In this document: piece after piece, positions 1 through 64,000 of the stretch
Position numbering within the stretch: position 1 is the stretch's first letter
Layout: the number at the start of each line of letters is the position of its first letter
Source of the DNA: Escherichia phage W143
Direction: 5' to 3' (one strand)
DNA length: 64,000 bases
Sequence record: MZ189262.1
Program-made: the position numbers and the translations under genes
Notes under the pieces: generated by a model
What the model was told of the DNA's origin: nothing
The model's input: the letters and a program-made list of their open reading frames with translations, nothing else
Databases searched by the model: none

Positions 1-1460
1 TCTTTGAAAACCAGGAAAAAGATTTCCAGACAGCTCCAGAGTACAAAGACGAAAAAATCGCTCAGGCGTTCGGTTCTTTCTTAACAGAAGCTGAAATCGG
101 TGGTGACCACGGTTACAATGCTACTAACATCGCTGCAGGTCAGACTTCTGGCGCAGTAACTCAGATTGGCCCAGCTGTTATGGGTATGGTACGTCGTGCT
201 ATTCCTAACCTGATTGCTTTCGATATTTGCGGTGTTCAGCCGATGAATAGCCCGACCGGTCAGGTATTCGCACTGCGCGCAGTATATGGTAAAGACCCAA
301 TCGCTTCCGGCGCTAAAGAAGCATTCCACCCAATGTATGGTCCAGATGCAATGTTCTCTGGTCAGGGTGCTGCTAAGAAATTCGCTGCTTTGAAAGCAAG
401 TGATACTCTTGAAGTTGGAACTATTTACACCCACTTCTTCCAGGACACTGGTACTGTGTATCTGCAAGCTACAGAAGCTAAACAAATTGATTCCGCTGCA
501 TCTGACGCAGACAAATTAGATGCTGAAATTAAGAAACAAATGGAAGCTGGTGTACTGGTAGAAATCGCTGAAGGTATGGCTACTTCTATCGCTGAACTTC
601 AGGAAAGTTTCAACGGTTCTACCGATAACCCATGGAATGAAATGGGCTTCCGTATCGATAAACAAGTTATCGAAGCTAAATCTCGCCAGCTGAAAGCTGC
701 TTACTCTATCGAATTAGCACAAGACCTCCGCGCTGTTCACGGTATGGATGCTGATGCTGAACTGTCTGGTATTCTGGCTACCGAAATCATGCTGGAAATT
801 AACCGTGAAGTTGTTGATTGGATTAACTACTCAGCTCAGGTTGGTAAATCTGGTATGACCCTGACTCCGGGTTCTAAAGCTGGTGTATTTGACTTCCAGG
901 ATCCGATTGATATTCGTGGTGCTCGCTGGGCGGGTGAATCCTTTAAAGCTCTGCTGTTCCAGATTGACAAAGAAGCAGTTGAAATTGCTCGTCAGACCGG
1001 TCGTGGTGAAGGTAACTTCATTATCGCTTCCCGTAACGTAGTTAACGTTCTGGCTTCAGTTGATACTGGCATTTCTTATGCTGCACAGGGTCTGGCTACC
1101 GGCTTTAACACTGATACTACCAAGTCAGTATTTGCTGGTGTTCTGGGTGGTAAATACCGTGTATATATCGACCAGTATGCTAAACAGGATTATTTCACCG
1201 TAGGTTATAAAGGTCCGAACGAAATGGATGCAGGTATTTACTATGCTCCATATGTAGCTCTGACTCCGCTGCGTGGTTCCGATCCGAAGAACTTCCAACC
1301 AGTAATGGGATTCAAAACTCGTTACGGTATCGGTATCAACCCATTTGCAGAATCCGCTGCTCAGGCTCCGGCTTCTCGCATCCAGAGCGGTATGCCTTCT
1401 ATTCTGAATAGCCTTGGTAAAAACGCTTACTTCCGCCGTGTATATGTTAAAGGTATCTAA
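1..1460 (+). CDS. 23: major capsid protein gp23 (5' end upstream of window; frame enters at nt 3)
   Basis: Frame 3 is open from the window edge (FENQEKDFQTAPEYKDEKIAQAF...) to TAA 1458-1460; translation matches T4 gp23 almost residue for residue; stem-loop terminator follows. Confidence 0.97.
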   Translation, partial: FENQEKDFQTAPEYKDEKIAQAFGSFLTEAEIGGDHGYNATNIAAGQTSGAVTQIGPAVMGMVRRAIPNLIAFDICGVQPMNSPTGQVFALRAVYGKDPIASGAKEAFHPMYGPDAMFSGQGAAKKFAALKASDTLEVGTIYTHFFQDTGTVYLQATEAKQIDSAASDADKLDAEIKKQMEAGVLVEIAEGMATSIAELQESFNGSTDNPWNEMGFRIDKQVIEAKSRQLKAAYSIELAQDLRAVHGMDADAELSGILATEIMLEINREVVDWINYSAQVGKSGMTLTPGSKAGVFDFQDPIDIRGARWAGESFKALLFQIDKEAVEIARQTGRGEGNFIIASRNVVNVLASVDTGISYAAQGLATGFNTDTTKSVFAGVLGGKYRVYIDQYAKQDYFTVGYKGPNEMDAGIYYAPYVALTPLRGSDPKNFQPVMGFKTRYGIGINPFAESAAQAPASRIQSGMPSILNSLGKNAYFRRVYVKGI

Positions 1461-1474
1461 GATATAACCTTATT

Positions 1475-1506
1475 ATGGGAGACTTCGGTCTCCCATTCTT
1501 GTTTCT
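1475..1506 (+). terminator. intrinsic terminator after gene 23
   Basis: Stem ATGGGAGAC / GTCTCCCAT with TTCG loop (1475-1496) followed by T-rich TCTTGTTTCT. Confidence 0.8.
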
Positions 1507-1509
1507 ATA

Positions 1510-1776
1510 CTACGCAATCTTAACTCGACGGTTGATGATGTCACGGAAGTCAATACGATTTTCTTGGATTTTCAGCCAGTTACCAGATTTGTCTTTGGTA
1601 TGGGTAGAATATTCACCGTTCCACCAGAAGTCAGTAGCATAATCCATGGTTTCATATTTCTTAACTAGGGCATTCACTGCATTACCGTTAGGATTGGAAC
1701 CATATTTTTCTACCAGGGCTTTGATGTCTTTATCAAGAGCGGACAGAGTAGTACGAATAAAGTTTAACTTGTTCAT
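1510..1776 (-). CDS. hypothetical protein, 88 aa, antisense to flanking late genes
   Basis: ORF MNKLNFIRTTLSALDKD...; ATG at 1776 preceded by AGGAGA (1783-1788) at 6 nt; the longer M-R-R-L-K start at 1791 has no RBS; early-type promoter upstream. Confidence 0.55.
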   Translation of the reverse strand: MNKLNFIRTTLSALDKDIKALVEKYGSNPNGNAVNALVKKYETMDYATDFWWNGEYSTHTKDKSGNWLKIQENRIDFRDIINRRVKIA

Positions 1777-1806
1777 TTTTAATCTCCTCATGTTTTTGAT
1801 AGGTCT

Positions 1807-1836
1807 ATAGTAACATGTGATAACCTTGCTGTAAAC
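1807..1836 (-). promoter_or_regulatory. early-type sigma70 promoter (GTTTAC-N18-TACTAT) for the 88-aa antisense ORF
   Basis: Minus-strand -35 GTTTAC (plus 1831-1836) and -10 TACTAT (plus 1807-1812), same architecture as other early promoters in this window. Confidence 0.6.
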
Positions 1837-1842
1837 AACTTT

Positions 1843-1850
1843 TATAAATA
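1843..1850 (+). promoter_or_regulatory. late promoter TATAAATA for gene 24
   Basis: Exact TATAAATA 29 nt upstream of ATG 1879; SD AAGG at 1867-1870. Confidence 0.8.
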
Positions 1851-1878
1851 AACATATACTCTCAACAAGGAAAGCGCA

Positions 1879-3162
1879 ATGGCTAAAATCAACGAACTTC
1901 TGCGCGAATCAACCACAACGAATAGCAACTCAATCGGTCGCCCAAATCTCGTTGCTTTGACTCGCGCTACCACTAAATTAATATATTCTGACATTGTAGC
2001 AACGCAAAGAACTAATCAACCTGTTGCTGCTTTTTATGGTATCAAATACCTTAACCCAGATAATGAATTTACATTTAAAACTGGTGCTACTTACGCTGGC
2101 GAAGCTGGATATGTAGACCGAGAACAAATCACAGAATTAACAGAAGAGTCTAAATTAACTCTCAATAAAGGCGATTTATTCAAATATAATAATATCGTTT
2201 ATAAAGTATTAGAAGATACACCATTTGCTACCATTGAAGAAAGCGATTTAGAACTAGCTCTTCAGATTGCAATTGTTCTTTTAAAGGTTCGTCTATTTTC
2301 TGATGCAGCGTCAACGAGCAAATTTGAAAGCTCTGATAGCGAAATTGCTGATGCTAGATTCCAGATTAATAAATGGCAAACCGCAGTTAAATCTCGTAAA
2401 CTTAAAACAGGTCTCACGGTTGAATTAGCACAAGATTTAGAAGCAAATGGATTCGATGCTCCTAATTTCTTGGAAGATTTGCTTGCAACTGAAATGGCGG
2501 ATGAAATCAATAAAGATATTCTACAGTCTTTGATTACAGTGTCAAAACGCTATAAAGTTACAGGAATTACTGATACCGGATTCATTGATTTGAGTTATGC
2601 ATCTGCACCTGAAGCCGGTCGTTCATTATACCGAATGGTATGTGAAATGGTTTCGCATATCCAAAAAGAATCAACTTATACAGCAACGTTCTGTGTTGCT
2701 TCAGCTCGTGCCGCTGCGATTCTTGCTGCATCAGGTTGGTTAAAACATAAACCAGAAGATGATAAATATCTTTCACAAAATGCCTATGGGTTCTTAGCTA
2801 ATGGTTTACCGCTTTATTGTGATACTAACAGCCCATTAGATTATGTAATCGTTGGCGTGGTAGAAAATATTGGCGAAAAAGAAATTGTCGGATCAATTTT
2901 CTATGCTCCGTATACAGAAGGTCTTGACTTAGATGACCCTGAACATGTAGGTGCATTTAAAGTTGTAGTTGATCCAGAAAGTTTGCAGCCATCTATCGGT
3001 TTATTGGTTAGATATGCTTTATCTGCAAATCCTTACACTGTAGCAAAAGACGAAAAAGAAGCAAGAATAATTGATGGTGGAGACATGGATAAAATGGCGG
3101 GTCGTTCAGATTTGTCTGTTTTATTAGGTGTTAAGCTACCAAAAATTATCGTTGATGAATAA
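1879..3162 (+). CDS. 24: head vertex protein gp24
   Basis: 427-aa ORF MAKINELLRESTTT...; recognised as T4 gp24 (gp23 paralog); late promoter upstream. Confidence 0.95.
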   Translation: MAKINELLRESTTTNSNSIGRPNLVALTRATTKLIYSDIVATQRTNQPVAAFYGIKYLNPDNEFTFKTGATYAGEAGYVDREQITELTEESKLTLNKGDLFKYNNIVYKVLEDTPFATIEESDLELALQIAIVLLKVRLFSDAASTSKFESSDSEIADARFQINKWQTAVKSRKLKTGLTVELAQDLEANGFDAPNFLEDLLATEMADEINKDILQSLITVSKRYKVTGITDTGFIDLSYASAPEAGRSLYRMVCEMVSHIQKESTYTATFCVASARAAAILAASGWLKHKPEDDKYLSQNAYGFLANGLPLYCDTNSPLDYVIVGVVENIGEKEIVGSIFYAPYTEGLDLDDPEHVGAFKVVVDPESLQPSIGLLVRYALSANPYTVAKDEKEARIIDGGDMDKMAGRSDLSVLLGVKLPKIIVDE

Positions 3163-3165
3163 AAC

Positions 3166-3190
3166 AAAGGGACCTTTTGGTCCCTTTTTA
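3166..3190. terminator. bidirectional stem-loop terminator between gene 24 and rnlB
   Basis: AGGGACC-TTTT-GGTCCCT stem-loop flanked by A-run upstream and T-run downstream; convergent genes on both sides. Confidence 0.75.
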
Positions 3191-3191
3191 T

Positions 3192-4196
3192 TTAACTTAC
3201 CAATTCAATCCAAGCCGGACGAAGTACATCTTGTACCATTTTAACTAATTCCTTTTTAATCAAAGAAGGATTATCCGCTTGAGTTAAAGTAATACCTTCA
3301 CGAGAAGTTTCTTCCAAAATATCTTGAACAGTTAGTCCCATCACCTTTCCAAAATCCTTCGGACTAATTTCGCCAATTTTAGAAATAACGTTATTTACTC
3401 GGTTCAGTGTAACGTAGCAAGCTAAAATTCCCAGCAATTTATTATCAGCTTCTGACAGCTCAACTTTAGCTTTAATAGGCTTATCAGACTTTTTCTTTTC
3501 ACTAAATTTAGAGCTCTTGCATTTAATAGCTACACGATTGCCATTAGGCATCCAAGAAGGATAACAAGGTTTCAATACATATCCTTCAGCAGTAAATACT
3601 TCGCCTTTTGCTTCAGCATTCCAGACGCATTTATTTGCATCAACTAATCCAGCATGGTCTACTGTAAAATTATAATCCTGGACGACAGAATCTAAATCAT
3701 TTGGCAATTTAATAAGTTCTTCAAATTTACCACGACCCAAAAGTGGAGCCATTTTAAATTTAAATGTATTACAGAATGATTCCATCATATAATCATCGAC
3801 ATAAGTCACATCACCACTTTCGGTAGTAACAATAATGTCAAATACATAAAAATCTTTATCGCCATAATCGACATTCTTCTGAATGCCAGGTCCAGCGAAT
3901 TCGCCGAAGACTTGATAAGATACAACTGCTGAAGTTTCCATAATATCTTGTACTGCTTTAATGGAATCAGCGTAATTCTTTAGAATAATTTCATACCCAA
4001 AGAAATCTTCAGCAGGAAGAATTGGTCCAGTACGTTTAGCACAAGTCGCTTTATCGCGTTCAATAATCAGTGAGAAATTTGTACCATGAATCTTTTCACG
4101 AGCTACCCATTCGCCGCCAGTCAATCCTAAACTATAAAGTTTTTCAATGAATTTAGAATTATAATGATTTTCAAGACTGCTATACTTTTTAAACAT
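3192..4196 (-). CDS. rnlB: RNA ligase 2 (Rnl2)
   Basis: 334 aa, [19 protein letters not shown]..., nucleotidyltransferase lysine motif KIHG; matches T4 Rnl2. Confidence 0.95.
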
Positions 4197-4205
4197 AATT
4201 AATCC

Positions 4206-4484
4206 TCAAAATGTAATTTCTAACCAATCACCATCACGCTGATCACTATTGACTTTAAAACTAAATCCTTCTTTTCTCAGCCAATCACCAATTTCTTCAG
4301 TAATCAATTTATCGCGAGCAGTGCAATAATAACTAAAATATGTTTTACCTTGTTCAGCTGCTTTATTAGCAAGTTCCGAAAAATCTTTAATAAAACACTC
4401 TAGTTTAAACTGTTTACTTTTAAGTGCTTTTTCGCGTAATTGATTAGCAAAAGATTCATTTTCATAAAGATCATACTGTTCCAT
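4206..4484 (-). CDS. 24.2: hypothetical protein (T4 24.2 position)
   Basis: 92-aa ORF in syntenic position between rnlB and hoc; tightly packed with neighbours. Confidence 0.7.
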   Translation of the reverse strand: MEQYDLYENESFANQLREKALKSKQFKLECFIKDFSELANKAAEQGKTYFSYYCTARDKLITEEIGDWLRKEGFSFKVNSDQRDGDWLEITF

Positions 4485-4686
4485 TTTTCACCTTCTTATT
4501 AATATGTCTTTTTCTATAGACAACTTTTTCTCGAGTCTCAAATTTATTCTTAGCAGTCATAGCTCGAGCCCATAATACAGCCACTTCTTTCGCCTGTAAG
4601 TTCAATTCACGAGCAATTTCAATGAATGACTTTCCAGACTCATGGAGTGTAAACACCACAACCTCAGTTCTCATAATCAATCTCAT
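4471..4686 (-). CDS. 24.3: hypothetical protein (T4 24.3 position), possible HTH
   Basis: 71-aa ORF; segment SFIEIARELNLQAKEVAVLWARAM resembles a helix-turn-helix. Confidence 0.65.
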   Translation of the reverse strand: MRLIMRTEVVVFTLHESGKSFIEIARELNLQAKEVAVLWARAMTAKNKFETREKVVYRKRHINKKVKNGTV

Positions 4687-4740
4687 GTTATCGAGTTAGT
4701 GCCATTATATACATCGTTTTCTGATTGTGTTTTGTGTGCT

Positions 4741-4769
4741 TTCAAAATGAAGAAAGGGGCCGAAGCCCC
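4741..4769 (-). terminator. stem-loop terminator downstream of hoc
   Basis: GGGGC-CGAA-GCCCC hairpin (4756-4769) followed on minus strand by TTTCTTCATTTTGAA. Confidence 0.7.
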
Positions 4770-4774
4770 TTAGA

Positions 4775-5905
4775 TTATGGATAGGTATAGATGATACCAG
4801 TTTCTAAAGCAGTTTTATGAATGATGTATCCATTACGCGATTCTTGAACATCAACTTCTGGATAGTCTTTCATCATCTTCTGAAGAGTGTAACGATGCAA
4901 GTAGTACTTACTATCTGGGTCGTCAGTTTTCCAATCTTTACCTTCTTCAGTCATTTTTTGGATTTCATCCATAACCCACCAACCGCACCAGATATAAGCT
5001 GAAGTACGATGTGGAAGAGGATGAACATAAGGTAGTTCACCTTCTGGTTCCGGAGCAGCTTTATCAGTTACCTGAACTTGACCTGTTGTTTTAACTGTTT
5101 TGCTATCATAATCAGCGGCGGTAACAGTTGCAGTAACTTCAATGGTTTGACTTCCAATAGATGATGTATCAACGGTGTATACATTAGTTGACCCTTCTAC
5201 AGGAGAAGAATCTTTCTTCCATGAATACGTAATTTGTGCTTCTTCCGGAGCATCCGTAACGTTAGCAGTAAATGTAGCCGAAGCATCTTGCTGAACATTA
5301 ATAGAAGGAGGAGTCAATGTAACCTGCGGGTTCATTGTCTTCTTATTAACTGTCAATGATACTTCATTGGAAGTAACTTCCTTTGCATCATAATCTGTCG
5401 CTGTTACTTGGGCTACGCATTTAATTCTTTTTACTCCACTTGTAGTTGGAGTATAGCTAAATGTAGAGTTAGTTTCTCCGCCAACCTGTGAATCATCTAC
5501 ATACCACTGATACGTAGCAGACGCTCCAGCTGGTTGAGAAGCTAAGGCAACAGTAAATTGAACCGGGGTTCCAATTACTCCAGCTGAAGGACTATCGGGA
5601 GTTACAGCTAAGGTAGTCGTTTGTGTCTTATTTTGAACTGTGATAGTTGTTGTCGCTTCAGCCGTTTCCGGGCCTCCTTCAGAAAGTGTATTTGTTGCAA
5701 CTACCTTAATAGTCTTTTGACCAGCAGGTCCTTTTAATACATAATCAAAAGTTGCTGCTGATCCTTCTTGGGGAGCATTATCTACGCTCCAAGCATAGGT
5801 AATAGTTCCACCTCCAGTTTCACCACTGGGTGTAGCAGTAAACTGCTTGGTTTCATCAATAACCCCTGTTGGTGTTTTAGGAGTTATATCAACTGTAAAA
5901 GCCAT
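4775..5905 (-). CDS. hoc: highly immunogenic outer capsid protein Hoc
   Basis: 376 aa, Thr/Val-rich with repeated Ig-like segments (YAWSVD..., YQWYVDD..., YSWKKD...); matches T4 Hoc in length and position. Confidence 0.9.
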   Translation of the reverse strand: MAFTVDITPKTPTGVIDETKQFTATPSGETGGGTITYAWSVDNAPQEGSAATFDYVLKGPAGQKTIKVVATNTLSEGGPETAEATTTITVQNKTQTTTLAVTPDSPSAGVIGTPVQFTVALASQPAGASATYQWYVDDSQVGGETNSTFSYTPTTSGVKRIKCVAQVTATDYDAKEVTSNEVSLTVNKKTMNPQVTLTPPSINVQQDASATFTANVTDAPEEAQITYSWKKDSSPVEGSTNVYTVDTSSIGSQTIEVTATVTAADYDSKTVKTTGQVQVTDKAAPEPEGELPYVHPLPHRTSAYIWCGWWVMDEIQKMTEEGKDWKTDDPDSKYYLHRYTLQKMMKDYPEVDVQESRNGYIIHKTALETGIIYTYP

Positions 5906-5914
5906 AAGTTATCC

Positions 5915-6595
5915 TTATTTTAATGTTACGAAAGAAGAATTGCGTGTTTCACGAATTAGAACTGATCCGTCGCGATTAATGTAATAAATTAAGCTAAATA
6001 AAGTTTGGTGTGCCGACGCATGTTCAAAACTAGTTGGGTGAGATTTCCAATCCGGAGTTTCAGCAATCCACTGATAAATCCACCAAGGAACAGTACAGAA
6101 TCCTGGATTTTTTCCAATCAGCTGAAGATTCGGACTAAAGTTTTCCGGAAGAGTAAATACAGACGGCTTTTCAGATTCAATAATCTCAGCTACAGCCTGT
6201 TCGAATTTTTCTTCAACAAAAGGAGTATCTTCAATCAAAACATCGGTATTTTCAGGAATTTTATCCGTTTCGACTACTTCAATTTTAATATCAGATTTAA
6301 CCGGAGAATCAATCAGAAGTGCTGCTTCTGGATTGACTTCTTCATCGTCATATTTTAATCCCTCTGCAGCATCAGCAGCATTGATTAAGTCTTTAATAGA
6401 TAACCCATCAGTCTCTGGCATAGGTTCACTAGCGAGCTTCTGGAGGGCTTCTTCAATATCAACAACGATATTATCAAAAGATTTATTCTTTTTGACCTTT
6501 ATACCAAACTGTTCAGCATATTCAGCTAATTTAGCTTTAGCTTCTTTATTATCATCAAGAGCCTTCAGCTCTGCAATATAATCTTTATCTATCAT
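5915..6595 (-). CDS. inh: acidic protein at T4 inh (hoc.1) position, putative prohead-protease inhibitor
   Basis: 226-aa acidic ORF immediately upstream of hoc; assignment by synteny and recalled size. Confidence 0.7.
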   Translation of the reverse strand: MIDKDYIAELKALDDNKEAKAKLAEYAEQFGIKVKKNKSFDNIVVDIEEALQKLASEPMPETDGLSIKDLINAADAAEGLKYDDEEVNPEAALLIDSPVKSDIKIEVVETDKIPENTDVLIEDTPFVEEKFEQAVAEIIESEKPSVFTLPENFSPNLQLIGKNPGFCTVPWWIYQWIAETPDWKSHPTSFEHASAHQTLFSLIYYINRDGSVLIRETRNSSFVTLK

Positions 6596-6608
6596 AATAT
6601 TTCCTCAG

Positions 6609-6616
6609 TATAAATA
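6609..6616 (+). promoter_or_regulatory. late promoter TATAAATA for uvsW
   Basis: Exact TATAAATA 30 nt upstream of uvsW ATG 6646. Confidence 0.75.
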
Positions 6617-6645
6617 TAGATATATTTATTACATGGTATTTAGAC

Positions 6646-8157
6646 ATGACTGACATTAAAGTACATTTTTATGATTTTAGTCACGTGAGAATTGATTGTG
6701 AAGAAAGTACATTTCATGAACTCCGTGATTTCTTTAGCTTTGAAGCTGATGGGTATCGTTTTAATCCGAAGTACAAATATGGCCACTGGGATGGACGAAT
6801 CCGTCTTTTAGATTATAATCGCCTTCTTCCGTTTGGTTTAGTCGGGCAAATTAAAAAGTTCTGCGATAACTTTGGCTATAAAGCTTGGATTGACCCGCAA
6901 ATTAACGAAAAAGAAGAATTATCAAGAAAAGATTTTGATGAATGGCTTTCTAAGTTAGAAATCTATTCAGGAAATAAAAGAATTGAACCGCACTGGTATC
7001 AAAAAGATGCAGTGTTCGAAGGATTAGTTAATCGTCGTAGAATTCTTAATCTTCCAACATCCGCAGGTAAATCTTTAATTCAAGCTTTGCTTGCACGTTA
7101 TTATTTGGAAAATTATGAAGGTAAAATTCTTATCATTGTTCCAACAACTGCTTTAACAACTCAGATGGCTGATGACTTTGTTGATTATCGTTTATTCAGT
7201 CATGCAATGATAAAGAAAATTGGCGGCGGAGCATCAAAAGATGATAAATATAAAAATGATGCACCGGTAATTGTTGGTACATGGCAAACTGTAGTAAAAC
7301 AACCAAAAGAATGGTTCTCACAGTTTGGAATGATGATGAATGATGAATGCCATCTTGCTACAGGAAAAAGTATTTCATCTATCATATCAGGTTTAAATAA
7401 CTGCATGTTTAAATTTGGTCTATCGGGTTCATTACGTGATGGCAAAGCTAATATCATGCAGTATGTTGGAATGTTTGGTGAAATATTTAAGCCGGTAACG
7501 ACTTCTAAATTAATGGAAGATGGACAAGTAACTGAGTTAAAAATTAATAGTATTTTTCTTCGCTATCCCGATGAGTTCACTACTAAATTAAAGGGAAAAA
7601 CTTACCAAGAAGAAATAAAAATTATTACTGGGCTCAGTAAAAGAAATAAATGGATCGCTAAATTAGCTATTAAACTTGCGCAAAAAGATGAAAACGCTTT
7701 TGTCATGTTTAAGCATGTATCACATGGTAAAGCTATTTTCGATTTAATTAAAAATGAATACGATAAAGTTTATTACGTATCAGGGGAAGTTGATACCGAA
7801 ACACGCAACGTAATGAAAACCCTAGCTGAAAACGGTAAAGGAATAATTATAGTAGCTAGTTATGGTGTATTTTCTACCGGTATTTCAGTTAAAAATCTGC
7901 ATCACGTTGTTTTAGCGCACGGTGTTAAATCTAAAATTATTGTATTGCAAACAATAGGTCGCGTATTACGTAAGCATGGTTCTAAAACAATCGCAACGGT
8001 CTGGGACCTCATAGATGACGCGGGCGTAGTTTCTAAATCAAAAACATCTTCTAAAAAATACTCGCATTTAAACTATCTTTTAAAACATGGACTTGATCGT
8101 ATTCAGCGTTATGCTGATGAGAAGTTTAATTATGTGATGAAAGAGGTTAAACTTTGA
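6646..8157 (+). CDS. uvsW: UvsW DNA helicase (SF2)
   Basis: 503 aa; Walker A PTSAGKS, DExH box NDECH; matches T4 UvsW. Confidence 0.95.
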   Translation: MTDIKVHFYDFSHVRIDCEESTFHELRDFFSFEADGYRFNPKYKYGHWDGRIRLLDYNRLLPFGLVGQIKKFCDNFGYKAWIDPQINEKEELSRKDFDEWLSKLEIYSGNKRIEPHWYQKDAVFEGLVNRRRILNLPTSAGKSLIQALLARYYLENYEGKILIIVPTTALTTQMADDFVDYRLFSHAMIKKIGGGASKDDKYKNDAPVIVGTWQTVVKQPKEWFSQFGMMMNDECHLATGKSISSIISGLNNCMFKFGLSGSLRDGKANIMQYVGMFGEIFKPVTTSKLMEDGQVTELKINSIFLRYPDEFTTKLKGKTYQEEIKIITGLSKRNKWIAKLAIKLAQKDENAFVMFKHVSHGKAIFDLIKNEYDKVYYVSGEVDTETRNVMKTLAENGKGIIIVASYGVFSTGISVKNLHHVVLAHGVKSKIIVLQTIGRVLRKHGSKTIATVWDLIDDAGVVSKSKTSSKKYSHLNYLLKHGLDRIQRYADEKFNYVMKEVKL

Positions 8158-8846
8158 ATTATAAATTAATATACGATAATTTAATTAATAGAGCCCAGAA
8201 TCGGGCTCGCCTTAATGGATACACTGAAACTCATCATATAATTCCTAGATGTATGGGCGGTACAGATGATAAGTGTAATTTGGTAGAACTAACAGCTGAA
8301 GAGCATTTTATAGCTCATAAACTTTTAGCTAAAATTCATCCAAACCATTACGGTATAATTAAAGCCGTTATATGTATGGGAATGAATTCAAATACTCATG
8401 AAAGACACGTTAATAAATCTTACGCCTGGGAACGTCGTAAAATGGCAAAACTTCAATCAGGTGAAGGTAATCCATTTTACGGAAAACACCATACGGAAGA
8501 ACATAAACAATATATGTCAAAACTCATGAAAAATCGTCCAATTACGTGGGGAAGTAAAATTAGTAAAACTAAAAGAATGAACCCAACAAAATGGACTGAA
8601 GAAGCTAAAAGATTGCATTCTATCAATCAATCAGGTAAAAATAATGGCATGTATGGAAGGAAACATTCCGCTAAATCTATTCAGAAAATTAAAGATAACA
8701 TGCCAGATAATTCAGGAGCTAATAACCCAGCTGCTAAACCTATAGAAGTAAATGGTGTTAAGTATAAATGCATGAAAGATGCTTCTAAAGCTACTGGATT
8801 ATCAATGTACAAACTAAGAATACTTAGAAAAACAGTTAATTTATAA
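8154..8846 (+). CDS. HNH homing endonuclease (Mob-like), free-standing
   Basis: 230 aa; HNH core HHIIPRCMGGTDDKCNLVELTAEEHFIAH; repeated NUMOD-like modules (NPFYGKHHTEEHKQYM, NNGMYGRKHSAKSIQ, GANNPAAKPIEVNGVKYKCMKDASKATGLS); TTG start overlaps uvsW TGA (TTGA); SD AGAGG 7 nt upstream. Confidence 0.85.
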   Translation: MNYKLIYDNLINRAQNRARLNGYTETHHIIPRCMGGTDDKCNLVELTAEEHFIAHKLLAKIHPNHYGIIKAVICMGMNSNTHERHVNKSYAWERRKMAKLQSGEGNPFYGKHHTEEHKQYMSKLMKNRPITWGSKISKTKRMNPTKWTEEAKRLHSINQSGKNNGMYGRKHSAKSIQKIKDNMPDNSGANNPAAKPIEVNGVKYKCMKDASKATGLSMYKLRILRKTVNL

Positions 8847-8861
8847 GGGCTTCGGCCCTTT
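8846..8861 (+). other. GC stem-loop (AAGGGC-TTCG-GCCCTT) between HNH gene and uvsW.1 RBS
   Basis: Perfect 6-bp stem with TTCG tetraloop directly after the HNH stop codon, followed by GGAG SD of uvsW.1. Confidence 0.6.
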
Positions 8862-8871
8862 GGAGAAAAAG

Positions 8872-9102
8872 ATGTTACTAGAATTTAAACAATTTCTTTA
8901 TGAAGCTTCTATTGATGAATTTATGGGTAAAATTGCCTCTTGCCAAACATTAGAAGGTCTAGAAGAACTTGAAGCTTATTATAAGAAAAGAGTTAAAGAA
9001 ACTGAATTAAAAGATACTGATGACATCTCAGTTAGAGATGCTTTGGCAGGAAAAAGAGCTGAATTAGAAGATTCAGACGATGAAGTAGAAGAAAGCTTTT
9101 AA
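8872..9102 (+). CDS. uvsW.1: UvsW.1
   Basis: 76 aa from ATG 8872 (MLLEFKQFLYEASIDEF...) with GGAG 6 nt upstream; ORF-track start at 8860 is TTG and lacks an RBS. Confidence 0.85.
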   Translation: MLLEFKQFLYEASIDEFMGKIASCQTLEGLEELEAYYKKRVKETELKDTDDISVRDALAGKRAELEDSDDEVEESF

Positions 9103-9157
9103 ATTAAAAAAGGCCCAACCAAAAAGGAAGGGCCAAAACTATAGACTAAAGGTCACA

Positions 9158-9325
9158 CTATAGCAAAAGTTGTGTTTCATTTAATTGTTCTTCCGAACTT
9201 TCTGAAACTGGTAGTTCTTTAATGTAATTATAGCAAGGCCCAGGATGTACAGGACCTTTGTCTGTTTCAACAACCAATGCAGAATCGATTGGAGTTTTAC
9301 AGACAACACAAATCTTATCTGACAT
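9158..9325 (-). CDS. uvsY.-2: small Cys-containing protein (T4 uvsY.-2 position), 55 aa
   Basis: Hand-translated: MSDKICVVCKTPIDSALVVETDKGPVHPGPCYNYIKELPVSESSEEQLNETQLLL; GAGGAGA SD 5 nt upstream; below the 60-aa ORF-track cutoff. Confidence 0.6.
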   Translation of the reverse strand: MSDKICVVCKTPIDSALVVETDKGPVHPGPCYNYIKELPVSESSEEQLNETQLLL

Positions 9326-9353
9326 GATTGTCTCCTCTAAATTATATATCTAT

Positions 9354-9578
9354 TTATATAACTCTCATATGCATATCAATGCCCATATCTTTAGAATAAA
9401 AATATTCATCAAGATATCCGGCAAATTTTCCTTTAATATAAAGGACATCTTCACCGCATGGATGGTCGGCCAGGATACGAATATCCTGACGCTTGAGATT
9501 ATACTTTTTCATTAAGAATTGAATTTCCGTTTCGAATTCTTCTTCATAATTAAAAGCATCATCAATGCTATATTTCAT
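9354..9578 (-). CDS. uvsY.-1: hypothetical protein (T4 uvsY.-1 position)
   Basis: 74-aa ORF; its start overlaps the uvsY stop (ATGA-type coupling). Confidence 0.7.
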   Translation of the reverse strand: MKYSIDDAFNYEEEFETEIQFLMKKYNLKRQDIRILADHPCGEDVLYIKGKFAGYLDEYFYSKDMGIDMHMRVI

Positions 9579-9991
9579 TATTTTCCAGCCTCAAATGCTC
9601 GCATGTCTTGAATATGCTTAATAGCAAATCCGCGTGATTTAATAGCATCAAGAGCTCCGCTACAGAAATCTAATAAAATTCCCCAGTATTGCAATGAAGT
9701 ATCGACTTTTAAAACGTCCTTATCAGCTGATAGAACTGTCTTCATTTCTGATTTCTCATAACGGTCCATACTAAATTCATCACCATCTCCTCGTCCCGAG
9801 TAGTAGTCTAATTTAGCTTTAAGAGCAACTTTTTTCTGCGCTTCAATTCTAAGCATTTCCTTTTTAATACTTGAATGCTTATTAAGCCATTTACTATATA
9901 ACATCACATTATTAGCTGCTTCATACTGTAATTTAGTCGAATCTATAAACACATCTTTCTTCAATTCTTCTTGAAGATCTTCTAATTTCAT
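9578..9991 (-). CDS. uvsY: UvsY recombination mediator
   Basis: 137 aa, MKLEDLQEELKKDVFIDSTKLQYEAANN...; matches T4 UvsY. Confidence 0.95.
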   Translation of the reverse strand: MKLEDLQEELKKDVFIDSTKLQYEAANNVMLYSKWLNKHSSIKKEMLRIEAQKKVALKAKLDYYSGRGDGDEFSMDRYEKSEMKTVLSADKDVLKVDTSLQYWGILLDFCSGALDAIKSRGFAIKHIQDMRAFEAGK

Positions 9992-10057
9992 ATTGTTCTC
10001 TATTCAATTGTTATTGGATGGACTTAGATTCATTATACCACGTTTATACGTGAAGCA

Positions 10058-10456
10058 TTATACTCTATTACTGGAAGCCAATTGCAGTTTTATCTGCTCA
10101 ATATCATCAGGGTTATCGATGACCGAAAAGCGTATTTCTACTATCAGAGTATAATCATCATAAACTGGTATTACATTAACTGCTAATTTATCAATACGTG
10201 GCTCGTAGTTTCTTACTGCGCTTTCAATGTTACGCTCAACAGTATCAGCAGTAAGAGGAGTCATATTCTCAAAAAGCTGATCAGATAAATCACATCCAAA
10301 TTCCGGGTCAAATGGTCTCGACCCTTTTCTGGTTGTAATAATTCCCAAAAGGCTATTTTTAATTGACCTTAATCCAAGGGATCTAGAAACATCTTTGTCC
10401 CAATCCATTTTCATTTCTGGGTCAATGTCAGAATAAAGCTTATTAATATTTGCCAT
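10058..10456 (-). CDS. 25: baseplate wedge protein gp25
   Basis: 132 aa, [22 protein letters not shown]...; matches T4 gp25. Confidence 0.95.
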   Translation of the reverse strand: MANINKLYSDIDPEMKMDWDKDVSRSLGLRSIKNSLLGIITTRKGSRPFDPEFGCDLSDQLFENMTPLTADTVERNIESAVRNYEPRIDKLAVNVIPVYDDYTLIVEIRFSVIDNPDDIEQIKLQLASSNRV

Positions 10457-11082
10457 TACAACAGCTCAAAGAATTCTTTGAGTCCTCTTATTACATGAGC
10501 GTGAGTTTTTCCACACTCTGGACATTTAATTGGAACAGCCAAATAAACAGTAGGCTTTAAAAGCATATCTTTTATAGCTACAATATCTGACTCTGTGATG
10601 ATAGAATATAAATCTTCCAACTCTTTTTCATTCAAGTCTTCAATTGGAATGCTTTCACCGTTAGCATGAATTGTTTCTATACATGATACTATCATGTGGG
10701 CTATGTTTTTATCATCAAAAATTTTAGGGTAATGGAACTTAATTTTAATGTCGCCCAGTGTATACCAGAGGTCTTCTGGTGCATCTATTTGTGTATGTAA
10801 TAGATTTATATGGGTTGGTATTTCAGTTCCACAGGTGCACTTCCAGGAGTTTTCGTGATTAACTTCTCCAAGAGAATGCGCCCATAAATGAATCAGCAGT
10901 AGTTCTGATTCTTGGCGGTTTAAATCTTTTGCATTTGTGCAGTCTTTGATTAGCTTTTTAACGATCTCTTCTACTGAACCGTTCTTTTTAGCAGTAATAA
11001 GTTCTAGATATTCTTTAAGAGTAAATGCGCGACAGTTGATTATTTTAGAACCAACTCTCACGTCAAATTTGTATTCATACAT
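10456..11082 (-). CDS. 26: baseplate hub protein gp26
   Basis: 208 aa in conserved position; Cys/His-rich; start overlaps gp25 stop region. Confidence 0.88.
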
Positions 11083-11103
11083 ATTTAGCTCCTTTATTTA
11101 TCA

Positions 11104-11115
11104 TATTTATAAATA
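11104..11115. promoter_or_regulatory. overlapping divergent late promoters (TATAAATA on both strands) for genes 26 and 51
   Basis: Plus TATAAATA at 11108-11115 (gene 51, ATG 11133); minus TATAAATA at 11104-11111 (gene 26, ATG 11082); the boxes share the palindromic core TTTATAAA. Confidence 0.75.
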
Positions 11116-11132
11116 GAATAAAAGGAGCATCT

Positions 11133-11882
11133 ATGGCAAACATTATTCGTTGTAAATTACCAGATGGTGTTCATCGTTTTAAACCATTTACGGTAGAAGA
11201 TTATCGAGATTTTTTGTTAGTTCGAAACGATATAGAACATCGGTCACCACAAGAACAAAAAGAAATAATTGCTGATTTAATTGCTGATTATTTTGGAGAC
11301 TATCCGAAGACTTGGCAACCATTTATATTTTTGCAGGTATTTGTAGGGTCAATAGGTAAAACTAAAGTACCGGTCACATTTGTATGTCCAAAATGTAAAA
11401 AGGAAAAGACAGTTCCATTTGAAATATATCAAAAAGAATTAAAGGAACCTGTTTTTGATGTAGCTAATGTTAAAATTAAATTAAAGTTTCCTTCTGAGTT
11501 TTATGAAAATAAAGCAAAGATGATTACTGAAAATATTCATTCTGTTCAAGTAGATGAAACATGGTATGATTGGAAGGAAATTAGTGAATCAAGCCAAATA
11601 GAGCTTGTTGATGCAATCGAGATAGAAACATTAGAAAAAATTCTTGATGCAATGAATCCTATTAATTTAACACTACACATGTCCTGCTGTGATAAGTATG
11701 TAAAAAAATACACTGATATAGTAGATGTGTTTAAGCTATTAGTTAACCCAGATGAGATATTTACTTTTTATCAAATTAATCACACACTCGTAAAAAGTAA
11801 TTATAGTTTAAATTCAATAATGAAAATGATTCCTGCCGAGCGCGGATTCGTATTAAAACTGATTGAGAAGGATAAACAATAA
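11133..11882 (+). CDS. 51: baseplate hub assembly protein gp51
   Basis: 249-aa ORF with late promoter; syntenic with T4 gene 51. Confidence 0.88.
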
Positions 11883-13057
11883 TGAGTATGTTGCAACGCC
11901 CAGGATATCCAAATCTCAGCGTTAAATTATTTGATAGCTACGACGCTTGGAGTAATAATAGATTTGTTGAATTAGCTGCTACTATTACCACATTAACTAT
12001 GCGGGATTCTCTTTATGGCCGAAATGAAGGAATGCTGCAGTTTTATGATTCTAAAAACATTCATACAAAAATGGATGGAAATGAAATAATTCAGATTTCT
12101 GTAGCTAATGCAAACGATATTAATAATGTTAAAACAAGAATTTATGGATGTAAGCATTTTTCCGTGTCAGTAGATTCAAAGGGTGATAACATCATTGCTA
12201 TTGAATTGGGAACTATTCATTCTATAGAAAATCTTAAATTTGGCAGACCGTTTTTCCCTGATGCAGGTGAATCTATAAAGGAAATGCTTGGCGTCATTTA
12301 TCAAGATCGCACGTTATTAACTCCAGCAATAAATGCTATAAATGCTTATGTTCCTGATATTCCATGGACTAGCACATTTGAAAACTATTTGTCGTATGTT
12401 AGAGAAGTTGCTCTAGCTGTAGGAAGTGACAAATTTGTATTTGTGTGGCAAGACATCATGGGAGTTAACATGATGGACTATGATATGATGATAAATCAAG
12501 AACCCTATCCAATGATTGTCGGTGAGCCATCTTTAATAGGTCAATTCATCCAAGAATTAAAATATCCATTAGCGTATGATTTCGTTTGGTTGACTAAATC
12601 GAATCCTCACAAACGTGACCCAATGAAAAACGCTACTATCTATGCGCATTCATTTTTAGATTCTTCATTGCCAATGATTACTACAGGAAAGGGCGAAAAC
12701 TCTATTGTAGTGTCAAGGTCAGGTGCTTATTCTGAGATGACTTATAGGAATGGATATGAAGAAGCTATTCGTCTTCAAACTATGGCACAATACGATGGCT
12801 ATGCTAAATGTTCTACTGTCGGTAATTTTAACTTGACACCTGGCGTTAAAATTATTTTTAATGATAGTAAAAACCAATTTAAAACAGAATTTTACGTTGA
12901 TGAAGTTATCCACGAATTATCCAATAATAATTCAGTAACTCATCTATATATGTTCACTAATGCAACGAAACTGGAAACAATAGACCCAGTTAAGGTTAAA
13001 AATGAATTTAAATCTGATACTACCACTGAAGAAAGTAGTTCTTCCAATAAGCAATAA
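11882..13057 (+). CDS. 27: baseplate hub subunit gp27
   Basis: 391 aa; recognised as T4 gp27; start overlaps gp51 stop. Confidence 0.92.
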
Positions 13058-13535
13058 AGAAGTTTCTATTCCTAAAATGGGTCTTAAACATTATAACATT
13101 TTAAAAGATGTTAAAGGACCCGATGAAAATTTAAAACTTTTGATCGATTCTATTTGTCCAAATTTATCACCGGCAGAAGTTGATTTCGTTTCTATTCATT
13201 TATTGGAATTTAATGGAAAGATTAAATCTCGTAAAGAAATAGATGGTTATACTTATGACATTAATGATGTTTATGTATGCCAAAGATTGGAATTTCAATA
13301 CCAAGGAAATACATTTTATTTTAGACCTCCTGGAAAATTTGAACAATTTTTAACGGTGAGCGATATGTTATCCAAGTGCTTGCTTAAGGTCAATGATGAA
13401 GTTAAAGAAATTAATTTTCTTGAGATGCCAGCATTCGTTTTAAAATGGGCAAATGATATTTTTACAACTTTAGCAATTCCTGGCCCTAATGGTCCAATAA
13501 CCGGAATTGGCAATATTATTGGATTATTTGAATGA
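13002..13535 (+). CDS. 28: baseplate hub distal subunit gp28
   Basis: 177 aa; overlaps the 3' end of gene 27 in another frame, as in T4. Confidence 0.85.
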
Positions 13536-15304
13536 AAAAGCCACAAGAAATGCAAACGATGCGTAGAAAAGTTATTTCAGATAATAAACCAACACAGGAA
13601 GCGGCTAAATCCGCTTCTAACACTTTATCTGGACTTAACGATATATCTACGAAATTGGATGATGCTCAAGCTGCTTCTGAATTAATTGCTCAAACTGTCG
13701 AAGAAAAATCGAATGAAATAATTGGAGCAATTGACAGTGTAGAAAGCGCAGTGAGTGATACTACTGCTGGTTCTGAGTTAATTGCTGAAACTGTCGAAAT
13801 TGGCAATAATATTAATAAAGAAATCGGTGAATCACTCGGGAGCAAATTAGATAAATTAACAAGTTTACTAGAGCAAAAAATTCAGACAGCTGGAATTCAA
13901 CAGACTGGAACTAGTTTAGCCACAGTTGAAAGCGCTATTCCTGTTAAAGTTGTTGAGGATGATACAGCTGAATCTGTGGGTCCTTTATTACCGGCTCCTG
14001 AAGCAGTTAATAATGATCCTGATGCTGATTTTTTCCCTACCCCTCAGCCAGTTGAACCCAAACAAGAATCACCAGAAGAAAAACAGAAAAAAGACGCATT
14101 TAACTTAAAATTATCTCAAGCTTTAGATAAATTAACGAAGACTGTTGATTTTGGATTTAAGAAATCCATTTCAATTACTGATAAAATATCAAGCATGCTA
14201 TTTAAGTATACCGTCAGTGCTGCTATTGAAGCTGCTAAAATGACTGCAATGATATTGGCTGTTGTTGTTGGAATAGACCTGTTAATGGTTCATTTCAAAT
14301 ATTGGTCAGATAAATTTTCGCAGGCTTGGGATTTGTTCAGTACAGACTTTACTAAATTCTCTAGCGAAACCGGAACATGGGGTCCTTTATTACAGAGCAT
14401 CTTTAGTTCTATTGATGAAATTAAAAAATTCTGGGAAGAGGGAGATTGGGGCGGTTTGACGGTAGCTATTGTAGAAGGGCTTGGAAAGGTTCTTTATAAT
14501 TTAGGAGAACTTATTCAATTAGGTATGGCTAAATTATCTGCGGCAATTCTTCGAGTCATTCCTGGTATGAAGGATACTGCTGATGAAGTAGAAGGAAGAG
14601 CACTAGAAAATTTCCAAAATTCTACTGGAGCATCTCTCAATAAAGAAGACCAGGAAAAAGTTGCAAATTATCAAGATAAACGAATGAACGGAGACCTTGG
14701 TCCGATAGCAAAAGGATTAGATAAAATTGCTAATTGGAAAACTCGTGCATCTAACTGGATTCGTGGCGTTGATAATAAAGAAGCACTAACTACCGACGAA
14801 GAACGTGCAGCGGAAGAAGAAAAATTAAAGCAACTTTCACCTGAAGAAAGAAAAAATGCTTTAATGAAGGCTAATGAAGCCCGCGCCGCAATGATTCGCT
14901 TTGAAAAATATGCTGATTCAGCTGATATGAGTAAAGACTCAACGGTTAAATCAGTTGAAGCTGCCTATGAAGACCTTAAAAAACGGATGGATGACCCGGA
15001 TTTAAATAATTCACCGGCAGTTAAAAAAGAACTTGCTGCTAGATTTTCTAAAATTGATGCTACTTATCAAGAGCTCAAGAAAAATCAGCCTAATGCCAAA
15101 CCTGAAACTTCTGCTAAATCGCCAGAAGCAAAACAAGTCCAGGTAATAGAAAAGAACAAAGCACAGCAAGCTCCTGTTCAACAAGCATCTCCTTCGATCA
15201 ATAATACTAATAATGTTGTTAAGAAAAATACTGTCGTTCATAATATGACACCCGTAACGAGCACGACTGCTCCTGGTGTATTTGACGCGACAGGAGTTAA
15301 TTAA
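13532..15304 (+). CDS. 29: baseplate hub / tail-length determinator gp29
   Basis: 590 aa, extended coiled/acidic regions; syntenic with T4 gp29. Confidence 0.9.
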   Translation: MKKPQEMQTMRRKVISDNKPTQEAAKSASNTLSGLNDISTKLDDAQAASELIAQTVEEKSNEIIGAIDSVESAVSDTTAGSELIAETVEIGNNINKEIGESLGSKLDKLTSLLEQKIQTAGIQQTGTSLATVESAIPVKVVEDDTAESVGPLLPAPEAVNNDPDADFFPTPQPVEPKQESPEEKQKKDAFNLKLSQALDKLTKTVDFGFKKSISITDKISSMLFKYTVSAAIEAAKMTAMILAVVVGIDLLMVHFKYWSDKFSQAWDLFSTDFTKFSSETGTWGPLLQSIFSSIDEIKKFWEEGDWGGLTVAIVEGLGKVLYNLGELIQLGMAKLSAAILRVIPGMKDTADEVEGRALENFQNSTGASLNKEDQEKVANYQDKRMNGDLGPIAKGLDKIANWKTRASNWIRGVDNKEALTTDEERAAEEEKLKQLSPEERKNALMKANEARAAMIRFEKYADSADMSKDSTVKSVEAAYEDLKKRMDDPDLNNSPAVKKELAARFSKIDATYQELKKNQPNAKPETSAKSPEAKQVQVIEKNKAQQAPVQQASPSINNTNNVVKKNTVVHNMTPVTSTTAPGVFDATGVN

Positions 15305-15312
15305 GGAATAAT

Positions 15313-16407
15313 ATGGTAATTGTTAAAGAAATAACTGCTGATTTAATTAAAAAGTCCGGTGAGAAAATTTCAGCCGGACAGAGTACTAAATCAGAAGTAG
15401 CAACTAAAACATACACTGCCCAGTTTCCAACTGGGCGTGCTAGTGGTAATGACACTACAGGGGACTTCCAGGTAACAGATCTATATAAGAATGGATTATT
15501 ATTTACTGCATACAATATGTCATCTAGGGATTCTGGAAGTCTTAGATCGATGAGATCTAACTACTCTTCTTCATCTTCGAGTATTTTACGTACAGCCAGA
15601 AACACTATCAGTAATACAGTATCAAAACTGTCAAATGGATTAATATCAGATAATAATTCAGGAACAATAAGTAAAGCACCTGTTGCAAATATTCTTTTAC
15701 CAAGATCTAAATCAGATGTTGATACATCATCACATAGATTTAATGATGTTCAAGAAAGTCTTATCAGCAGAGGCGGAGGTACTGCTACTGGTGTGCTAAG
15801 TAATATTGCTTCAACTGCAGTATTTGGGGCACTGGAAAGTATAACACAAGGTATAATGGCTGATAATAATGAACAGATTTATACGACAGCCAGAAGTATG
15901 TATGGTGGTGCTGAGAATAGAACTAAAGTGTTTACATGGGATTTGACTCCACGTTCCACAGAAGATTTAATGGCTATTATTAATATCTATCAATATTTTA
16001 ACTATTTTTCTTATGGTGAAACTGGCAAATCTCAATATGCTGCTGAAATAAAGGGGTATTTAGATGATTGGTATCGTTCTACGTTAATTGAACCTTTATC
16101 TCCGGAAGACGCAGCTAAAAATAAAACACTATTTGAGAAAATGACATCGAGTTTAACTAACGTTCTAGTAGTTTCAAACCCGACAATTTGGATGGTGAAA
16201 AACTTTGGTGCAACATCTAAGTTTGATGGAAAAACGGAAATATTTGGCCCATGCCAAATACAAAGCATCAGATTTGATAAAACGCCTAATGGTAACTTTA
16301 ACGGATTAGCTATTGCTCCAAACCTCCCTAGTACATTTACTCTTGAGATTACTATGAGAGAAATTATCACGTTAAATCGTGCTTCTTTATATGCGGGGAC
16401 TTTTTAA
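15313..16407 (+). CDS. 48: baseplate tail tube cap gp48
   Basis: 364-aa ORF in conserved position. Confidence 0.9.
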   Translation: MVIVKEITADLIKKSGEKISAGQSTKSEVATKTYTAQFPTGRASGNDTTGDFQVTDLYKNGLLFTAYNMSSRDSGSLRSMRSNYSSSSSSILRTARNTISNTVSKLSNGLISDNNSGTISKAPVANILLPRSKSDVDTSSHRFNDVQESLISRGGGTATGVLSNIASTAVFGALESITQGIMADNNEQIYTTARSMYGGAENRTKVFTWDLTPRSTEDLMAIINIYQYFNYFSYGETGKSQYAAEIKGYLDDWYRSTLIEPLSPEDAAKNKTLFEKMTSSLTNVLVVSNPTIWMVKNFGATSKFDGKTEIFGPCQIQSIRFDKTPNGNFNGLAIAPNLPSTFTLEITMREIITLNRASLYAGTF

Positions 16408-17372
16408 TGTATTCTTTAGAGGAATTTAATAATCAAGCAATAAACGCAGATTTCCAACGTAATAATATGTTTAGCTGCGTTTTTGCGACAACTCCATCAA
16501 CTAAAAGCTCTTCGTTGATAAGTTCAATTAGCAACTTTTCTTATAATAACTTGGGTCTAAATTCAGATTGGTTAGGATTGACTCAAGGCGATATTAATCA
16601 GGGAATTACCACGCTAATTACTGCTGGCACACAAAAACTGATAAGAAAATCAGGGGTTAGTAAATATCTTATTGGTGCCATGAGTCAACGTACAGTTCAA
16701 AGTTTATTGGGCTCATTTACAGTTGGTACATATTTAATTGACTTCTTTAACATGGCATATAACTCATCTGGATTGATGATATATTCTGTAAAAATGCCAG
16801 AGAATAGATTATCCTATGAAACTGACTGGAACTATAATTCTCCTAATATTCGTATAACTGGGAGAGAATTAGACCCTTTGGTTATTTCATTTAGAATGGA
16901 TTCAGAAGCATGTAATTATCGTGCAATGCAAGACTGGGTTAACGCTGTTCAAGACCCAGTAACTGGATTGCGTGCTTTGCCACAAGATGTCGAGGCAGAC
17001 ATTCAGGTTAATCTTCACGCTCGTAATGGATTACCTCATACTGCGGTGATGTTCACTGGATGCATTCCAGTGTCAGTGAGCGCTCCTGAGTTATCATATG
17101 ATGGAGATAACCAAATAACTACATTTGATGTTACTTTTGCGTATAGAGTCATGCAGGCTGGGTCGGTTGATAGACAAGCTGCGCTTGAATGGCTTGAATC
17201 TGCTGCCATAAACGGTATTCAAAGCGTTCTCGGAAATAGTGGAGGTGTTACTGGATTATCTAATTCGCTTTCACGACTTAGTAGATTAGGAGGAACTGCG
17301 GGAAGCATTTCAAACATTAATACCATGACAGGAATTGTCAATTCGCAAAGTAAAATATTAGGAGCAATATAA
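16407..17372 (+). CDS. 54: baseplate tail tube initiator gp54
   Basis: 321-aa ORF; start overlaps gp48 stop; terminator follows. Confidence 0.9.
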   Translation: MYSLEEFNNQAINADFQRNNMFSCVFATTPSTKSSSLISSISNFSYNNLGLNSDWLGLTQGDINQGITTLITAGTQKLIRKSGVSKYLIGAMSQRTVQSLLGSFTVGTYLIDFFNMAYNSSGLMIYSVKMPENRLSYETDWNYNSPNIRITGRELDPLVISFRMDSEACNYRAMQDWVNAVQDPVTGLRALPQDVEADIQVNLHARNGLPHTAVMFTGCIPVSVSAPELSYDGDNQITTFDVTFAYRVMQAGSVDRQAALEWLESAAINGIQSVLGNSGGVTGLSNSLSRLSRLGGTAGSISNINTMTGIVNSQSKILGAI

Positions 17373-17375
17373 CAA

Positions 17376-17407
17376 TGGGGACCTTTCGGTCCCCATATTT
17401 TTATTTA
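17376..17407. terminator. bidirectional stem-loop terminator after gene 54
   Basis: TGGGGACC-TTTC-GGTCCCCA followed by TATTTTTATTT; convergent minus-strand ORF ends at 17401. Confidence 0.8.
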
Positions 17408-17691
17408 CGGAACGAAATAAAAGCAGCAACTGAAGCAACTAAACTGTCTTCAATATAAACTTCAATTTTTACTGGAGCTTCTGACTCAAATTTACCTGTT
17501 ACTACACCTTGGAAAATACTTTCAGTCTGCTCTGGCTTTGAAAAATTTTCAGAAGGAAAAATTCCGAACTTTTTATCTGTTCCAAAAATTTTGATAAATT
17601 CATCATAAACTGCTTCATTAAAAGCATTATCAGCAGGAATAACGCCTTCAACTACAAGTTCTTGACCTAAAAAGCGTAAAGAAGATTTCAT
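17401..17691 (-). CDS. alt.-3: hypothetical protein, 96 aa (T4 alt.-3 position)
   Basis: ORF MKSSLRFLGQELVVEG...; own early promoter and GAGGA SD; symbol by position only. Confidence 0.65.
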   Translation of the reverse strand: MKSSLRFLGQELVVEGVIPADNAFNEAVYDEFIKIFGTDKKFGIFPSENFSKPEQTESIFQGVVTGKFESEAPVKIEVYIEDSLVASVAAFISFRK

Positions 17692-17722
17692 TTTGTGTTC
17701 CTCATGTTATGTCAGTAAGACT

Positions 17723-17752
17723 ACTATAACACAACACGAGGGACTTGTAAAC
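17723..17752 (-). promoter_or_regulatory. early promoter GTTTAC-N18-TATAGT for the 96-aa ORF
   Basis: -35 GTTTAC (plus 17747-17752, overlapping the stop codon of the upstream alt paralog) and -10 TATAGT (plus 17723-17728); part of a 54-bp block repeated at 32815-32868. Confidence 0.7.
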
Positions 17753-19809
17753 TACATTTTGAACTTTTTAGACATTCCGTTGATGTTAACCAAAGAAGCC
17801 AAGATTTGAGAAACTTCGTTTTCCTCTTCTTTTGATTCTTCTACAAGGAATTGATTAAACCCAGTCATTGGACGAACTTCACCAGTTTCCATTAGATGGT
17901 CGCCATCATATACCGATTCTTCTAATTGTTCAGAAGGAGGAACGATTGTGCCTTCGATTAGATACTTGTTATAAGCAGTTTCTTTCATCATGTACGTACT
18001 CACTTTATTAATCTTCAGCAAAATTCCACGTGGTAAAATAACTTCAGCTTCTGATGGAAATCCTGATAAATGACCTGGAACGATAACTTTGATTCGCTCA
18101 GCTCCTTTAATTACCATACCCACGCTAGTTTCAGCATCTTCATTCGCATAAGCAGAGTGACTGCCCATATGCATTAAATCTTCTGCATCAACTGAACCTT
18201 CTCCTTCACCAGAAAATACTGCGCCGGAATCATCTAGAGCCATATAGTTTTTACCATACTCACCGAAGATATTTGGTTTAAGCGATGTGGATACGAAGTT
18301 CTTGAAGTAGAACATTTTATTTTCAATATTATGACGTAAAGTTTTAAAGGTAACTTCTTGCCCACGGTAAAGTGTAGTTCCTGGAGGAAGAACTGATCCT
18401 TTGGCAAAGGCAGAATCCATTGTCTCGATGTGTTTAATAGCTCGTTCCATATATTCTTCACGAGTAGAATCTGGTTTACCCAAAAGGAACGAGTTCATTT
18501 CAACATATGAATCTGCACAATAATCTTCAATTACATCGGACTCAGCCTGAGTTAATCCTTTTGGGGGTACTTCAGTACTTGCATATTCATACGCTTGAGA
18601 AGCAGACTCATTAATCAATTTATAAATGCCATTCATGACAAATTGAATAATAGCTACCTTTTCATCTGGCGTGGCTTTAGAACCTTTAACTAAATCATTG
18701 ACAATTTTCTTAATAACATCAAAGCTATTAGAAATATTAATGTCAGCAAGATCGCTTAAAATTTTATCGGTTTTATAATCAAAGAATTCTTTATTCTTTA
18801 AATATTCTTGAGAACCTTGATATGTTATATCGTTCTGCAATCTGATAGACGGATCACGTAAACGTGCATGGGCCAATGCAATATGATTTCGGAAGCTTTC
18901 TAGTTCATAATCGTTAGATTTAAAACGAGAAGCACTTCTCATACCACCGATAGCTCCTTTGCTGAAGTTTGAACCAATCTGAATAACGCCAGAGTTCATT
19001 GGTCCTTCTGCTTTATATACCGGAACTTTAGATTCAAACTCTTGATATTTCTTAGCAGCGAAGCTATCGCCCTGAAGTGAAGCATCGACAGTAGAGTATT
19101 GAGCTTGTGCTGCTAATCGACGACTAATTTTAGTTTTCTGAATAACAGCTTGATCCGTACGCTTATCATTTTCTAAAGCAATAGAAGCAGCAACAGCAAC
19201 AGCTTTAGGAACAGCATTACCTGTTTTAACGTCTACATAAACATCACCAACCTTTGATTCAACTTTTGTGAATAACTCAGTTGAAATAGGAGGTACACCT
19301 GGAATGTCTTCTAAATTGGCATTTTTACGGTAAACCATAATATATGCGTACTTTTTATCGTAATCCCAGATTTCCTTTAAAAGAACATATCGACCTGCTC
19401 CTTTAGTACGTACTAAACGGTCAGCGATAACTTGCATTTGACGAGCTGCACCGTTTGTTTTACTCTTTAGTACGCGGAATAAGCATGCATCAATTTTATA
19501 CTGTTTCATTGTCTGAAGAGCGGTATCAAAAACCGCATTAATGACACCAATTGGATTTCCACCTAAGTTTTTAAGTTTAACTAATGATAGTTTCTCGTTG
19601 ACACCTATCATTACGATATGCATCATTTTATCGCCTGGCTTAACGTTTTTGTTTGTATCACCGCCAGAGGTGTATGTACAAAATCTAAATCCAGGAAGCA
19701 CGCTTTCTTCACCGGCTTGAATAGCAAAAATTTGAGGTATTTTATGCTTAGGATTTAAGTTAACAACCGGCGCCGAAGCGCCGTCAAATAATTCTGTAAT
19801 AAGTTCCAT
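17752..19809 (-). CDS. Alt-like ADP-ribosyltransferase, second full-length paralog
   Basis: 685 aa; N-terminus MELITELFD... shared with Alt; conserved core (IDACLFRVLKSKT..., GRYVLLKEIWDYDKKYAYI); ART catalytic signature R (TLYRGQ), S-T-S (FVSTSL), E-x-E (EAEVILPRG); central region diverged. Confidence 0.85.
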   Translation of the reverse strand: MELITELFDGASAPVVNLNPKHKIPQIFAIQAGEESVLPGFRFCTYTSGGDTNKNVKPGDKMMHIVMIGVNEKLSLVKLKNLGGNPIGVINAVFDTALQTMKQYKIDACLFRVLKSKTNGAARQMQVIADRLVRTKGAGRYVLLKEIWDYDKKYAYIMVYRKNANLEDIPGVPPISTELFTKVESKVGDVYVDVKTGNAVPKAVAVAASIALENDKRTDQAVIQKTKISRRLAAQAQYSTVDASLQGDSFAAKKYQEFESKVPVYKAEGPMNSGVIQIGSNFSKGAIGGMRSASRFKSNDYELESFRNHIALAHARLRDPSIRLQNDITYQGSQEYLKNKEFFDYKTDKILSDLADINISNSFDVIKKIVNDLVKGSKATPDEKVAIIQFVMNGIYKLINESASQAYEYASTEVPPKGLTQAESDVIEDYCADSYVEMNSFLLGKPDSTREEYMERAIKHIETMDSAFAKGSVLPPGTTLYRGQEVTFKTLRHNIENKMFYFKNFVSTSLKPNIFGEYGKNYMALDDSGAVFSGEGEGSVDAEDLMHMGSHSAYANEDAETSVGMVIKGAERIKVIVPGHLSGFPSEAEVILPRGILLKINKVSTYMMKETAYNKYLIEGTIVPPSEQLEESVYDGDHLMETGEVRPMTGFNQFLVEESKEEENEVSQILASLVNINGMSKKFKM

Positions 19810-19812
19810 GAT

Positions 19813-21870
19813 TTATCCTTGAACGAACTTGTAAGGCATGTTTGTAATATCTATGCAAGACGCAATAATTCCGAGAGATGATTCTGCTTTCTGTTTAACA
19901 TTTGATGAAACAAATGATGCAAAGTCAACTCTGTCTTCTATTTCAATATCATCTGTCATTGCAACCAATTCACCAGTTTCCATTAGACGATCACCGTCAT
20001 AAATTACCGATTCGGTGAGTTCTTCCGTAGTCATAACTTCAGCTTGAATAAGCTTGTTGTTAGTTTTAACTGTTCCATCATTGTAAGATGCATCGGTTAT
20101 TTTATTAATTTTGACCATTAGTCCACGTGGCAAAATGACTTCCATTTCATTTGAAGGCGCTAAACTTCCACCGGGTAAAACAACATTGACTTTATCAGCT
20201 CCAGTAATAACCCATCCAATTCCAACTAAATTATCGCTAGAATTAACAAGCCCTTCATCATTTTTATCGATAGAAATGCTTAGACGCTTTTCATCTGGTA
20301 AAACACCCACAGCTGAATCAGTCATCCAAGTACCAAAAATGTTTGGATATAATGATGTTGATACAAAATTTCTAAAATAAAAAACTCGATTTTTTACCAA
20401 TGCTTCATATATTGAAGGTAACATTCGCTGTGAACGATATAAAGTAATACCTTTTGGCAATCGATCACCATTTTTAAAGGCTGAATCTAAATTATCGATG
20501 GCTTGTTCTATTTCGGGTGCTGTCAAAATACTTGTACGCTCATCTGGATTATATAATCCCAAAAGAGCATTATTCATGTCTACATATCCTGAACCCACAT
20601 ATTCACGAATTCCGCGTTTTTGAGCCGGTGTGTATTTAGATGAATCTTTATTTTCGACTATAGAATGCAATGACCATCCAACGGTAAGAGCATATCCACG
20701 TAATTCTCTTCGAATAATCTTTGTTTTTATTGCATTCCAAGAATTTTGCACTAACTCATTTGCAGCATCTTGATTTAAATGCGAATGCTTGTTAATATTT
20801 CTTTCTAACCAAGCACTTTTATATTTTTCTAAAGTATCATCGACTATAGAAGCAATAGTTTCTAAAGTTTTTATTGAAGTAATAGATTCTTTTCGTAATC
20901 TTTCTAAAGCTTTATTTTTTATTTCTGCATTAACATCAGATTCTTTATCTTCAGGAATTATAGAAGCTTCTCTGAATGCCATTCCAGCTGTAACACTATT
21001 AAGAGCATTTTCTAATGCAAATCCTGAAGTAGAAATAACGGTTAATTCGTTAGCATCAGAAATTAAAGGCGCGTCGGCGGGTTTATTTAATTCTGCTGCT
21101 GAAGCCTCAAATTTTTGAAACATTGGTGTTTCAAATCTAGAAGATTCCAATGACTGACTTTGTGCAATTGCTCTACGTGAAATTTTAACTTTAACTATTA
21201 CAGCCTGGTCAGAACGTTTATCGTTTTCTTGCGCAATAGATGCTGCAATTGCCTCATTTTTAGTTACTTGAACCCCAGTATCTTTATTGATATAAACATC
21301 GCCGACTTTCGATTCAACTTTAGTAAAGAGCTCGGTACTAATTTCCGGAACTCCTGGAATGTCTTCTAGTGATACATTTTTGCGATGTATAAGAATATAT
21401 GCATACTTTTTATCATAATCCCAGAGTTCCTTAAGAAGGACGTATCTGCCGCCTGAACGACTACGGATAAGTCTATCAGCAATAACTTGAATTTGACGAG
21501 CTTGACCAGCAGTTTTAGACTTAAGAATACGAAGCATGCAGGCATCAATTTTATACTGACGCATCGTCTGCATTGCAACAGTAAAAACTGAATTGATATA
21601 ATTAATTGGGCTTGGACCGAGACCTTTCAATTTAGCAATTGAACCTTTAGCAGTTAATGTAAAAGGAACAATATGCATCATTTTATCGCCCATTTTTAAA
21701 TCGCGATTAGTATCACCTCCAGATGTATAGGTACATAAACGAAAGCCTGGTTGTTCAATTGCGTCATCAACATGAACTGAAAAAATTTGTGGTATTTTCT
21801 TCTTTGGATTTAAGTTTGTAATCGGAAGAGTAGTATCTTCGTCAAATAATTCTGTAATAAGTTCCATCAT
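19813..21870 (-). CDS. alt: Alt ADP-ribosyltransferase (head-packaged, injected)
   Basis: 685 aa; matches T4 Alt; R (TLYRSQ), FVSTSL, EMEVILPRG motifs; late promoter upstream. Confidence 0.92.
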   Translation of the reverse strand: MMELITELFDEDTTLPITNLNPKKKIPQIFSVHVDDAIEQPGFRLCTYTSGGDTNRDLKMGDKMMHIVPFTLTAKGSIAKLKGLGPSPINYINSVFTVAMQTMRQYKIDACMLRILKSKTAGQARQIQVIADRLIRSRSGGRYVLLKELWDYDKKYAYILIHRKNVSLEDIPGVPEISTELFTKVESKVGDVYINKDTGVQVTKNEAIAASIAQENDKRSDQAVIVKVKISRRAIAQSQSLESSRFETPMFQKFEASAAELNKPADAPLISDANELTVISTSGFALENALNSVTAGMAFREASIIPEDKESDVNAEIKNKALERLRKESITSIKTLETIASIVDDTLEKYKSAWLERNINKHSHLNQDAANELVQNSWNAIKTKIIRRELRGYALTVGWSLHSIVENKDSSKYTPAQKRGIREYVGSGYVDMNNALLGLYNPDERTSILTAPEIEQAIDNLDSAFKNGDRLPKGITLYRSQRMLPSIYEALVKNRVFYFRNFVSTSLYPNIFGTWMTDSAVGVLPDEKRLSISIDKNDEGLVNSSDNLVGIGWVITGADKVNVVLPGGSLAPSNEMEVILPRGLMVKINKITDASYNDGTVKTNNKLIQAEVMTTEELTESVIYDGDRLMETGELVAMTDDIEIEDRVDFASFVSSNVKQKAESSLGIIASCIDITNMPYKFVQG

Positions 21871-21890
21871 ATCCTCTCTAGTGTTTATTC

Positions 21891-21898
21891 TATTTATA
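21891..21898 (-). promoter_or_regulatory. late promoter TATAAATA for alt
   Basis: Minus-strand TATAAATA (plus TATTTATA 21891-21898) 21 nt upstream of alt ATG. Confidence 0.75.
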
Positions 21899-21903
21899 AA
21901 ATT

Positions 21904-21921
21904 AAAGGCCCGAAGGCCTTT
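21904..21921 (-). terminator. stem-loop (AAAGGCC-CGAA-GGCCTTT) between the 62-aa ORF and alt
   Basis: 7-bp GC stem with GNRA-type loop followed by a T-rich tract on the minus strand. Confidence 0.5.
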
Positions 21922-22108
21922 AATAATCTATTGGTAAGAGAGTACGGTATATTTCAAACTTTGGACCTTTTTCATAGGCATCAAATGTTTCTGTGAATTT
22001 ATTATAAGCATATGCATCTATAAATTCAATCATAATTTGTGATACAGAAGTAGAAACATCTCCACCTTCTTTTTGAGCAACGACAATTGTTTCTAAGTAA
22101 GCTTTCAT
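21920..22108 (-). CDS. hypothetical protein, 62 aa
   Basis: ORF MKAYLETIVVAQKEGG... whose start overlaps the ligase stop (ATGA coupling). Confidence 0.5.
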   Translation of the reverse strand: MKAYLETIVVAQKEGGDVSTSVSQIMIEFIDAYAYNKFTETFDAYEKGPKFEIYRTLLPIDY

Positions 22109-23568
22109 AGACCAGTTACCTCATGAAAATCACCAAATACATCCTCGAATGTATTAGCTTTAGTTTTATCTTCACGTAAACGAATCGCAATCGGAAGAAA
22201 TAATTTAACGTAATCAGTGCGGCCATCAGATTTTAACCAACCGTTGCATTCGCACTCTAGAATTTTTCCAATATAATAATTTTGGTTTTCCATAATGCGA
22301 GTACGGTCAAGTTCATGTGATTTTACACCGGCTTTATCTTTTAAGCCTGAACCAGCATTTACTTTAATTTTTCCACACTCTGATTCAAGAATAAATCCAC
22401 CTGCTTTAGTAGGGTCTTTACGGTGAGGATAAATTCCTACAATTTTTAAATCAACATCAATTACTTCTTTAAATTTATAGAGATTTTTTGAACGAGCATT
22501 TTCCCATAATCCATCGATATTTTTGAGAATAATACCTTCAAGACCTTGGTCAATATACTTTTTATAAATTACCTTAGCTTCATCTAGGTTATTTACTAGC
22601 TGGTTTTCAATTAAAATTACTTTATCATATCCTGATGTCATTTGTTCTAGTTTAGAAAAACGTACATCATATTTTAAACGAAACGCCGGAAGACCGTATA
22701 TTTCTACCAACGGGACATAATCCCAGACCTGAAACTTCATACATTGAGCTTCTTTTTCAGAAATGGTTCCTTTTAAAGATTTATTGGCGATTCCATTAGA
22801 AGTAGTACGAGATTCCGCTACTTCGGCGAATTCTTTAGCTTTACTAATTTCAGGATAAGCATCAAAAAGAAAATCTAGGCCTTCTGGTTCCTTTTTAACT
22901 TGCTCATGGTATACCAATTCGCCATCAATTAACACGCCTTCTGGATGAATCTGGCGGGCTTCAGCAGTCATTTTGATTAACTCTTCCTTAAGAAGATCTA
23001 ATCCTAGATATTCATTACCAGCTCGTGATAAAAGACGAACATCATCTAATTCATCACCTCGGACTTCAGCAAAACACCGAGCTCCATCTGCTTTTAACTG
23101 TGCAAAAGCTGGAAACTTGATATTCTTACTAATGCCTTTTTCATCATAAGAACTTGCCAGCATTTGAGGTTGTTCAGGAATTAAACCTGGCCAAACTTTG
23201 TTTGCAATAGATACTGAAGCACCGCATTCAAGGTCTCGCATCATAACTCGACGTAAAACTTCAACATCATCCTTTTTACCATCAGTGATATATCCAGTTA
23301 ATTCCTCAATTGCTGCATTTCCAGTCAATTTCCGAGTAGCTAACGTAAATTCAATAAAGTCAAGCATATCGGTAATGGTCAGCATTCCAAAACTCTGGGT
23401 AGCAATACCAGGCTTAGGCCATTTCTTGATATAATACTGTAACCCACGAGAATAAGTCAGACGATATACTCGTTTAAGCAATTCATTACCTTTATTCTTT
23501 TCAAGAATTGCTTGCTTCTGCTTAGTTGATCCAATAGATGCTATTTCATTCAGAATTTTAAGAATCAT
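22105..23568 (-). CDS. 30: ATP-dependent DNA ligase gp30
   Basis: 487 aa, MILKILNEIASIGSTKQKQAILEKNK...; adenylation motif KADGAR; matches T4 DNA ligase. Confidence 0.97.
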   Translation of the reverse strand: MILKILNEIASIGSTKQKQAILEKNKGNELLKRVYRLTYSRGLQYYIKKWPKPGIATQSFGMLTITDMLDFIEFTLATRKLTGNAAIEELTGYITDGKKDDVEVLRRVMMRDLECGASVSIANKVWPGLIPEQPQMLASSYDEKGISKNIKFPAFAQLKADGARCFAEVRGDELDDVRLLSRAGNEYLGLDLLKEELIKMTAEARQIHPEGVLIDGELVYHEQVKKEPEGLDFLFDAYPEISKAKEFAEVAESRTTSNGIANKSLKGTISEKEAQCMKFQVWDYVPLVEIYGLPAFRLKYDVRFSKLEQMTSGYDKVILIENQLVNNLDEAKVIYKKYIDQGLEGIILKNIDGLWENARSKNLYKFKEVIDVDLKIVGIYPHRKDPTKAGGFILESECGKIKVNAGSGLKDKAGVKSHELDRTRIMENQNYYIGKILECECNGWLKSDGRTDYVKLFLPIAIRLREDKTKANTFEDVFGDFHEVTGL

Positions 23569-23834
23569 TGTTCATCCTTCAGAGTTTGATTTACATTTCT
23601 ATTATAAATCAATTCATCATTAAGCTCAGGCAAAGACTTATGATATGTAGTTCTAACTTTATTTCCTTGCATCCAGTGCTTGACGTAAATGAAACCTTGC
23701 TCTACACATTTTTTAAAAATTCGTTCATCCTTTTGAGCACGGAACTCTGGATTACATCTAAAAAATTGATTTACGTGACCGTAATCACGTGTAGTATTAC
23801 CTTCATTTTCATAAATAGTATGAACAACAAACAT
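23565..23834 (-). CDS. 30.1: hypothetical protein (T4 30.1 position)
   Basis: 89-aa ORF translationally coupled to neighbours. Confidence 0.7.
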   Translation of the reverse strand: MFVVHTIYENEGNTTRDYGHVNQFFRCNPEFRAQKDERIFKKCVEQGFIYVKHWMQGNKVRTTYHKSLPELNDELIYNRNVNQTLKDEQ

Positions 23835-24673
23835 TAGAATGCTCCTTGAAAAATATTATCACCACTAGTAGGTCTATTATACAAATACTCTATGCCACCA
23901 GGTTTAATATAGTTCCATGTCTGAAACGGATGTGTCTGATATGGATGATATAGATGATTATAAGGATTTAATCCAGGCGTTCTCCAGGTAGTGTTCCAAG
24001 GAAAAGAATCGTTTTTAACCATCTTCTCAATTAAATCTTTTATAGCTTTTTCACTATCAAAACTTTCTTTATTTTCCTTTAGTGAAAAAAGCTTATTTTC
24101 TACATCATTCCATGTATAAACTCGCTGCGCAGTTTTTGGAATATTGTCACGCTCTCCTCGAGCCATCCAATAAACTGGAACATTTAATATTTCACTCGCA
24201 TGATCGCAGTGATGGGCGAGATCGTCAATATAACAAATTACGTTATATTTCTCTTTTGCCTTTTTGAACAGCTCTTCTTTTGAAGAATCATGACCACACA
24301 TCATTACTTCTGAGAAGGCACCAGGAAAAAGAGCATTCAAATTAAATTGACGATTCAACAGAGCGTCAATAGAATCACCCAATGCTGTAACAGCTACAAA
24401 ATTATAATCTTCTTTTAATTTGTTAATTACACACAGGGCATCTTTATATGGAGACAAGTAACGAATAAAATCTGATCGATTGTATTTTTCAATTAACTTG
24501 ACACCAAGTTCTTCATCACAATTAAAGAGTTTACCTGGAGAAATAAATTTCTCATCTTGGATCATTTTTAAAATATGTTCTAACGGAAGATTATATTTCT
24601 GAGCAAAATAAGGAAGACCTGATTGCCAGCTTAAACATACTCCATCAATATCAGTTAAAATAGTAGGCTTCAT
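23834..24673 (-). CDS. 30.2: HAD-like hydrolase/nucleotidase candidate (T4 30.2 position)
   Basis: 279 aa; N-terminal ILTDIDGV (HAD motif I DxDGx) and later acidic YIDD segment. Confidence 0.7.
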   Translation of the reverse strand: MKPTILTDIDGVCLSWQSGLPYFAQKYNLPLEHILKMIQDEKFISPGKLFNCDEELGVKLIEKYNRSDFIRYLSPYKDALCVINKLKEDYNFVAVTALGDSIDALLNRQFNLNALFPGAFSEVMMCGHDSSKEELFKKAKEKYNVICYIDDLAHHCDHASEILNVPVYWMARGERDNIPKTAQRVYTWNDVENKLFSLKENKESFDSEKAIKDLIEKMVKNDSFPWNTTWRTPGLNPYNHLYHPYQTHPFQTWNYIKPGGIEYLYNRPTSGDNIFQGAF

Positions 24674-25134
24674 AGAGAGTCTCTTAATAGGTTTAACACA
24701 TCAATAAATTCAGCTTCGGTTAGTATTGTATCATCTTTTGTTAGACCACTAGCCATGCTGTGCTTCAAAACTTTTCCTTTCGAGGCTTGTAATGCATCGC
24801 GAAAGCCCTTGTTTTGGAACGCTGCTTCAAAATATGCATTTGTGTATAATTCTTTCCACGCTGGAGAGTATCTTGAAAATGGAACTCCAATCCAGAACAA
24901 CGTGCCACGGTCCTGAGCTCTAGCGTAAGACCTTCCAGCTTGTTGGGCGGCAAGCCCGGATAACCCAAATATACGTCTTTGCTGTTCAACATTTTTCACC
25001 TTACATCCTTGGAGGAATCCTTCGAGACCTCCAAATTGGATACCATCCATAACAAAAGGCCATTGGGCGAAATTACTTAATGCACATGATGGCCATCTAA
25101 AATTGCTTCTTATCTCTAGCTCAGACATTTTCAA
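24670..25134 (-). CDS. 30.3: NADAR/YbiA-family (DUF1768-like) protein (T4 30.3 position)
   Basis: 154 aa; SNFAQWPFVMDGIQFGGLEGFLQGCK parallels E. coli YbiA FSNFAAWPIKVDGKTWPTSEHYFQAQK (recalled). Confidence 0.75.
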   Translation of the reverse strand: MKMSELEIRSNFRWPSCALSNFAQWPFVMDGIQFGGLEGFLQGCKVKNVEQQRRIFGLSGLAAQQAGRSYARAQDRGTLFWIGVPFSRYSPAWKELYTNAYFEAAFQNKGFRDALQASKGKVLKHSMASGLTKDDTILTEAEFIDVLNLLRDSL

Positions 25135-25327
25135 TACTTATAATTTCAACATCAGCCCAATGACCATAGCAAGGAAGACGAAATTCAACTGGCCAGTTAG
25201 GGTCCTTTTCTAATATAATAGACTGAACTTGTGGCTCTTCATATTCATCGGTATACGGACCTTTATACGTTACTTTATATGTGACCTTAATGTACTGAAT
25301 TCCAAAAATCTTATTAATTATATTCAT
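25121..25327 (-). CDS. 30.4: hypothetical protein (T4 30.4 position)
   Basis: 68-aa ORF, coupled overlaps with neighbours. Confidence 0.6.
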   Translation of the reverse strand: MNIINKIFGIQYIKVTYKVTYKGPYTDEYEEPQVQSIILEKDPNWPVEFRLPCYGHWADVEIISIENV

Positions 25328-25521
25328 ACTAATTCCTTTAATCCGTAAATAGGAGATAATTCATCACCCATACGAAGGTCTTCATTTCCATCTACCCAGG
25401 AAACAATATAAGCCTCTTTTATTTGAATACCACTCCATTTAAATGGAGGTAGAACCTTAGAAATTAATCCAGGTATACCGACTCCCTTTAATTCAACAGT
25501 TTGACCCAAAAAGAATTTCAT
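25324..25521 (-). CDS. 30.5: hypothetical protein (T4 30.5 position)
   Basis: 65-aa ORF. Confidence 0.6.
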   Translation of the reverse strand: MKFFLGQTVELKGVGIPGLISKVLPPFKWSGIQIKEAYIVSWVDGNEDLRMGDELSPIYGLKELV

Positions 25522-25808
25522 TAGAACCTCATCTGAAAACCATGCGATTTAACATTACCGCCGTCAATATCAGAAATGTTAATTTCACGCGCAATTGAAG
25601 GGTCAATGTCAATTTCACGATTGAGTTTAGCGATAGCTAGAGTATCACGCCCATTTACAGTACGGAACTCTAAAGGGCAGACTGCATTAACATAGTTTTT
25701 AATCGATTCACTAGTAGGCTGCAAATGAGCAGGAAGGTCTTTAGGCGCCTTTGAGAAAACCACTTCACAGAAATTTTTGCGGGTATCAAAATAAGTAGTC
25801 ATAAACAT
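25521..25808 (-). CDS. 30.6: hypothetical protein (T4 30.6 position)
   Basis: 95-aa ORF; GAGGA SD upstream of ATG 25808. Confidence 0.65.
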   Translation of the reverse strand: MFMTTYFDTRKNFCEVVFSKAPKDLPAHLQPTSESIKNYVNAVCPLEFRTVNGRDTLAIAKLNREIDIDPSIAREINISDIDGGNVKSHGFQMRF

Positions 25809-25848
25809 AGTATTTTCCTCAGTAAGGGGCCGAAGCCCCTATTTTATT

Positions 25849-26214
25849 TTAAATATCAAATTCGTTAAGAACTACATCAAAGATCGCTTCAAGATGCTCA
25901 GGTTTAGCTCTGTTACTCAGAATATGACGAATCCAAGTTTTAACCAGAAGCTTACGATTGACGCCATTCCAGCAAGGATGAGTCCCTAAATCACGTTGAC
26001 GGAAATCATCATCTAATGCGATTTTAAAAGAAGAACCTTCTTTCGTGATTGAAACCGTGATGCCATTTTCAAATCGCATATAAACGTAGTTAGGAGTCAT
26101 ATACTGTTCAATTTCGCATACTGATCCATTTTGATGTTTCCAAAGGCAGATAGTATCAATAGAACCTGCAATACCGTTAGAAACATATTTACGTTCAAAG
26201 TTGATGTAGTTCAT
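25849..26214 (-). CDS. 30.7: hypothetical protein (T4 30.7 position)
   Basis: 121-aa ORF. Confidence 0.7.
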   Translation of the reverse strand: MNYINFERKYVSNGIAGSIDTICLWKHQNGSVCEIEQYMTPNYVYMRFENGITVSITKEGSSFKIALDDDFRQRDLGTHPCWNGVNRKLLVKTWIRHILSNRAKPEHLEAIFDVVLNEFDI

Positions 26215-26282
26215 TTTTATTCTCCGAGATGTTTAATTGCGGTACAGGTATATAATATCATATCCTGTACCAAAGTAAACAA

Positions 26283-26615
26283 TTATTTTACTACTTTCCA
26301 GTGCTGCATGTCAAGTTTACCAACTTTTTTCATCTTCTCAATTAAGCGTTCGGCACGTTGGCGAGCTGTAACATAATACCATTCACCCAATTCATTTTGT
26401 TCAATTTTTCCAACGATTACTGTATTCAATTCATAAATCCAACCAGTAAAGAAATTATGAACTTGAATTGTAAAGGTGAAATCTGTTCCCATACCTTCTG
26501 TTGTTTCTACTTCAATAATATCACCTTCAACTGCCATTAAGAACCACATAGTTTCATCATATTTACCATTGAAGCATTTAGTTTTAACTGTGGCGTTCAG
26601 ATTAATCGTTTTCAT
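26283..26615 (-). CDS. 30.8: hypothetical protein (T4 30.8 position)
   Basis: 110-aa ORF; early-type promoter upstream (GTTTAC at plus 26667-26672). Confidence 0.7.
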   Translation of the reverse strand: MKTINLNATVKTKCFNGKYDETMWFLMAVEGDIIEVETTEGMGTDFTFTIQVHNFFTGWIYELNTVIVGKIEQNELGEWYYVTARQRAERLIEKMKKVGKLDMQHWKVVK

Positions 26616-26725
26616 TTTATTCTCCTTTGTTTGTGTAAGATAATACTATCACAAAGGAACTATACTGTAAACAACTTTATGCAATCTTTGGAAAATAAAA
26701 AAGGACTCCCGAAGGAGTCCTCAAC

Positions 26726-26902
26726 TTATGCTTTCTGCTTACCAAAACGAGAAGCATCATCTCGAAGAACCGCACGTGCTCGGCGCATGATCTTCTCAAC
26801 AGTTTGATTGATACGAGAGTTCGACCCACGCTTGTAACCAGCGCGTTTAGAATCACCAACTTTCTTTTCAACTGCTTTCTTTGCTTTAGCTTGTTTTGCC
26901 AT
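26726..26902 (-). CDS. 30.9: small basic protein, 58 aa (T4 30.9 position)
   Basis: MAKQAKAKKAVEKKVGDSKRAGYKRG... from ATG 26902; the ORF-track start at 26944 is an N-terminal over-extension. Confidence 0.6.
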   Translation of the reverse strand: MAKQAKAKKAVEKKVGDSKRAGYKRGSNSRINQTVEKIMRRARAVLRDDASRFGKQKA

Positions 26903-27022
26903 TATAAATTCTCTTTTAAATGAAAATGCAGGACTTATTGGCATTGCCTGCGCAGGCCCTCAAGGGGAACATAGGTTTTTGAATATTTAACGACCAGGAT
27001 AACCATAAACCCGTCATCATAC

Positions 27023-27271
27023 TTACTTCAGTGTTACCACAAAGTGACGAACTGCTTTTCGTGCGGCAGAAGCCAGAGGCTTAGCATACTTAAGTTCATC
27101 TTTTTCCTGGAGCTCAGCAGCTAATGCAGTTTGAGCAGGATTCAGATGTTTGAAATAACGCAGGATTTCAAGAGCTTCGGCTTCAACATCAATAGATGCG
27201 CCATAGTTTTCGTGACCATTATTCCATGCGTTTCGTTGCAGTTCAAGAGCGTGTTGTAATTGTTTAATCAT
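27023..27271 (-). CDS. rIII: rIII lysis-inhibition accessory protein
   Basis: 82 aa, MIKQLQHALELQRNAWNNGHENYG...; matches T4 rIII. Confidence 0.85.
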   Translation of the reverse strand: MIKQLQHALELQRNAWNNGHENYGASIDVEAEALEILRYFKHLNPAQTALAAELQEKDELKYAKPLASAARKAVRHFVVTLK

Positions 27272-27418
27272 TTAAAAATTCTCGTTAGAGATTAAAACTC
27301 GGTAGTCACGTTCTTCTGAATTTCATCTTCTTTCGACAGATCTCTCAGTTGTAGACTACCACGTAGAATTGTTCGGTTAACTTATTATTCCGACACCCAA
27401 TTCATATTATTATTTATA

Positions 27419-27754
27419 TCACTTATAAAGACACGGAATAGCTTTATAGTGACAAGTAACGAATTTTTGTTTAATTTCTTTTGGCTGCTTAAGACCCAGA
27501 GCTACAAAAGGATGCGGAACGTTTCGAATTTGACCAACTGGAAGAGAAGTCAAATCACCAACTTCACAGAAACCTTCAGGAACATCAGGACCAACAGAGT
27601 GAACTACACACAGTTCAGGAACTTCACCTTGAACACGTTTACCGATAATAAGTCCTGATTCTGTAACTTCTTCATCACCGGCTTGCGCAGGTTCAGAAAC
27701 TAAAATAACATATTCACCGACAGCACGAATTGGTAGCTGTTGTACTTCAGACAT
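27419..27754 (-). CDS. 31: co-chaperonin gp31 (GroES analog)
   Basis: 111 aa, [29 protein letters not shown]...; matches T4 gp31. Confidence 0.95.
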
Positions 27755-27810
27755 TGTTTTTCCTTTTTGTTAACAGACGAATTAATAATAACAAATAATT
27801 CTTAAAGCAT

Positions 27811-28119
27811 TTATTTACCAATAAATTGAAGCAAATGCTCAACTTTCATACCATTAACGGAAATCAATTTGTCAATAGAAAAACCTCGCCATGCACCGAG
27901 CTCAACATCAAATACCGGAATCATATCAGTAGATTCTTTCCGAGTAGATTCAGTCAATTTACCGGTTTGCATAGTTGGCATAAAGTCAGCATCACGAGTG
28001 CCTTTCATAGTACGAATAGTACCATCAGACTTTTCAAAAACCACGTTTGAAATACCCATGGACAATTTAGTTTTCAAAATTTCACGAATTGCTACTTTCT
28101 GTTCAGTTGTCAATTTCAT
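27811..28119 (-). CDS. 31.1: hypothetical protein (T4 31.1 position)
   Basis: 102-aa ORF. Confidence 0.7.
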   Translation of the reverse strand: MKLTTEQKVAIREILKTKLSMGISNVVFEKSDGTIRTMKGTRDADFMPTMQTGKLTESTRKESTDMIPVFDVELGAWRGFSIDKLISVNGMKVEHLLQFIGK

Positions 28120-28356
28120 TTATTTACCTATTACAGTTTTAATATGGGTTGTTCCACGTTCTTTAAGAGTGGAAAGCAATTTTTGGCATTTTTCTAAATC
28201 AGATTTCCAACTATACGGTCTATCAATACAAACCCATTCTGACTTATAATACTGCTTCCATTTAGAGAAAAAATATTTCTTATACTCTACAGCAAATGAA
28301 ATGTTCTCGTTAGAATAAGAACTAATTGCTGTGAGCTGTACCAAACGAAATTTCAT
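28120..28356 (-). CDS. 31.2: hypothetical protein (T4 31.2 position)
   Basis: 78-aa ORF coupled to cd. Confidence 0.65.
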   Translation of the reverse strand: MKFRLVQLTAISSYSNENISFAVEYKKYFFSKWKQYYKSEWVCIDRPYSWKSDLEKCQKLLSTLKERGTTHIKTVIGK

Positions 28357-28937
28357 TATTCACCACAGAATTCGTTGATATTTTCCCAATTTAACTTATT
28401 TAAGTTTTTCTTAGGAACATTAAACACTTCAATACCCGCATTTCGCAGAATATCATCCCAGCCAGGTTTATTTTTATCGTATGTTTCGCAATAAACCAGT
28501 TTTTTAATTCCAGATTGAGCTATGGCTTTTGCACAATCCGGACAAGGAGAAAGTGTTACATACATAGTAGCACCTTCAATTGAAGAACCGTTTCGTGCAG
28601 CAAACAAAATTGCATTTAGTTCAGCATGAATTTCATTTTTAGACGACCATTCAGAATGAGCGCTGCGGTGTTCTTTCGCCAAGACAAAACGATCAGTTGA
28701 ACCAAATGATACACATTCAGGCTTATGACCTTGAATGATAGTATGTTTAGGCTTATTCAGCAACCAACCTTGCTCAGCAGCATAATCGCAGCAATTCACA
28801 CCCCCGGCAGGTGAACCATTATATCCGGTAGAAATAATACGTCCATTCTTTTCAATTACTGCTCCTACCTTCCAGGAGCAACATTTGGATTCTTGTGATA
28901 CTAAATATGCAATTTGAAGTACTGTACTCGCTTTCAT
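28356..28937 (-). CDS. cd: dCMP deaminase
   Basis: 193 aa; zinc-binding deaminase motifs HAELNAI and SPCPDCAKAI; matches T4 Cd. Confidence 0.95.
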   Translation of the reverse strand: MKASTVLQIAYLVSQESKCCSWKVGAVIEKNGRIISTGYNGSPAGGVNCCDYAAEQGWLLNKPKHTIIQGHKPECVSFGSTDRFVLAKEHRSAHSEWSSKNEIHAELNAILFAARNGSSIEGATMYVTLSPCPDCAKAIAQSGIKKLVYCETYDKNKPGWDDILRNAGIEVFNVPKKNLNKLNWENINEFCGE

Positions 28938-29272
28938 TTCATAATCACCAGATAAGCAGATTTAGCAGTTTCAACACGATAAATTTCGTGACGAAGTTTA
29001 GTTATACTTTTAATAACAGAACTAATTATATTCTGCCCATCTTTAAAGCGGTTTTTCTTATCAATAAAAATTGCACCAGCCATCTTTTTGTGAAGCTCAA
29101 CTGGATACTTTGTCACAATAATAGCATCATACACAGAAGGATGAATACTATTCACTAGAGTATCATTCATTAAAGTTATTCTAATGAACTGTGCTGTTTC
29201 AGAATCAAGCGCTCTATGATCGCCAATATCATTTTCAAGACAATTATCAATTATATCAGTTAAATTCATCAT
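28934..29272 (-). CDS. cd.1: hypothetical protein (T4 cd.1 position)
   Basis: 112-aa ORF. Confidence 0.65.
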   Translation of the reverse strand: MMNLTDIIDNCLENDIGDHRALDSETAQFIRITLMNDTLVNSIHPSVYDAIIVTKYPVELHKKMAGAIFIDKKNRFKDGQNIISSVIKSITKLRHEIYRVETAKSAYLVIMK

Positions 29273-29505
29273 AGTACGCCATACACCCTTTGTGCTTCAA
29301 CTAATCCATCAAAATCCAATTTGAGATGTGTTATTTGGTCACCATCACCTGGATTCACAATTACTAATACTGAACGAGGAGTTTCGGTAATAACACGAAC
29401 CGATGTTTCAGGAAATCGTTCAGAAACTTTATTTACCAATTCCTGAGCAAATAGTTTAACTTTTTCTTGGAATTCTTTAACAGTAATTGGTTTTTCACTT
29501 AGCAT
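29269..29505 (-). CDS. cd.2: hypothetical protein (T4 cd.2 position)
   Basis: 78-aa ORF; early-type promoter upstream. Confidence 0.65.
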   Translation of the reverse strand: MLSEKPITVKEFQEKVKLFAQELVNKVSERFPETSVRVITETPRSVLVIVNPGDGDQITHLKLDFDGLVEAQRVYGVL

Positions 29506-29567
29506 TTCAATTTCCTCATTTGTTTTGGTAGAGCTATAATATCACAACTCTACCGTAAAGTAAACTG

Positions 29568-29843
29568 TTAAATTGCTTTGAATTCTGCTGTCTGCGATTC
29601 AAAACGAATATCGCCTTTGATAACTAACTCAGCATCAAGACCAAATACGACAATGATATGCGCGGAACCTGGATACAGCGTAATTGCAATAGAATCCACC
29701 TGGTCTGGAAGCAAAGCGTTCAATACATGAGTCACTTGAGCGTGGATTCGAAGTTCAGCTGCATTATCAAGCTTTTCAAACATGTTATTAGCGATAATTT
29801 GGCTAAACACTACTTCTACGATTTTAGAGTAAGTCGGAAACAT
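29568..29843 (-). CDS. cd.3: hypothetical protein (T4 cd.3 position)
   Basis: 91-aa ORF. Confidence 0.65.
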   Translation of the reverse strand: MFPTYSKIVEVVFSQIIANNMFEKLDNAAELRIHAQVTHVLNALLPDQVDSIAITLYPGSAHIIVVFGLDAELVIKGDIRFESQTAEFKAI

Positions 29844-29845
29844 AT

Positions 29846-30046
29846 TTACCTCACATAATTTTCTTCAAGCCAATCAATAACATCCAAAGCGTTATCAAAA
29901 ATTGAACCATCTACTTTGTCTTCTGTTTCATAATCAAGAACATCTAAGCCTACTCTTCCATCAACAATAGGCCATAGACAAAATAGGTATTTCTTTTCTT
30001 TTTCAATTTTATCACAAAGACGATAAATCTTTTCTAGATTATTCAT
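29846..30046 (-). CDS. cd.4: hypothetical protein (T4 cd.4 position)
   Basis: 66-aa ORF. Confidence 0.6.
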   Translation of the reverse strand: MNNLEKIYRLCDKIEKEKKYLFCLWPIVDGRVGLDVLDYETEDKVDGSIFDNALDVIDWLEENYVR

Positions 30047-30235
30047 AAGTTTTCCACGGTAAAGGTAGTTTAGTTTTCTTTACTGTTAGTTCAATATCAG
30101 GATTCTTTTCTCTTAATTTAAGGCATTCCTCCCAAGCTCTGATTTCACTAGTGAAAACACAAAATTGCCCATTACTAGTACCAACTAAACCGCTATTTAC
30201 AATAACAATAGACCAAGTTTCATGATGCCAAGCCA

Positions 30236-30236
<1 letters not shown>
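30039..30236 (-). CDS. cd.5: hypothetical protein (T4 cd.5 position)
   Basis: 65-aa ORF. Confidence 0.6.
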
Positions 30237-31436
<1,200 letters not shown>

Positions 31437-31440
<4 letters not shown>

Positions 31441-31673
31441 TTATTTTTCTCAACCAATGATTGAATATAATCATGCAGGTCTTTAGATGCTTTACCCCAC
31501 TTATTTTGGTATTCATTTTTAAGATTAGCACGTGATTGAGCTAATAAAACATCATTAGTTGGAGGTAAAGATTCTAATCGTTGAATCTGGCGTCCATAAA
31601 TCATTGCAGCCATCTCAGATTCATAAATCAATCCTTTGAGATGTTCAAATTGATGCCATGAAATCATTTGCAT
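31437..31673 (-). CDS. hypothetical protein, 78 aa
   Basis: ORF MQMISWHQFEHLKGLIYESEM...; coupled to neighbours. Confidence 0.65.
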
Positions 31674-31963
31674 TTATCCTCTTTTAGCTCTTGACGATAA
31701 TAACATATCATAGTTTTCTGATCATGTACATATCGTTTTACATCATTAAGCCAAATACGAAATTCCTGGGAATCTTCAAATGGCATACCGACCCAAGCTT
31801 TACCATCAATAACTTTAACTTGCCAAGATAGTTTAGCTTCATCATATGACTTTATTTGTACTGGCCAATTAGGATGAACTGTTTCTTTCTTTACTTCTAG
31901 AGGCTTTGTCGAACAACCAACTAGAAGACCAATAGATAATATTACTGCTGATAGTTTAATCAT
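31664..31963 (-). CDS. pseT.2: o-spanin (outer-membrane lipoprotein, Rz1-like)
   Basis: 99 aa; signal peptide with lipobox LLVGC; paired with the upstream i-spanin; T4 symbol from memory. Confidence 0.7.
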   Translation of the reverse strand: MIKLSAVILSIGLLVGCSTKPLEVKKETVHPNWPVQIKSYDEAKLSWQVKVIDGKAWVGMPFEDSQEFRIWLNDVKRYVHDQKTMICYYRQELKEDKCK

Positions 31964-32313
31964 TTAGAAAGGTCCTGGATGTCTTCTGCGAACTTGTTGA
32001 AGGAGTTGTTGATTTGTTTTTCAACCAATCCTGGCTTATGAGCCACCACGTCCGCCTTCTTTGCATCTTTGCGCAGTTTTTCATTTTCACGCTCAATAGC
32101 AGCAATTGCCTCACGATTTTTATTATTCATCGCATCAATATAATTATATTGAATTTTTAAATCATTCAATGCTAAAGCGTTTTCATTGGCCGTTTTTGTA
32201 ATTTCAGTAACCGATGTTTCTAATCTTTCTACCTTATTTTTTAAAATAATAGATGTTCCACCAAATGCTATTACAAGTAATAGCAATCCAGCTGTAAAAT
32301 TACTTACATGCAT
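31960..32313 (-). CDS. pseT.3: i-spanin (inner-membrane, Rz-like)
   Basis: 117 aa; N-terminal transmembrane segment LLLLVIAFGGTSIIL followed by charged coiled-coil; T4 symbol from memory. Confidence 0.7.
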   Translation of the reverse strand: MHVSNFTAGLLLLVIAFGGTSIILKNKVERLETSVTEITKTANENALALNDLKIQYNYIDAMNNKNREAIAAIERENEKLRKDAKKADVVAHKPGLVEKQINNSFNKFAEDIQDLSK

Positions 32314-32810
32314 AAAGTTTTAATAACCTCTACAATATCGTCTTGAGAAAGACCGTTAATTAAAATGTGATGTTCAGCCGGAGATTTAGAAATTTTAAAG
32401 CATGCCTCAACATCTTCTGCCATATCTGACGCGTTACGATTTGGATTACTAATTCCAAGACGATGTTTTCCCGTCAAAGGATTAACGATGATGTAGCATT
32501 TACAATTATTGATATGAACATTAGGTTGAGTCTGATTAATGAACACATCACAATCATATTTCGCAAGCTGATTTTCTAAAAAGACTTTCATCTCCTCAAC
32601 CGCATCAGGAAGCATATCACGGGCTTGCTCAAGACGACGATTTCGATATTCTTTAATGGTCGTTTTCCGCTTGACTTGCTTAGCTAAATCTTTCTTAAGA
32701 TCGGTGATATATCCAACTCGACGATTTCCTTTGAATACAGAAATCCCATCTGTAGTATCACCGTATGCTTCAACGACCATCTCAGTAGTAATAAGCTGCA
32801 AATCCATCAT
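32304..32810 (-). CDS. alc: Alc, host transcription elongation inhibitor
   Basis: 168 aa (MMDLQLITTEMVVEAYGDTTDG...) in T4 alc position and of T4 Alc size; early promoter upstream. Confidence 0.8.
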   Translation of the reverse strand: MMDLQLITTEMVVEAYGDTTDGISVFKGNRRVGYITDLKKDLAKQVKRKTTIKEYRNRRLEQARDMLPDAVEEMKVFLENQLAKYDCDVFINQTQPNVHINNCKCYIIVNPLTGKHRLGISNPNRNASDMAEDVEACFKISKSPAEHHILINGLSQDDIVEVIKTLCM

Positions 32811-32838
32811 AAAGTCCTCATGTTATGTCAGTAAGTCT

Positions 32839-32868
32839 ACTATAACACAACACGAGGGACTTGTAAAC
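32839..32868 (-). promoter_or_regulatory. early promoter GTTTAC-N18-TATAGT for alc
   Basis: -35 GTTTAC (plus 32863-32868) and -10 TATAGT (plus 32839-32844); within a 54-bp block near-identical to 17699-17752. Confidence 0.7.
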
Positions 32869-32871
32869 AGC

Positions 32872-34459
<1,588 letters not shown>

Positions 34460-34488
34460 AATAAAATGGGCCTTGCGGCCCACTCCTT
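34460..34488 (-). promoter_or_regulatory. structured RBS of denA: SD AAGGAG, GC hairpin, A/T spacer, ATG
   Basis: SD AAGGAG (plus 34483-34488, overlapping nrdB stop TAA), hairpin GGGCC-GCAA-GGCCC (34468-34481), then ATTTTATT and ATG 34459; same layout as the gene 38 RBS at 54393-54424. Confidence 0.5.
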
Positions 34489-35665
34489 AAAAGTATTTTT
34501 TAAAACTCATCATAACTTTATCATCAACATCATTATCAATCTGTGCTACAAGGTAAGATGACAGTTCTACTTCTTGCGGCGCGGATTGAACATTATCAGA
34601 ATTAAGGTATTCACGAATCCAAGGATATGGATGTTTAACCGGAGCATCGGTAATTGGGCATGGAAGACCACACTGTTTCATACGAGATACAGTTAAGTAA
34701 TCAATAAAGCTCCACATGCTATTTGTATTTAATCCAGGAACATCGCCATCTTTAAATAAATGAACTGCCCAGTCTTTTTCTTGACGGTTAACTTCCATGA
34801 AAATATCAACTGCTTCTTGTTCACACTCTTGAGCAATTTTAACCCATTCATCACCGTCAGTGCCAAGTTGAAGTTGACGAATAATATATTGAGTGCCTTT
34901 AAGATGAAGTTGCTCATCACGCGCAATGAACTTCATAATCTTGGCATTACCTTCCATGATTTCCATGTTCTTATGGAAGTTAAAGGTACATGCAAAAGAT
35001 ACATAAAAACGAATAGCTTCTAAGGCATTAATAACGTGCAAACAGAGGTAAAGAGATTTCATTAGTGCTCGTTTAGCTTCGGCTTCTTGTTTAATAGCTC
35101 GATTTAAACGAAAAACAGCATCAGGAGATTCTTTAGCTAGTTCTACGAATTCTTTAGCATTTTCCCATTCACGGGTTTTAGTCAGAACATCATCATAATA
35201 GCGACCGATAGATTCAGCACGTTTCATGATAGCTTCATCTAGTACAATCTCATCAAATACCTTCGATGGATCAGTATAAAGATTTCGCATGATATGAGTA
35301 TATGAACGACTGTGAATAGTTTCACTAAAAGTCCATGTAGCAACCCATGTATCAAGACTTGGGTCTGAAATTAATGACATAAGTACAGCAGATGGCGCAC
35401 GACCCTGAATGCTATCTAGAAGTGATTGATACTTCAGATTATTAGTAAAAATATCTTGCTGATATTGAGGAAGCTTGTTAAATTGTGCAGCATCCATCAT
35501 TAAGTTTACTTCTTCAGGACGCCAGAAAAATGACAACTGCTTTTCGGTTAAATCTTCAAAAACTTTATGACGTTGAATATCATAACGCGCAATACCAAGA
35601 CCTGAACCGAAGAACATAGGTTCTTTTAAAACATCAACTGGATTTGTATTAAAAACTGTGCTCAT
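34487..35665 (-). CDS. nrdB: ribonucleotide reductase beta subunit, uninterrupted
   Basis: 392 aa contiguous ORF, MSTVFNTNPVDVLKEPMFFGSG...; no intron. Confidence 0.95.
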   Translation of the reverse strand: MSTVFNTNPVDVLKEPMFFGSGLGIARYDIQRHKVFEDLTEKQLSFFWRPEEVNLMMDAAQFNKLPQYQQDIFTNNLKYQSLLDSIQGRAPSAVLMSLISDPSLDTWVATWTFSETIHSRSYTHIMRNLYTDPSKVFDEIVLDEAIMKRAESIGRYYDDVLTKTREWENAKEFVELAKESPDAVFRLNRAIKQEAEAKRALMKSLYLCLHVINALEAIRFYVSFACTFNFHKNMEIMEGNAKIMKFIARDEQLHLKGTQYIIRQLQLGTDGDEWVKIAQECEQEAVDIFMEVNRQEKDWAVHLFKDGDVPGLNTNSMWSFIDYLTVSRMKQCGLPCPITDAPVKHPYPWIREYLNSDNVQSAPQEVELSSYLVAQIDNDVDDKVMMSFKKYF

Positions 35666-35716
35666 AAATTTTCCGCTTAGTTAATAGATAGTGACTCGTC
35701 CGTGAGTCAAATTATA

Positions 35717-37981
35717 TCATAATTTACAGGATGAACAATCTTCAGCTTTTGGAGTTTCTATTTCGTAATCATCAGTACCGGAACCATCGCGAGTATTATG
35801 ATAATAGAAGTTTTTAATGCCATAATACCATCCGTATAGCATGTCATCAATCATTACAGACATTGGAACCTTTCCTTTTGGAAAAATCTGCGGGTCATAA
35901 TATGTATTCGCTGAAGCTGATTGACATACCCATTTCAGCATAATAGCTACCTGCGTAAGATAAGGTTTATTGCCTTTCTTAGCTAATTTCCACGTATAAT
36001 CATAGAGGTCTATGTTATGCTCAATATTGGGCACGACTTGATTAAAGGAACCCTCTTTTGATTCTTTAACAGAGACTGGTCCACGTGGAGGCTCGATACC
36101 GTTTGTACTGTTAGAAACTTGGGAAGATGACTCACATGGCATAAGTGCTGATAATGTGCTATTACGGATGCCAAAGAGCTTAAGGTCTTCCCGCAGCGAC
36201 GACCAGTCACAAACGTATTTTGGAGCTGCGATTTGGTCAATCTTTTTATTGTACCAGTCGATAGGTAATTCGCCTCGAGACCAACGAGTGTCTGAATAAT
36301 ACTCGCAAGGTCCTTTTTCTTTGGCGAGTTTAATGGATGCTTTAATGAGTCCATACTGTAATCTCTCAAATAGTTCATGTGTTAAATCGTTAGCATCTTC
36401 ATAAGAAGCAAAGTTACTTGCCAGCCAAGCTGCATAGTTAGTAACACCTACGCCAAGGTTTCGACGCTTTTTAGCTTTTTCTGCTTCAGGAACTGGATAT
36501 CCTTGGTAATCCAAAAGATTATCAAGAGCACGAACTTGAACTTCTGCTAATTCATTAATTTTATCTTGGTCTTGCCAATCGAAGTTATCCAACACAAATG
36601 CAGATAACGTGCACAATCCAATTTCAGCATCAGGGCTATTCACATCATTTGTTGGAATAGCAATTTCACAACACAAGTTACTCTGACGAATAGGTGCCTT
36701 TTCACGAATAAACGGAGTATAGTTATTCGTATTATCAATGAACTGTACATAAATCCTTGCTGTTCCTGAGCGTTCAGTCATGAGTAATTCAAACAGTTCA
36801 CGGGCTTTAATACGCTTTTTACGAATATTAGGGTCTTTTTCTGCGGCTTCATATAATTCACGGAAACGGTCTTGGTCTTTAAAATAAGAATAATAAAGCT
36901 CACCACCCATTTCATGTGGACTGAACAAAGTAATGTAGTCGTTCTTTCCAAAACGTTCCATCATCAAATCATTCAGCTGGACGCCATAATCCATATGACG
37001 GATACGGTTTTCTTCTACGCCTTTGTTATTTTTCAAAACGAGAAGATTTTCAACTTCCAAATGCCAAATAGGATAATAAGCAGTAGCAGCGCCGCCACGA
37101 ATTCCACCCTGTGAACATGATTTAACAGCAGTCTGAAAATGTTTCCAAAAAGGAATAACACCAGTATGACGCACTTCACCTGTGCCAATCTTAGAACCTT
37201 CGGCACGAATCATACCAACGTTAATACCAATTCCAGCTCGTTTCGAAATATACTCAACAATTGAAGCAGAAGCCTTATTGATAGACTTCAGCGAATCACC
37301 TGCTTCAATAACGACGCATGAACTAAACTGTCGAGTTGGAGTACGACATCCAGCCATAATAGGAGTTGGCAGTGAAATCTGTCGAGTAGATACTGCTTCA
37401 TAAAAACGAATAACATGTTTTAATCTGTCAACAGGTTCATCTTGATGCAATGCCATTCCAATAGTCATAAATGCAAACTGCGGAGTTTCATAAATTTGAC
37501 CAGTGGTTTTATCTTTAACGAGATATTTTTCTTTTAATTGCATCGCCCCGGAATAAGTAAATTCCATATCCCGCTCGTGCTTAATTTTTGATTCTAAAAA
37601 TGTAATTTCTTCTGCAGAATATTTTGACAACAATTCAGGGTCGTATTTACCTTCATTTACACAGTAAGAAATATGGTCAATAAATGAACGTGGTTCATAC
37701 TGACCGTAAACATGCTTACGAAGAGCAAACATTAAACAGCGTGCAGCTACGTATTGATAATCAGGCTCTTCAACTGAAATAGAATTCGCAGCAGCCTTAA
37801 TTACAATAGTTTGAATGTCATCAGTGGTCATTCCATCACGGAGATATGATTTAATATTTTCATATAATTCATAAGGATCTACAGATGTTCCTTCAGCTGC
37901 CCAAGATAAAACTTTAATAATTTTTTGCGGGTCAAAGCTCTGAGAAACACCACTACTTTTGATAACATTAATTAATTGCAT
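35717..37981 (-). CDS. nrdA: ribonucleotide reductase alpha subunit
   Basis: 754 aa; C-terminal CxxC tail (...EDCSSCKL); matches T4 NrdA. Confidence 0.95.
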   Translation of the reverse strand: MQLINVIKSSGVSQSFDPQKIIKVLSWAAEGTSVDPYELYENIKSYLRDGMTTDDIQTIVIKAAANSISVEEPDYQYVAARCLMFALRKHVYGQYEPRSFIDHISYCVNEGKYDPELLSKYSAEEITFLESKIKHERDMEFTYSGAMQLKEKYLVKDKTTGQIYETPQFAFMTIGMALHQDEPVDRLKHVIRFYEAVSTRQISLPTPIMAGCRTPTRQFSSCVVIEAGDSLKSINKASASIVEYISKRAGIGINVGMIRAEGSKIGTGEVRHTGVIPFWKHFQTAVKSCSQGGIRGGAATAYYPIWHLEVENLLVLKNNKGVEENRIRHMDYGVQLNDLMMERFGKNDYITLFSPHEMGGELYYSYFKDQDRFRELYEAAEKDPNIRKKRIKARELFELLMTERSGTARIYVQFIDNTNNYTPFIREKAPIRQSNLCCEIAIPTNDVNSPDAEIGLCTLSAFVLDNFDWQDQDKINELAEVQVRALDNLLDYQGYPVPEAEKAKKRRNLGVGVTNYAAWLASNFASYEDANDLTHELFERLQYGLIKASIKLAKEKGPCEYYSDTRWSRGELPIDWYNKKIDQIAAPKYVCDWSSLREDLKLFGIRNSTLSALMPCESSSQVSNSTNGIEPPRGPVSVKESKEGSFNQVVPNIEHNIDLYDYTWKLAKKGNKPYLTQVAIMLKWVCQSASANTYYDPQIFPKGKVPMSVMIDDMLYGWYYGIKNFYYHNTRDGSGTDDYEIETPKAEDCSSCKL

Positions 37982-38298
37982 AAGTCCTCAACTTGAAAAT
38001 CGTCTTTAAACAATCGGTTAACTATATGAGCTATTATATCACCATGACACGGCTTTGGTTTACATGTGCATCCTAGCCTCATTCCACGTAAAGGCTCTAA
38101 ATGTGCTTTAGTTATTTCTCCGGATTTAATTCGACGTATAAAATCTTTTTTGAATAATTCAATGGCAGCCTCCCGGCTGCCAGCATCTTTACCGACGTAA
38201 TTTCCCCAAAATGTACCACGGTGAATATTAACATCAAAGTCGGATTTATATTTATTCACTACCTGGCATAGACGGCCCGCGCGGTGATAATTCGTCAT
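37972..38298 (-). CDS. nrdA.1: hypothetical protein (T4 nrdA.1 position), Cys/His cluster
   Basis: 108 aa; segment [12 protein letters not shown] suggests a metal-binding fold. Confidence 0.7.
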
Positions 38299-38515
38299 AT
38301 TGTTTTTCCGTTAAAACAGTAATATCATAGTAACAATCTGAAGAAGTTTTAACTGTAGAAATTTTATTATCAAAATACTCACGAGTCATTTTATGAGTAT
38401 AATATTTTTTGCCATAAATGATAATAGGCTGATTTGGTCCTGGAACTTCTAACTCACTTGGATTAGGAAGTGTAAAAAGAACTACACCTGAAGTATCTTT
38501 AAATCGTAAAATCAT
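38252..38515 (-). CDS. nrdA.2: hypothetical protein (T4 nrdA.2 position)
   Basis: 87-aa ORF. Confidence 0.6.
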
Positions 38516-38538
38516 ATATCCTCACAATTAATAATTAA

Positions 38539-39399
38539 TTACACCGCCATTTTTCCTTTAATAGGAGGGTGTGATTCGTAACCTTTAAGAACGAAATCTT
38601 TAGGCCTGAGTTTAAGAATGTATTCCAATTGTTCCTTAGTAGAAAGATAGCGGAATTTATAAGGCAATCCGCCTATTACCAGTTCACAAAGCTCTTTAGG
38701 TTCACGACGCAAAATTTCTTTACATTGTTCTACGTGATTCATATAGATATGAGTATTACCACCAGAAAATATCAAATCTCCTGGAATAAGATTACACATC
38801 TTAGCTACAATATGAACCAACGCAGCATATGATGCAATGTTGAATGGCAAGCCCAAGAACACGTCAACACTTCTTTGATACCACTGCAAATCCAAATAGC
38901 CATTACGCACATTAAACTGATAAAACATATGACAAGGTGGTAATGCCATATATTTAAGTTCAGCTGGATTCCACGCCGACACAATTTGTCGCCTATCATT
39001 TGGTAGTTTTTTAATACAATCAACAACTTCTATAATTTGGTCTACACCGCCAAAATCACGCCATTGTTTTCCATAAATTGGACCAAGTTCACCGCTATGA
39101 TATCCTAAATCTTTTGCTTGATTTTCGTAATTTTCATCCCAGACTGTTTTGCCTTGAATTAATGAATCATGCTGAATTAATCGTAAATCATTTACGTTAG
39201 TACTTCCTGACAAAAACCATATTAGCTCAGCAATACAAGCTTTCCAGGCGAGCTTCTTAGTCGTTACTGCAGGAAAACCTTTAGTTAAATCCCAGCGTAA
39301 TTTAGTACCGAACAAAGCAATTGTTCCTGTGCCTGTTCGGTCATCGGTTTCATAGCCATTTTCAAAAATGTCTTTAATTAAATCTTGGTATTGTTTCAT
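38539..39399 (-). CDS. td: thymidylate synthase, uninterrupted
   Basis: 286 aa contiguous ORF (MKQYQDLIKDIFENGYETDDRTGTGT...) with active-site region ALPPCHMFYQF; full-length TS without an intron. Confidence 0.97.
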   Translation of the reverse strand: MKQYQDLIKDIFENGYETDDRTGTGTIALFGTKLRWDLTKGFPAVTTKKLAWKACIAELIWFLSGSTNVNDLRLIQHDSLIQGKTVWDENYENQAKDLGYHSGELGPIYGKQWRDFGGVDQIIEVVDCIKKLPNDRRQIVSAWNPAELKYMALPPCHMFYQFNVRNGYLDLQWYQRSVDVFLGLPFNIASYAALVHIVAKMCNLIPGDLIFSGGNTHIYMNHVEQCKEILRREPKELCELVIGGLPYKFRYLSTKEQLEYILKLRPKDFVLKGYESHPPIKGKMAV

Positions 39400-39443
39400 T
39401 TAGTACCTTATATAAATTATAATACATTTTATGAAGCTAATAA

Positions 39444-39791
39444 TCAATACGGTTTAGCATCAAATTTTCTTTCGATTTCAGGAGTGAAATATAATTCTTT
39501 ACCACGTTTGGAAAAACGACCAATAATATGATAATTATTCTCATCAAACGTGATATTGCCAATATCCATAGCTTTCAACCAAATATCGATATTTCTATCC
39601 AGCTTTATATCAAAATTCCAATACGGAGAACTATTACCAAAAATACTACAAGCGGATTCAGTGAAACAACTGCTATAAATTTTGTCTTTAGGAACTACTA
39701 ATTGATAGACGCCTTTAATAAACTGAGGACCCTGCCATTTTGGTTGTTTCGCGTCTTTTTCTAATAGAATAGGGTAATAATTAAAGTTCAT
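39444..39791 (-). CDS. hypothetical protein, 115 aa, between frd and td
   Basis: ORF MNFNYYPILLEKDAKQPKWQGPQFIKGVYQL... from ATG 39791; ORF-track start is GTG at 39803; 20 nt downstream of frd stop. Confidence 0.6.
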   Translation of the reverse strand: MNFNYYPILLEKDAKQPKWQGPQFIKGVYQLVVPKDKIYSSCFTESACSIFGNSSPYWNFDIKLDRNIDIWLKAMDIGNITFDENNYHIIGRFSKRGKELYFTPEIERKFDAKPY

Positions 39792-39811
39792 ATTTTCCGC
39801 CACGCGTTATT

Positions 39812-40638
<827 letters not shown>

Positions 40639-40648
40639 ATTATTTTCC

Positions 40649-40891
40649 TTAAACAGACTTTTTCACAATTTTCCAATCAGCTTTAAACTGTTCAACATCA
40701 GAATGGTAAATCCAAAACCCTGCGCTTTCTCCATCCTCATAAAGAGGGCATCCATCGCATTCATCTTCCCATCCCATATCACGCAAAAGAAGTTCAGCTT
40801 TTTCAACAAGTTCAGAATCTTTACCGATGATATTAAAATACCATTTACCTCTAACTTCTGAATCTTTGATGCTCTGGCGTTGTAATCTCAT
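40649..40891 (-). CDS. frd.2: hypothetical protein (frd.2 region)
   Basis: 80-aa ORF with early promoter GTTTAC-N18-TACTAT upstream. Confidence 0.65.
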   Translation of the reverse strand: MRLQRQSIKDSEVRGKWYFNIIGKDSELVEKAELLLRDMGWEDECDGCPLYEDGESAGFWIYHSDVEQFKADWKIVKKSV

Positions 40892-40916
40892 TTTATTCTC
40901 CTCAGTTGATAGGGTA

Positions 40917-40946
40917 ATAGTATCACACTACTACCCTTCTGTAAAC
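40917..40946 (-). promoter_or_regulatory. early promoter GTTTAC-N18-TACTAT
   Basis: -35 GTTTAC (plus 40941-40946), -10 TACTAT (plus 40917-40922), upstream of ORF starting at 40891. Confidence 0.65.
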
Positions 40947-41311
40947 TACTTTTTGAAAGTTTTTCGTAAAAGTTCAATGATTTCGTCTACATTGTTTTCG
41001 TCAACAATACAGTGAATTTTTGTTACGCCAGAAACCTTGTCTTCAACTTCATCTTTTTCAGAAGTCGGTTCTTTATATTCACGGAAACAATGAAATTCGT
41101 CTTCACAGACGTTAAAGTAAAAATGCTTTCCATTTGCGCATTCAATGTGTTTTATTACTCTAAATCCATCAGCAAAGAAAGCTTCTTTAACTTCAAACCA
41201 TCCGCCATTATCTCGAATAGCTTTAACTATTGATGAATTAGAACGCGGGCGATAATTAATAAATGTATCAATAAGTCTTGGAACAAGTTCATATTTTCTA
41301 CCAATATACAT
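40946..41311 (-). CDS. frd.3: hypothetical protein (frd.3 region)
   Basis: 121-aa ORF. Confidence 0.65.
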   Translation of the reverse strand: MYIGRKYELVPRLIDTFINYRPRSNSSIVKAIRDNGGWFEVKEAFFADGFRVIKHIECANGKHFYFNVCEDEFHCFREYKEPTSEKDEVEDKVSGVTKIHCIVDENNVDEIIELLRKTFKK

Positions 41312-41355
41312 TGTGTTTTCCTCATTTTAATAGGGGCTTGATAGCCCCTTAATAA

Positions 41356-41583
41356 TTACTGCTCAATAAATCCTGTGTAAAATTCTACATCTTCAGCATC
41401 CATACCGTCACAATATTCATTAACCATAAATTGTTTAAGACGATTTAAAGGACCTTCAATAACAACTGAAACATTGCAATTGGGGTCATTTAGTGCGCTT
41501 GTAATACGGAGTTCAGGATAACGATTACGAATAATTTCTTCAATATATTCAAAATCAACAACATCAATATCAATTTTAGCCAT
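41356..41583 (-). CDS. hypothetical acidic protein, 75 aa
   Basis: [25 protein letters not shown]... from ATG 41583 with GAGGA SD 8 nt upstream; ORF-track start at 41604 lacks an RBS. Confidence 0.6.
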
Positions 41584-41626
41584 GTTATTTTCCTCTTTAA
41601 TCATCAGCAGTATTGCCGATAGTTGT

Positions 41627-41656
41627 ATAGTACCATAAAGCTTTATGCTTGTAAAC
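41627..41656 (-). promoter_or_regulatory. early promoter GTTTAC-N18-TACTAT downstream of the gene 32 terminator
   Basis: -35 GTTTAC (plus 41651-41656), -10 TACTAT (plus 41627-41632). Confidence 0.65.
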
Positions 41657-41671
41657 AGTTTTGTGAAAAAA

Positions 41672-41705
41672 TTTTGAAATAAAAAAGGGGACCTCTAGGG
41701 TCCCC
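41672..41705 (-). terminator. intrinsic terminator after gene 32
   Basis: GGGGACC-TCTA-GGGTCCCC hairpin followed on the minus strand by TTTTTTATTTCAAAATTTTTTC. Confidence 0.8.
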
Positions 41706-41727
41706 AATTAATTAGTAATATAATCTG

Positions 41728-42636
41728 TTAAAGGTCATTCAAAAGGTCATCCAGGTCCGTGTCATCAGCACTAGATGAACTGCCAGAGCTTGAGCTCATA
41801 AAATCATCTTCAGTTTTTGTTTTGAAGTCATCAACATTGAATGCATCCAAATCATCAGCAACTTTATCAGCTTTCTTAGCAGCAGTTGCTGCGGCACCAC
41901 CCATAGCAGCAGTTCCCATAACTTGACTGAACTTAGTGCTCAGTTCTTCAAACGATTTGAATTTATCTTTAGAAGTCATTTCAGAAAGGTCAACCATTTG
42001 TTCGAACAGTTCTTTCTGGAAAGATTCATCATCAATGTTTGGAATCGCAGATTGATTCAGGAATTTAGATTCGTCGTAGTTACTAAAACCAGAAACTTGT
42101 TTAACTTTCAGTACAAAGTTAGCACCTTCCCATGGACAAGTTACATCAACCGGAGTTTCGCCCATTTCAACATCAACTGCAATCATTGCATTGATTTTAT
42201 CCCAGATTTTTTTACCGAAACGGTATTTAAATACTTTACCTTCATTTTCTGGAGCAGCTGGGTCTTTTACTACAAGAATGTTCGCCCAGTAAGAAGTTTT
42301 ACGTTTAACAAGACCGTACTCTTTATTGTCAGTGTTGTACAAATCATTTTTACTGATGTACTGACATACTGGACAAGAATCGTAATCACCGTAGGTAGAT
42401 GAGCATGTTTCAATATACCATTTACCATTTTTCTTGAAACCGTGATTTACAAGAAGTGCGAATGGTGCTTGTTCATCATTTTTAGACGGAAGAAAACGAA
42501 TTACTGCTTGACCGTTACCCGCATTATCGAGTTTCAGTTTCCACTCGCCTTTATCTTCAGAAGAAAAACCACCTTTATTTCCAGCCAGTTTAGCCATTTG
42601 TGCAGCGAGTTCAGCAGTAGATTTACGTTTAAACAT
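41728..42636 (-). CDS. 32: single-stranded DNA-binding protein gp32
   Basis: 302 aa, [22 protein letters not shown]...; Zn-binding Cys/His cluster; acidic C-terminal tail; matches T4 gp32. Confidence 0.97.
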
Positions 42637-42686
42637 TTTTATTTCCTTTTTAATTTAATTAACAGTTGGTGCTATGACACTTTACC

Positions 42687-43319
42687 TCATAGCTGGCATA
42701 ATTCGCAATACTCTGGGTCTTCGAGAGGTATCCAACCTGAATTGAAATACTTTACCATCGATTTAGCAGTTGCATCAGTTATATTTATATTACCTTTAAC
42801 TCTTCGCCATCCAGGAGTTTTACCGTACAGATTAGAGGATAATAATAACACATAATTCTCGTAAGCAATATGAGATAATTTCCAAGACTCTATATTAGCT
42901 CGTGATGTTTTCCAAGGTCTAAAATCGTCACGGTTCATATAATTAGCCAATCTCATATGCTCTCTAACTTCCGGGTCTTTGGCTGGATGAGTTTCACCAC
43001 TCACACCAAATCCGCCGCCAGCATATACCAGATTAAAATAGTCTGGATTATCTCTGGCATTTACTTCAAGTTGGTATTTTCGCTCTGCTTCAATAACATC
43101 CAAATCATCATCAATTTGAATTATTTTAACGCTCGGTTTTTGAAGCATTACCGCATTTAAAAATCTTTTTTGTTTACACGAACTCCAGTATTCCTTTCCG
43201 GAAGAGTCATATATTATTCCATTCTCAAATGAGCAATTTAATTTACTGCCGATATAGTAGTACGGCGGAGTCTTATTTTTGACACGGTCTTCAAATGTAA
43301 ACCAATATACTATATTCAT
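42687..43319 (-). CDS. segG: GIY-YIG homing endonuclease (SegG-like)
   Basis: 210 aa; N-terminal NIVYWFTF...YYYIGSK (GIY-x10-YIG pattern); between genes 32 and 59, where T4 carries segG (recalled). Confidence 0.7.
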   Translation of the reverse strand: MNIVYWFTFEDRVKNKTPPYYYIGSKLNCSFENGIIYDSSGKEYWSSCKQKRFLNAVMLQKPSVKIIQIDDDLDVIEAERKYQLEVNARDNPDYFNLVYAGGGFGVSGETHPAKDPEVREHMRLANYMNRDDFRPWKTSRANIESWKLSHIAYENYVLLLSSNLYGKTPGWRRVKGNINITDATAKSMVKYFNSGWIPLEDPEYCELCQL

Positions 43320-43320
43320 A

Positions 43321-43974
43321 TTAATACTTACAGGATTTCACAGTTTCAATGAAAACACTTTTAGCTTTCTGTGAATCAATATTTAAAATTTTTCTATAAG
43401 CTTTTAACTTTATAGAATAATTATTCCAGACTAAATTATCAGTCTGTTCATCATGTTTATCGATTATATTTAAAAACGAATCAAGCAAGATAAACGTCTC
43501 AAACGAAATTATATTCGATTGAAGTAGTTTAAAAATATAACTTGATTGAACTTTTGGATTATATTCAAAGATTTCTTTAAAAGCAGAAACTTCAACTTTT
43601 TTACTAAAATAATAAATGTTGCGAATATCTTCTTCAAACTTAAATTTAATTTGCTTTAAGCGTCCGATATATTCACGATAAAACACAAGTGCATCAGCGT
43701 CAGAGATGTCACCAATCCAAGCATCTTGGTTAGCAACCAGATTGCTTATAAAGATTAAAGCAAGTTCCTTTAATTTATATTTTTCTGATAACTTCTGGAA
43801 AAAATACTTATCCCTTCGCTTTTGATAAGCGGCATCAGACACCCGCATGCACCAATTATACTTAATTACATCATACTTTCCATTCATATGTTGTTTTATC
43901 ATTAAGTATAATTTATAAACTGATTTACCATCAATGTATCTTTCACCACCAGCAGGCATGCGGAGTTTAATCAT
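43321..43974 (-). CDS. 59: helicase loader gp59
   Basis: 217 aa, MIKLRMPAGGERYIDGKSVYKLYLMIKQ...; matches T4 gp59. Confidence 0.95.
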   Translation of the reverse strand: MIKLRMPAGGERYIDGKSVYKLYLMIKQHMNGKYDVIKYNWCMRVSDAAYQKRRDKYFFQKLSEKYKLKELALIFISNLVANQDAWIGDISDADALVFYREYIGRLKQIKFKFEEDIRNIYYFSKKVEVSAFKEIFEYNPKVQSSYIFKLLQSNIISFETFILLDSFLNIIDKHDEQTDNLVWNNYSIKLKAYRKILNIDSQKAKSVFIETVKSCKY

Positions 43975-44309
43975 AGTAGAAAATCTAATGTATTAGTTTT
44001 TTCACAACGAACAACAGAAGGACGTAAAAGATTTTCGTCAATAGCTTCTGACTGAATTTTTTCAATTATACCCGAAGGAATAAATTTAGCAAATTGAGTT
44101 TCAGGAATAGAATTTTCTTCCAAGAATGCTGTTGTAGCTTCAAGATAACTCATTCCAAATTCTTCTACCATTTTTTCAATAATAAATCCATTTTCTTGGC
44201 GGTCAAGAAGCTTTGCAATTTCATCCTTTTCTTTCTTAATTGAAAGTTCTTTTTCTGAAAGACCGGTCTCATCGACCGGACGAATATCATTTAGAGAAAA
44301 CTGTGTCAT
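43971..44309 (-). CDS. 33: late transcription co-activator gp33
   Basis: 112 aa from ATG 44309 (MTQFSLNDIRPVDETGL...); ORF-track start at 44318 is TTG. Confidence 0.9.
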   Translation of the reverse strand: MTQFSLNDIRPVDETGLSEKELSIKKEKDEIAKLLDRQENGFIIEKMVEEFGMSYLEATTAFLEENSIPETQFAKFIPSGIIEKIQSEAIDENLLRPSVVRCEKTNTLDFLL

Positions 44310-44556
44310 AAAGTTCAACTACCTCTTCAGTTTCAGCTTCAAACACATCACGGTTATCTTTATGATACAAAGCTAATAGACGATTAAACATCTTACTATC
44401 AACGCCAAGTTCATCTTTGGCACGAATTCGAATATCTTTAATCAATTCATTATAACCAGAAATTTTCAGTTTATGGTCAGATGCTTCTTTAATAAATTTA
44501 GCTAAATCTTCGCCGTGGATAGCTTCATCAAATTCAACCATTTCTTTTTTAGCCAT
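44287..44556 (-). CDS. dsbA: double-stranded DNA-binding protein DsbA
   Basis: 89-aa ORF in T4 dsbA position, overlapping the gene 33 start. Confidence 0.85.
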   Translation of the reverse strand: MAKKEMVEFDEAIHGEDLAKFIKEASDHKLKISGYNELIKDIRIRAKDELGVDSKMFNRLLALYHKDNRDVFEAETEEVVELYDTVFSK

Positions 44557-44564
44557 TATTCACC

Positions 44565-45482
44565 TCAAAATTCGTTAATGCTATTAGTTAATTTAGAAAG
44601 ACCCGCTTTTACAAAATATGAATAAATTTTGCCACGCGGTGGTAATTTATATGAATTATAGTAATTCACAATGTTTGAAGCAATATTATCAGGAATATAA
44701 TCAAAATCAATTAGAACTAAATTTTCTTTATAACGATTATATTCAGATTCAGTGAGAAGCACCTTAGCTTGCTCACGGTCATTAGCAATAGCTTCAACAA
44801 CAGATGTTTTCATTGAAGGAGTTCGTTCACCTTCAACTCTAGTAAACCAAAAGTCAGATCGTACTTTAACTGAAGCAACGTTATCCTTTTTATCGCCTTT
44901 AAGGATTTTAGTCATACAGTCAATTTCAGCAGAACCGCTTTTAATTTTAACCCATTTCTTGTGCATCGGTGACCATTGCTTAACGTTTGGGTATTTATGA
45001 AGTTGAGTAAAGTCACCATCCGATGAAATGATTAAAATTTTATGTCCTTCTAAAGAGAACTTTTTAACAAGAACAGCAATGTGATCATCTGCTTCATACT
45101 TATCAATATCCATAACAATGTATGGCATATAAGCTTTCAATTCATCTATAACTTTATGACTGGATTCAAAATAACCTTCCCAGTCCCAAGTAGATTCTTC
45201 TCGTGCTTTTCCACGGTTTTTCTTATAGTAATAAGCGAAATCACGACGCCAGTATCCAGATTTCGCGTTATCGATACACAGTATAATTTTAGTGTATCCA
45301 AGAGTTTTTGCTTTTTTAACATTGAACTTAATTGAGTTCAATATCAAATGACGAACCATTGATAAATTAATTTTTTCTTTATCTGGAAAGTTTACTAAAG
45401 CAGTTGAAAGCGCAATTTGACTAAAGTCAATTAAGCAAATTCCTTCTTTGTAATCTTCATCCAGCATCATTTCTAAATCCAT
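44565..45482 (-). CDS. rnh: RNase H (5'-3' exonuclease, FEN family)
   Basis: 305 aa from ATG 45482 (MDLEMMLDEDYKEGICLIDF...) with GAGG SD; ORF-track TTG start at 45497 is an over-extension. Confidence 0.95.
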   Translation of the reverse strand: MDLEMMLDEDYKEGICLIDFSQIALSTALVNFPDKEKINLSMVRHLILNSIKFNVKKAKTLGYTKIILCIDNAKSGYWRRDFAYYYKKNRGKAREESTWDWEGYFESSHKVIDELKAYMPYIVMDIDKYEADDHIAVLVKKFSLEGHKILIISSDGDFTQLHKYPNVKQWSPMHKKWVKIKSGSAEIDCMTKILKGDKKDNVASVKVRSDFWFTRVEGERTPSMKTSVVEAIANDREQAKVLLTESEYNRYKENLVLIDFDYIPDNIASNIVNYYNSYKLPPRGKIYSYFVKAGLSKLTNSINEF

Positions 45483-45544
45483 ATGAACCTCGTTCAATTA
45501 GTGAGATTTCTATTATATACTATCCAAATCTTAAAGTAAACAAG

Positions 45545-45552
45545 TATAAATA
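45545..45552 (+). promoter_or_regulatory. late promoter TATAAATA for gene 34
   Basis: Exact TATAAATA 35 nt upstream of gp34 ATG 45587; SD AGGAG at 45572-45576. Confidence 0.8.
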
Positions 45553-45586
45553 CTTATTATTGAAAACACAATAGGAGCCCGGGAGA

Positions 45587-48500
45587 ATGGCCGAGATTAA
45601 AAGAAAGTTCAGAGCAGAAGATGGTCTGGACGCAGGTGGCGATAAAATAATCAACGTAGCTTTAGCTGATCGTACCGTAGGAACTGACGGTGTTAACGTT
45701 GATTACTTAATTCAAGAAAACACAGTTCAACAATACGATCCAACTCGTGGATATTTAAAAGATTTTGTAATCATTTATGATAACCGCTTTTGGGCTGCTA
45801 TAAATGATATTCCAAAACCAGCAGGAGCTTTTAATAGCGTACGCTGGAGAGCATTACGTACTGATGCTAATTGGACAACTGTTTCATCAGGACCTTATCA
45901 ATTAAAGTCAGGCGAATCAATTTCAGTTGATACTGCATCTGGTAATGACATTACATTTACTTTACCATCTTCCCCAATTGATGGAGATACTATCGTTCTC
46001 CAAGACATTGGAGGAAAACCTGGAGTTAACCAAGTTTTAATTACAGCTCCGGTGCAAAGCATTGTAAATTTTAGAGGTCAGCAAGTACGATCAGTACTAA
46101 TGACTCATCCAAAATCGCAGATAGTTTTAATTTTTAGTAATCGTCTGTGGCAAATGTATGTTGCTGATTATAGCAGAGAAGCTGCAATTGCAACACCAGC
46201 GAATACTTATCAAGCGCAATCCAACGATTTTATCGTACGTAGATTTACTTCTGCTGCACCAATTAATGTTAAACTTCCAAGATTTGCTAATCATGGCGAT
46301 ATTATTAATTTCGTCGATTTAGATAAACTAAATCCGCTTTATCATACAATTGTTACTACATACGATGAAACGACTTCAATACAAGAAGTTGGAACTCATT
46401 CCATTGAAGGCCGTACAACGATTGACGGTTTCTTGATGTTTGATGATAATGAGAAATTGTGGAGATTGTTTGACGGGGATAGTAAAGCGCGTTTACACAT
46501 TATAACGACTAATTCTAATATTCGTCCAAATGAAGAAGTTATGGTATTTGGTGCGAATAACGGAACAGCTCAGACAATTGAACTTCAGCTTCCGACTGAT
46601 ATTTCTGTTGGTGATACTGTTAAAATTTCCATGAATTACATGAGAAAAGGACAAACAGTTAAAATCAAAGCTGCTGATGAAGATAAAATTGCTTCTTCAG
46701 TTCAATTGCTGCAATTCCCAAAACGCTCAGAATATCCGCCTGAAACTAAATGGGTAACTGTCCAAGAATTAGTTTTTAATGGCGAAACTAATTATGTTCC
46801 AGTTTTAGAGCTTGCTTATATAGAAGATTCTGATGGAAAATACTGGGTTGTACAGCAAAACGTTCCAACTGTAGAAAGAGTAGATTCTTTAAATGATTCT
46901 ACTAGAGCAAGATTAGGCGTAATTGCTTTAGCTACACAAGCTCAAGCTAATGTCGATTTAGAAAATTCTCCACAAAAAGAATTGGCAATTACTCCAGAAA
47001 CATTAGCTAACCGTACTGCTACAGAAACTCGCAGAGGTATCGCAAGAATAGCAACTACTGCTCAAGTGAATCAGAACACCACATTCTCTTTTGCAGATGA
47101 CCTTATCATTACTCCTAAAAAGCTGAATGAAAGAACTGCTACAGAAACTCGTAGAGGTGTTGCTGAAATTGCTACGCAGCAAGAAACTAATACAGGAACC
47201 GATGATACTACAATCATTACTCCTAAAAAGCTTCAAGCTCGTCAAGGTTCTGAATCATTATCTGGTATTGTAACTTTTGTATCTACTGCAGGTGCTACTC
47301 CAGCTTCTAGCCGTGAATTAAATGGTACGAATGTTTATAATAAAAACACTAATAATTTAGTTGTTTCACCTAAAGCTTTGGATCAGTATAAAGCTACTCC
47401 AACGCAGCAAGGTGCAGTAATTTTAGCAGTTGAAAGTGAAGTAATTGCTGGACAAAGTCAGCAAGGATGGGCAAATGCTGTTGTAACGCCAGAAACGTTA
47501 CATAAAAAGACATCAACTGATGGAAGAATTGGTTTAATTGAAATTGCTACGCAAAGTGAAGTTAATACAGGAACTGATTATACTCGTGCAGTCACTCCTA
47601 AAACTTTAAATGGTCGTAAAGCAACTGAAAGTTTAAGTGGTATAGCTGAAATTGCTACGCAAGTTGAATTCGACGCAGGCGTCGACGATACTCGTATCTC
47701 TACACCATTAAAAATTAAAACTAGATTTAATAGTACTGATCGTACTTCTGTTGTTGCTCTATCTGGATTAGTTGAATCAGGAACTCTCTGGGACCATTAT
47801 ACCCTTAATATTCTTGAAGCAAATGAGACACAACGTGGTACACTTCGTGTGGCTACGCAAGTTGAAGCTGCTGCAGGAACATTAGATAATGTTTTAATAA
47901 CTCCTAAAAAGCTTTTAGGTACTAAATCTACTGAAGCACAGGAAGGCGTTATTAAGGTTGCAACTCAGTCTGAAACTGTAGCTGGAACGTCAGCAAATAC
48001 TGCTGTATCTCCAAAAAATTTAAAATGGATTGTGCAGAGTGAACCTACTTGGGCAGCTACTACTCTGGTAAGAGGTTTTGTTAAAACTTCATCCGGTTCT
48101 ATTACATTCGTTGGTAATGATACAGTCGGTTCTACACAGAACTTAGAGCTATATGAGAAAAATAGCTATGCAGTATCACCATATGAATTAAACCGTGTAT
48201 TAGCAAATTATTTGCCGTTAAAAGCAAAAGCTGCTGATACAAATTTATTGGATGGTCTAGATTCATCCCAGTTCATTCGTAGGGATATTGCACAGACGGT
48301 TAATGGTTCACTAACCTTAACCCAGCAAACGAATCTGAGTGCCCCTCTTGTATCATCTAGTACTGCTACGTTCGGTGGATCAGTTTCGGCAAATAGTACA
48401 TTAACTATTTCTAATACTGGAACGGCAACTCGTCTGATTTTTGAGAAAGGACCTCAAACTGGAACTAACCCAGCACAGACGATGACTATCAGAGTATGGG

Positions 48501-49456
48501 GAAATCAGTTTGGCGGCGGCTCGGATACGACTCGTTCTACCGTGTTTGAAGTTGGCGATGAAACATCTCATCACTTTTATTCTCAACGCAATAAAGATGG
48601 TAGTATAGCGTTTATCATTAATGGTACTGTAATGCCAATAAATGTTAATGCTTCCGGTTTGATGAATGTGAATGGCACTGCAACATTCGGTCGTTCAGTT
48701 ACAGCCAATGGTGAATTCATTAGCAAATCATCGAATGCTTTTAGAGCTATTAGTGGTAATTACGGATTCTTTATTCGTAATGATGGTGCTAATGTCTATT
48801 TTATGCTAACTAATTCAAGTGACCAAACTGGTGGTTTTAATGGATTACGTCCTTTAGCTATTAACAATGCATCCGGTCAAGTAACGATTGGTGAAGGCTT
48901 AATCGTTGCCAAAGGTGTTACTATAAACTCAGGTGGCTTAACTGTTAACTCGAGAATTCGTTCTCAGGGCATTAAAACATCTGACTTATATACCCGTGCG
49001 CCAACATCTGATACTGTAGGATTCTGGTCAATTGACATTAATGATTCAGCTACTTATAACCAGTTCCCAGGTTATTTTAAAATGGTTGAAAAAACTAATG
49101 AGGTGACTGGACTTCCATACTTAGAACGTGGAGAAGAGGTTAAATCTCCTGGTACATTGACTCAATTTGGTAATACACTTGATTCTCTTTACCAAGATTG
49201 GATTACTTATCCAACAACTCCAGAAGCGCGTACCACTCGCTGGACACGTACATGGCAGAAAACCAAAAACTCCTGGTCAAGTTTTGTTCAGGTATTTGAC
49301 GGAGGTAACCCTCCTCAACCATCTGATATCGGTGCTTTACCATCTGATAATGCTACAATGGGGAATCTTACTATTCGTGATTTCTTACGAATTGGTAATG
49401 TTCGCATTATTCCTGACCCAGTGAATAAAACGGTTAAATTTGAATGGGTTGAATAA
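45587..49456 (+). CDS. 34: long tail fibre proximal subunit gp34
   Basis: 1289 aa with repeated beta-rich ATQxExNxGTDDTxxITPKKL-type motifs; same length as T4 gp34. Confidence 0.95.
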   Translation: MAEIKRKFRAEDGLDAGGDKIINVALADRTVGTDGVNVDYLIQENTVQQYDPTRGYLKDFVIIYDNRFWAAINDIPKPAGAFNSVRWRALRTDANWTTVSSGPYQLKSGESISVDTASGNDITFTLPSSPIDGDTIVLQDIGGKPGVNQVLITAPVQSIVNFRGQQVRSVLMTHPKSQIVLIFSNRLWQMYVADYSREAAIATPANTYQAQSNDFIVRRFTSAAPINVKLPRFANHGDIINFVDLDKLNPLYHTIVTTYDETTSIQEVGTHSIEGRTTIDGFLMFDDNEKLWRLFDGDSKARLHIITTNSNIRPNEEVMVFGANNGTAQTIELQLPTDISVGDTVKISMNYMRKGQTVKIKAADEDKIASSVQLLQFPKRSEYPPETKWVTVQELVFNGETNYVPVLELAYIEDSDGKYWVVQQNVPTVERVDSLNDSTRARLGVIALATQAQANVDLENSPQKELAITPETLANRTATETRRGIARIATTAQVNQNTTFSFADDLIITPKKLNERTATETRRGVAEIATQQETNTGTDDTTIITPKKLQARQGSESLSGIVTFVSTAGATPASSRELNGTNVYNKNTNNLVVSPKALDQYKATPTQQGAVILAVESEVIAGQSQQGWANAVVTPETLHKKTSTDGRIGLIEIATQSEVNTGTDYTRAVTPKTLNGRKATESLSGIAEIATQVEFDAGVDDTRISTPLKIKTRFNSTDRTSVVALSGLVESGTLWDHYTLNILEANETQRGTLRVATQVEAAAGTLDNVLITPKKLLGTKSTEAQEGVIKVATQSETVAGTSANTAVSPKNLKWIVQSEPTWAATTLVRGFVKTSSGSITFVGNDTVGSTQNLELYEKNSYAVSPYELNRVLANYLPLKAKAADTNLLDGLDSSQFIRRDIAQTVNGSLTLTQQTNLSAPLVSSSTATFGGSVSANSTLTISNTGTATRLIFEKGPQTGTNPAQTMTIRVWGNQFGGGSDTTRSTVFEVGDETSHHFYSQRNKDGSIAFIINGTVMPINVNASGLMNVNGTATFGRSVTANGEFISKSSNAFRAISGNYGFFIRNDGANVYFMLTNSSDQTGGFNGLRPLAINNASGQVTIGEGLIVAKGVTINSGGLTVNSRIRSQGIKTSDLYTRAPTSDTVGFWSIDINDSATYNQFPGYFKMVEKTNEVTGLPYLERGEEVKSPGTLTQFGNTLDSLYQDWITYPTTPEARTTRWTRTWQKTKNSWSSFVQVFDGGNPPQPSDIGALPSDNATMGNLTIRDFLRIGNVRIIPDPVNKTVKFEWVE

Positions 49457-49464
49457 GAGGTATT

Positions 49465-50580
49465 ATGGAAAAATTTATGGCAGAGTTTGGACAAGGATAT
49501 GTCCAAACGCCATTTTTATCGGAAAGTAATTCAGTAAGATATAAAATAAGTATAGCGGGTTCTTGCCCACTTTCTACAGCAGGACCGTACGTTAAATTTC
49601 AGGATAATCCCGTCGGAAATCAAGCATTTAATGCAGGTCTTCATTTAAGAGTTTTTGACCCTTCTACAGGAGCATTAGTTGATAGTAAGTCATATGCTTT
49701 TTCGACTTCAAATGATACTACATCAGCTGCTTTTGTTAGTTTCATGAATTCTTTGACGAATAATAGACTTGTTGCTATATTAACTAACGGAAAAGTTAAT
49801 TTTCCTCCTGAAGTAGTATCTTGGATAAGAGCCGCAGGAACGTCTGCTTTTCCATCTGATTCTATATTGTCAAGATTCGACGTATCATATGCTGCTTTTT
49901 ACACTTCTTCTAAAAGAGCTATTGCATTAGAGCATGTTAAATTAAGTAATAGAAAAAGCACAGATGATTATCAAACTATTTTAGATGTTGTATTTGACAG
50001 TTTAGAAGATGTTGGAGCTACAGGATTTCCTAAAAGAACGTATGAAAGCGTTGATCAATTTATGTCGGCAGTTGGCGGAACTAATAACGAAATTGCGCGA
50101 TTACCAACTTCAGCTGCTATAAGTAAACTCTCTGATTATAATTTAATTCCTGGCGATGTTCTTTATCTTAAAGCTCAGTTATATGCCGATGCTGATTTAC
50201 TTGCGCTTGGAACCACAAATATATCTATCCGTTTTTATAACGCATCTAATGGATATATTTCCTCGACACAAGCTGAGTTTACCGGGCAAGCTGGGTCTTG
50301 GGAATTAAAAGAAGATTATGTAGTTGTTCCAGAAAACGCTGTCGGATTTACGATATATGCACAAAGAACATCACAAGCTGGTCAAGGTGGCATGAGAAAT
50401 TTAAGCTTTTCTGAAGTGTCAAGAAATGGGGGTATTTCGAAACCTGCTGAATTTGGCGTCAATGGCATTCGTGTTAATTATATCTGTGAATCTGCTTCAC
50501 CTCCGGATATAATGGTACTTCCTACACAAGCATCGTCTAAAACTGGTAAAGTGTTTGGGCAAGAATTTAGAGAAGTATAA
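49465..50580 (+). CDS. 35: long tail fibre hinge protein gp35
   Basis: 371-aa ORF immediately after gene 34. Confidence 0.9.
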   Translation: MEKFMAEFGQGYVQTPFLSESNSVRYKISIAGSCPLSTAGPYVKFQDNPVGNQAFNAGLHLRVFDPSTGALVDSKSYAFSTSNDTTSAAFVSFMNSLTNNRLVAILTNGKVNFPPEVVSWIRAAGTSAFPSDSILSRFDVSYAAFYTSSKRAIALEHVKLSNRKSTDDYQTILDVVFDSLEDVGATGFPKRTYESVDQFMSAVGGTNNEIARLPTSAAISKLSDYNLIPGDVLYLKAQLYADADLLALGTTNISIRFYNASNGYISSTQAEFTGQAGSWELKEDYVVVPENAVGFTIYAQRTSQAGQGGMRNLSFSEVSRNGGISKPAEFGVNGIRVNYICESASPPDIMVLPTQASSKTGKVFGQEFREV

Positions 50581-50585
50581 ATTGA

Positions 50586-50614
50586 GGGAGCCTTCGGGTT
50601 CCCTTTTTTTTCTT
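50586..50614 (+). terminator. intrinsic terminator after gene 35
   Basis: GGGAGCC-TTCG-GGTTCCC hairpin followed by a T9 run. Confidence 0.8.
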
Positions 50615-50622
50615 TATAAATA
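50615..50622 (+). promoter_or_regulatory. late promoter TATAAATA for gene 36
   Basis: Exact TATAAATA directly after the terminator, 24 nt upstream of gp36 ATG 50646. Confidence 0.8.
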
Positions 50623-50645
50623 CTATTAAAATAAAGGGGCATACA

Positions 50646-51308
50646 ATGGCTGATTTAAAAGTAGGTTCAACAACTGGAGGCTCTGTCATTTGGCATCAAG
50701 GAAATTTTCCATTGAATCCAGCCGGTGACGATGTACTCTATAAATCATTTAAAATATATTCAGAATATAATAAACCACAAGCTGCAGATAACGATTTCGT
50801 TTCTAAAGCTAATGGTGGTACTTATGCCGCGACTGTTCGATTTAATGGAGGAGTACATGTTCCTACTATAGGTAGTAGTCAACAGTGCGGTGTTTATCCA
50901 GGTAACGGTGATGCAGCTACTTTTGCTATGGCAAATATTGACATCGTTTCGTGGAATGGTATTGGTTTTAAATCATCACAAGGTTCAGCAGACCGAACTG
51001 TTGTAATTAATGCACGTAATGGTGATATTAGTACAAAAGGCGTTGTGACAGCAGTAGGTCAAATAAGAAGTAATGCAGTTTCTCCTGTATCAGCAAATGA
51101 CCTTACTAGAAAAGACTATGTTGATGGAGCAATAAATACTGTTACGGCAAATGCGAACTCTAGAGTGTTACGATCTGGTGACACTATGATTGGTAACTTA
51201 ACTGCGCCAAACTTTTTCTCGCAGAATCCTGCATCCCAACCTTCACATGTTCCACGATTTGACCAAATCGTAATTAAGGATTCTGTTCAAGATTTCGGCT
51301 ATTATTAA
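50646..51308 (+). CDS. 36: long tail fibre distal connector gp36
   Basis: 220-aa ORF; position and size as T4 gp36. Confidence 0.9.
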
Positions 51309-51316
51309 GAGGACTT

Positions 51317-54300
51317 ATGGCTACTTTAAAACAAATACAATTTAAAAGAAGCAAAACCGCAGGTGCACGTCCTGCTGCTTCAGTATTAGCCGAAGGTGAA
51401 TTGGCTATAAACTTAAAAGATAGAACAATTTTTACTAAAGATGATTTAGGAAATATCATTGATCTGGGTTTTGCTAAAGGTGGGCAGGTTGATGGAAATA
51501 TCACTCAAATTGGAGATTATACACAGACCGGAAAATTTAATTTAATTGGCCCACAAATTGTAGAAAGCGGTGGATATATTGAGTTTAACTATCGTACTAC
51601 TGGAAGTGGGTCTTGGACTGGTCAACACACCGCAAAAGCTCCAATTTTTGTAGATTTAAGCTCATCTACTTCCACATCTGAATATAATCCTATAATTAAA
51701 CAACGCTTTAAAGATGGAACTTTTTCATTAGGTACTTTAGTTTCTGAAGGTTCGTTGAAGATTCATTATATCAATGAATCTGGTGATTCGAAATATTGGA
51801 CGTTTCGACGTGACGGTGGATTTACTGTTGACGGTGGAAGTTTAGCCGTATCAGGAGGTAGTATAACTACATCTGGAAACATCGCCGCGTTCGGAAATAT
51901 CACTTCACCACAAATTAATACTAAAAATATTATTTTAGATACAAAAGCATTCGGACAATATGATTCACAATCATTAGTTCAATATGTTTATCCTGGAACA
52001 GGTGAAGAAAATGGTATAAACTATCTTCGTAAAGTTCGAGCTAAATCAGGCGGAACTATTTACCATGAAATTGCTTCTGCGCAGACTGGTAAGAATGATG
52101 AAATTTCTTGGTGGACCGGAAATACACTTACTACTAAATTAATGGGTCTTCGTAATGATGGCGCAATGGTATTACGTCGTTCACTTGCTATTGGCACAAT
52201 TACCACTGATGAAAATACCAACAACTATGGTTCTCCTACTCCAATGGGAGAAAGATATATTGCTTTGGGTGATGCTGCAACCGGTTTAAAATATATTAAG
52301 CAAGGTGTTTATGATTTAGTAGGTAATTGGAATTCTGTTGCTTCTATTACTCCTGATAGTTTCCGTAGTACTCGTAAAGCATTATTTGGACGTTCAGAAG
52401 ACCAAGGCGCTACATGGAACATGCCTGGAAACAACGCCGCGCTTTTATCGGTTCAAACACAAGCTGATGGAAACACTGCTGGCGACGGTCAAACCCACAT
52501 TGGATATAATTCTGGTGGTAAAATGAACCACTATTTTCGTGGTACAGGCCAGATGAATATCAATACCCAGCAAGGTACGGAAATTAACCCGGGTATTTTG
52601 AAATTGGTAACTGGCTCTAATAATGTACAGTTTTATGCCGATGGAACTATTTCTTCTATCCAACCTGTTAAATTAGACAACGAATTATTTTTAAATAGTT
52701 CTAATAATACTGCAGGACTTAAATTTGGCGCCCCTAGCAAAGTTGATGGCTCGAGAATTATCCAATGGAATGCCGGGACCCGTGCAGGACAAAATAAAAA
52801 TTATCTGGTTATGAAAGCTTGGGGTAATGCATTCGACTCCACTGCCGGTAATCGCGAAACTGTATTTGAATTATACGATAGTCAGGGCTATCATTTTTAT
52901 TCTCAACGTTTAGCTCCAACGGGTTCTGAAACTGTCGGTGCTCTTCAATTTAGAATTTCCGGCGCTTTACGTGTGGGTGGTGATATTATATCAGCTGGTT
53001 CTATTGTTAGTGAATCAAGTTTAGTTGCAAATAATGGATTGTCTGTAAATGGTCAAGCTAAATTCGGTGGAACAGCAAATGCATTGAGAATTTGGAATGC
53101 TGAATATGGTGCCATTTTCCGTCGTTCAGAAAATAACTTTTATATTATTCCAACCAATCAAAATGAAGGCGAAAGTGGAGACATTCACAGCTCTTTGAGA
53201 CCTGTGAGAATAGGATTAAACGATGGTATGGTTGGATTAGGAAGAGATTCTTTTATAGTAGATCAAAATAATGCTTTAACTACTATAAACAGTAACTCTC
53301 GCATTAATGCCAACTTTAGAATGCAATTAGGACAAAATGCTTATATAGATATTGAGGCTTCTGACGGCGTTCGTCCAGCAGGTTGTGGTTCATTTGCATC
53401 TCAGAATTACGAAGACGTCAGAGCTCCAATTTATATGAATATAAAGCGTACTTCTACTTCTGAATATATTCCCATTGTTAAACAACGGTATGTAAATGGT
53501 GATAGTACTTATTCTATTGGCACCTTAATTTCTCAAGGAGACTTCCGCGTCCATTATCACCAGGGTACTAGTACTACCGGTACTGATTTAAGTTGGGAAT
53601 TCCGTCGCACAGGCGATTTCCGCGCGGCTGGTAAAATTATTGCAGGTTCAGCTCAATTAGGTACTGATGGTAATATTACTGGTGGTTCTGGTAATTTTGC
53701 TAACTTAAACAGTACAATTGAATCACTTAAAACTGATATTGTTTCAAGTTATCCAATTGGTGCTCCGATTCCTTGGCCTACTGATACACCTCCTGAAGGT
53801 TATGCCATAATGGAAGGTCAGACTTTTGATAAGTCTGCATATCCAAAGTTAGCTGTTGCATATCCTAGTGGTGTTATTCCAGATATGCGTGGACAAACTA
53901 TCAAGGGTAAACCAAGTGGACGTGCTGTGTTAAGTGCTGAAGCCGATGGTATTAAGTCTCATAGCCATAGTGCATCTGCTTCAAGTACTGACTTAGGCAC
54001 TAAAACCACATCAAGCTTTGACTATGGTACGAAGGGCACTAATAGTGCTGGTCATCACGCACACTCTGGTAGTGGTTCTACCAGCACAAATGGTGAGCAC
54101 GTTCACGCCATCGAGGCATGGAACGGGACTGGTGCAGGTGGTAATAAGATGTCATCATATGCCGTCGCGTATAGGGCGGGTGGGAGTAACACTAATTCAG
54201 CAGGGAGCCACAGCCACACTTTCTCTTTTGGGACTAGCGGTGCTGGCGACCATTCCCACTCTGTAGGCATTGGTGCTCACAGCCACACGGTAGCGATTGG

Positions 54301-54394
54301 TTCGCATGGTCATACTATCACTGTAAATAGTACAGGTAATACAGAAAACACGGTTAAAAACATTGCTTTTAACTATATCGTTCGTTTAGCATAA
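51317..54394 (+). CDS. 37: long tail fibre distal subunit gp37 (receptor-binding tip)
   Basis: 1025 aa; C-terminal His-rich HxH repeats ([52 protein letters not shown]) and ending [11 protein letters not shown] as in T4 gp37. Confidence 0.95.
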
Positions 54395-54424
54395 GGAGAG
54401 GGGCTTCGGCCCCTTCTAAATATG
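54393..54424 (+). promoter_or_regulatory. structured (split) ribosome-binding site of gene 38
   Basis: SD AAGGAG (54393-54398, overlapping gp37 stop) then hairpin GGGGC-TTCG-GCCCC (54400-54413) then TTCTAAAT and ATG 54422; known T4 gene 38 arrangement. Confidence 0.7.
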
Positions 54425-54973
54425 AAAATCTATCATTATTATTTTGACACAAAAGAATTTTACAAAGAAGAAAATTACAAACCGATTAAAGGTCTTGGTC
54501 TTCCTGCTCATTCAACAATTAAAAAACCTTTAGAACCTAAAGAAGGATACGCGGTTGTATTTGATGAACGTATTCAGGATTGGATTTATGAAGAAGACCA
54601 TCGCGGCAAACGAGCATGGACTTTTAATAAAGAAGAAATTTTTATAAATGACATTGGAAGCCCAGTTGGTATAACTTTTGATGAACCCGGCGAATTTGAC
54701 ATATGGACTGATGATGGTTGGAAAGAAGATGAAACATATAAACGGGTTTTAATTCGTAATAGAAAAATTGAAGAATTATATAAAGAATTCCAAGTATTGA
54801 GTAATATGATCGAAGCTTCAGCTGCAAATAAAAAGGAAAAATTCTATCATCAAAACCTTAAACGGTTCTTTGCTCTTTTAGAAAAGCATGAGCATTTAGG
54901 TGGTGAATTCCCTGCATGGCCTGAAAAAGAACGGAAGCCTTGGTATAAGCGTTTATTCAAGCATTACGTATAA
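54422..54973 (+). CDS. 38: tail fibre assembly chaperone gp38 (T4 type)
   Basis: 183 aa, MKIYHYYFDTKEFYKEENYKPIKGLGLPAHSTIKKP...; matches T4 gp38 rather than the longer T2/T6-type adhesin. Confidence 0.92.
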   Translation: MKIYHYYFDTKEFYKEENYKPIKGLGLPAHSTIKKPLEPKEGYAVVFDERIQDWIYEEDHRGKRAWTFNKEEIFINDIGSPVGITFDEPGEFDIWTDDGWKEDETYKRVLIRNRKIEELYKEFQVLSNMIEASAANKKEKFYHQNLKRFFALLEKHEHLGGEFPAWPEKERKPWYKRLFKHYV

Positions 54974-54976
54974 ATA
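54969..54976 (+). promoter_or_regulatory. late promoter TATAAATA for holin gene t
   Basis: Exact TATAAATA 18 nt upstream of ATG 54995; SD AAGGAGG at 54983-54989. Confidence 0.75.
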
Positions 54977-54994
54977 TCTTAAAAAGGAGGGTCT

Positions 54995-55651
54995 ATGGCA
55001 GCACCTAGAATATCATTTTCGCCCTCTGATATTCTGTTGGGTGTTCTAGATCGCTTGTTCAAAGATAACGCTACCGGGAAAGTTCTTGCTTCCCGGGTAG
55101 CTGTCGTAATTCTTTTGTTTATAATGGCGATTGTTTGGTATAGGGGAGATAGTTTCTTTGAGTACTATAAGCAATCAAAGTATGAAACATACAGTGAAAT
55201 TATTGAAAAGGAAAGAACTGCACGCTTTGAATCTGTCGCCCTGGAACAACTCCAGATAGTTCATATATCATCTGAGGCAGACTTTAGTGCGGTGTATTCT
55301 TTCCGCCCTAAAAACTTAAACTATTTTGTTGATATTATAGCATATGAAGGAAAATTACCTTCAACAATAAGCGAAAAATCACTTGGAGGATATCCTGTTG
55401 ATAAAACTATGGATGAATATACAGTTCATTTAAATGGACGTCACTATTATTCCAATTCAAAATTTGCTTTTTTACCAACTAAAAAGCCTACTCCTGAAAT
55501 AAATTACATGTACAGTTGTCCATATTTCAATTTGGATAATATCTATGCTGGAACAATAACCATGTACTGGTATAGAAATGATCATATAAGTAATGACCGC
55601 CTTGAATCAATATGTTCTCAGGCGGCCAGAATATTAGGAAGGGCTAAATAA
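54995..55651 (+). CDS. t: holin T
   Basis: 218 aa; single N-terminal TM (VAVVILLFIMAIVWY) and large periplasmic domain; matches T4 holin. Confidence 0.95.
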   Translation: MAAPRISFSPSDILLGVLDRLFKDNATGKVLASRVAVVILLFIMAIVWYRGDSFFEYYKQSKYETYSEIIEKERTARFESVALEQLQIVHISSEADFSAVYSFRPKNLNYFVDIIAYEGKLPSTISEKSLGGYPVDKTMDEYTVHLNGRHYYSNSKFAFLPTKKPTPEINYMYSCPYFNLDNIYAGTITMYWYRNDHISNDRLESICSQAARILGRAK

Positions 55652-55924
55652 TTATTTGTTTGTATACATCTCTAGATATCGATATACGCCCTCAAAACCC
55701 TCGTTGAATTCGTCGATGAGGGTTTTCTTATCTTCTTGAGTTAATTCAGAAACAATTTTACGGAATGAATTCTGATTTAACTTTCTACCTTCATGCGTTA
55801 CTCCAATCTCATTCAGAAATGCAATAAAATTAGCACGATTCTCAACAATATCTTCTCTGGAAAATTTAATCAAAATAGACGCAACAGTAATAATTTCACG
55901 AACTGTATCAATGTTTTTATTCAT
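55652..55924 (-). CDS. asiA: anti-sigma70 factor AsiA
   Basis: 90 aa, MNKNIDTVREIITVASILIKFSREDIVENRANFIAFLNEIG...; matches T4 AsiA. Confidence 0.95.
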   Translation of the reverse strand: MNKNIDTVREIITVASILIKFSREDIVENRANFIAFLNEIGVTHEGRKLNQNSFRKIVSELTQEDKKTLIDEFNEGFEGVYRYLEMYTNK

Positions 55925-55936
55925 TAACTACACCAC

Positions 55937-56089
55937 TCAATTAGTTGACTTTATTATAATATCATCAGACACTTGATTTGTAAACTGGTCTGTGTTATTT
56001 TCTTCAAAAATTTTTTCTACGAATTCCTTGAACAACTCACGTTCCTGGGCTACATTATGCTCGATTACCTTTTCAAGATTATGACTCAT
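55937..56089 (-). CDS. small acidic protein, 50 aa
   Basis: Hand-translated MSHNLEKVIEHNVAQERELFKEFVEKIFEENNTDQFTNQVSDDIIIKSTN; ATGA overlap with arn stop. Confidence 0.5.
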   Translation of the reverse strand: MSHNLEKVIEHNVAQERELFKEFVEKIFEENNTDQFTNQVSDDIIIKSTN

Positions 56090-56364
56090 TCGAAATAATC
56101 TTCAATTTCGTAATCATGGACATAAATCATTATAGTTTTTAATACATCATCAATACTTTTTCCTGGAGCTGGAATTACGTAAAAATATCCCGCCTTTGAG
56201 TTATCTTTATAAGTTCCAACCAAGAAATCATTATTCTCAAGATGTAGTTCTTCAACTAATTCATCGACAATTGAGTGGTATAAATTTGGTAGAAACTTAT
56301 ATAGCTTTTCTAGAATGTCAATTTTGATTGTATATTGAACCACAGATTGAGAATCAATAATCAT
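56086..56364 (-). CDS. arn: Arn-like anti-restriction protein
   Basis: 92-aa acidic ORF in T4 arn position directly downstream of asiA; size as T4 Arn. Confidence 0.75.
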   Translation of the reverse strand: MIIDSQSVVQYTIKIDILEKLYKFLPNLYHSIVDELVEELHLENNDFLVGTYKDNSKAGYFYVIPAPGKSIDDVLKTIMIYVHDYEIEDYFE

Positions 56365-56473
56365 AGACCTTCCCCTTATGTTTCTGTTTGCGATTAGATT
56401 CTTTAAACGCTTTCTTCTTATCTTTATGGACAGAAGCTTTATTAAAATTATGTTTTGCGACTAAATTGTTCAT
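56354..56473 (-). CDS. possible lysine-rich peptide, 39 aa
   Basis: Hand-translated MNNLVAKHNFNKASVHKDKKKAFKESNRKQKHKGKVYDY; overlaps arn start and the 3' end of the 72-aa ORF; RBS weak. Confidence 0.3.
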   Translation of the reverse strand: MNNLVAKHNFNKASVHKDKKKAFKESNRKQKHKGKVYDY

Positions 56474-56666
56474 AGTGCTGAATTACCTCTCTTAAGCATT
56501 TGCATGTGAATGAAAACTTTTTAGCTACACCACATTCAAATATATGTTCTCTTAAATCACATGTGTCAGTATATCCCATCTCAACAATAAAATGCCGTAT
56601 TAGATTTTTATCTTTATCATTGAGAGAGTTAAAATAATCGGATTTTGAATTAATTTCCCTGGCCAA
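56448..56666 (-). CDS. hypothetical protein, 72 aa, Cys-rich
   Basis: ORF MAREINSKSDYFNSLNDKDKNLIRHFIVEMGYTDTCDLREH... Confidence 0.6.
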   Translation of the reverse strand: MAREINSKSDYFNSLNDKDKNLIRHFIVEMGYTDTCDLREHIFECGVAKKFSFTCKCLREVIQHYEQFSRKT

Positions 56667-56946
56667 ATTGAATCACCTTCAGTTGACGTTTTAGTTCTTT
56701 TATCATCTCTTCGTTCATCGCAATATAAAGATCGCGTAAAGCAGGCTTTAACATTCCATTTATTGGGGAACTAAATGGACATACATAATCTTTTCCTACG
56801 AGCTTTTTAGTGAATTCCATATTACAGAACTGAAATGCCGGTTCATTGGCATAAATTCCCCAATTAGTTGACATCATTTTATTGGCATATTCCAACGCCT
56901 GGATTTGATTAGTAATTCCGTCAATTTGAAACTTTTTAATATTCAT
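56650..56946 (-). CDS. hypothetical protein, 98 aa
   Basis: [26 protein letters not shown]... Confidence 0.65.
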   Translation of the reverse strand: MNIKKFQIDGITNQIQALEYANKMMSTNWGIYANEPAFQFCNMEFTKKLVGKDYVCPFSSPINGMLKPALRDLYIAMNEEMIKELKRQLKVIQFGQGN

Positions 56947-57407
56947 TAGTAAAGGTCCTCAGAGTAAAGTTCTTTTTCACTACCACCACGTTCAATACGT
57001 ACTTGTCCAGCGTAAGTTGCAATAATCATTGCTTCTTCACGTGTCCAATAATTACTATATTGGTCAATAAACCCTTGGTCATCATCACAAACTTGCTGAG
57101 TAACTAATTGAGGTTTAACTACATCTAAAACTGCTGCCATATCTTTAGAATAATGACGAGCACCCGGAATAACAAGAATTCGTCCATCTTTTAATTTAAA
57201 ACGGTTGGCTGCGCAAACAATCCGTCGTTGATACTTTTGGTTTTCATCCCAGTATGCGGTCTGCCAACAGATTTCAGGAACTTCATCTAAAACATTTTGT
57301 TCTGTGTATTCACCACTGTAAGAAGCTAATTTAGCAGCCAAACTTTCTGGAGTCTCACGTGACAAAGCTTTATCTAACAGAGCTAAACGTTCTTTAAAAG
57401 TTTTCAT
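56946..57407 (-). CDS. hypothetical protein, 153 aa
   Basis: [30 protein letters not shown]...; ATGA coupling with neighbours. Confidence 0.7.
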
Positions 57408-57733
57408 TTAAACCATCCTTTAATACGTTGCCACAAAGTTTTCTGTTGAGCTTTGTTAACACCAATTGAGCGAATAACTGATTGAGATTCCTGAAATTCT
57501 TTATAATCAGCAAGGTAAATTTCGTAAGCTGAATCCGTAAAGGAACTTATCGCTGCCATGAAATTATTGCGAATACCTACTGGAGCATCTTTACTTTCAC
57601 GAATAATCATGTATTTGCCAGTCTTAATCTTTACGATAGTTCCAAGATAAGCTCCATGATACCAGATGTCCCACCCCTCTTGAGTGGGTTCTGCACAACG
57701 ACGAAGTTCATTGATAATTTCTAACTTGTTCAT
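57404..57733 (-). CDS. hypothetical protein, 109 aa
   Basis: [34 protein letters not shown]... Confidence 0.65.
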
Positions 57734-57743
57734 TATTTATTCC

Positions 57744-58379
57744 TCACAGTTCAGATGCTACGGTGATTACAGCTTCAATGTTTTCTGCCGAGCGTTTAAT
57801 GTCAAGATACACATTACCGTTTTTAGCGATTTTACATGACATTCCGATATCAGTAAATTTCTGAATATGATGTTCCATCATTTTGTATCCAAAAATTCGC
57901 ATATTTCCATTGTTGTTAATTTCAAAATTACGAATTCCGTGAGTGCGTTTTTCTAAAATAGCAAGATAGTTACTACGATAAGTTTCAACCTTTTTAAGAA
58001 CAAATCCATTTTCATCTAAAAGTTTTAGCATGAGGTCTTTATCTTCTTCCATATCGGAAGTAATCTCGCGAGCTTTACGAGTTGCTCGTTTTTTCAGCAG
58101 TTCCGGAGCATTTTCCTGTGCGTATAAAGTTGCTGCATTTGAAATAATATCCTGAGCTTCACCAGTAATGATTAATCCATCACCAGATTTCTCCACCAGG
58201 CCTTTTTTAATCAATACCCCAATATTACTATTAACTACTGCATTACCTAAATCTGGATGCACCTCACGAACTTCTGCAGCTGTAATGAAATCTTTCTTAG
58301 CAATGGTAATTAAAATCGCAGCAGTTTTTTCATTCAGAACATCGTTAGAAGCTTTGATGATGTAAGTTACTTTAGACAT
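57744..58379 (-). CDS. motA: MotA middle-transcription activator
   Basis: 211 aa, MSKVTYIIKASNDVLNEKTAAILITIAKKDFITAAEVREVHPDLG...; matches T4 MotA. Confidence 0.95.
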   Translation of the reverse strand: MSKVTYIIKASNDVLNEKTAAILITIAKKDFITAAEVREVHPDLGNAVVNSNIGVLIKKGLVEKSGDGLIITGEAQDIISNAATLYAQENAPELLKKRATRKAREITSDMEEDKDLMLKLLDENGFVLKKVETYRSNYLAILEKRTHGIRNFEINNNGNMRIFGYKMMEHHIQKFTDIGMSCKIAKNGNVYLDIKRSAENIEAVITVASEL

Positions 58380-58420
58380 TTTCTAATCTCCGTAATTCTG
58401 TATCAGTAGTTGATAGTTGT

Positions 58421-58450
58421 ATAGTACCACAGTATGCTTTGGTTGTAAAC
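58421..58450 (-). promoter_or_regulatory. early promoter (proximal copy) for motA
   Basis: -35 GTTTAC (plus 58445-58450), -10 TACTAT (plus 58421-58426). Confidence 0.7.
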
Positions 58451-58483
58451 CGTTTTGTGAAAAAAAAAATAGTTGATAGTTGT

Positions 58484-58513
58484 ATAGTACCACAGTATGC
58501 TTTGGTTGTAAAC
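58484..58513 (-). promoter_or_regulatory. early promoter (distal duplicated copy) for motA
   Basis: -35 GTTTAC (plus 58508-58513), -10 TACTAT (plus 58484-58489); exact copy of the proximal promoter. Confidence 0.65.
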
Positions 58514-58532
58514 CGTTTTGTGAAAAAAAAAA

Positions 58533-58565
58533 TTGAAATAAAAAAGGGAGAGCTGAGGCTCTCCC
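58533..58565 (-). terminator. intrinsic terminator after the gene 52 transcription unit
   Basis: GGGAGAGC-CTCA-GCTCTCCC hairpin (plus 58546-58565) followed on the minus strand by TTTTTTATTTCAA. Confidence 0.8.
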
Positions 58566-58570
58566 TAAAA

Positions 58571-58720
58571 TTACTGCATGACTGTGATAACTGTCATGAT
58601 AACACGTTGAATGCCGAACGCAAGAAGACCTCCTGCTACGGCTGGAACAACACCTAGCCCCGCTAGTAAAATGCCACCAGATACTAATGCCGCGCTTGTA
58701 ATACCAATGAATGGACTCAT
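58571..58720 (-). CDS. small hydrophobic peptide, 49 aa
   Basis: Hand-translated MSPFIGITSAALVSGGILLAGLGVVPAVAGGLLAFGIQRVIMTVITVMQ; ATGA overlap with gp52 stop; predicted membrane peptide. Confidence 0.5.
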   Translation of the reverse strand: MSPFIGITSAALVSGGILLAGLGVVPAVAGGLLAFGIQRVIMTVITVMQ

Positions 58721-60045
58721 TTGATTTCCTCTAAATCTTTGGTGTATTCGGTAACTACATCAGTAGTTTTCCAATATTCGTTTTCTTCTTTCTTAGCTTT
58801 AGCTTCTTCAGCAAGTTTCTTTGCTTCATCAGAAGTCATATGAAAAATATTCATTCCGACTAGTTTATCAACATAAGAAGAATACATCTCAATTTTAGAA
58901 AGTTCTTCGGTCAGTTCTTTACGAGTTTTACCCTGCACAACAATTTCACCTGAAATTACTTTCTTAATGAAATGCGCCTTGGCAAAGGCTAAACGAAATG
59001 CTGATTCAGTTTCTTTAATTTTGTTATCAATTCGTTTTTGGACATAAGTTTTACGAACTTCAACGAAGTCTTTGATTAAATCAACTACGTTATCGTAAAC
59101 TTGCAGCTTTCCTTTCTCATTAATGACTGTAATATTCTGGGAACGACGCTCAATCAACCCGAAGTCTTTCATGATTTTTGCATGGCGTTCTTCTTCGTTA
59201 TCGCTCAAAGAATATTCTTTACGGAATTTAACTTTAAAGCCAAAACCATGCTCGCCACAAGCATCATCCCACGTAATGAAGCCTTTATCTTCAAGCGGGT
59301 CTAAGATTTTACTCACATAAGTTTCACGATCATACTTATACGGAATCTCAGTGATATGCATTTGAGTTCGTGAAGTAAACTTGTACGTTCCACGAATTTC
59401 ATATTGACCGTCAATTTCAACGACTTCACCACGAAATTCTGGGAATTCTACCTTCGGTTTAGTTACTTTCTTTCCTTGAAGAGCTTGTAGTACAGCTTTC
59501 TTGACAGAAGAAACACTATGAGGAAGAATGTAAGTTGCATAACCAGTTGCAATACCGGAAACACCATTAAGAAGAACAGTAGGAATAATAGGCAAATAGA
59601 AAGCAGGCGGAATGTGTTCTTTATCTTGATGTACCGGGGCATATTCAGTATCTTTATATACGCTATAGAAATTTTTACTTACACGAGCAAAAATATAACG
59701 ACTTGCCGCTGCTTTTTGAACGGTACGAGAACCAAAGTTTCCTTGACCATCTAACAAAGGAAAGTTATTATTCCAAGTGTTAGCCATCAAAGCACCTGCG
59801 TCTTGTGCAGAGTTTTCACCATGATGATATCCAAGGTCAGCTACACCACCTGCAATAGAAGCAAGTTTGTGAAACTTATCTTTATTTCCTCGTGCTAAAT
59901 CAAGGGCTCGAGCAATAACAAACCGTTGAACTGGCTTAAATCCATCAATCATATTTGGAATAGCACGATTTTCAACCGTGTACATAGCATAAGCCAATGC
60001 TTCATTATCAATGATACTTTTTAAATCGCGATTATTCAGTTGCAT
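58717..60045 (-). CDS. 52: DNA topoisomerase II medium subunit gp52
   Basis: 442 aa, MQLNNRDLKSIIDNEALAYAMYTVENRAIPNMIDGFKPVQRFV... (GyrA-like breakage-reunion domain); matches T4 gp52. Confidence 0.95.
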   Translation of the reverse strand: MQLNNRDLKSIIDNEALAYAMYTVENRAIPNMIDGFKPVQRFVIARALDLARGNKDKFHKLASIAGGVADLGYHHGENSAQDAGALMANTWNNNFPLLDGQGNFGSRTVQKAAASRYIFARVSKNFYSVYKDTEYAPVHQDKEHIPPAFYLPIIPTVLLNGVSGIATGYATYILPHSVSSVKKAVLQALQGKKVTKPKVEFPEFRGEVVEIDGQYEIRGTYKFTSRTQMHITEIPYKYDRETYVSKILDPLEDKGFITWDDACGEHGFGFKVKFRKEYSLSDNEEERHAKIMKDFGLIERRSQNITVINEKGKLQVYDNVVDLIKDFVEVRKTYVQKRIDNKIKETESAFRLAFAKAHFIKKVISGEIVVQGKTRKELTEELSKIEMYSSYVDKLVGMNIFHMTSDEAKKLAEEAKAKKEENEYWKTTDVVTEYTKDLEEIK

Positions 60046-60049
60046 AAAT

Positions 60050-60190
60050 TTACCATACTAGTGAATGTAGTGCCATAATAACATCAGAAATGAAAAGCAC
60101 GACTTGAATTAATCCAAACATTACTCCATAATATAGTGCTACTAATAAAGTAGCAAGGGCTAATGAATAGCCCAAGATTTTCTTAATCAT
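60050..60190 (-). CDS. small membrane peptide, 46 aa (T4 52.1 position)
   Basis: Hand-translated MIKKILGYSLALATLLVALYYGVMFGLIQVVLFISDVIMALHSLVW; stop 5 nt before the gp52 ATG. Confidence 0.5.
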   Translation of the reverse strand: MIKKILGYSLALATLLVALYYGVMFGLIQVVLFISDVIMALHSLVW

Positions 60191-60341
60191 TGGTAGATAA
60201 CAACACAAATGTTAAATATGCACACATACCCTGGGCTAAAGCTTGTGAAAACACACTGCTAGCATCGATACAGATAGTTAAAACACATGCTACTATCCAA
60301 CAAATAAATGAAATAACTCCTAATAGTTTTGCAATATTCAT
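60183..60341 (-). CDS. ac: small membrane protein, 52 aa (T4 ac position)
   Basis: Hand-translated MNIAKLLGVISFICWIVACVLTICIDASSVFSQALAQGMCAYLTFVLLSTND; GAGGA SD upstream; symbol by position and size only. Confidence 0.5.
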   Translation of the reverse strand: MNIAKLLGVISFICWIVACVLTICIDASSVFSQALAQGMCAYLTFVLLSTND

Positions 60342-60348
60342 ATTTTCC

Positions 60349-60429
60349 TCACTGGCGTCCGAAGACGCCTTTAGTTTTAAGATTGTTACGATAGAACTGC
60401 ATTACATGTTCGTTATGGAAATTACTCAT
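60349..60429 (-). CDS. stp: Stp peptide (activator of host anticodon nuclease PrrC)
   Basis: Hand-translated 26 aa [26 protein letters not shown], matching the T4 Stp sequence as recalled; start overlaps ndd stop (TAATG). Confidence 0.8.
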
Positions 60430-60884
60430 TAGTATGCCTGCAAAACAAATTTAAAGTTATCAGCCAACATACGATTCATTTCTTCAAGCGTTTGATACTC
60501 AGAATGATGATTACGAGTAAACGCTAAAGCTAACTGACCTTTTCCAAATCCCGTCGTCAGAGGTTTCATCTTAGAAGCAGGTAGATAAAATACCGTGTAT
60601 GGAACATTGTTATTTGCAATAGTACGCGCAAGCTGAGATCGACGCTGGCGAATATGACTTAGAACTGCACTGAATCCTTGCTTAGAACGCTGATTACCTA
60701 CATAAAATCGTGCAGATACACACGGACTATCAAATGGACCACCAAATTTGCTTACTAAAAAGTAAAATCCAGGGTTAGACAAAATGTCTTTATGTGGAGT
60801 TCCAAAAACCCATTCACCGCCCTTGATTGTACCAATAACAGTTGCGCCTGCATTATTCAAATCAGTAACAGTCATATATTTCAT
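60429..60884 (-). CDS. ndd: nucleoid disruption protein Ndd
   Basis: 151 aa, [33 protein letters not shown]...; matches T4 Ndd. Confidence 0.9.
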
Positions 60885-60943
60885 GTTATTTTCCTCTAAT
60901 TATTTTCTACTCCAAGGCCGCATGAATACACACGGCCGATAAA

Positions 60944-61159
60944 TTAATCGTCGCAGTCGACGCTCAATTCCCAGAACTCTTCTACAGTATAAGTTTCAGT
61001 ATCATTTTCAATACAGAAACGTTCATTACTGTTATTTGCTAAAGTAGCGTTAACTGTCATTTTCTCGCTAGTGCTTTTAAGAGGTGAAATACGAATTAAC
61101 TGATCACCATTATCTAAACAGAAAATTTCGCCAACTTTTACATCTTTAAAAATTTTCAT
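60944..61159 (-). CDS. hypothetical protein, 71 aa (ndd.1 region)
   Basis: ORF MKIFKDVKVGEIFCLDNGDQLIRISPL... Confidence 0.6.
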   Translation of the reverse strand: MKIFKDVKVGEIFCLDNGDQLIRISPLKSTSEKMTVNATLANNSNERFCIENDTETYTVEEFWELSVDCDD

Positions 61160-61274
61160 AATTCACCTCAAGGAGTATAAAATCCAAATGCAGTTGTTGA
61201 CCATCCCATCCAGTATGGGAAATTTGCACCAATGTAAAACATAAGAATATAAAACCAACCACTCAGCAAATTCA

Positions 61275-61472
61275 TCATTTTACACCATTCCAAATTGTTT
61301 CAACCACATATTTTAAGCCATTTTGATGAATGTCCATTCCGACAACCGCCATCAAATAGATTCCAACCACAACTGAACCCAAGGCGAAAATCAGCATGAA
61401 AATGAATAAAGCTGGAAAAATATTATCGAAAAACCATTCCATAAATGTAAAAGCACTACGTTTACGCTTCAT
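61275..61472 (-). CDS. small membrane protein, 65 aa
   Basis: MKRKRSAFTFMEWFFDNIFPALFIFMLIFALGSVVVGIYLMAVVG... from ATG 61472 with GAGGA SD; ORF-track start is TTG at 61493. Confidence 0.55.
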   Translation of the reverse strand: MKRKRSAFTFMEWFFDNIFPALFIFMLIFALGSVVVGIYLMAVVGMDIHQNGLKYVVETIWNGVK

Positions 61473-61479
61473 ATTTTCC

Positions 61480-61593
61480 TCACATAAATCCAAAGTAAGC
61501 GTTTAATACATCAATCATTAAAACGATTGGGAATATACTCAAAACTACTAGTATTATAACTACATTCCATATAGCTTTAACAATCTTTTTCAT
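61480..61593 (-). CDS. small hydrophobic peptide, 37 aa
   Basis: MKKIVKAIWNVVIILVVLSIFPIVLMIDVLNAYFGFM from ATG 61593 with GGAGGA SD; the longer ORF-track call would run through the promoter. Confidence 0.45.
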   Translation of the reverse strand: MKKIVKAIWNVVIILVVLSIFPIVLMIDVLNAYFGFM

Positions 61594-61621
61594 TTTCTGT
61601 TCCTCCGTAGTTGATAAGGTA

Positions 61622-61651
61622 ATAATACCACAGAGGAACAGTCTTGTAAAC
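61622..61651 (-). promoter_or_regulatory. early promoter GTTTAC-N18-TATTAT
   Basis: -35 GTTTAC (plus 61646-61651), -10 TATTAT (plus 61622-61627). Confidence 0.55.
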
Positions 61652-61658
61652 AACTTTT

Positions 61659-61757
61659 TTAAAAATATTCGTAATAAATGTGAATGCCAATCACTACTGC
61701 CGAAACTTGCGCAACCCACCATGCACAAGCAATAAGTACAGAATTCAAAATTTTCAT
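61659..61757 (-). CDS. small hydrophobic peptide, 32 aa
   Basis: Hand-translated MKILNSVLIACAWWVAQVSAVVIGIHIYYEYF; GAGGT SD; ATGA-coupled to the upstream peptide. Confidence 0.4.
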   Translation of the reverse strand: MKILNSVLIACAWWVAQVSAVVIGIHIYYEYF

Positions 61758-61840
61758 AATAACCTCATCACAAAAGTAAATGTTAAACAAATTAATGGAA
61801 TACTAATTAACCAAATAAAACACCACCACAATGAACTCAT
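61754..61840 (-). CDS. small hydrophobic peptide, 28 aa
   Basis: Hand-translated MSSLWWCFIWLISIPLICLTFTFVMRLL; ATGA overlaps at both ends. Confidence 0.35.
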   Translation of the reverse strand: MSSLWWCFIWLISIPLICLTFTFVMRLL

Positions 61841-62100
61841 AGTTCAATCTCAGCGATTTTCATTTCATTACTATTAATAGCCGCTTTAAGACTATCTGAA
61901 AGAATTACATTCCAGTGGTCATTCATATGACCATTAACTAAGCGTGTAATTTCTTCGGGAGTTGAAAAATAAGGCGTATCAGACTCCCAGTGCGATAACC
62001 CTAAGCGAGTATAAATCATACCTTCATCATCGCTAGAATATTCAACTGACACAAACTCATCAGTTATTTTATGTTTAGCGTAATAAAATTTAAATTTCAT
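61837..62100 (-). CDS. hypothetical protein, 87 aa
   Basis: MKFKFYYAKHKITDEFVSVEYSSDDEG... from ATG 62100 with GGAGA SD; the ORF-track extension to 62202 would run through the promoter. Confidence 0.6.
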   Translation of the reverse strand: MKFKFYYAKHKITDEFVSVEYSSDDEGMIYTRLGLSHWESDTPYFSTPEEITRLVNGHMNDHWNVILSDSLKAAINSNEMKIAEIEL

Positions 62101-62134
62101 TTTATTCTCCAAATCCGTATCAGTTGATAGTTGT

Positions 62135-62164
62135 ATAGTACCACAGTCCTTGTGGTTTGTAAAC
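62135..62164 (-). promoter_or_regulatory. early promoter GTTTAC-N18-TACTAT, related to the motA promoter module
   Basis: -35 GTTTAC (plus 62159-62164), -10 TACTAT (plus 62135-62140); flanking sequence resembles the 63-bp motA repeat unit. Confidence 0.65.
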
Positions 62165-62183
62165 CGTTTTGTGAAATTTTTTT

Positions 62184-62741
62184 TTAAATGGAAAGATACC
62201 ATCCGTTGTAGTTGCTTTTTCTTACAACTTTACGAAGGTCTTCTCTATCACCGATGAACTTCGGAGTGTACTGGATGACACCTGGATGAATTTCTTTAGT
62301 GTTGAATATAATTATACAGTCAGCGACTTGGTGATTCAGAATGGGCCCTAGATTTATTCCAGAACCGTATGGATACTCTCCGCTGCATCCGGTTGTTACA
62401 GAAATCCAACGTGAGTCAGTTTGGTGTGTCTTAACTTCTACACGAAGCCCGCAGTATTTTGGATGCGCCAGTACATCCCATGCATATGTATACGGGTCAT
62501 TAACATCCTCTTGGCCTTTGTTAACATACCCGCTCAGCCAATCTGCTACAAAAAATTCTGCGTACACAGCGATACGACATCTTTCAATAACTTCTGCTTT
62601 ATCCTGATTGGGATTTTGTTTTAAAGAGTATCTTGCTGTATCAGCAATTTTGACCTTCATTTCACTAGTCAAGTCATTGTTCGATAGGGTAAATGTCGGA
62701 ATCTGAAATAGTCTCTGTAAACCCGGATTCGTTTTCTGCAT
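62184..62741 (-). CDS. denB: endonuclease IV (DenB)
   Basis: 185-aa ORF of T4 DenB size, adjacent to rIIB as in T4. Confidence 0.8.
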   Translation of the reverse strand: MQKTNPGLQRLFQIPTFTLSNNDLTSEMKVKIADTARYSLKQNPNQDKAEVIERCRIAVYAEFFVADWLSGYVNKGQEDVNDPYTYAWDVLAHPKYCGLRVEVKTHQTDSRWISVTTGCSGEYPYGSGINLGPILNHQVADCIIIFNTKEIHPGVIQYTPKFIGDREDLRKVVRKSNYNGWYLSI

Positions 62742-62827
62742 TAAACTTTCCTTTCACGTCGGAATTACTGATATTCATATAATAAATCATAACTTCCCTT
62801 AAAACAAAAGGGCCGAAGCCCTTTACT

Positions 62828-63022
62828 TTATTTGAATTGTGCAATTCTTTTCTCTAAACAATCTGCGTAAGATTTCATTGAAATAAACTGCGAAAGCAGT
62901 AATTCTTGCTCAACTTCATTAATCGTTAGAAACTTTGTGCTTTCTAAAAATTTGCTCAGTGCATTAATTTTGAGCATTAATTGATCGTATTCTTCTTTTA
63001 CTCGTGCTTGATAACCTAACAT
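62828..63022 (-). CDS. hypothetical protein, 64 aa
   Basis: ORF MLGYQARVKEEYDQLMLKINALSKF...; AAGGAAAA SD; flanked by GC hairpins. Confidence 0.6.
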   Translation of the reverse strand: MLGYQARVKEEYDQLMLKINALSKFLESTKFLTINEVEQELLLSQFISMKSYADCLEKRIAQFK

Positions 63023-63050
63023 AATTTTCCTTAGTTAAGGGCCGAAGCCC

Positions 63051-63989
63051 TTATTTAAATTGTTCAGTAACGTCTTCAACTACTTCGTATTGACAGGTAC
63101 GCATTTTAGCATCATTGTAATCAATCGGAATTGATACTACATCGCGAGGATGTACTTTAACTTTTACAACTCGGCTGGTTGAACTGCCAAAGTGACGAAT
63201 ATAAGATTTAGAACACACATGCAGACCACGAGAACAAGTTTGTGTATCATCGTCATTCACACGAGTACGTGGCATTTTAACTACTTTACCAGGACTGTTA
63301 TCAAAAGTATTTGAATGACAGTCGAAGTAATTGCTGCGAACTACTTTCCAAGCATAGAAGTAACCGTCTTCTGTAATTTCAATATCGTTTGCTACCAAGA
63401 AATCAAAGAGTCGAGATACCGCTTTTTGGCTCGGGTTTTCCAACAGATTTTCCAGGAACGGAAAATAAAATTCAAAGTTTTCGCCTTTTTCCATCGAATC
63501 GAGAATACGATCAACTAAACCAGACCGCAATTCAATGTTTTGATAGAACAAGCTTCCACCTTCAATTCGAACATCACCGGAAATATATTTTTCAACAGCG
63601 CGACGAACGTTAATTTTTTGCGCTGCTTCTTCCAATTTATCTGCAACAAGCAGATTAAGAATTTCCTGGAAGTTTGAATGTGTATTAGGAGTTGCGTTAT
63701 AAGTTACGCCATCAACGGTAATTGAAATGAATTTTTTAGATGCATTCCAAATAATGTCAGATTTAGCAACTGGAGCAATAACTGTATCGCTATTAACTTT
63801 AACTGTAATATCACCGCTAATGGTAACTTTGGAACGCTCAGCTTCTTCAGCATTTTTCAAAACACGACGGATTGTGTCCACCGATACACCTTGCCAATCA
63901 GCCAATTCCTGTTGGGTATAATTACCACTTGAATACAATTTAACAATTTCAGCTTGTTCGTTTTTGGTCAGGCATTTAATATTGTACAT
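63051..63989 (-). CDS. rIIB: rIIB membrane-associated protein
   Basis: 312 aa, MYNIKCLTKNEQAEIVKLYSSGNYTQQELADWQGVSVDTIRRVLKN...; matches T4 rIIB. Confidence 0.95.
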   Translation of the reverse strand: MYNIKCLTKNEQAEIVKLYSSGNYTQQELADWQGVSVDTIRRVLKNAEEAERSKVTISGDITVKVNSDTVIAPVAKSDIIWNASKKFISITVDGVTYNATPNTHSNFQEILNLLVADKLEEAAQKINVRRAVEKYISGDVRIEGGSLFYQNIELRSGLVDRILDSMEKGENFEFYFPFLENLLENPSQKAVSRLFDFLVANDIEITEDGYFYAWKVVRSNYFDCHSNTFDNSPGKVVKMPRTRVNDDDTQTCSRGLHVCSKSYIRHFGSSTSRVVKVKVHPRDVVSIPIDYNDAKMRTCQYEVVEDVTEQFK

Positions 63990-64000
63990 AATTTTCCTTA

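Follow-up and report, generated by a model that had tools for sequence, protein, structure and literature searches.

A conserved small gene between frd and td in Escherichia phage W143 and most of its T4-like relatives

The frd-td junction of T4 and of phage W143

One of the closest described systems is the frd/td gene pair of T4 (NC_000866), in which frd occupies 145109-145690 and td ends at 145112; the two genes share a 4-nt overlap, ATGA, with no ORF between them. In T2, T6, RB14, RB32, RB51 and Shfl2 the same slot is filled by a 'hypothetical protein' of PHROG family phrog_1928. Among the classic mutational mechanisms of T4 is deletion between short direct repeats. The seg and mob genes of T-even phages are likewise small, lie between conserved genes and are polymorphic among close relatives. 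The locus compared here with these systems was taken from a window of 64,000 nt of Escherichia phage W143 (sequence record MZ189262.1).

All genes around frd-td were placed on the minus strand by direct reading and from the ORF list (Table 1). A sequence-only reading of the window had described a 115-aa ORF with an ATG start between the two genes (here ORF-X), 20 nt after frd and 45 nt before td. The ORF was confirmed on the minus strand, and the gaps were measured at 20 nt and 44 nt respectively. The direct overlap of the T4 genes given in the same reading was also confirmed, and no ORF of similar size lies between frd and td in T4. The flanking genes are common to window and T4 at 93-98% amino acid identity (95% for frd). 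Unlike the T4 pair, the window pair is split by 416 nt with ORF-X and a 44-nt spacer, in which td has a ribosome-binding site of its own and a candidate promoter.

An alternative start of ORF-X, the GTG at 39803, would give a protein of 119 aa. In the aligned relatives this GTG is shifted to another frame (locus L011) or mutated (L012), whereas the N-terminus MNFNYY is conserved; the true start is the ATG.

Table 1. Coordinates of features at the frd-td locus of the window and of related genes in comparison loci (L numbers).
Feature	Position	Strand	Description
gene 32	41728-42636	-	first in transcription order, then several small ORFs
frd.1/DUF5417	40649-40891	-	then 81-aa ORF, frd, ORF-X, td
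81-aa ORF	40393-40638	-	between frd.1 and frd
frd, dihydrofolate reductase	39812-40393	-	193 aa; Pfam DHFR_1 PF00186, E=1.4e-19; immediately upstream of ORF-X
direct repeat, copy 2	39807-39818	-	TAAATGAAATAA on coding strand; spans frd stop codon
frd-ORF-X spacer	39792-39811	-	20 nt, AAATAACGCGTGGCGGAAAAT; direct reading
ORF-X	39444-39791	-	115-aa protein-coding gene, PHROG family phrog_1928, from ATG
candidate td promoter	39447-39419	-	sigma-70-like, TTGATT-17-TATTAT
ORF-X-td spacer	39400-39443	-	44 nt; holds td ribosome-binding site AAGG
direct repeat, copy 1	39391-39402	-	TAAATGAAACAA on coding strand; spans td start codon
td, thymidylate synthase	38539-39399	-	286 aa, uninterrupted; Pfam Thymidylat_synt PF00303, E=3.8e-95; immediately downstream of ORF-X
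nrdA.2/DUF5496, nrdA.1/DUF4326, nrdA		-	in this order after td
Yar_1 match	39689-39760	+	strand opposite ORF-X; almost certainly chance
B-type paralogs	L001 2817-3176; L004 2748-3143; L005 2814-3185; L006 2809-3156; L003 2059-2493		
68-aa phrog_9550 gene	L027 2558-2764; L028 2558-2764; L001 3173-3379; L004 3148-3354		
inconsistently named ORF-X orthologues	OR271596 (L002 2501-2818), MZ501067, MZ501066, OK272484, OK272476, MW749001, PQ571308		

Coding signal and family membership

Selection on ORF-X was estimated by the Nei-Gojobori method against five orthologues and gave dN/dS values of 0.014-0.047; relative to loci L008 and L009 the differences comprised 9 nonsynonymous and 29-33 synonymous changes. 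The flanking genes gave higher values (0.12-0.21 for frd, 0.05-0.17 for td), and ORF-X is under stronger constraint than its enzymatic neighbours. The low ratio is decisive for coding. With the conservation in relatives it marks ORF-X as a real coding gene, a status that we regard as almost beyond doubt. That a non-coding spacer merely happens to be open here, which a weak Shine-Dalgarno sequence and the absence of a motif would fit, has a negligible probability: only 4/20,000 shuffles of the 412-nt block left 115 or more codons open, the protein is conserved down to 26% identity and its fold is predicted with confidence. The comparative data rule this reading out.

The protein is a plain member of phrog_1928, differing in no respect from the family, with a full-length match of residues 4-111 to positions 2-125 of the 126 in the profile (E=8.4e-36); the PHROG label is 'unknown function'. 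It is 100% identical in T2 and RB14 and is labeled RB32ORF229c in the RB14 and RB51 records; in hundreds of Tequatrovirus genomes, T2 and RB14 among them, the identical protein already bears the annotation 'hypothetical' (PHROG 1928). The GenBank names 'putative homing endonuclease', 'putative dihydrofolate reductase' and 'putative glucose-1-phosphate adenylyltransferase' given to some orthologues (Table 1) were unsupported by any search. No paper dealing with ORF-X was found in the literature searched.

Megablast of the junction with a 601-nt query returned 569 phage records, 354 of which cover the whole query including ORF-X. By tblastn with the protein, 580 phage records were matched, 362 at ≥90% identity and 218 below 60%, the latter from phages of Klebsiella, Enterobacter, Salmonella, Citrobacter, Serratia, Erwinia and Edwardsiella. 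Word-indexed protein searches gave few matches. When 1.84 billion representative proteins were searched exhaustively with an HMM, only 50 clusters matched, all of 37-148 aa and none fused to another domain. The family was absent from a scan of 185,579 bacterial and archaeal species genomes, and in metagenomes it was found on T4-like contigs only. The statement of the sequence-only reading that the protein has no recognisable motif held in each search made: there was no Pfam match for ORF-X and no consistent one across 64 family members, no PADLOC defence-family match for ORF-X or three relatives, and no PDB sequence-profile match, the best (E=0.1, a transthyretin-like protein) being judged noise.

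Gene order across genera and the states of the frd-td slot

Loci were drawn from annotated phage records, IMG/VR and assemblies, and all were annotated with one script. In 25/25 non-T4 loci a member of the ORF-X family separates frd from td, lies on their strand and mostly has stop and start codons that overlap with its neighbours, and metagenomic contigs carry the family in the same slot. The genera covered were Tequatrovirus, Mosigvirus, Kanagawavirus, Jiaodavirus, Roskildevirus, Kagamiyamavirus and Gelderlandvirus, with further loci from Moon-like, Winklervirus-like and unclassified Klebsiella phages. Homologs at 26-47% identity occupy the slot in at least 8 other Tevenvirinae genera, in which identity to the window is 42-54% for frd and 73-80% for td, as expected of a faster-evolving gene inherited with its neighbours.

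Most genera other than Tequatrovirus carry two tandem paralogs, a short A (the ORF-X orthologue) and a longer B. The B type has 115-148 aa and, after the conserved Trp, an insertion of ∼20 residues with the consensus ...W-A-L-x...P-T-I-x-x-Y-K-x-N-P..., and it also matches phrog_1928 (E=1.3e-35). A precedes B except in Roskildevirus (Cronus), in which B comes first; in Tequatrovirus, Mosigvirus and Jiaodavirus the A type stands without B.

No member of the family was found anywhere in the T4 genome (family HMM, best E=0.65). In pairwise alignment T4 corresponds to the window minus one block of exactly 416 nt. At either end of this block lies one copy of a 12-nt direct repeat (TAAATGAAAYAA; family D2); the copies are 11/12 identical, and their starts are 416 nt apart. 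Recombination within the repeat would reproduce the T4 sequence TATAAATGAAACAATACC, with its ATGA junction, exactly. Together, the 20-nt spacer and the end of frd contain ATGAAATAA, which has the look of a vestigial td start (ATGAAACAA), and an overlap of the T4 type, ATGA, is also present in NHEP29, there between frd and ORF-X. Because the 416-nt difference is bounded by a direct repeat, the T4 overlap looks like a deletion between the 12-nt repeats, a mechanism that we infer from the junction sequences. The reverse event, an insertion in the Tequatrovirus lineage with duplication of the 12-mer, is less probable: the gene would have had to land at the very position that it already occupies in all other genera. 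Since the same slot is filled in all 25 non-T4 loci, ORF-X is very probably ancestral and was lost by T4, the overlap being a derived minority state.

The frequency of the junction types was estimated from a T4-junction search in which 60 rows were sampled evenly down the ranking. The majority state was the ORF-X allele, seen as two pieces ∼416 nt apart (about 350-360 records). The empty T4-type junction, one contiguous piece, was found in 4/60 rows (T4, G28 and SG1 among them); subtraction gave 381-354=27 records, or ∼30 of roughly 520-570 (∼5-6%). T4 is the outlier at frd-td, and its much-cited overlap appears to be secondary and confined to that small share of sequenced relatives; the gene in the window represents the common, ancestral state. 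In ∼14/60 rows only the frd end matched, and this group carries an unrelated ORF of 68 aa encoding a basic protein (phrog_9550, E=1.3e-45), seen in Shinka and YUEEL01, which overlaps both neighbours (ATGA with frd, TAATG with td).

The 68-aa protein was present at ≥90% identity in 135 records (tblastn; Tequatrovirus, Dhakavirus) and is missing from both the window and T4. At 69-81% identity it lies directly upstream of td, after A and B, in Entb_45 and Klebsiella phage Biddle, and two metagenomic contigs have ORFs of comparable size (64-69 aa) at that position. Homologs at 40-43% identity occur in Phapecoctavirus. The most parsimonious reading of these arrangements would be an ancestral frd-A-B-phrog_9550-td array followed by differential loss, in which the T2-like and T6-like phages and the window kept A only, the Shinka group kept the 68-aa gene only, and T4 kept none.

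In the sequence-only reading ORF-X was an inserted gene at a typical site for accessory or anti-defence cargo. The variability of the site stands, as the slot has three alleles in Tequatrovirus; the gene itself, however, is ancestral, and it is T4 that has changed state. A recently acquired gene countering host immunity, for example by nucleotide-pool targeting, would fit this polymorphism, the small size, early expression and dispensability of the gene (T4 has no copy), its GC content of 31.6% against 36-38% for the neighbours, a dS below that of the flanks that suggests exchange among phages, and a 12-nt repeat that could be a target-site duplication. It is nevertheless improbable: in at least 9 genera the family fills the same slot and diverges in step with its neighbours, it occurs in T4-like phages only and never in another context or fused, it gave no defence-related match and was linked by none of the searches made to a defence or anti-defence family, and the strong purifying selection is the opposite of an arms-race signature. 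What this evidence makes unlikely is the recent insertion; an anti-defence function as such is improbable but compatible with it.

ORF-X shares ∼94% amino acid identity with the window copy in L008 (NHEP29) and L009 (OLB35, Mosigvirus), with dS of 0.7-0.9. The flanks diverge more, with 57% identity for frd in L008 and 82-83% for td in both loci (dS 1.5-1.7); against L008 the dS values are 0.70 for ORF-X, 2.6 for frd and 1.7 for td. As the dS of ORF-X lies below that of its flanks, the comparison suggests a mosaic, with a recent recombinational exchange of the ORF-X segment between the Tequatrovirus and Mosigvirus lineages.

Co-occurrence with the td intron was examined with a chimeric query of ORF-X, the T4 td intron and I-TevI. 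ORF-X and intron were found together in ∼79 records (e.g. T6, IME340), the intron only in ∼120 (T4) and ORF-X only in ∼270 (T2, window). The intron seems enriched among genomes without ORF-X, the counts being rough and phylogenetically non-independent. Hitch-hiking of the T4 deletion with the td intron/I-TevI was rejected, the link not being strict in view of the records that carry both.

The presence of ORF-X independently of the intron also bears on a reading of the gene as a free-standing homing endonuclease or degenerate remnant, an annotation ('putative homing endonuclease') that it has in the records of ValerieMcCarty04, FriedrichZschokke and FriedrichMiescher. Such genes typically lie between conserved T-even genes, and the slot is polymorphic. 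This reading is very improbable, since no GIY-YIG, HNH, LAGLIDADG or other nuclease domain was detected in 64 members (the sole nuclease-like match, HNH_repeat in one member, was non-significant at E=0.097), no His, Cys or acidic residues are conserved, the aligned members have only 95-148 aa, and the predicted model is unlike a nuclease. Unlike seg and mob genes, ORF-X has no nuclease motif, is much smaller, holds a fixed ancestral position across genera and is under strong purifying selection; motif, size and evolutionary behaviour together effectively refute a homing endonuclease.

The window td is intron-less and aligns to T4 exons 1 and 2. At the T4 intron site ∼27 nt (td nt ∼526-552) gave no blastn alignment to the T4 exons, the stretches on either side being 94% and 91% identical to T4; the unaligned nucleotides could reflect divergence at the I-TevI target site.

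Predicted protein, expression signals and possible function

Structure prediction, which the sequence-only reading had proposed as a check, was performed with AlphaFold2. The model reached a pLDDT of 71 with an 18-sequence alignment, and a confident model was obtained with 64 family members (pLDDT 91.9, pTM 0.84). Its elements are, in order, E6-12, E27-34, an irregular segment, E62-64, H68-76, E80-82 and a hairpin E86-96/E99-104. Invariant or near-invariant positions are W19, G27, Y29, G91, F93, K95 and G97, and the C-terminal hairpin thus bears the motif G-[R]-F-x-K-x-G. The alignment of 64 members shows no conserved acidic, His, Cys or Ser residue, and an enzyme is therefore unlikely. The median pI of the aligned members is 8.5, some being acidic. 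ORF-X is best explained as a mildly basic protein of ∼13 kDa, predicted to be non-enzymatic and to consist of a beta-barrel and one helix.

In a Foldseek search of BFVD all matches were to uncharacterised T4-like phage proteins, and the predicted fold matched no solved structure. The order of strands and helix is compatible with an OB-fold (a five-stranded barrel with a helix between strands 3 and 4), and ORF-X could then be a single-stranded nucleic-acid binder, acting as a post-transcriptional regulator of td/frd mRNA or as an ssDNA factor near gene 32. We consider this rather unlikely; comparison with OB-fold domains of S1/RRP40, HIN, RPA/Teb1 and the RecO N-terminal domain was made, and no significant similarity to solved OB domains was found.

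A weak Shine-Dalgarno-like GGCGGA lies in the frd-ORF-X spacer, 4-5 nt before the ATG. This 20-nt spacer is conserved in the T2-type loci L010-L013; NHEP29 is without it, the frd stop and ORF-X start overlapping there as ATGA. The 44-nt ORF-X-td spacer is likewise conserved in L010-L013 and is wholly missing from T4. Because ORF-X shares the strand of frd, follows it by 20 nt and has stop/start overlaps (ATGA or longer) in relatives, it is inferred to be transcribed and translated together with DHFR and TS.

The sigma-70-like td promoter (Table 1) matches 9/12 consensus positions, and its first hexamer extends 4 nt beyond the 44-nt spacer, into the region of the ORF-X stop codon. Reading by eye also gave a MotA-box-like TTAGCTTCA in the same spacer, 10 nt ahead of a TATAAT. 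A promoter and terminator scan showed no excess of promoter-like sites in this region over shuffled sequence, and the td promoter therefore stays a candidate only. The sole match in an Rfam scan was to Yar_1, a region of a Drosophila lncRNA, and at 25.1 bits (E=0.021) it fell below the gathering score of 50.

Taken as a whole, the locus is best explained, with moderate confidence, by a constrained ancestral gene that was lost in T4 and encodes a binding protein. ORF-X is very probably an ancestral resident of the frd-td segment, within the prereplicative nucleotide-metabolism cluster of enterobacterial T4-like phages, and is dispensable in the laboratory, because T4 has no copy. It probably acts by binding a macromolecular partner. 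The partner that we favour, though with low confidence, is a component of the phage dNTP-synthesis/replication machinery (DHFR, TS, gp32) or single-stranded nucleic acid. On a broader proposal, which is speculative and improbable, ORF-X would form, with B and the 68-aa protein of other genera, an accessory module of the thymidylate cycle that is new in structure and so far unrecognised. The module might be a scaffold or regulator that links DHFR with TS, or both enzymes with the dNTP-synthetase complex or gp32. If true, it would have been overlooked because T4, the phage in which that complex was defined, deleted all of it.

The finding is largely ordinary, in that it adds no new class of system and settles no open question. 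ORF-X is a tightly constrained, structurally unmatched conserved hypothetical protein within the thymidylate gene pair of most relatives, and a reasonable, non-urgent target for functional and structural study.

A second small gene that T4 is without was observed near frd. The stop of the 81-aa ORF overlaps the frd start, and the T4 genome has only a 71-nt gap at this position. The ORF has no Pfam match and belongs to phrog_3183 (E=2.3e-43); L009, L011 and L012 carry it at 98-99% identity, and L010 and L013 lack it.

Follow-up and report, generated by a model that had tools for sequence, protein, structure and literature searches.

The early promoters of T4-type phages are described by Hinton as 'UP/-35/TGn/-10' promoters (PMC2988021), and the one that precedes motA is annotated in T4 (Z48569; Uzan, Brody and Favre 1990, cited in PMC3014915). 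Early promoters also form part of the PeSL cassettes of these phages, in which a stem-loop terminator is followed by an A/T-rich tract, a TTTACW-N17-TAYWAT promoter, a Shine-Dalgarno sequence and an ATG (Arbiol et al. 2010, PMC2839356; Comeau et al. 2014, PMC4122927). Through PeSLs, ORFs are described as being inserted, deleted and exchanged from one cassette to another. A promoter half doubled perfectly, head to tail and on its own, is not described, and this literature mentions only 'degraded, inappropriately spaced' copies (PMC4122927). Untrimmed terminal overlaps from k-mer assemblers are in turn a recognised artefact in phage genomes, to be trimmed before re-ordering (bioRxiv 10.64898/2026.07.08.737226).

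We analysed 64,000 nt of Escherichia phage W143 (MZ189262.1; hereafter the window), which form the final 64 kb of a T4-like (Tequatrovirus) genome arranged like T4. The best DNA matches to the window are EP01 (95.6%) and T4 (93.5%). Because the window end coincides with the record ends of EP01 and RB59 (the T4 record ends 11 nt earlier), the genome must have been put into T4 orientation after assembly. Upstream of motA the deposited sequence contains two head-to-tail 63-nt units that are 100% identical (Table 1), so the perfect tandem duplication reported in the initial annotation is indeed present in the record. Identity at period 63 extends by 1 nt to the right (58533) and 0 nt to the left, and microhomology at the endpoints of the duplication amounts to 1 nt only. 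A pattern with two promoter cores across the duplication matched once in the window and in 0 of 100 shuffles, and the 64 kb contain no other long tandem repeat. Read on the minus strand, both copies have the layout TTTTTTTTTT-CACAAAACG-GTTTAC-AACCAAAGCATACTGTGG-TACTAT-ACAACTATCAACTA, in which the TTTTTTTTTT position is T10. The analyses below lead us to conclude that the second identical copy is most likely an assembly artefact and that the phage has one motA early promoter, like T4. The genuine element is the motA early promoter already known from T4, set in a cassette of known type (PeSL), and one of the two identical units probably reflects an overlap left untrimmed in assembly.

Table 1. 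Features around motA and related sites in the window, with the matching contigs of an independent assembly (SRR22354640)
Feature	Position in window	Strand	Details
gene 52	58717-60045	-	topoisomerase II medium subunit
motA.1	58571-58720	-	49-aa ORF between gene 52 and the terminator
Intrinsic-terminator hairpin after motA.1	58545-58566	-	9-bp stem with 6 G-C pairs, 4-nt loop, T-rich tail
Upstream (distal) unit	58470-58532	-	T10; -35 GTTTAC 58508-58513; -10 TACTAT 58484-58489; predicted start ~58477
Junction of the two units		-	ATCAACTA / TTTTTTTTTTCACAAAAC
Downstream (proximal) unit	58407-58469	-	T10 58460-58469; -35 GTTTAC 58445-58450; TGG and -10 TACTAT 58421-58426; predicted start ~58414; counterpart of the motA early promoter annotated in T4
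34-nt segment TGGTACTATACAACTATCAACTACTGATACAGAA	58396-58429	-	dispersed exact repeat common to other early promoters
motA Shine-Dalgarno GGAG	58388-58391	-	within GGAGATTAGAA
motA ATG	58377-58379	-	
motA	57744-58379	-	activator of middle transcription, 211 aa; Pfam MotA_activ and MotCF
Related early promoter 3' of denB	62122-62176	-	87% over 55 nt; 48/63 unit positions; 26-nt exact repeat 62122-62147
Related early promoter	41618-41671	-	46/63 unit positions; 18-nt exact match
Contig _520	45317-58425 (fetched part)		16,799 nt; starts ACTATACAAC... in the promoter
Contig _3615	62133-58470		3,671 nt
Contig _1031	32839-41647		8,809 nt

Both units have the sigma-70 register TTTACA, a 17-nt spacer and TACTAT with TG upstream, preceded by an A/T-rich UP-like tract made up of T10 (~-55 to -46) and CACAAAACG (-45 to -37). 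Thus all features of a T4-type early promoter (-35 GTTTAC(A), 17-nt spacer, TGn, TAnnnT -10 and UP-like tract) are found in each copy, and judged by its sequence the unit is a complete T4-type early promoter of motA. The initial annotation was right on this point, as the -35 and -10 elements are the same as those annotated in T4 Z48569. The duplicated segment is wholly non-coding and contains the whole promoter from ~-55 to +8, that is, every element in Hinton's description. Identity to the annotated T4 promoter suggests that it could be used immediately after infection without phage proteins, and we expect it to be read by the host sigma-70 RNA polymerase at that time. GGAGATTAGAA agrees with the RegB cleavage consensus GGAGRAYARAA (PMC3014915) at 10 of 11 positions, and a RegB-type GGAG Shine-Dalgarno on the motA mRNA would limit MotA synthesis.

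In T4 the sequence is identical to that of the window from TTTTTTCAC / TTTTTTCACAAAACGG to the ATG, which takes in the -35 GTTTACA, the spacer, TGG-TACTAT and the whole leader, and T4 also matches in the terminator stem and the GGAG Shine-Dalgarno. It differs in having one copy, in carrying AAAAATTTTTT in place of the window T10, and in its terminator loop (CGAG vs CTCA). The locus also agrees with the PeSL layout: a hairpin with its T tail lies directly 5' of the promoter, GGAG and ATG follow, and the stem AGGGA...TCCCT fits the AGNA...TCNT type of the PST and T4 PeSLs. The promoters had been placed just 3' of a gene 52 terminator; the terminator is there, but it follows motA.1 and not gene 52 directly.

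We next compared the region with that of related phages. The best 60 matches to the 461-nt region each span 395-402 nt, which corresponds to one copy, and T4, EP01, NR1, fPS-2 and T6 could be placed in a single-copy alignment. In this alignment the promoter core and leader are invariant, two changes in T6 excepted, and the terminator hairpin has an invariant stem and a variable loop. The tract between the terminator tail and CACAAAACG (window 58533-58544 region) is polymorphic: T4, EP01 and T6 have AAAAATTTTTT (A5T6), and upstream of CACAAAACG the window has T10, fPS-2 has T11 and NR1 has AA followed by T12. When a 68-nt junction probe was searched against INPHARED, 431 records matched its halves and none covered at least 80% of it. 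Pattern scans for a duplication with a period of 46-76 nt found none in IMG/VR or the JGI metagenomes, the IMG/VR scan having little power with only three single-copy instances there. A similar duplication in related genomes, which would speak for a genuine event, was therefore seen in none of the 431 records and in neither metagenomic collection. The initial annotation had also named, as a refutation of its reading, the case in which all relatives share the duplication; this does not hold, as the relatives have one copy.

The region upstream of motA does vary in other ways. Four related assemblies that encode an identical MotA (MT515756.1, MZ726795.1 and two more) have a 75-aa ORF between a motA-type promoter and motA, and 3' of this ORF lies a second, different early promoter, GTTTAC-TTCTGCTTTAAACATGA-TACTAT (insert region 1032-1501 of the retrieved MT515756.1 segment). 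Since the insert brings a second promoter, motA would have two promoters ~340 nt apart in those relatives. The insert is flanked on both sides by the direct repeat CTATCAAATAAATGAACTGAAAC and looks like a PeSL-type cassette insertion; an ORF and promoter gained at this very site in the four assemblies is also the kind of indel expected of a PeSL.

An independent view of the locus came from public sequencing data. In a gene-position index, the window's exact gp37 (1025 aa) occurs in one sample only, as a Logan contig of the SRA run SRR22354640. This run is an Illumina library of Bacillus licheniformis GN02 from Shanghai Biozeron (PMC10281168), and because the library is of Bacillus licheniformis, the T4-like contigs in it are presumably cross-sample carry-over at the sequencing provider. 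The library contains at least 29 kb of T4-like coliphage sequence 100% identical to the window. Three of its contigs are 100.000% identical to the window over 13,109 + 3,671 + 8,809 nt (25.6 kb) vs about 94-96% for the best relatives, from which we infer that the phage reads derive from the same stock as the deposit. The contigs come from the Logan k=31 de Bruijn assembly, and the contig graph here stands in for read-level evidence.

Contig _3615 runs from the terminator with its window-specific CTCA loop through TTTCAA, T10 and one unit into CTGATAC, where it ends. This whole string, with a single unit between TTTCAA and CTGATAC, is absent from the duplicated model. Read-level verification had been proposed in the initial annotation; in the nearest form that was run, this independent k=31 assembly of same-phage reads, the graph takes the single-copy path and not the duplication. 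We then simulated the k=31 graph, filling in the unseen remainder of the genome from EP01. With the single-copy sequence, _520 came out at exactly 16,799 nt and _3615 at its observed 3' end. In the simulation of the duplicated model, the upstream unitig would stop at ...GGTTTACAACC, and no such stop was observed. The fit of the single-copy simulation and the absence of this break argue for a graph without the junction as the major form. If the duplication were clonal, its junction k-mers should have sister-branch depth, so graph simplification would be expected to keep them. The independent support for the junction that a genuine duplication should find is thus not seen, _3615 being single-copy and the predicted break absent, and absence from an independent assembly of what appears to be the same stock, given the 100% identity over 25.6 kb, is what an overlap artefact predicts.

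The contig ends themselves can be largely traced to dispersed repeats. The 34-mer TGGTACTATACAACTATCAACTACTGATACAGAA takes in the motA promoter's downstream half, continues 11 nt into the leader, and occurs elsewhere in EP01 as a 34-mer at ~67.5 kb and a 33-mer at ~52.1 kb (17505-17538 and 2091-2159 of the retrieved segment). Contigs _520 and _3615 overlap by 26 nt because of this 34-nt exact repeat, as 2(k-1)-34, or 2x30-34 with k=31, equals 26. We considered low coverage, a 26-nt duplication, SNP bubbles and Tn5 hot spots as sources of the overlap, as well as RNA-seq, recombinant or chimeric reads and a smaller k, and rejected them all since the 34-nt repeat and the simulation account for the ends. 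Two of the four contig ends were attributed to exact repeats, each 31 nt or longer, that we could see, the 34-mer at the motA promoter and a 32-mer at 32837-32868. A 39-nt repeat at 41618-41656 is deduced from a 21-nt overlap of _1031 and _520 and from the EP01 paralogue, and for the contig end at 62133 we found no partner repeat, the simulation overshooting there (5,538 vs 3,671 nt). In at least seven unrelated public runs, k=31 contigs likewise end inside the motA promoter; they stop there because the 34-mer is a dispersed exact repeat.

A second copy of the unit could arise during assembly as follows. Neighbouring contigs in ABySS-type graphs overlap by k-1, and k=64 is a common upper choice. 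In a k=64 de Bruijn graph, adjacent unitigs would share k-1 = 63 nt. Length heterogeneity or read error giving T11 beside T10 would create a bubble that closes at the 63-mer beginning with T10, and on bubble closure one unitig would end with this 63-mer and the next begin with it. From a circularly permuted genome this would yield a linear contig with the T10-led 63-mer at both ends, and untrimmed rotation to the T4 origin, or end-to-end joining of contigs, would turn these ends into a tandem pair. We constructed the k=64 graph of the single-copy sequence with an added T11 allele and found that the motA-side unitig starts at the first T of the run, that the T10 branch ends in ...ATCAACTA, and that the 63-nt overlap of this branch with the motA-side unitig is the unit base for base. 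The boundaries of the duplication therefore lie at a graph vertex, with the unit starting at the first T of T10. Its length would suit an artefact, 63 being k-1 at k=64 with perfect identity, where k=64 is a guess that fits; both this value and the depositors' assembler are inferred. Biozeron also sequenced the genome of phage vB_EcoM_GXW16, which was assembled with ABySS and GapCloser (GXW16 paper).

The pair resembles terminal k-mer overlap artefacts in its perfect identity, its length, which would be k-1 if k was 64, its position at a graph vertex, its absence from relatives and from the independent assembly, and the re-orientation of the genome. It differs in place: such overlaps usually stand at both record ends and are taken for direct terminal repeats, whereas this one is internal, ~5.5 kb from the record end, and rotation or joining without trimming is therefore required. 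One argument against an artefact was its location. Of random 63-nt windows, no more than about 1.5-2.5% lie wholly outside coding sequence, so a non-coding position that takes in the whole promoter would favour a selected, real event if artefact sites were random. This argument loses force because the homopolymer-bubble model fixes the position of the artefact, and we dropped the non-coding location as evidence for a real event, the de Bruijn contigs of many T4-like phages breaking in the motA promoter in any case.

We weighed an assembly artefact against three explanations in which the second copy is real. It is doubtful that the duplication exists in even part of the stock. A genuine and very recent 63-bp tandem duplication fixed in the stock, which would place two identical strong early promoters 63 nt apart and yield somewhat more early motA mRNA, is unlikely. 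Such an event would account for the deposited sequence, for units that hold every recognised promoter element from ~-55 to +8, and for a segment that is entirely non-coding, as a viable insertion would be. Relatives show recombinational activity upstream of motA, where some carry the 75-aa ORF and second promoter, and no masking of the Shine-Dalgarno is predicted for the longer leader. Natural tandem promoters include rrn P1-P2 and T7 A1-A3. If real, the duplication would be like the tandem core-tac clusters, in which tandem core-promoter repeats raise expression in E. coli stepwise (PMC3293061), in having two complete sigma-70 promoters in series into one gene; unlike in tandem promoters, the footprint of the upstream polymerase would at 63 nt overlap the downstream UP region. 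Against fixation stand the single-copy k=31 contig of the same phage, which a clonal duplication must break at ...GGTTTACAACC, the absence of the junction from all 431 relatives, and the 1 nt of endpoint microhomology; nor does a fixed duplication predict a start at the first T of T10 or a length of k-1 at k=64. The further claim of the initial annotation, that a recent duplication gave motA tandem promoters and more MotA, is accordingly unsupported: the independent k=31 assembly takes the single-copy path, and unit length and boundaries are those of a k=64 unitig overlap.

The duplication might instead be real in part of the population, or in a passage other than the one that leaked into SRR22354640, with the depositors' assembler reporting that form; we regard this as distinctly unlikely. 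A duplication in a minority of genomes would vanish in graph simplification, which removes low-coverage branches, and the Logan contigs would then look as observed, a point that counts against an artefact. T4-type phages also recombine at early-promoter/terminator cassettes, and degraded, slipped promoter copies lie beside PeSLs in phage PST (PMC4122927). However, nothing positive points to junction reads, the major form is what an assembler would be expected to output, and the exact fit to a k-1 overlap would go unexplained. Least probable by far is a cassette remnant, in which a promoter-ORF-promoter-motA ancestor as in MT515756.1 lost the ORF and left its promoters adjacent. Relatives with the identical MotA do have the 75-aa ORF and a second early promoter in an insert flanked by CTATCAAATAAATGAACTGAAAC, but this promoter differs in spacer and upstream region whereas the window units are identical, and after homologous recombination of the flanking repeats a single copy would remain. 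This origin should have left foreign bases at the junction or some divergence of the two units, and neither is seen; the single-copy contig _3615 argues against any second copy.

With an assembly artefact as the preferred reading, the duplication has little consequence for phage biology and is instead a matter of data quality. Promoter or transcription-unit prediction from MZ189262.1 would wrongly give motA two promoters. When a short tandem repeat is perfect, has the length of a common k-1 and begins at a homopolymer, it should be treated as an untrimmed overlap unless reads disagree, and such overlaps may land inside records, not just at their ends, after rotation to a reference origin. A deposited genome can also be checked independently against contigs from unrelated public runs, here carry-over in a Bacillus library. 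Were the duplication real in part of the stock, it would represent a fresh 63-bp doubling of a very strong early promoter before the master activator of middle transcription, and a natural test both of whether abutting sigma-70 promoters with overlapping footprints add or interfere and of selection on MotA dosage.

We also looked at what the second copy changes in the deposited sequence. The leader longer by 63 nt has no significant fold (z = 0.82) and its Shine-Dalgarno is as in the short leader, so RNA structure was dropped as a consequence. Reading the sequence by eye, we saw no late promoter TATAAATA or MotA box newly made at the junction. The duplication does create two spurious ORFs with internally repeated peptides, of 72 aa (58439-58657, plus strand) and 36 aa (58383-58493, minus strand), where an automatic annotator could call genes.

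Finally, we placed the motA promoter among the other early promoters of the window. On the minus strand there are 13 GTTTAC-17/18-TAnnnT promoters with TG, the motA pair aligning with 11 others, and apart from the motA pair the closest spacing of two such promoters is 392 nt. Two sites that the initial annotation listed as related single copies (62111-62178 and 41615-41670) do belong to this family, but their sequences (48/63 and 46/63 unit positions) mark them as other early promoters of the motA-promoter subfamily and not as copies of the unit. Elsewhere in the window, two early promoters 15 kb apart (17699-17752 and 32815-32868, minus strand) are nearly identical over ~54 nt, a likeness far above what the promoter consensus needs. 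Within this stretch an exact repeat of 32 nt extends from the -35 across the spacer and the -10 TATAGT to the start region. A 28-nt exact repeat also links 19782-19809 and 21840-21867, ~2 kb apart.
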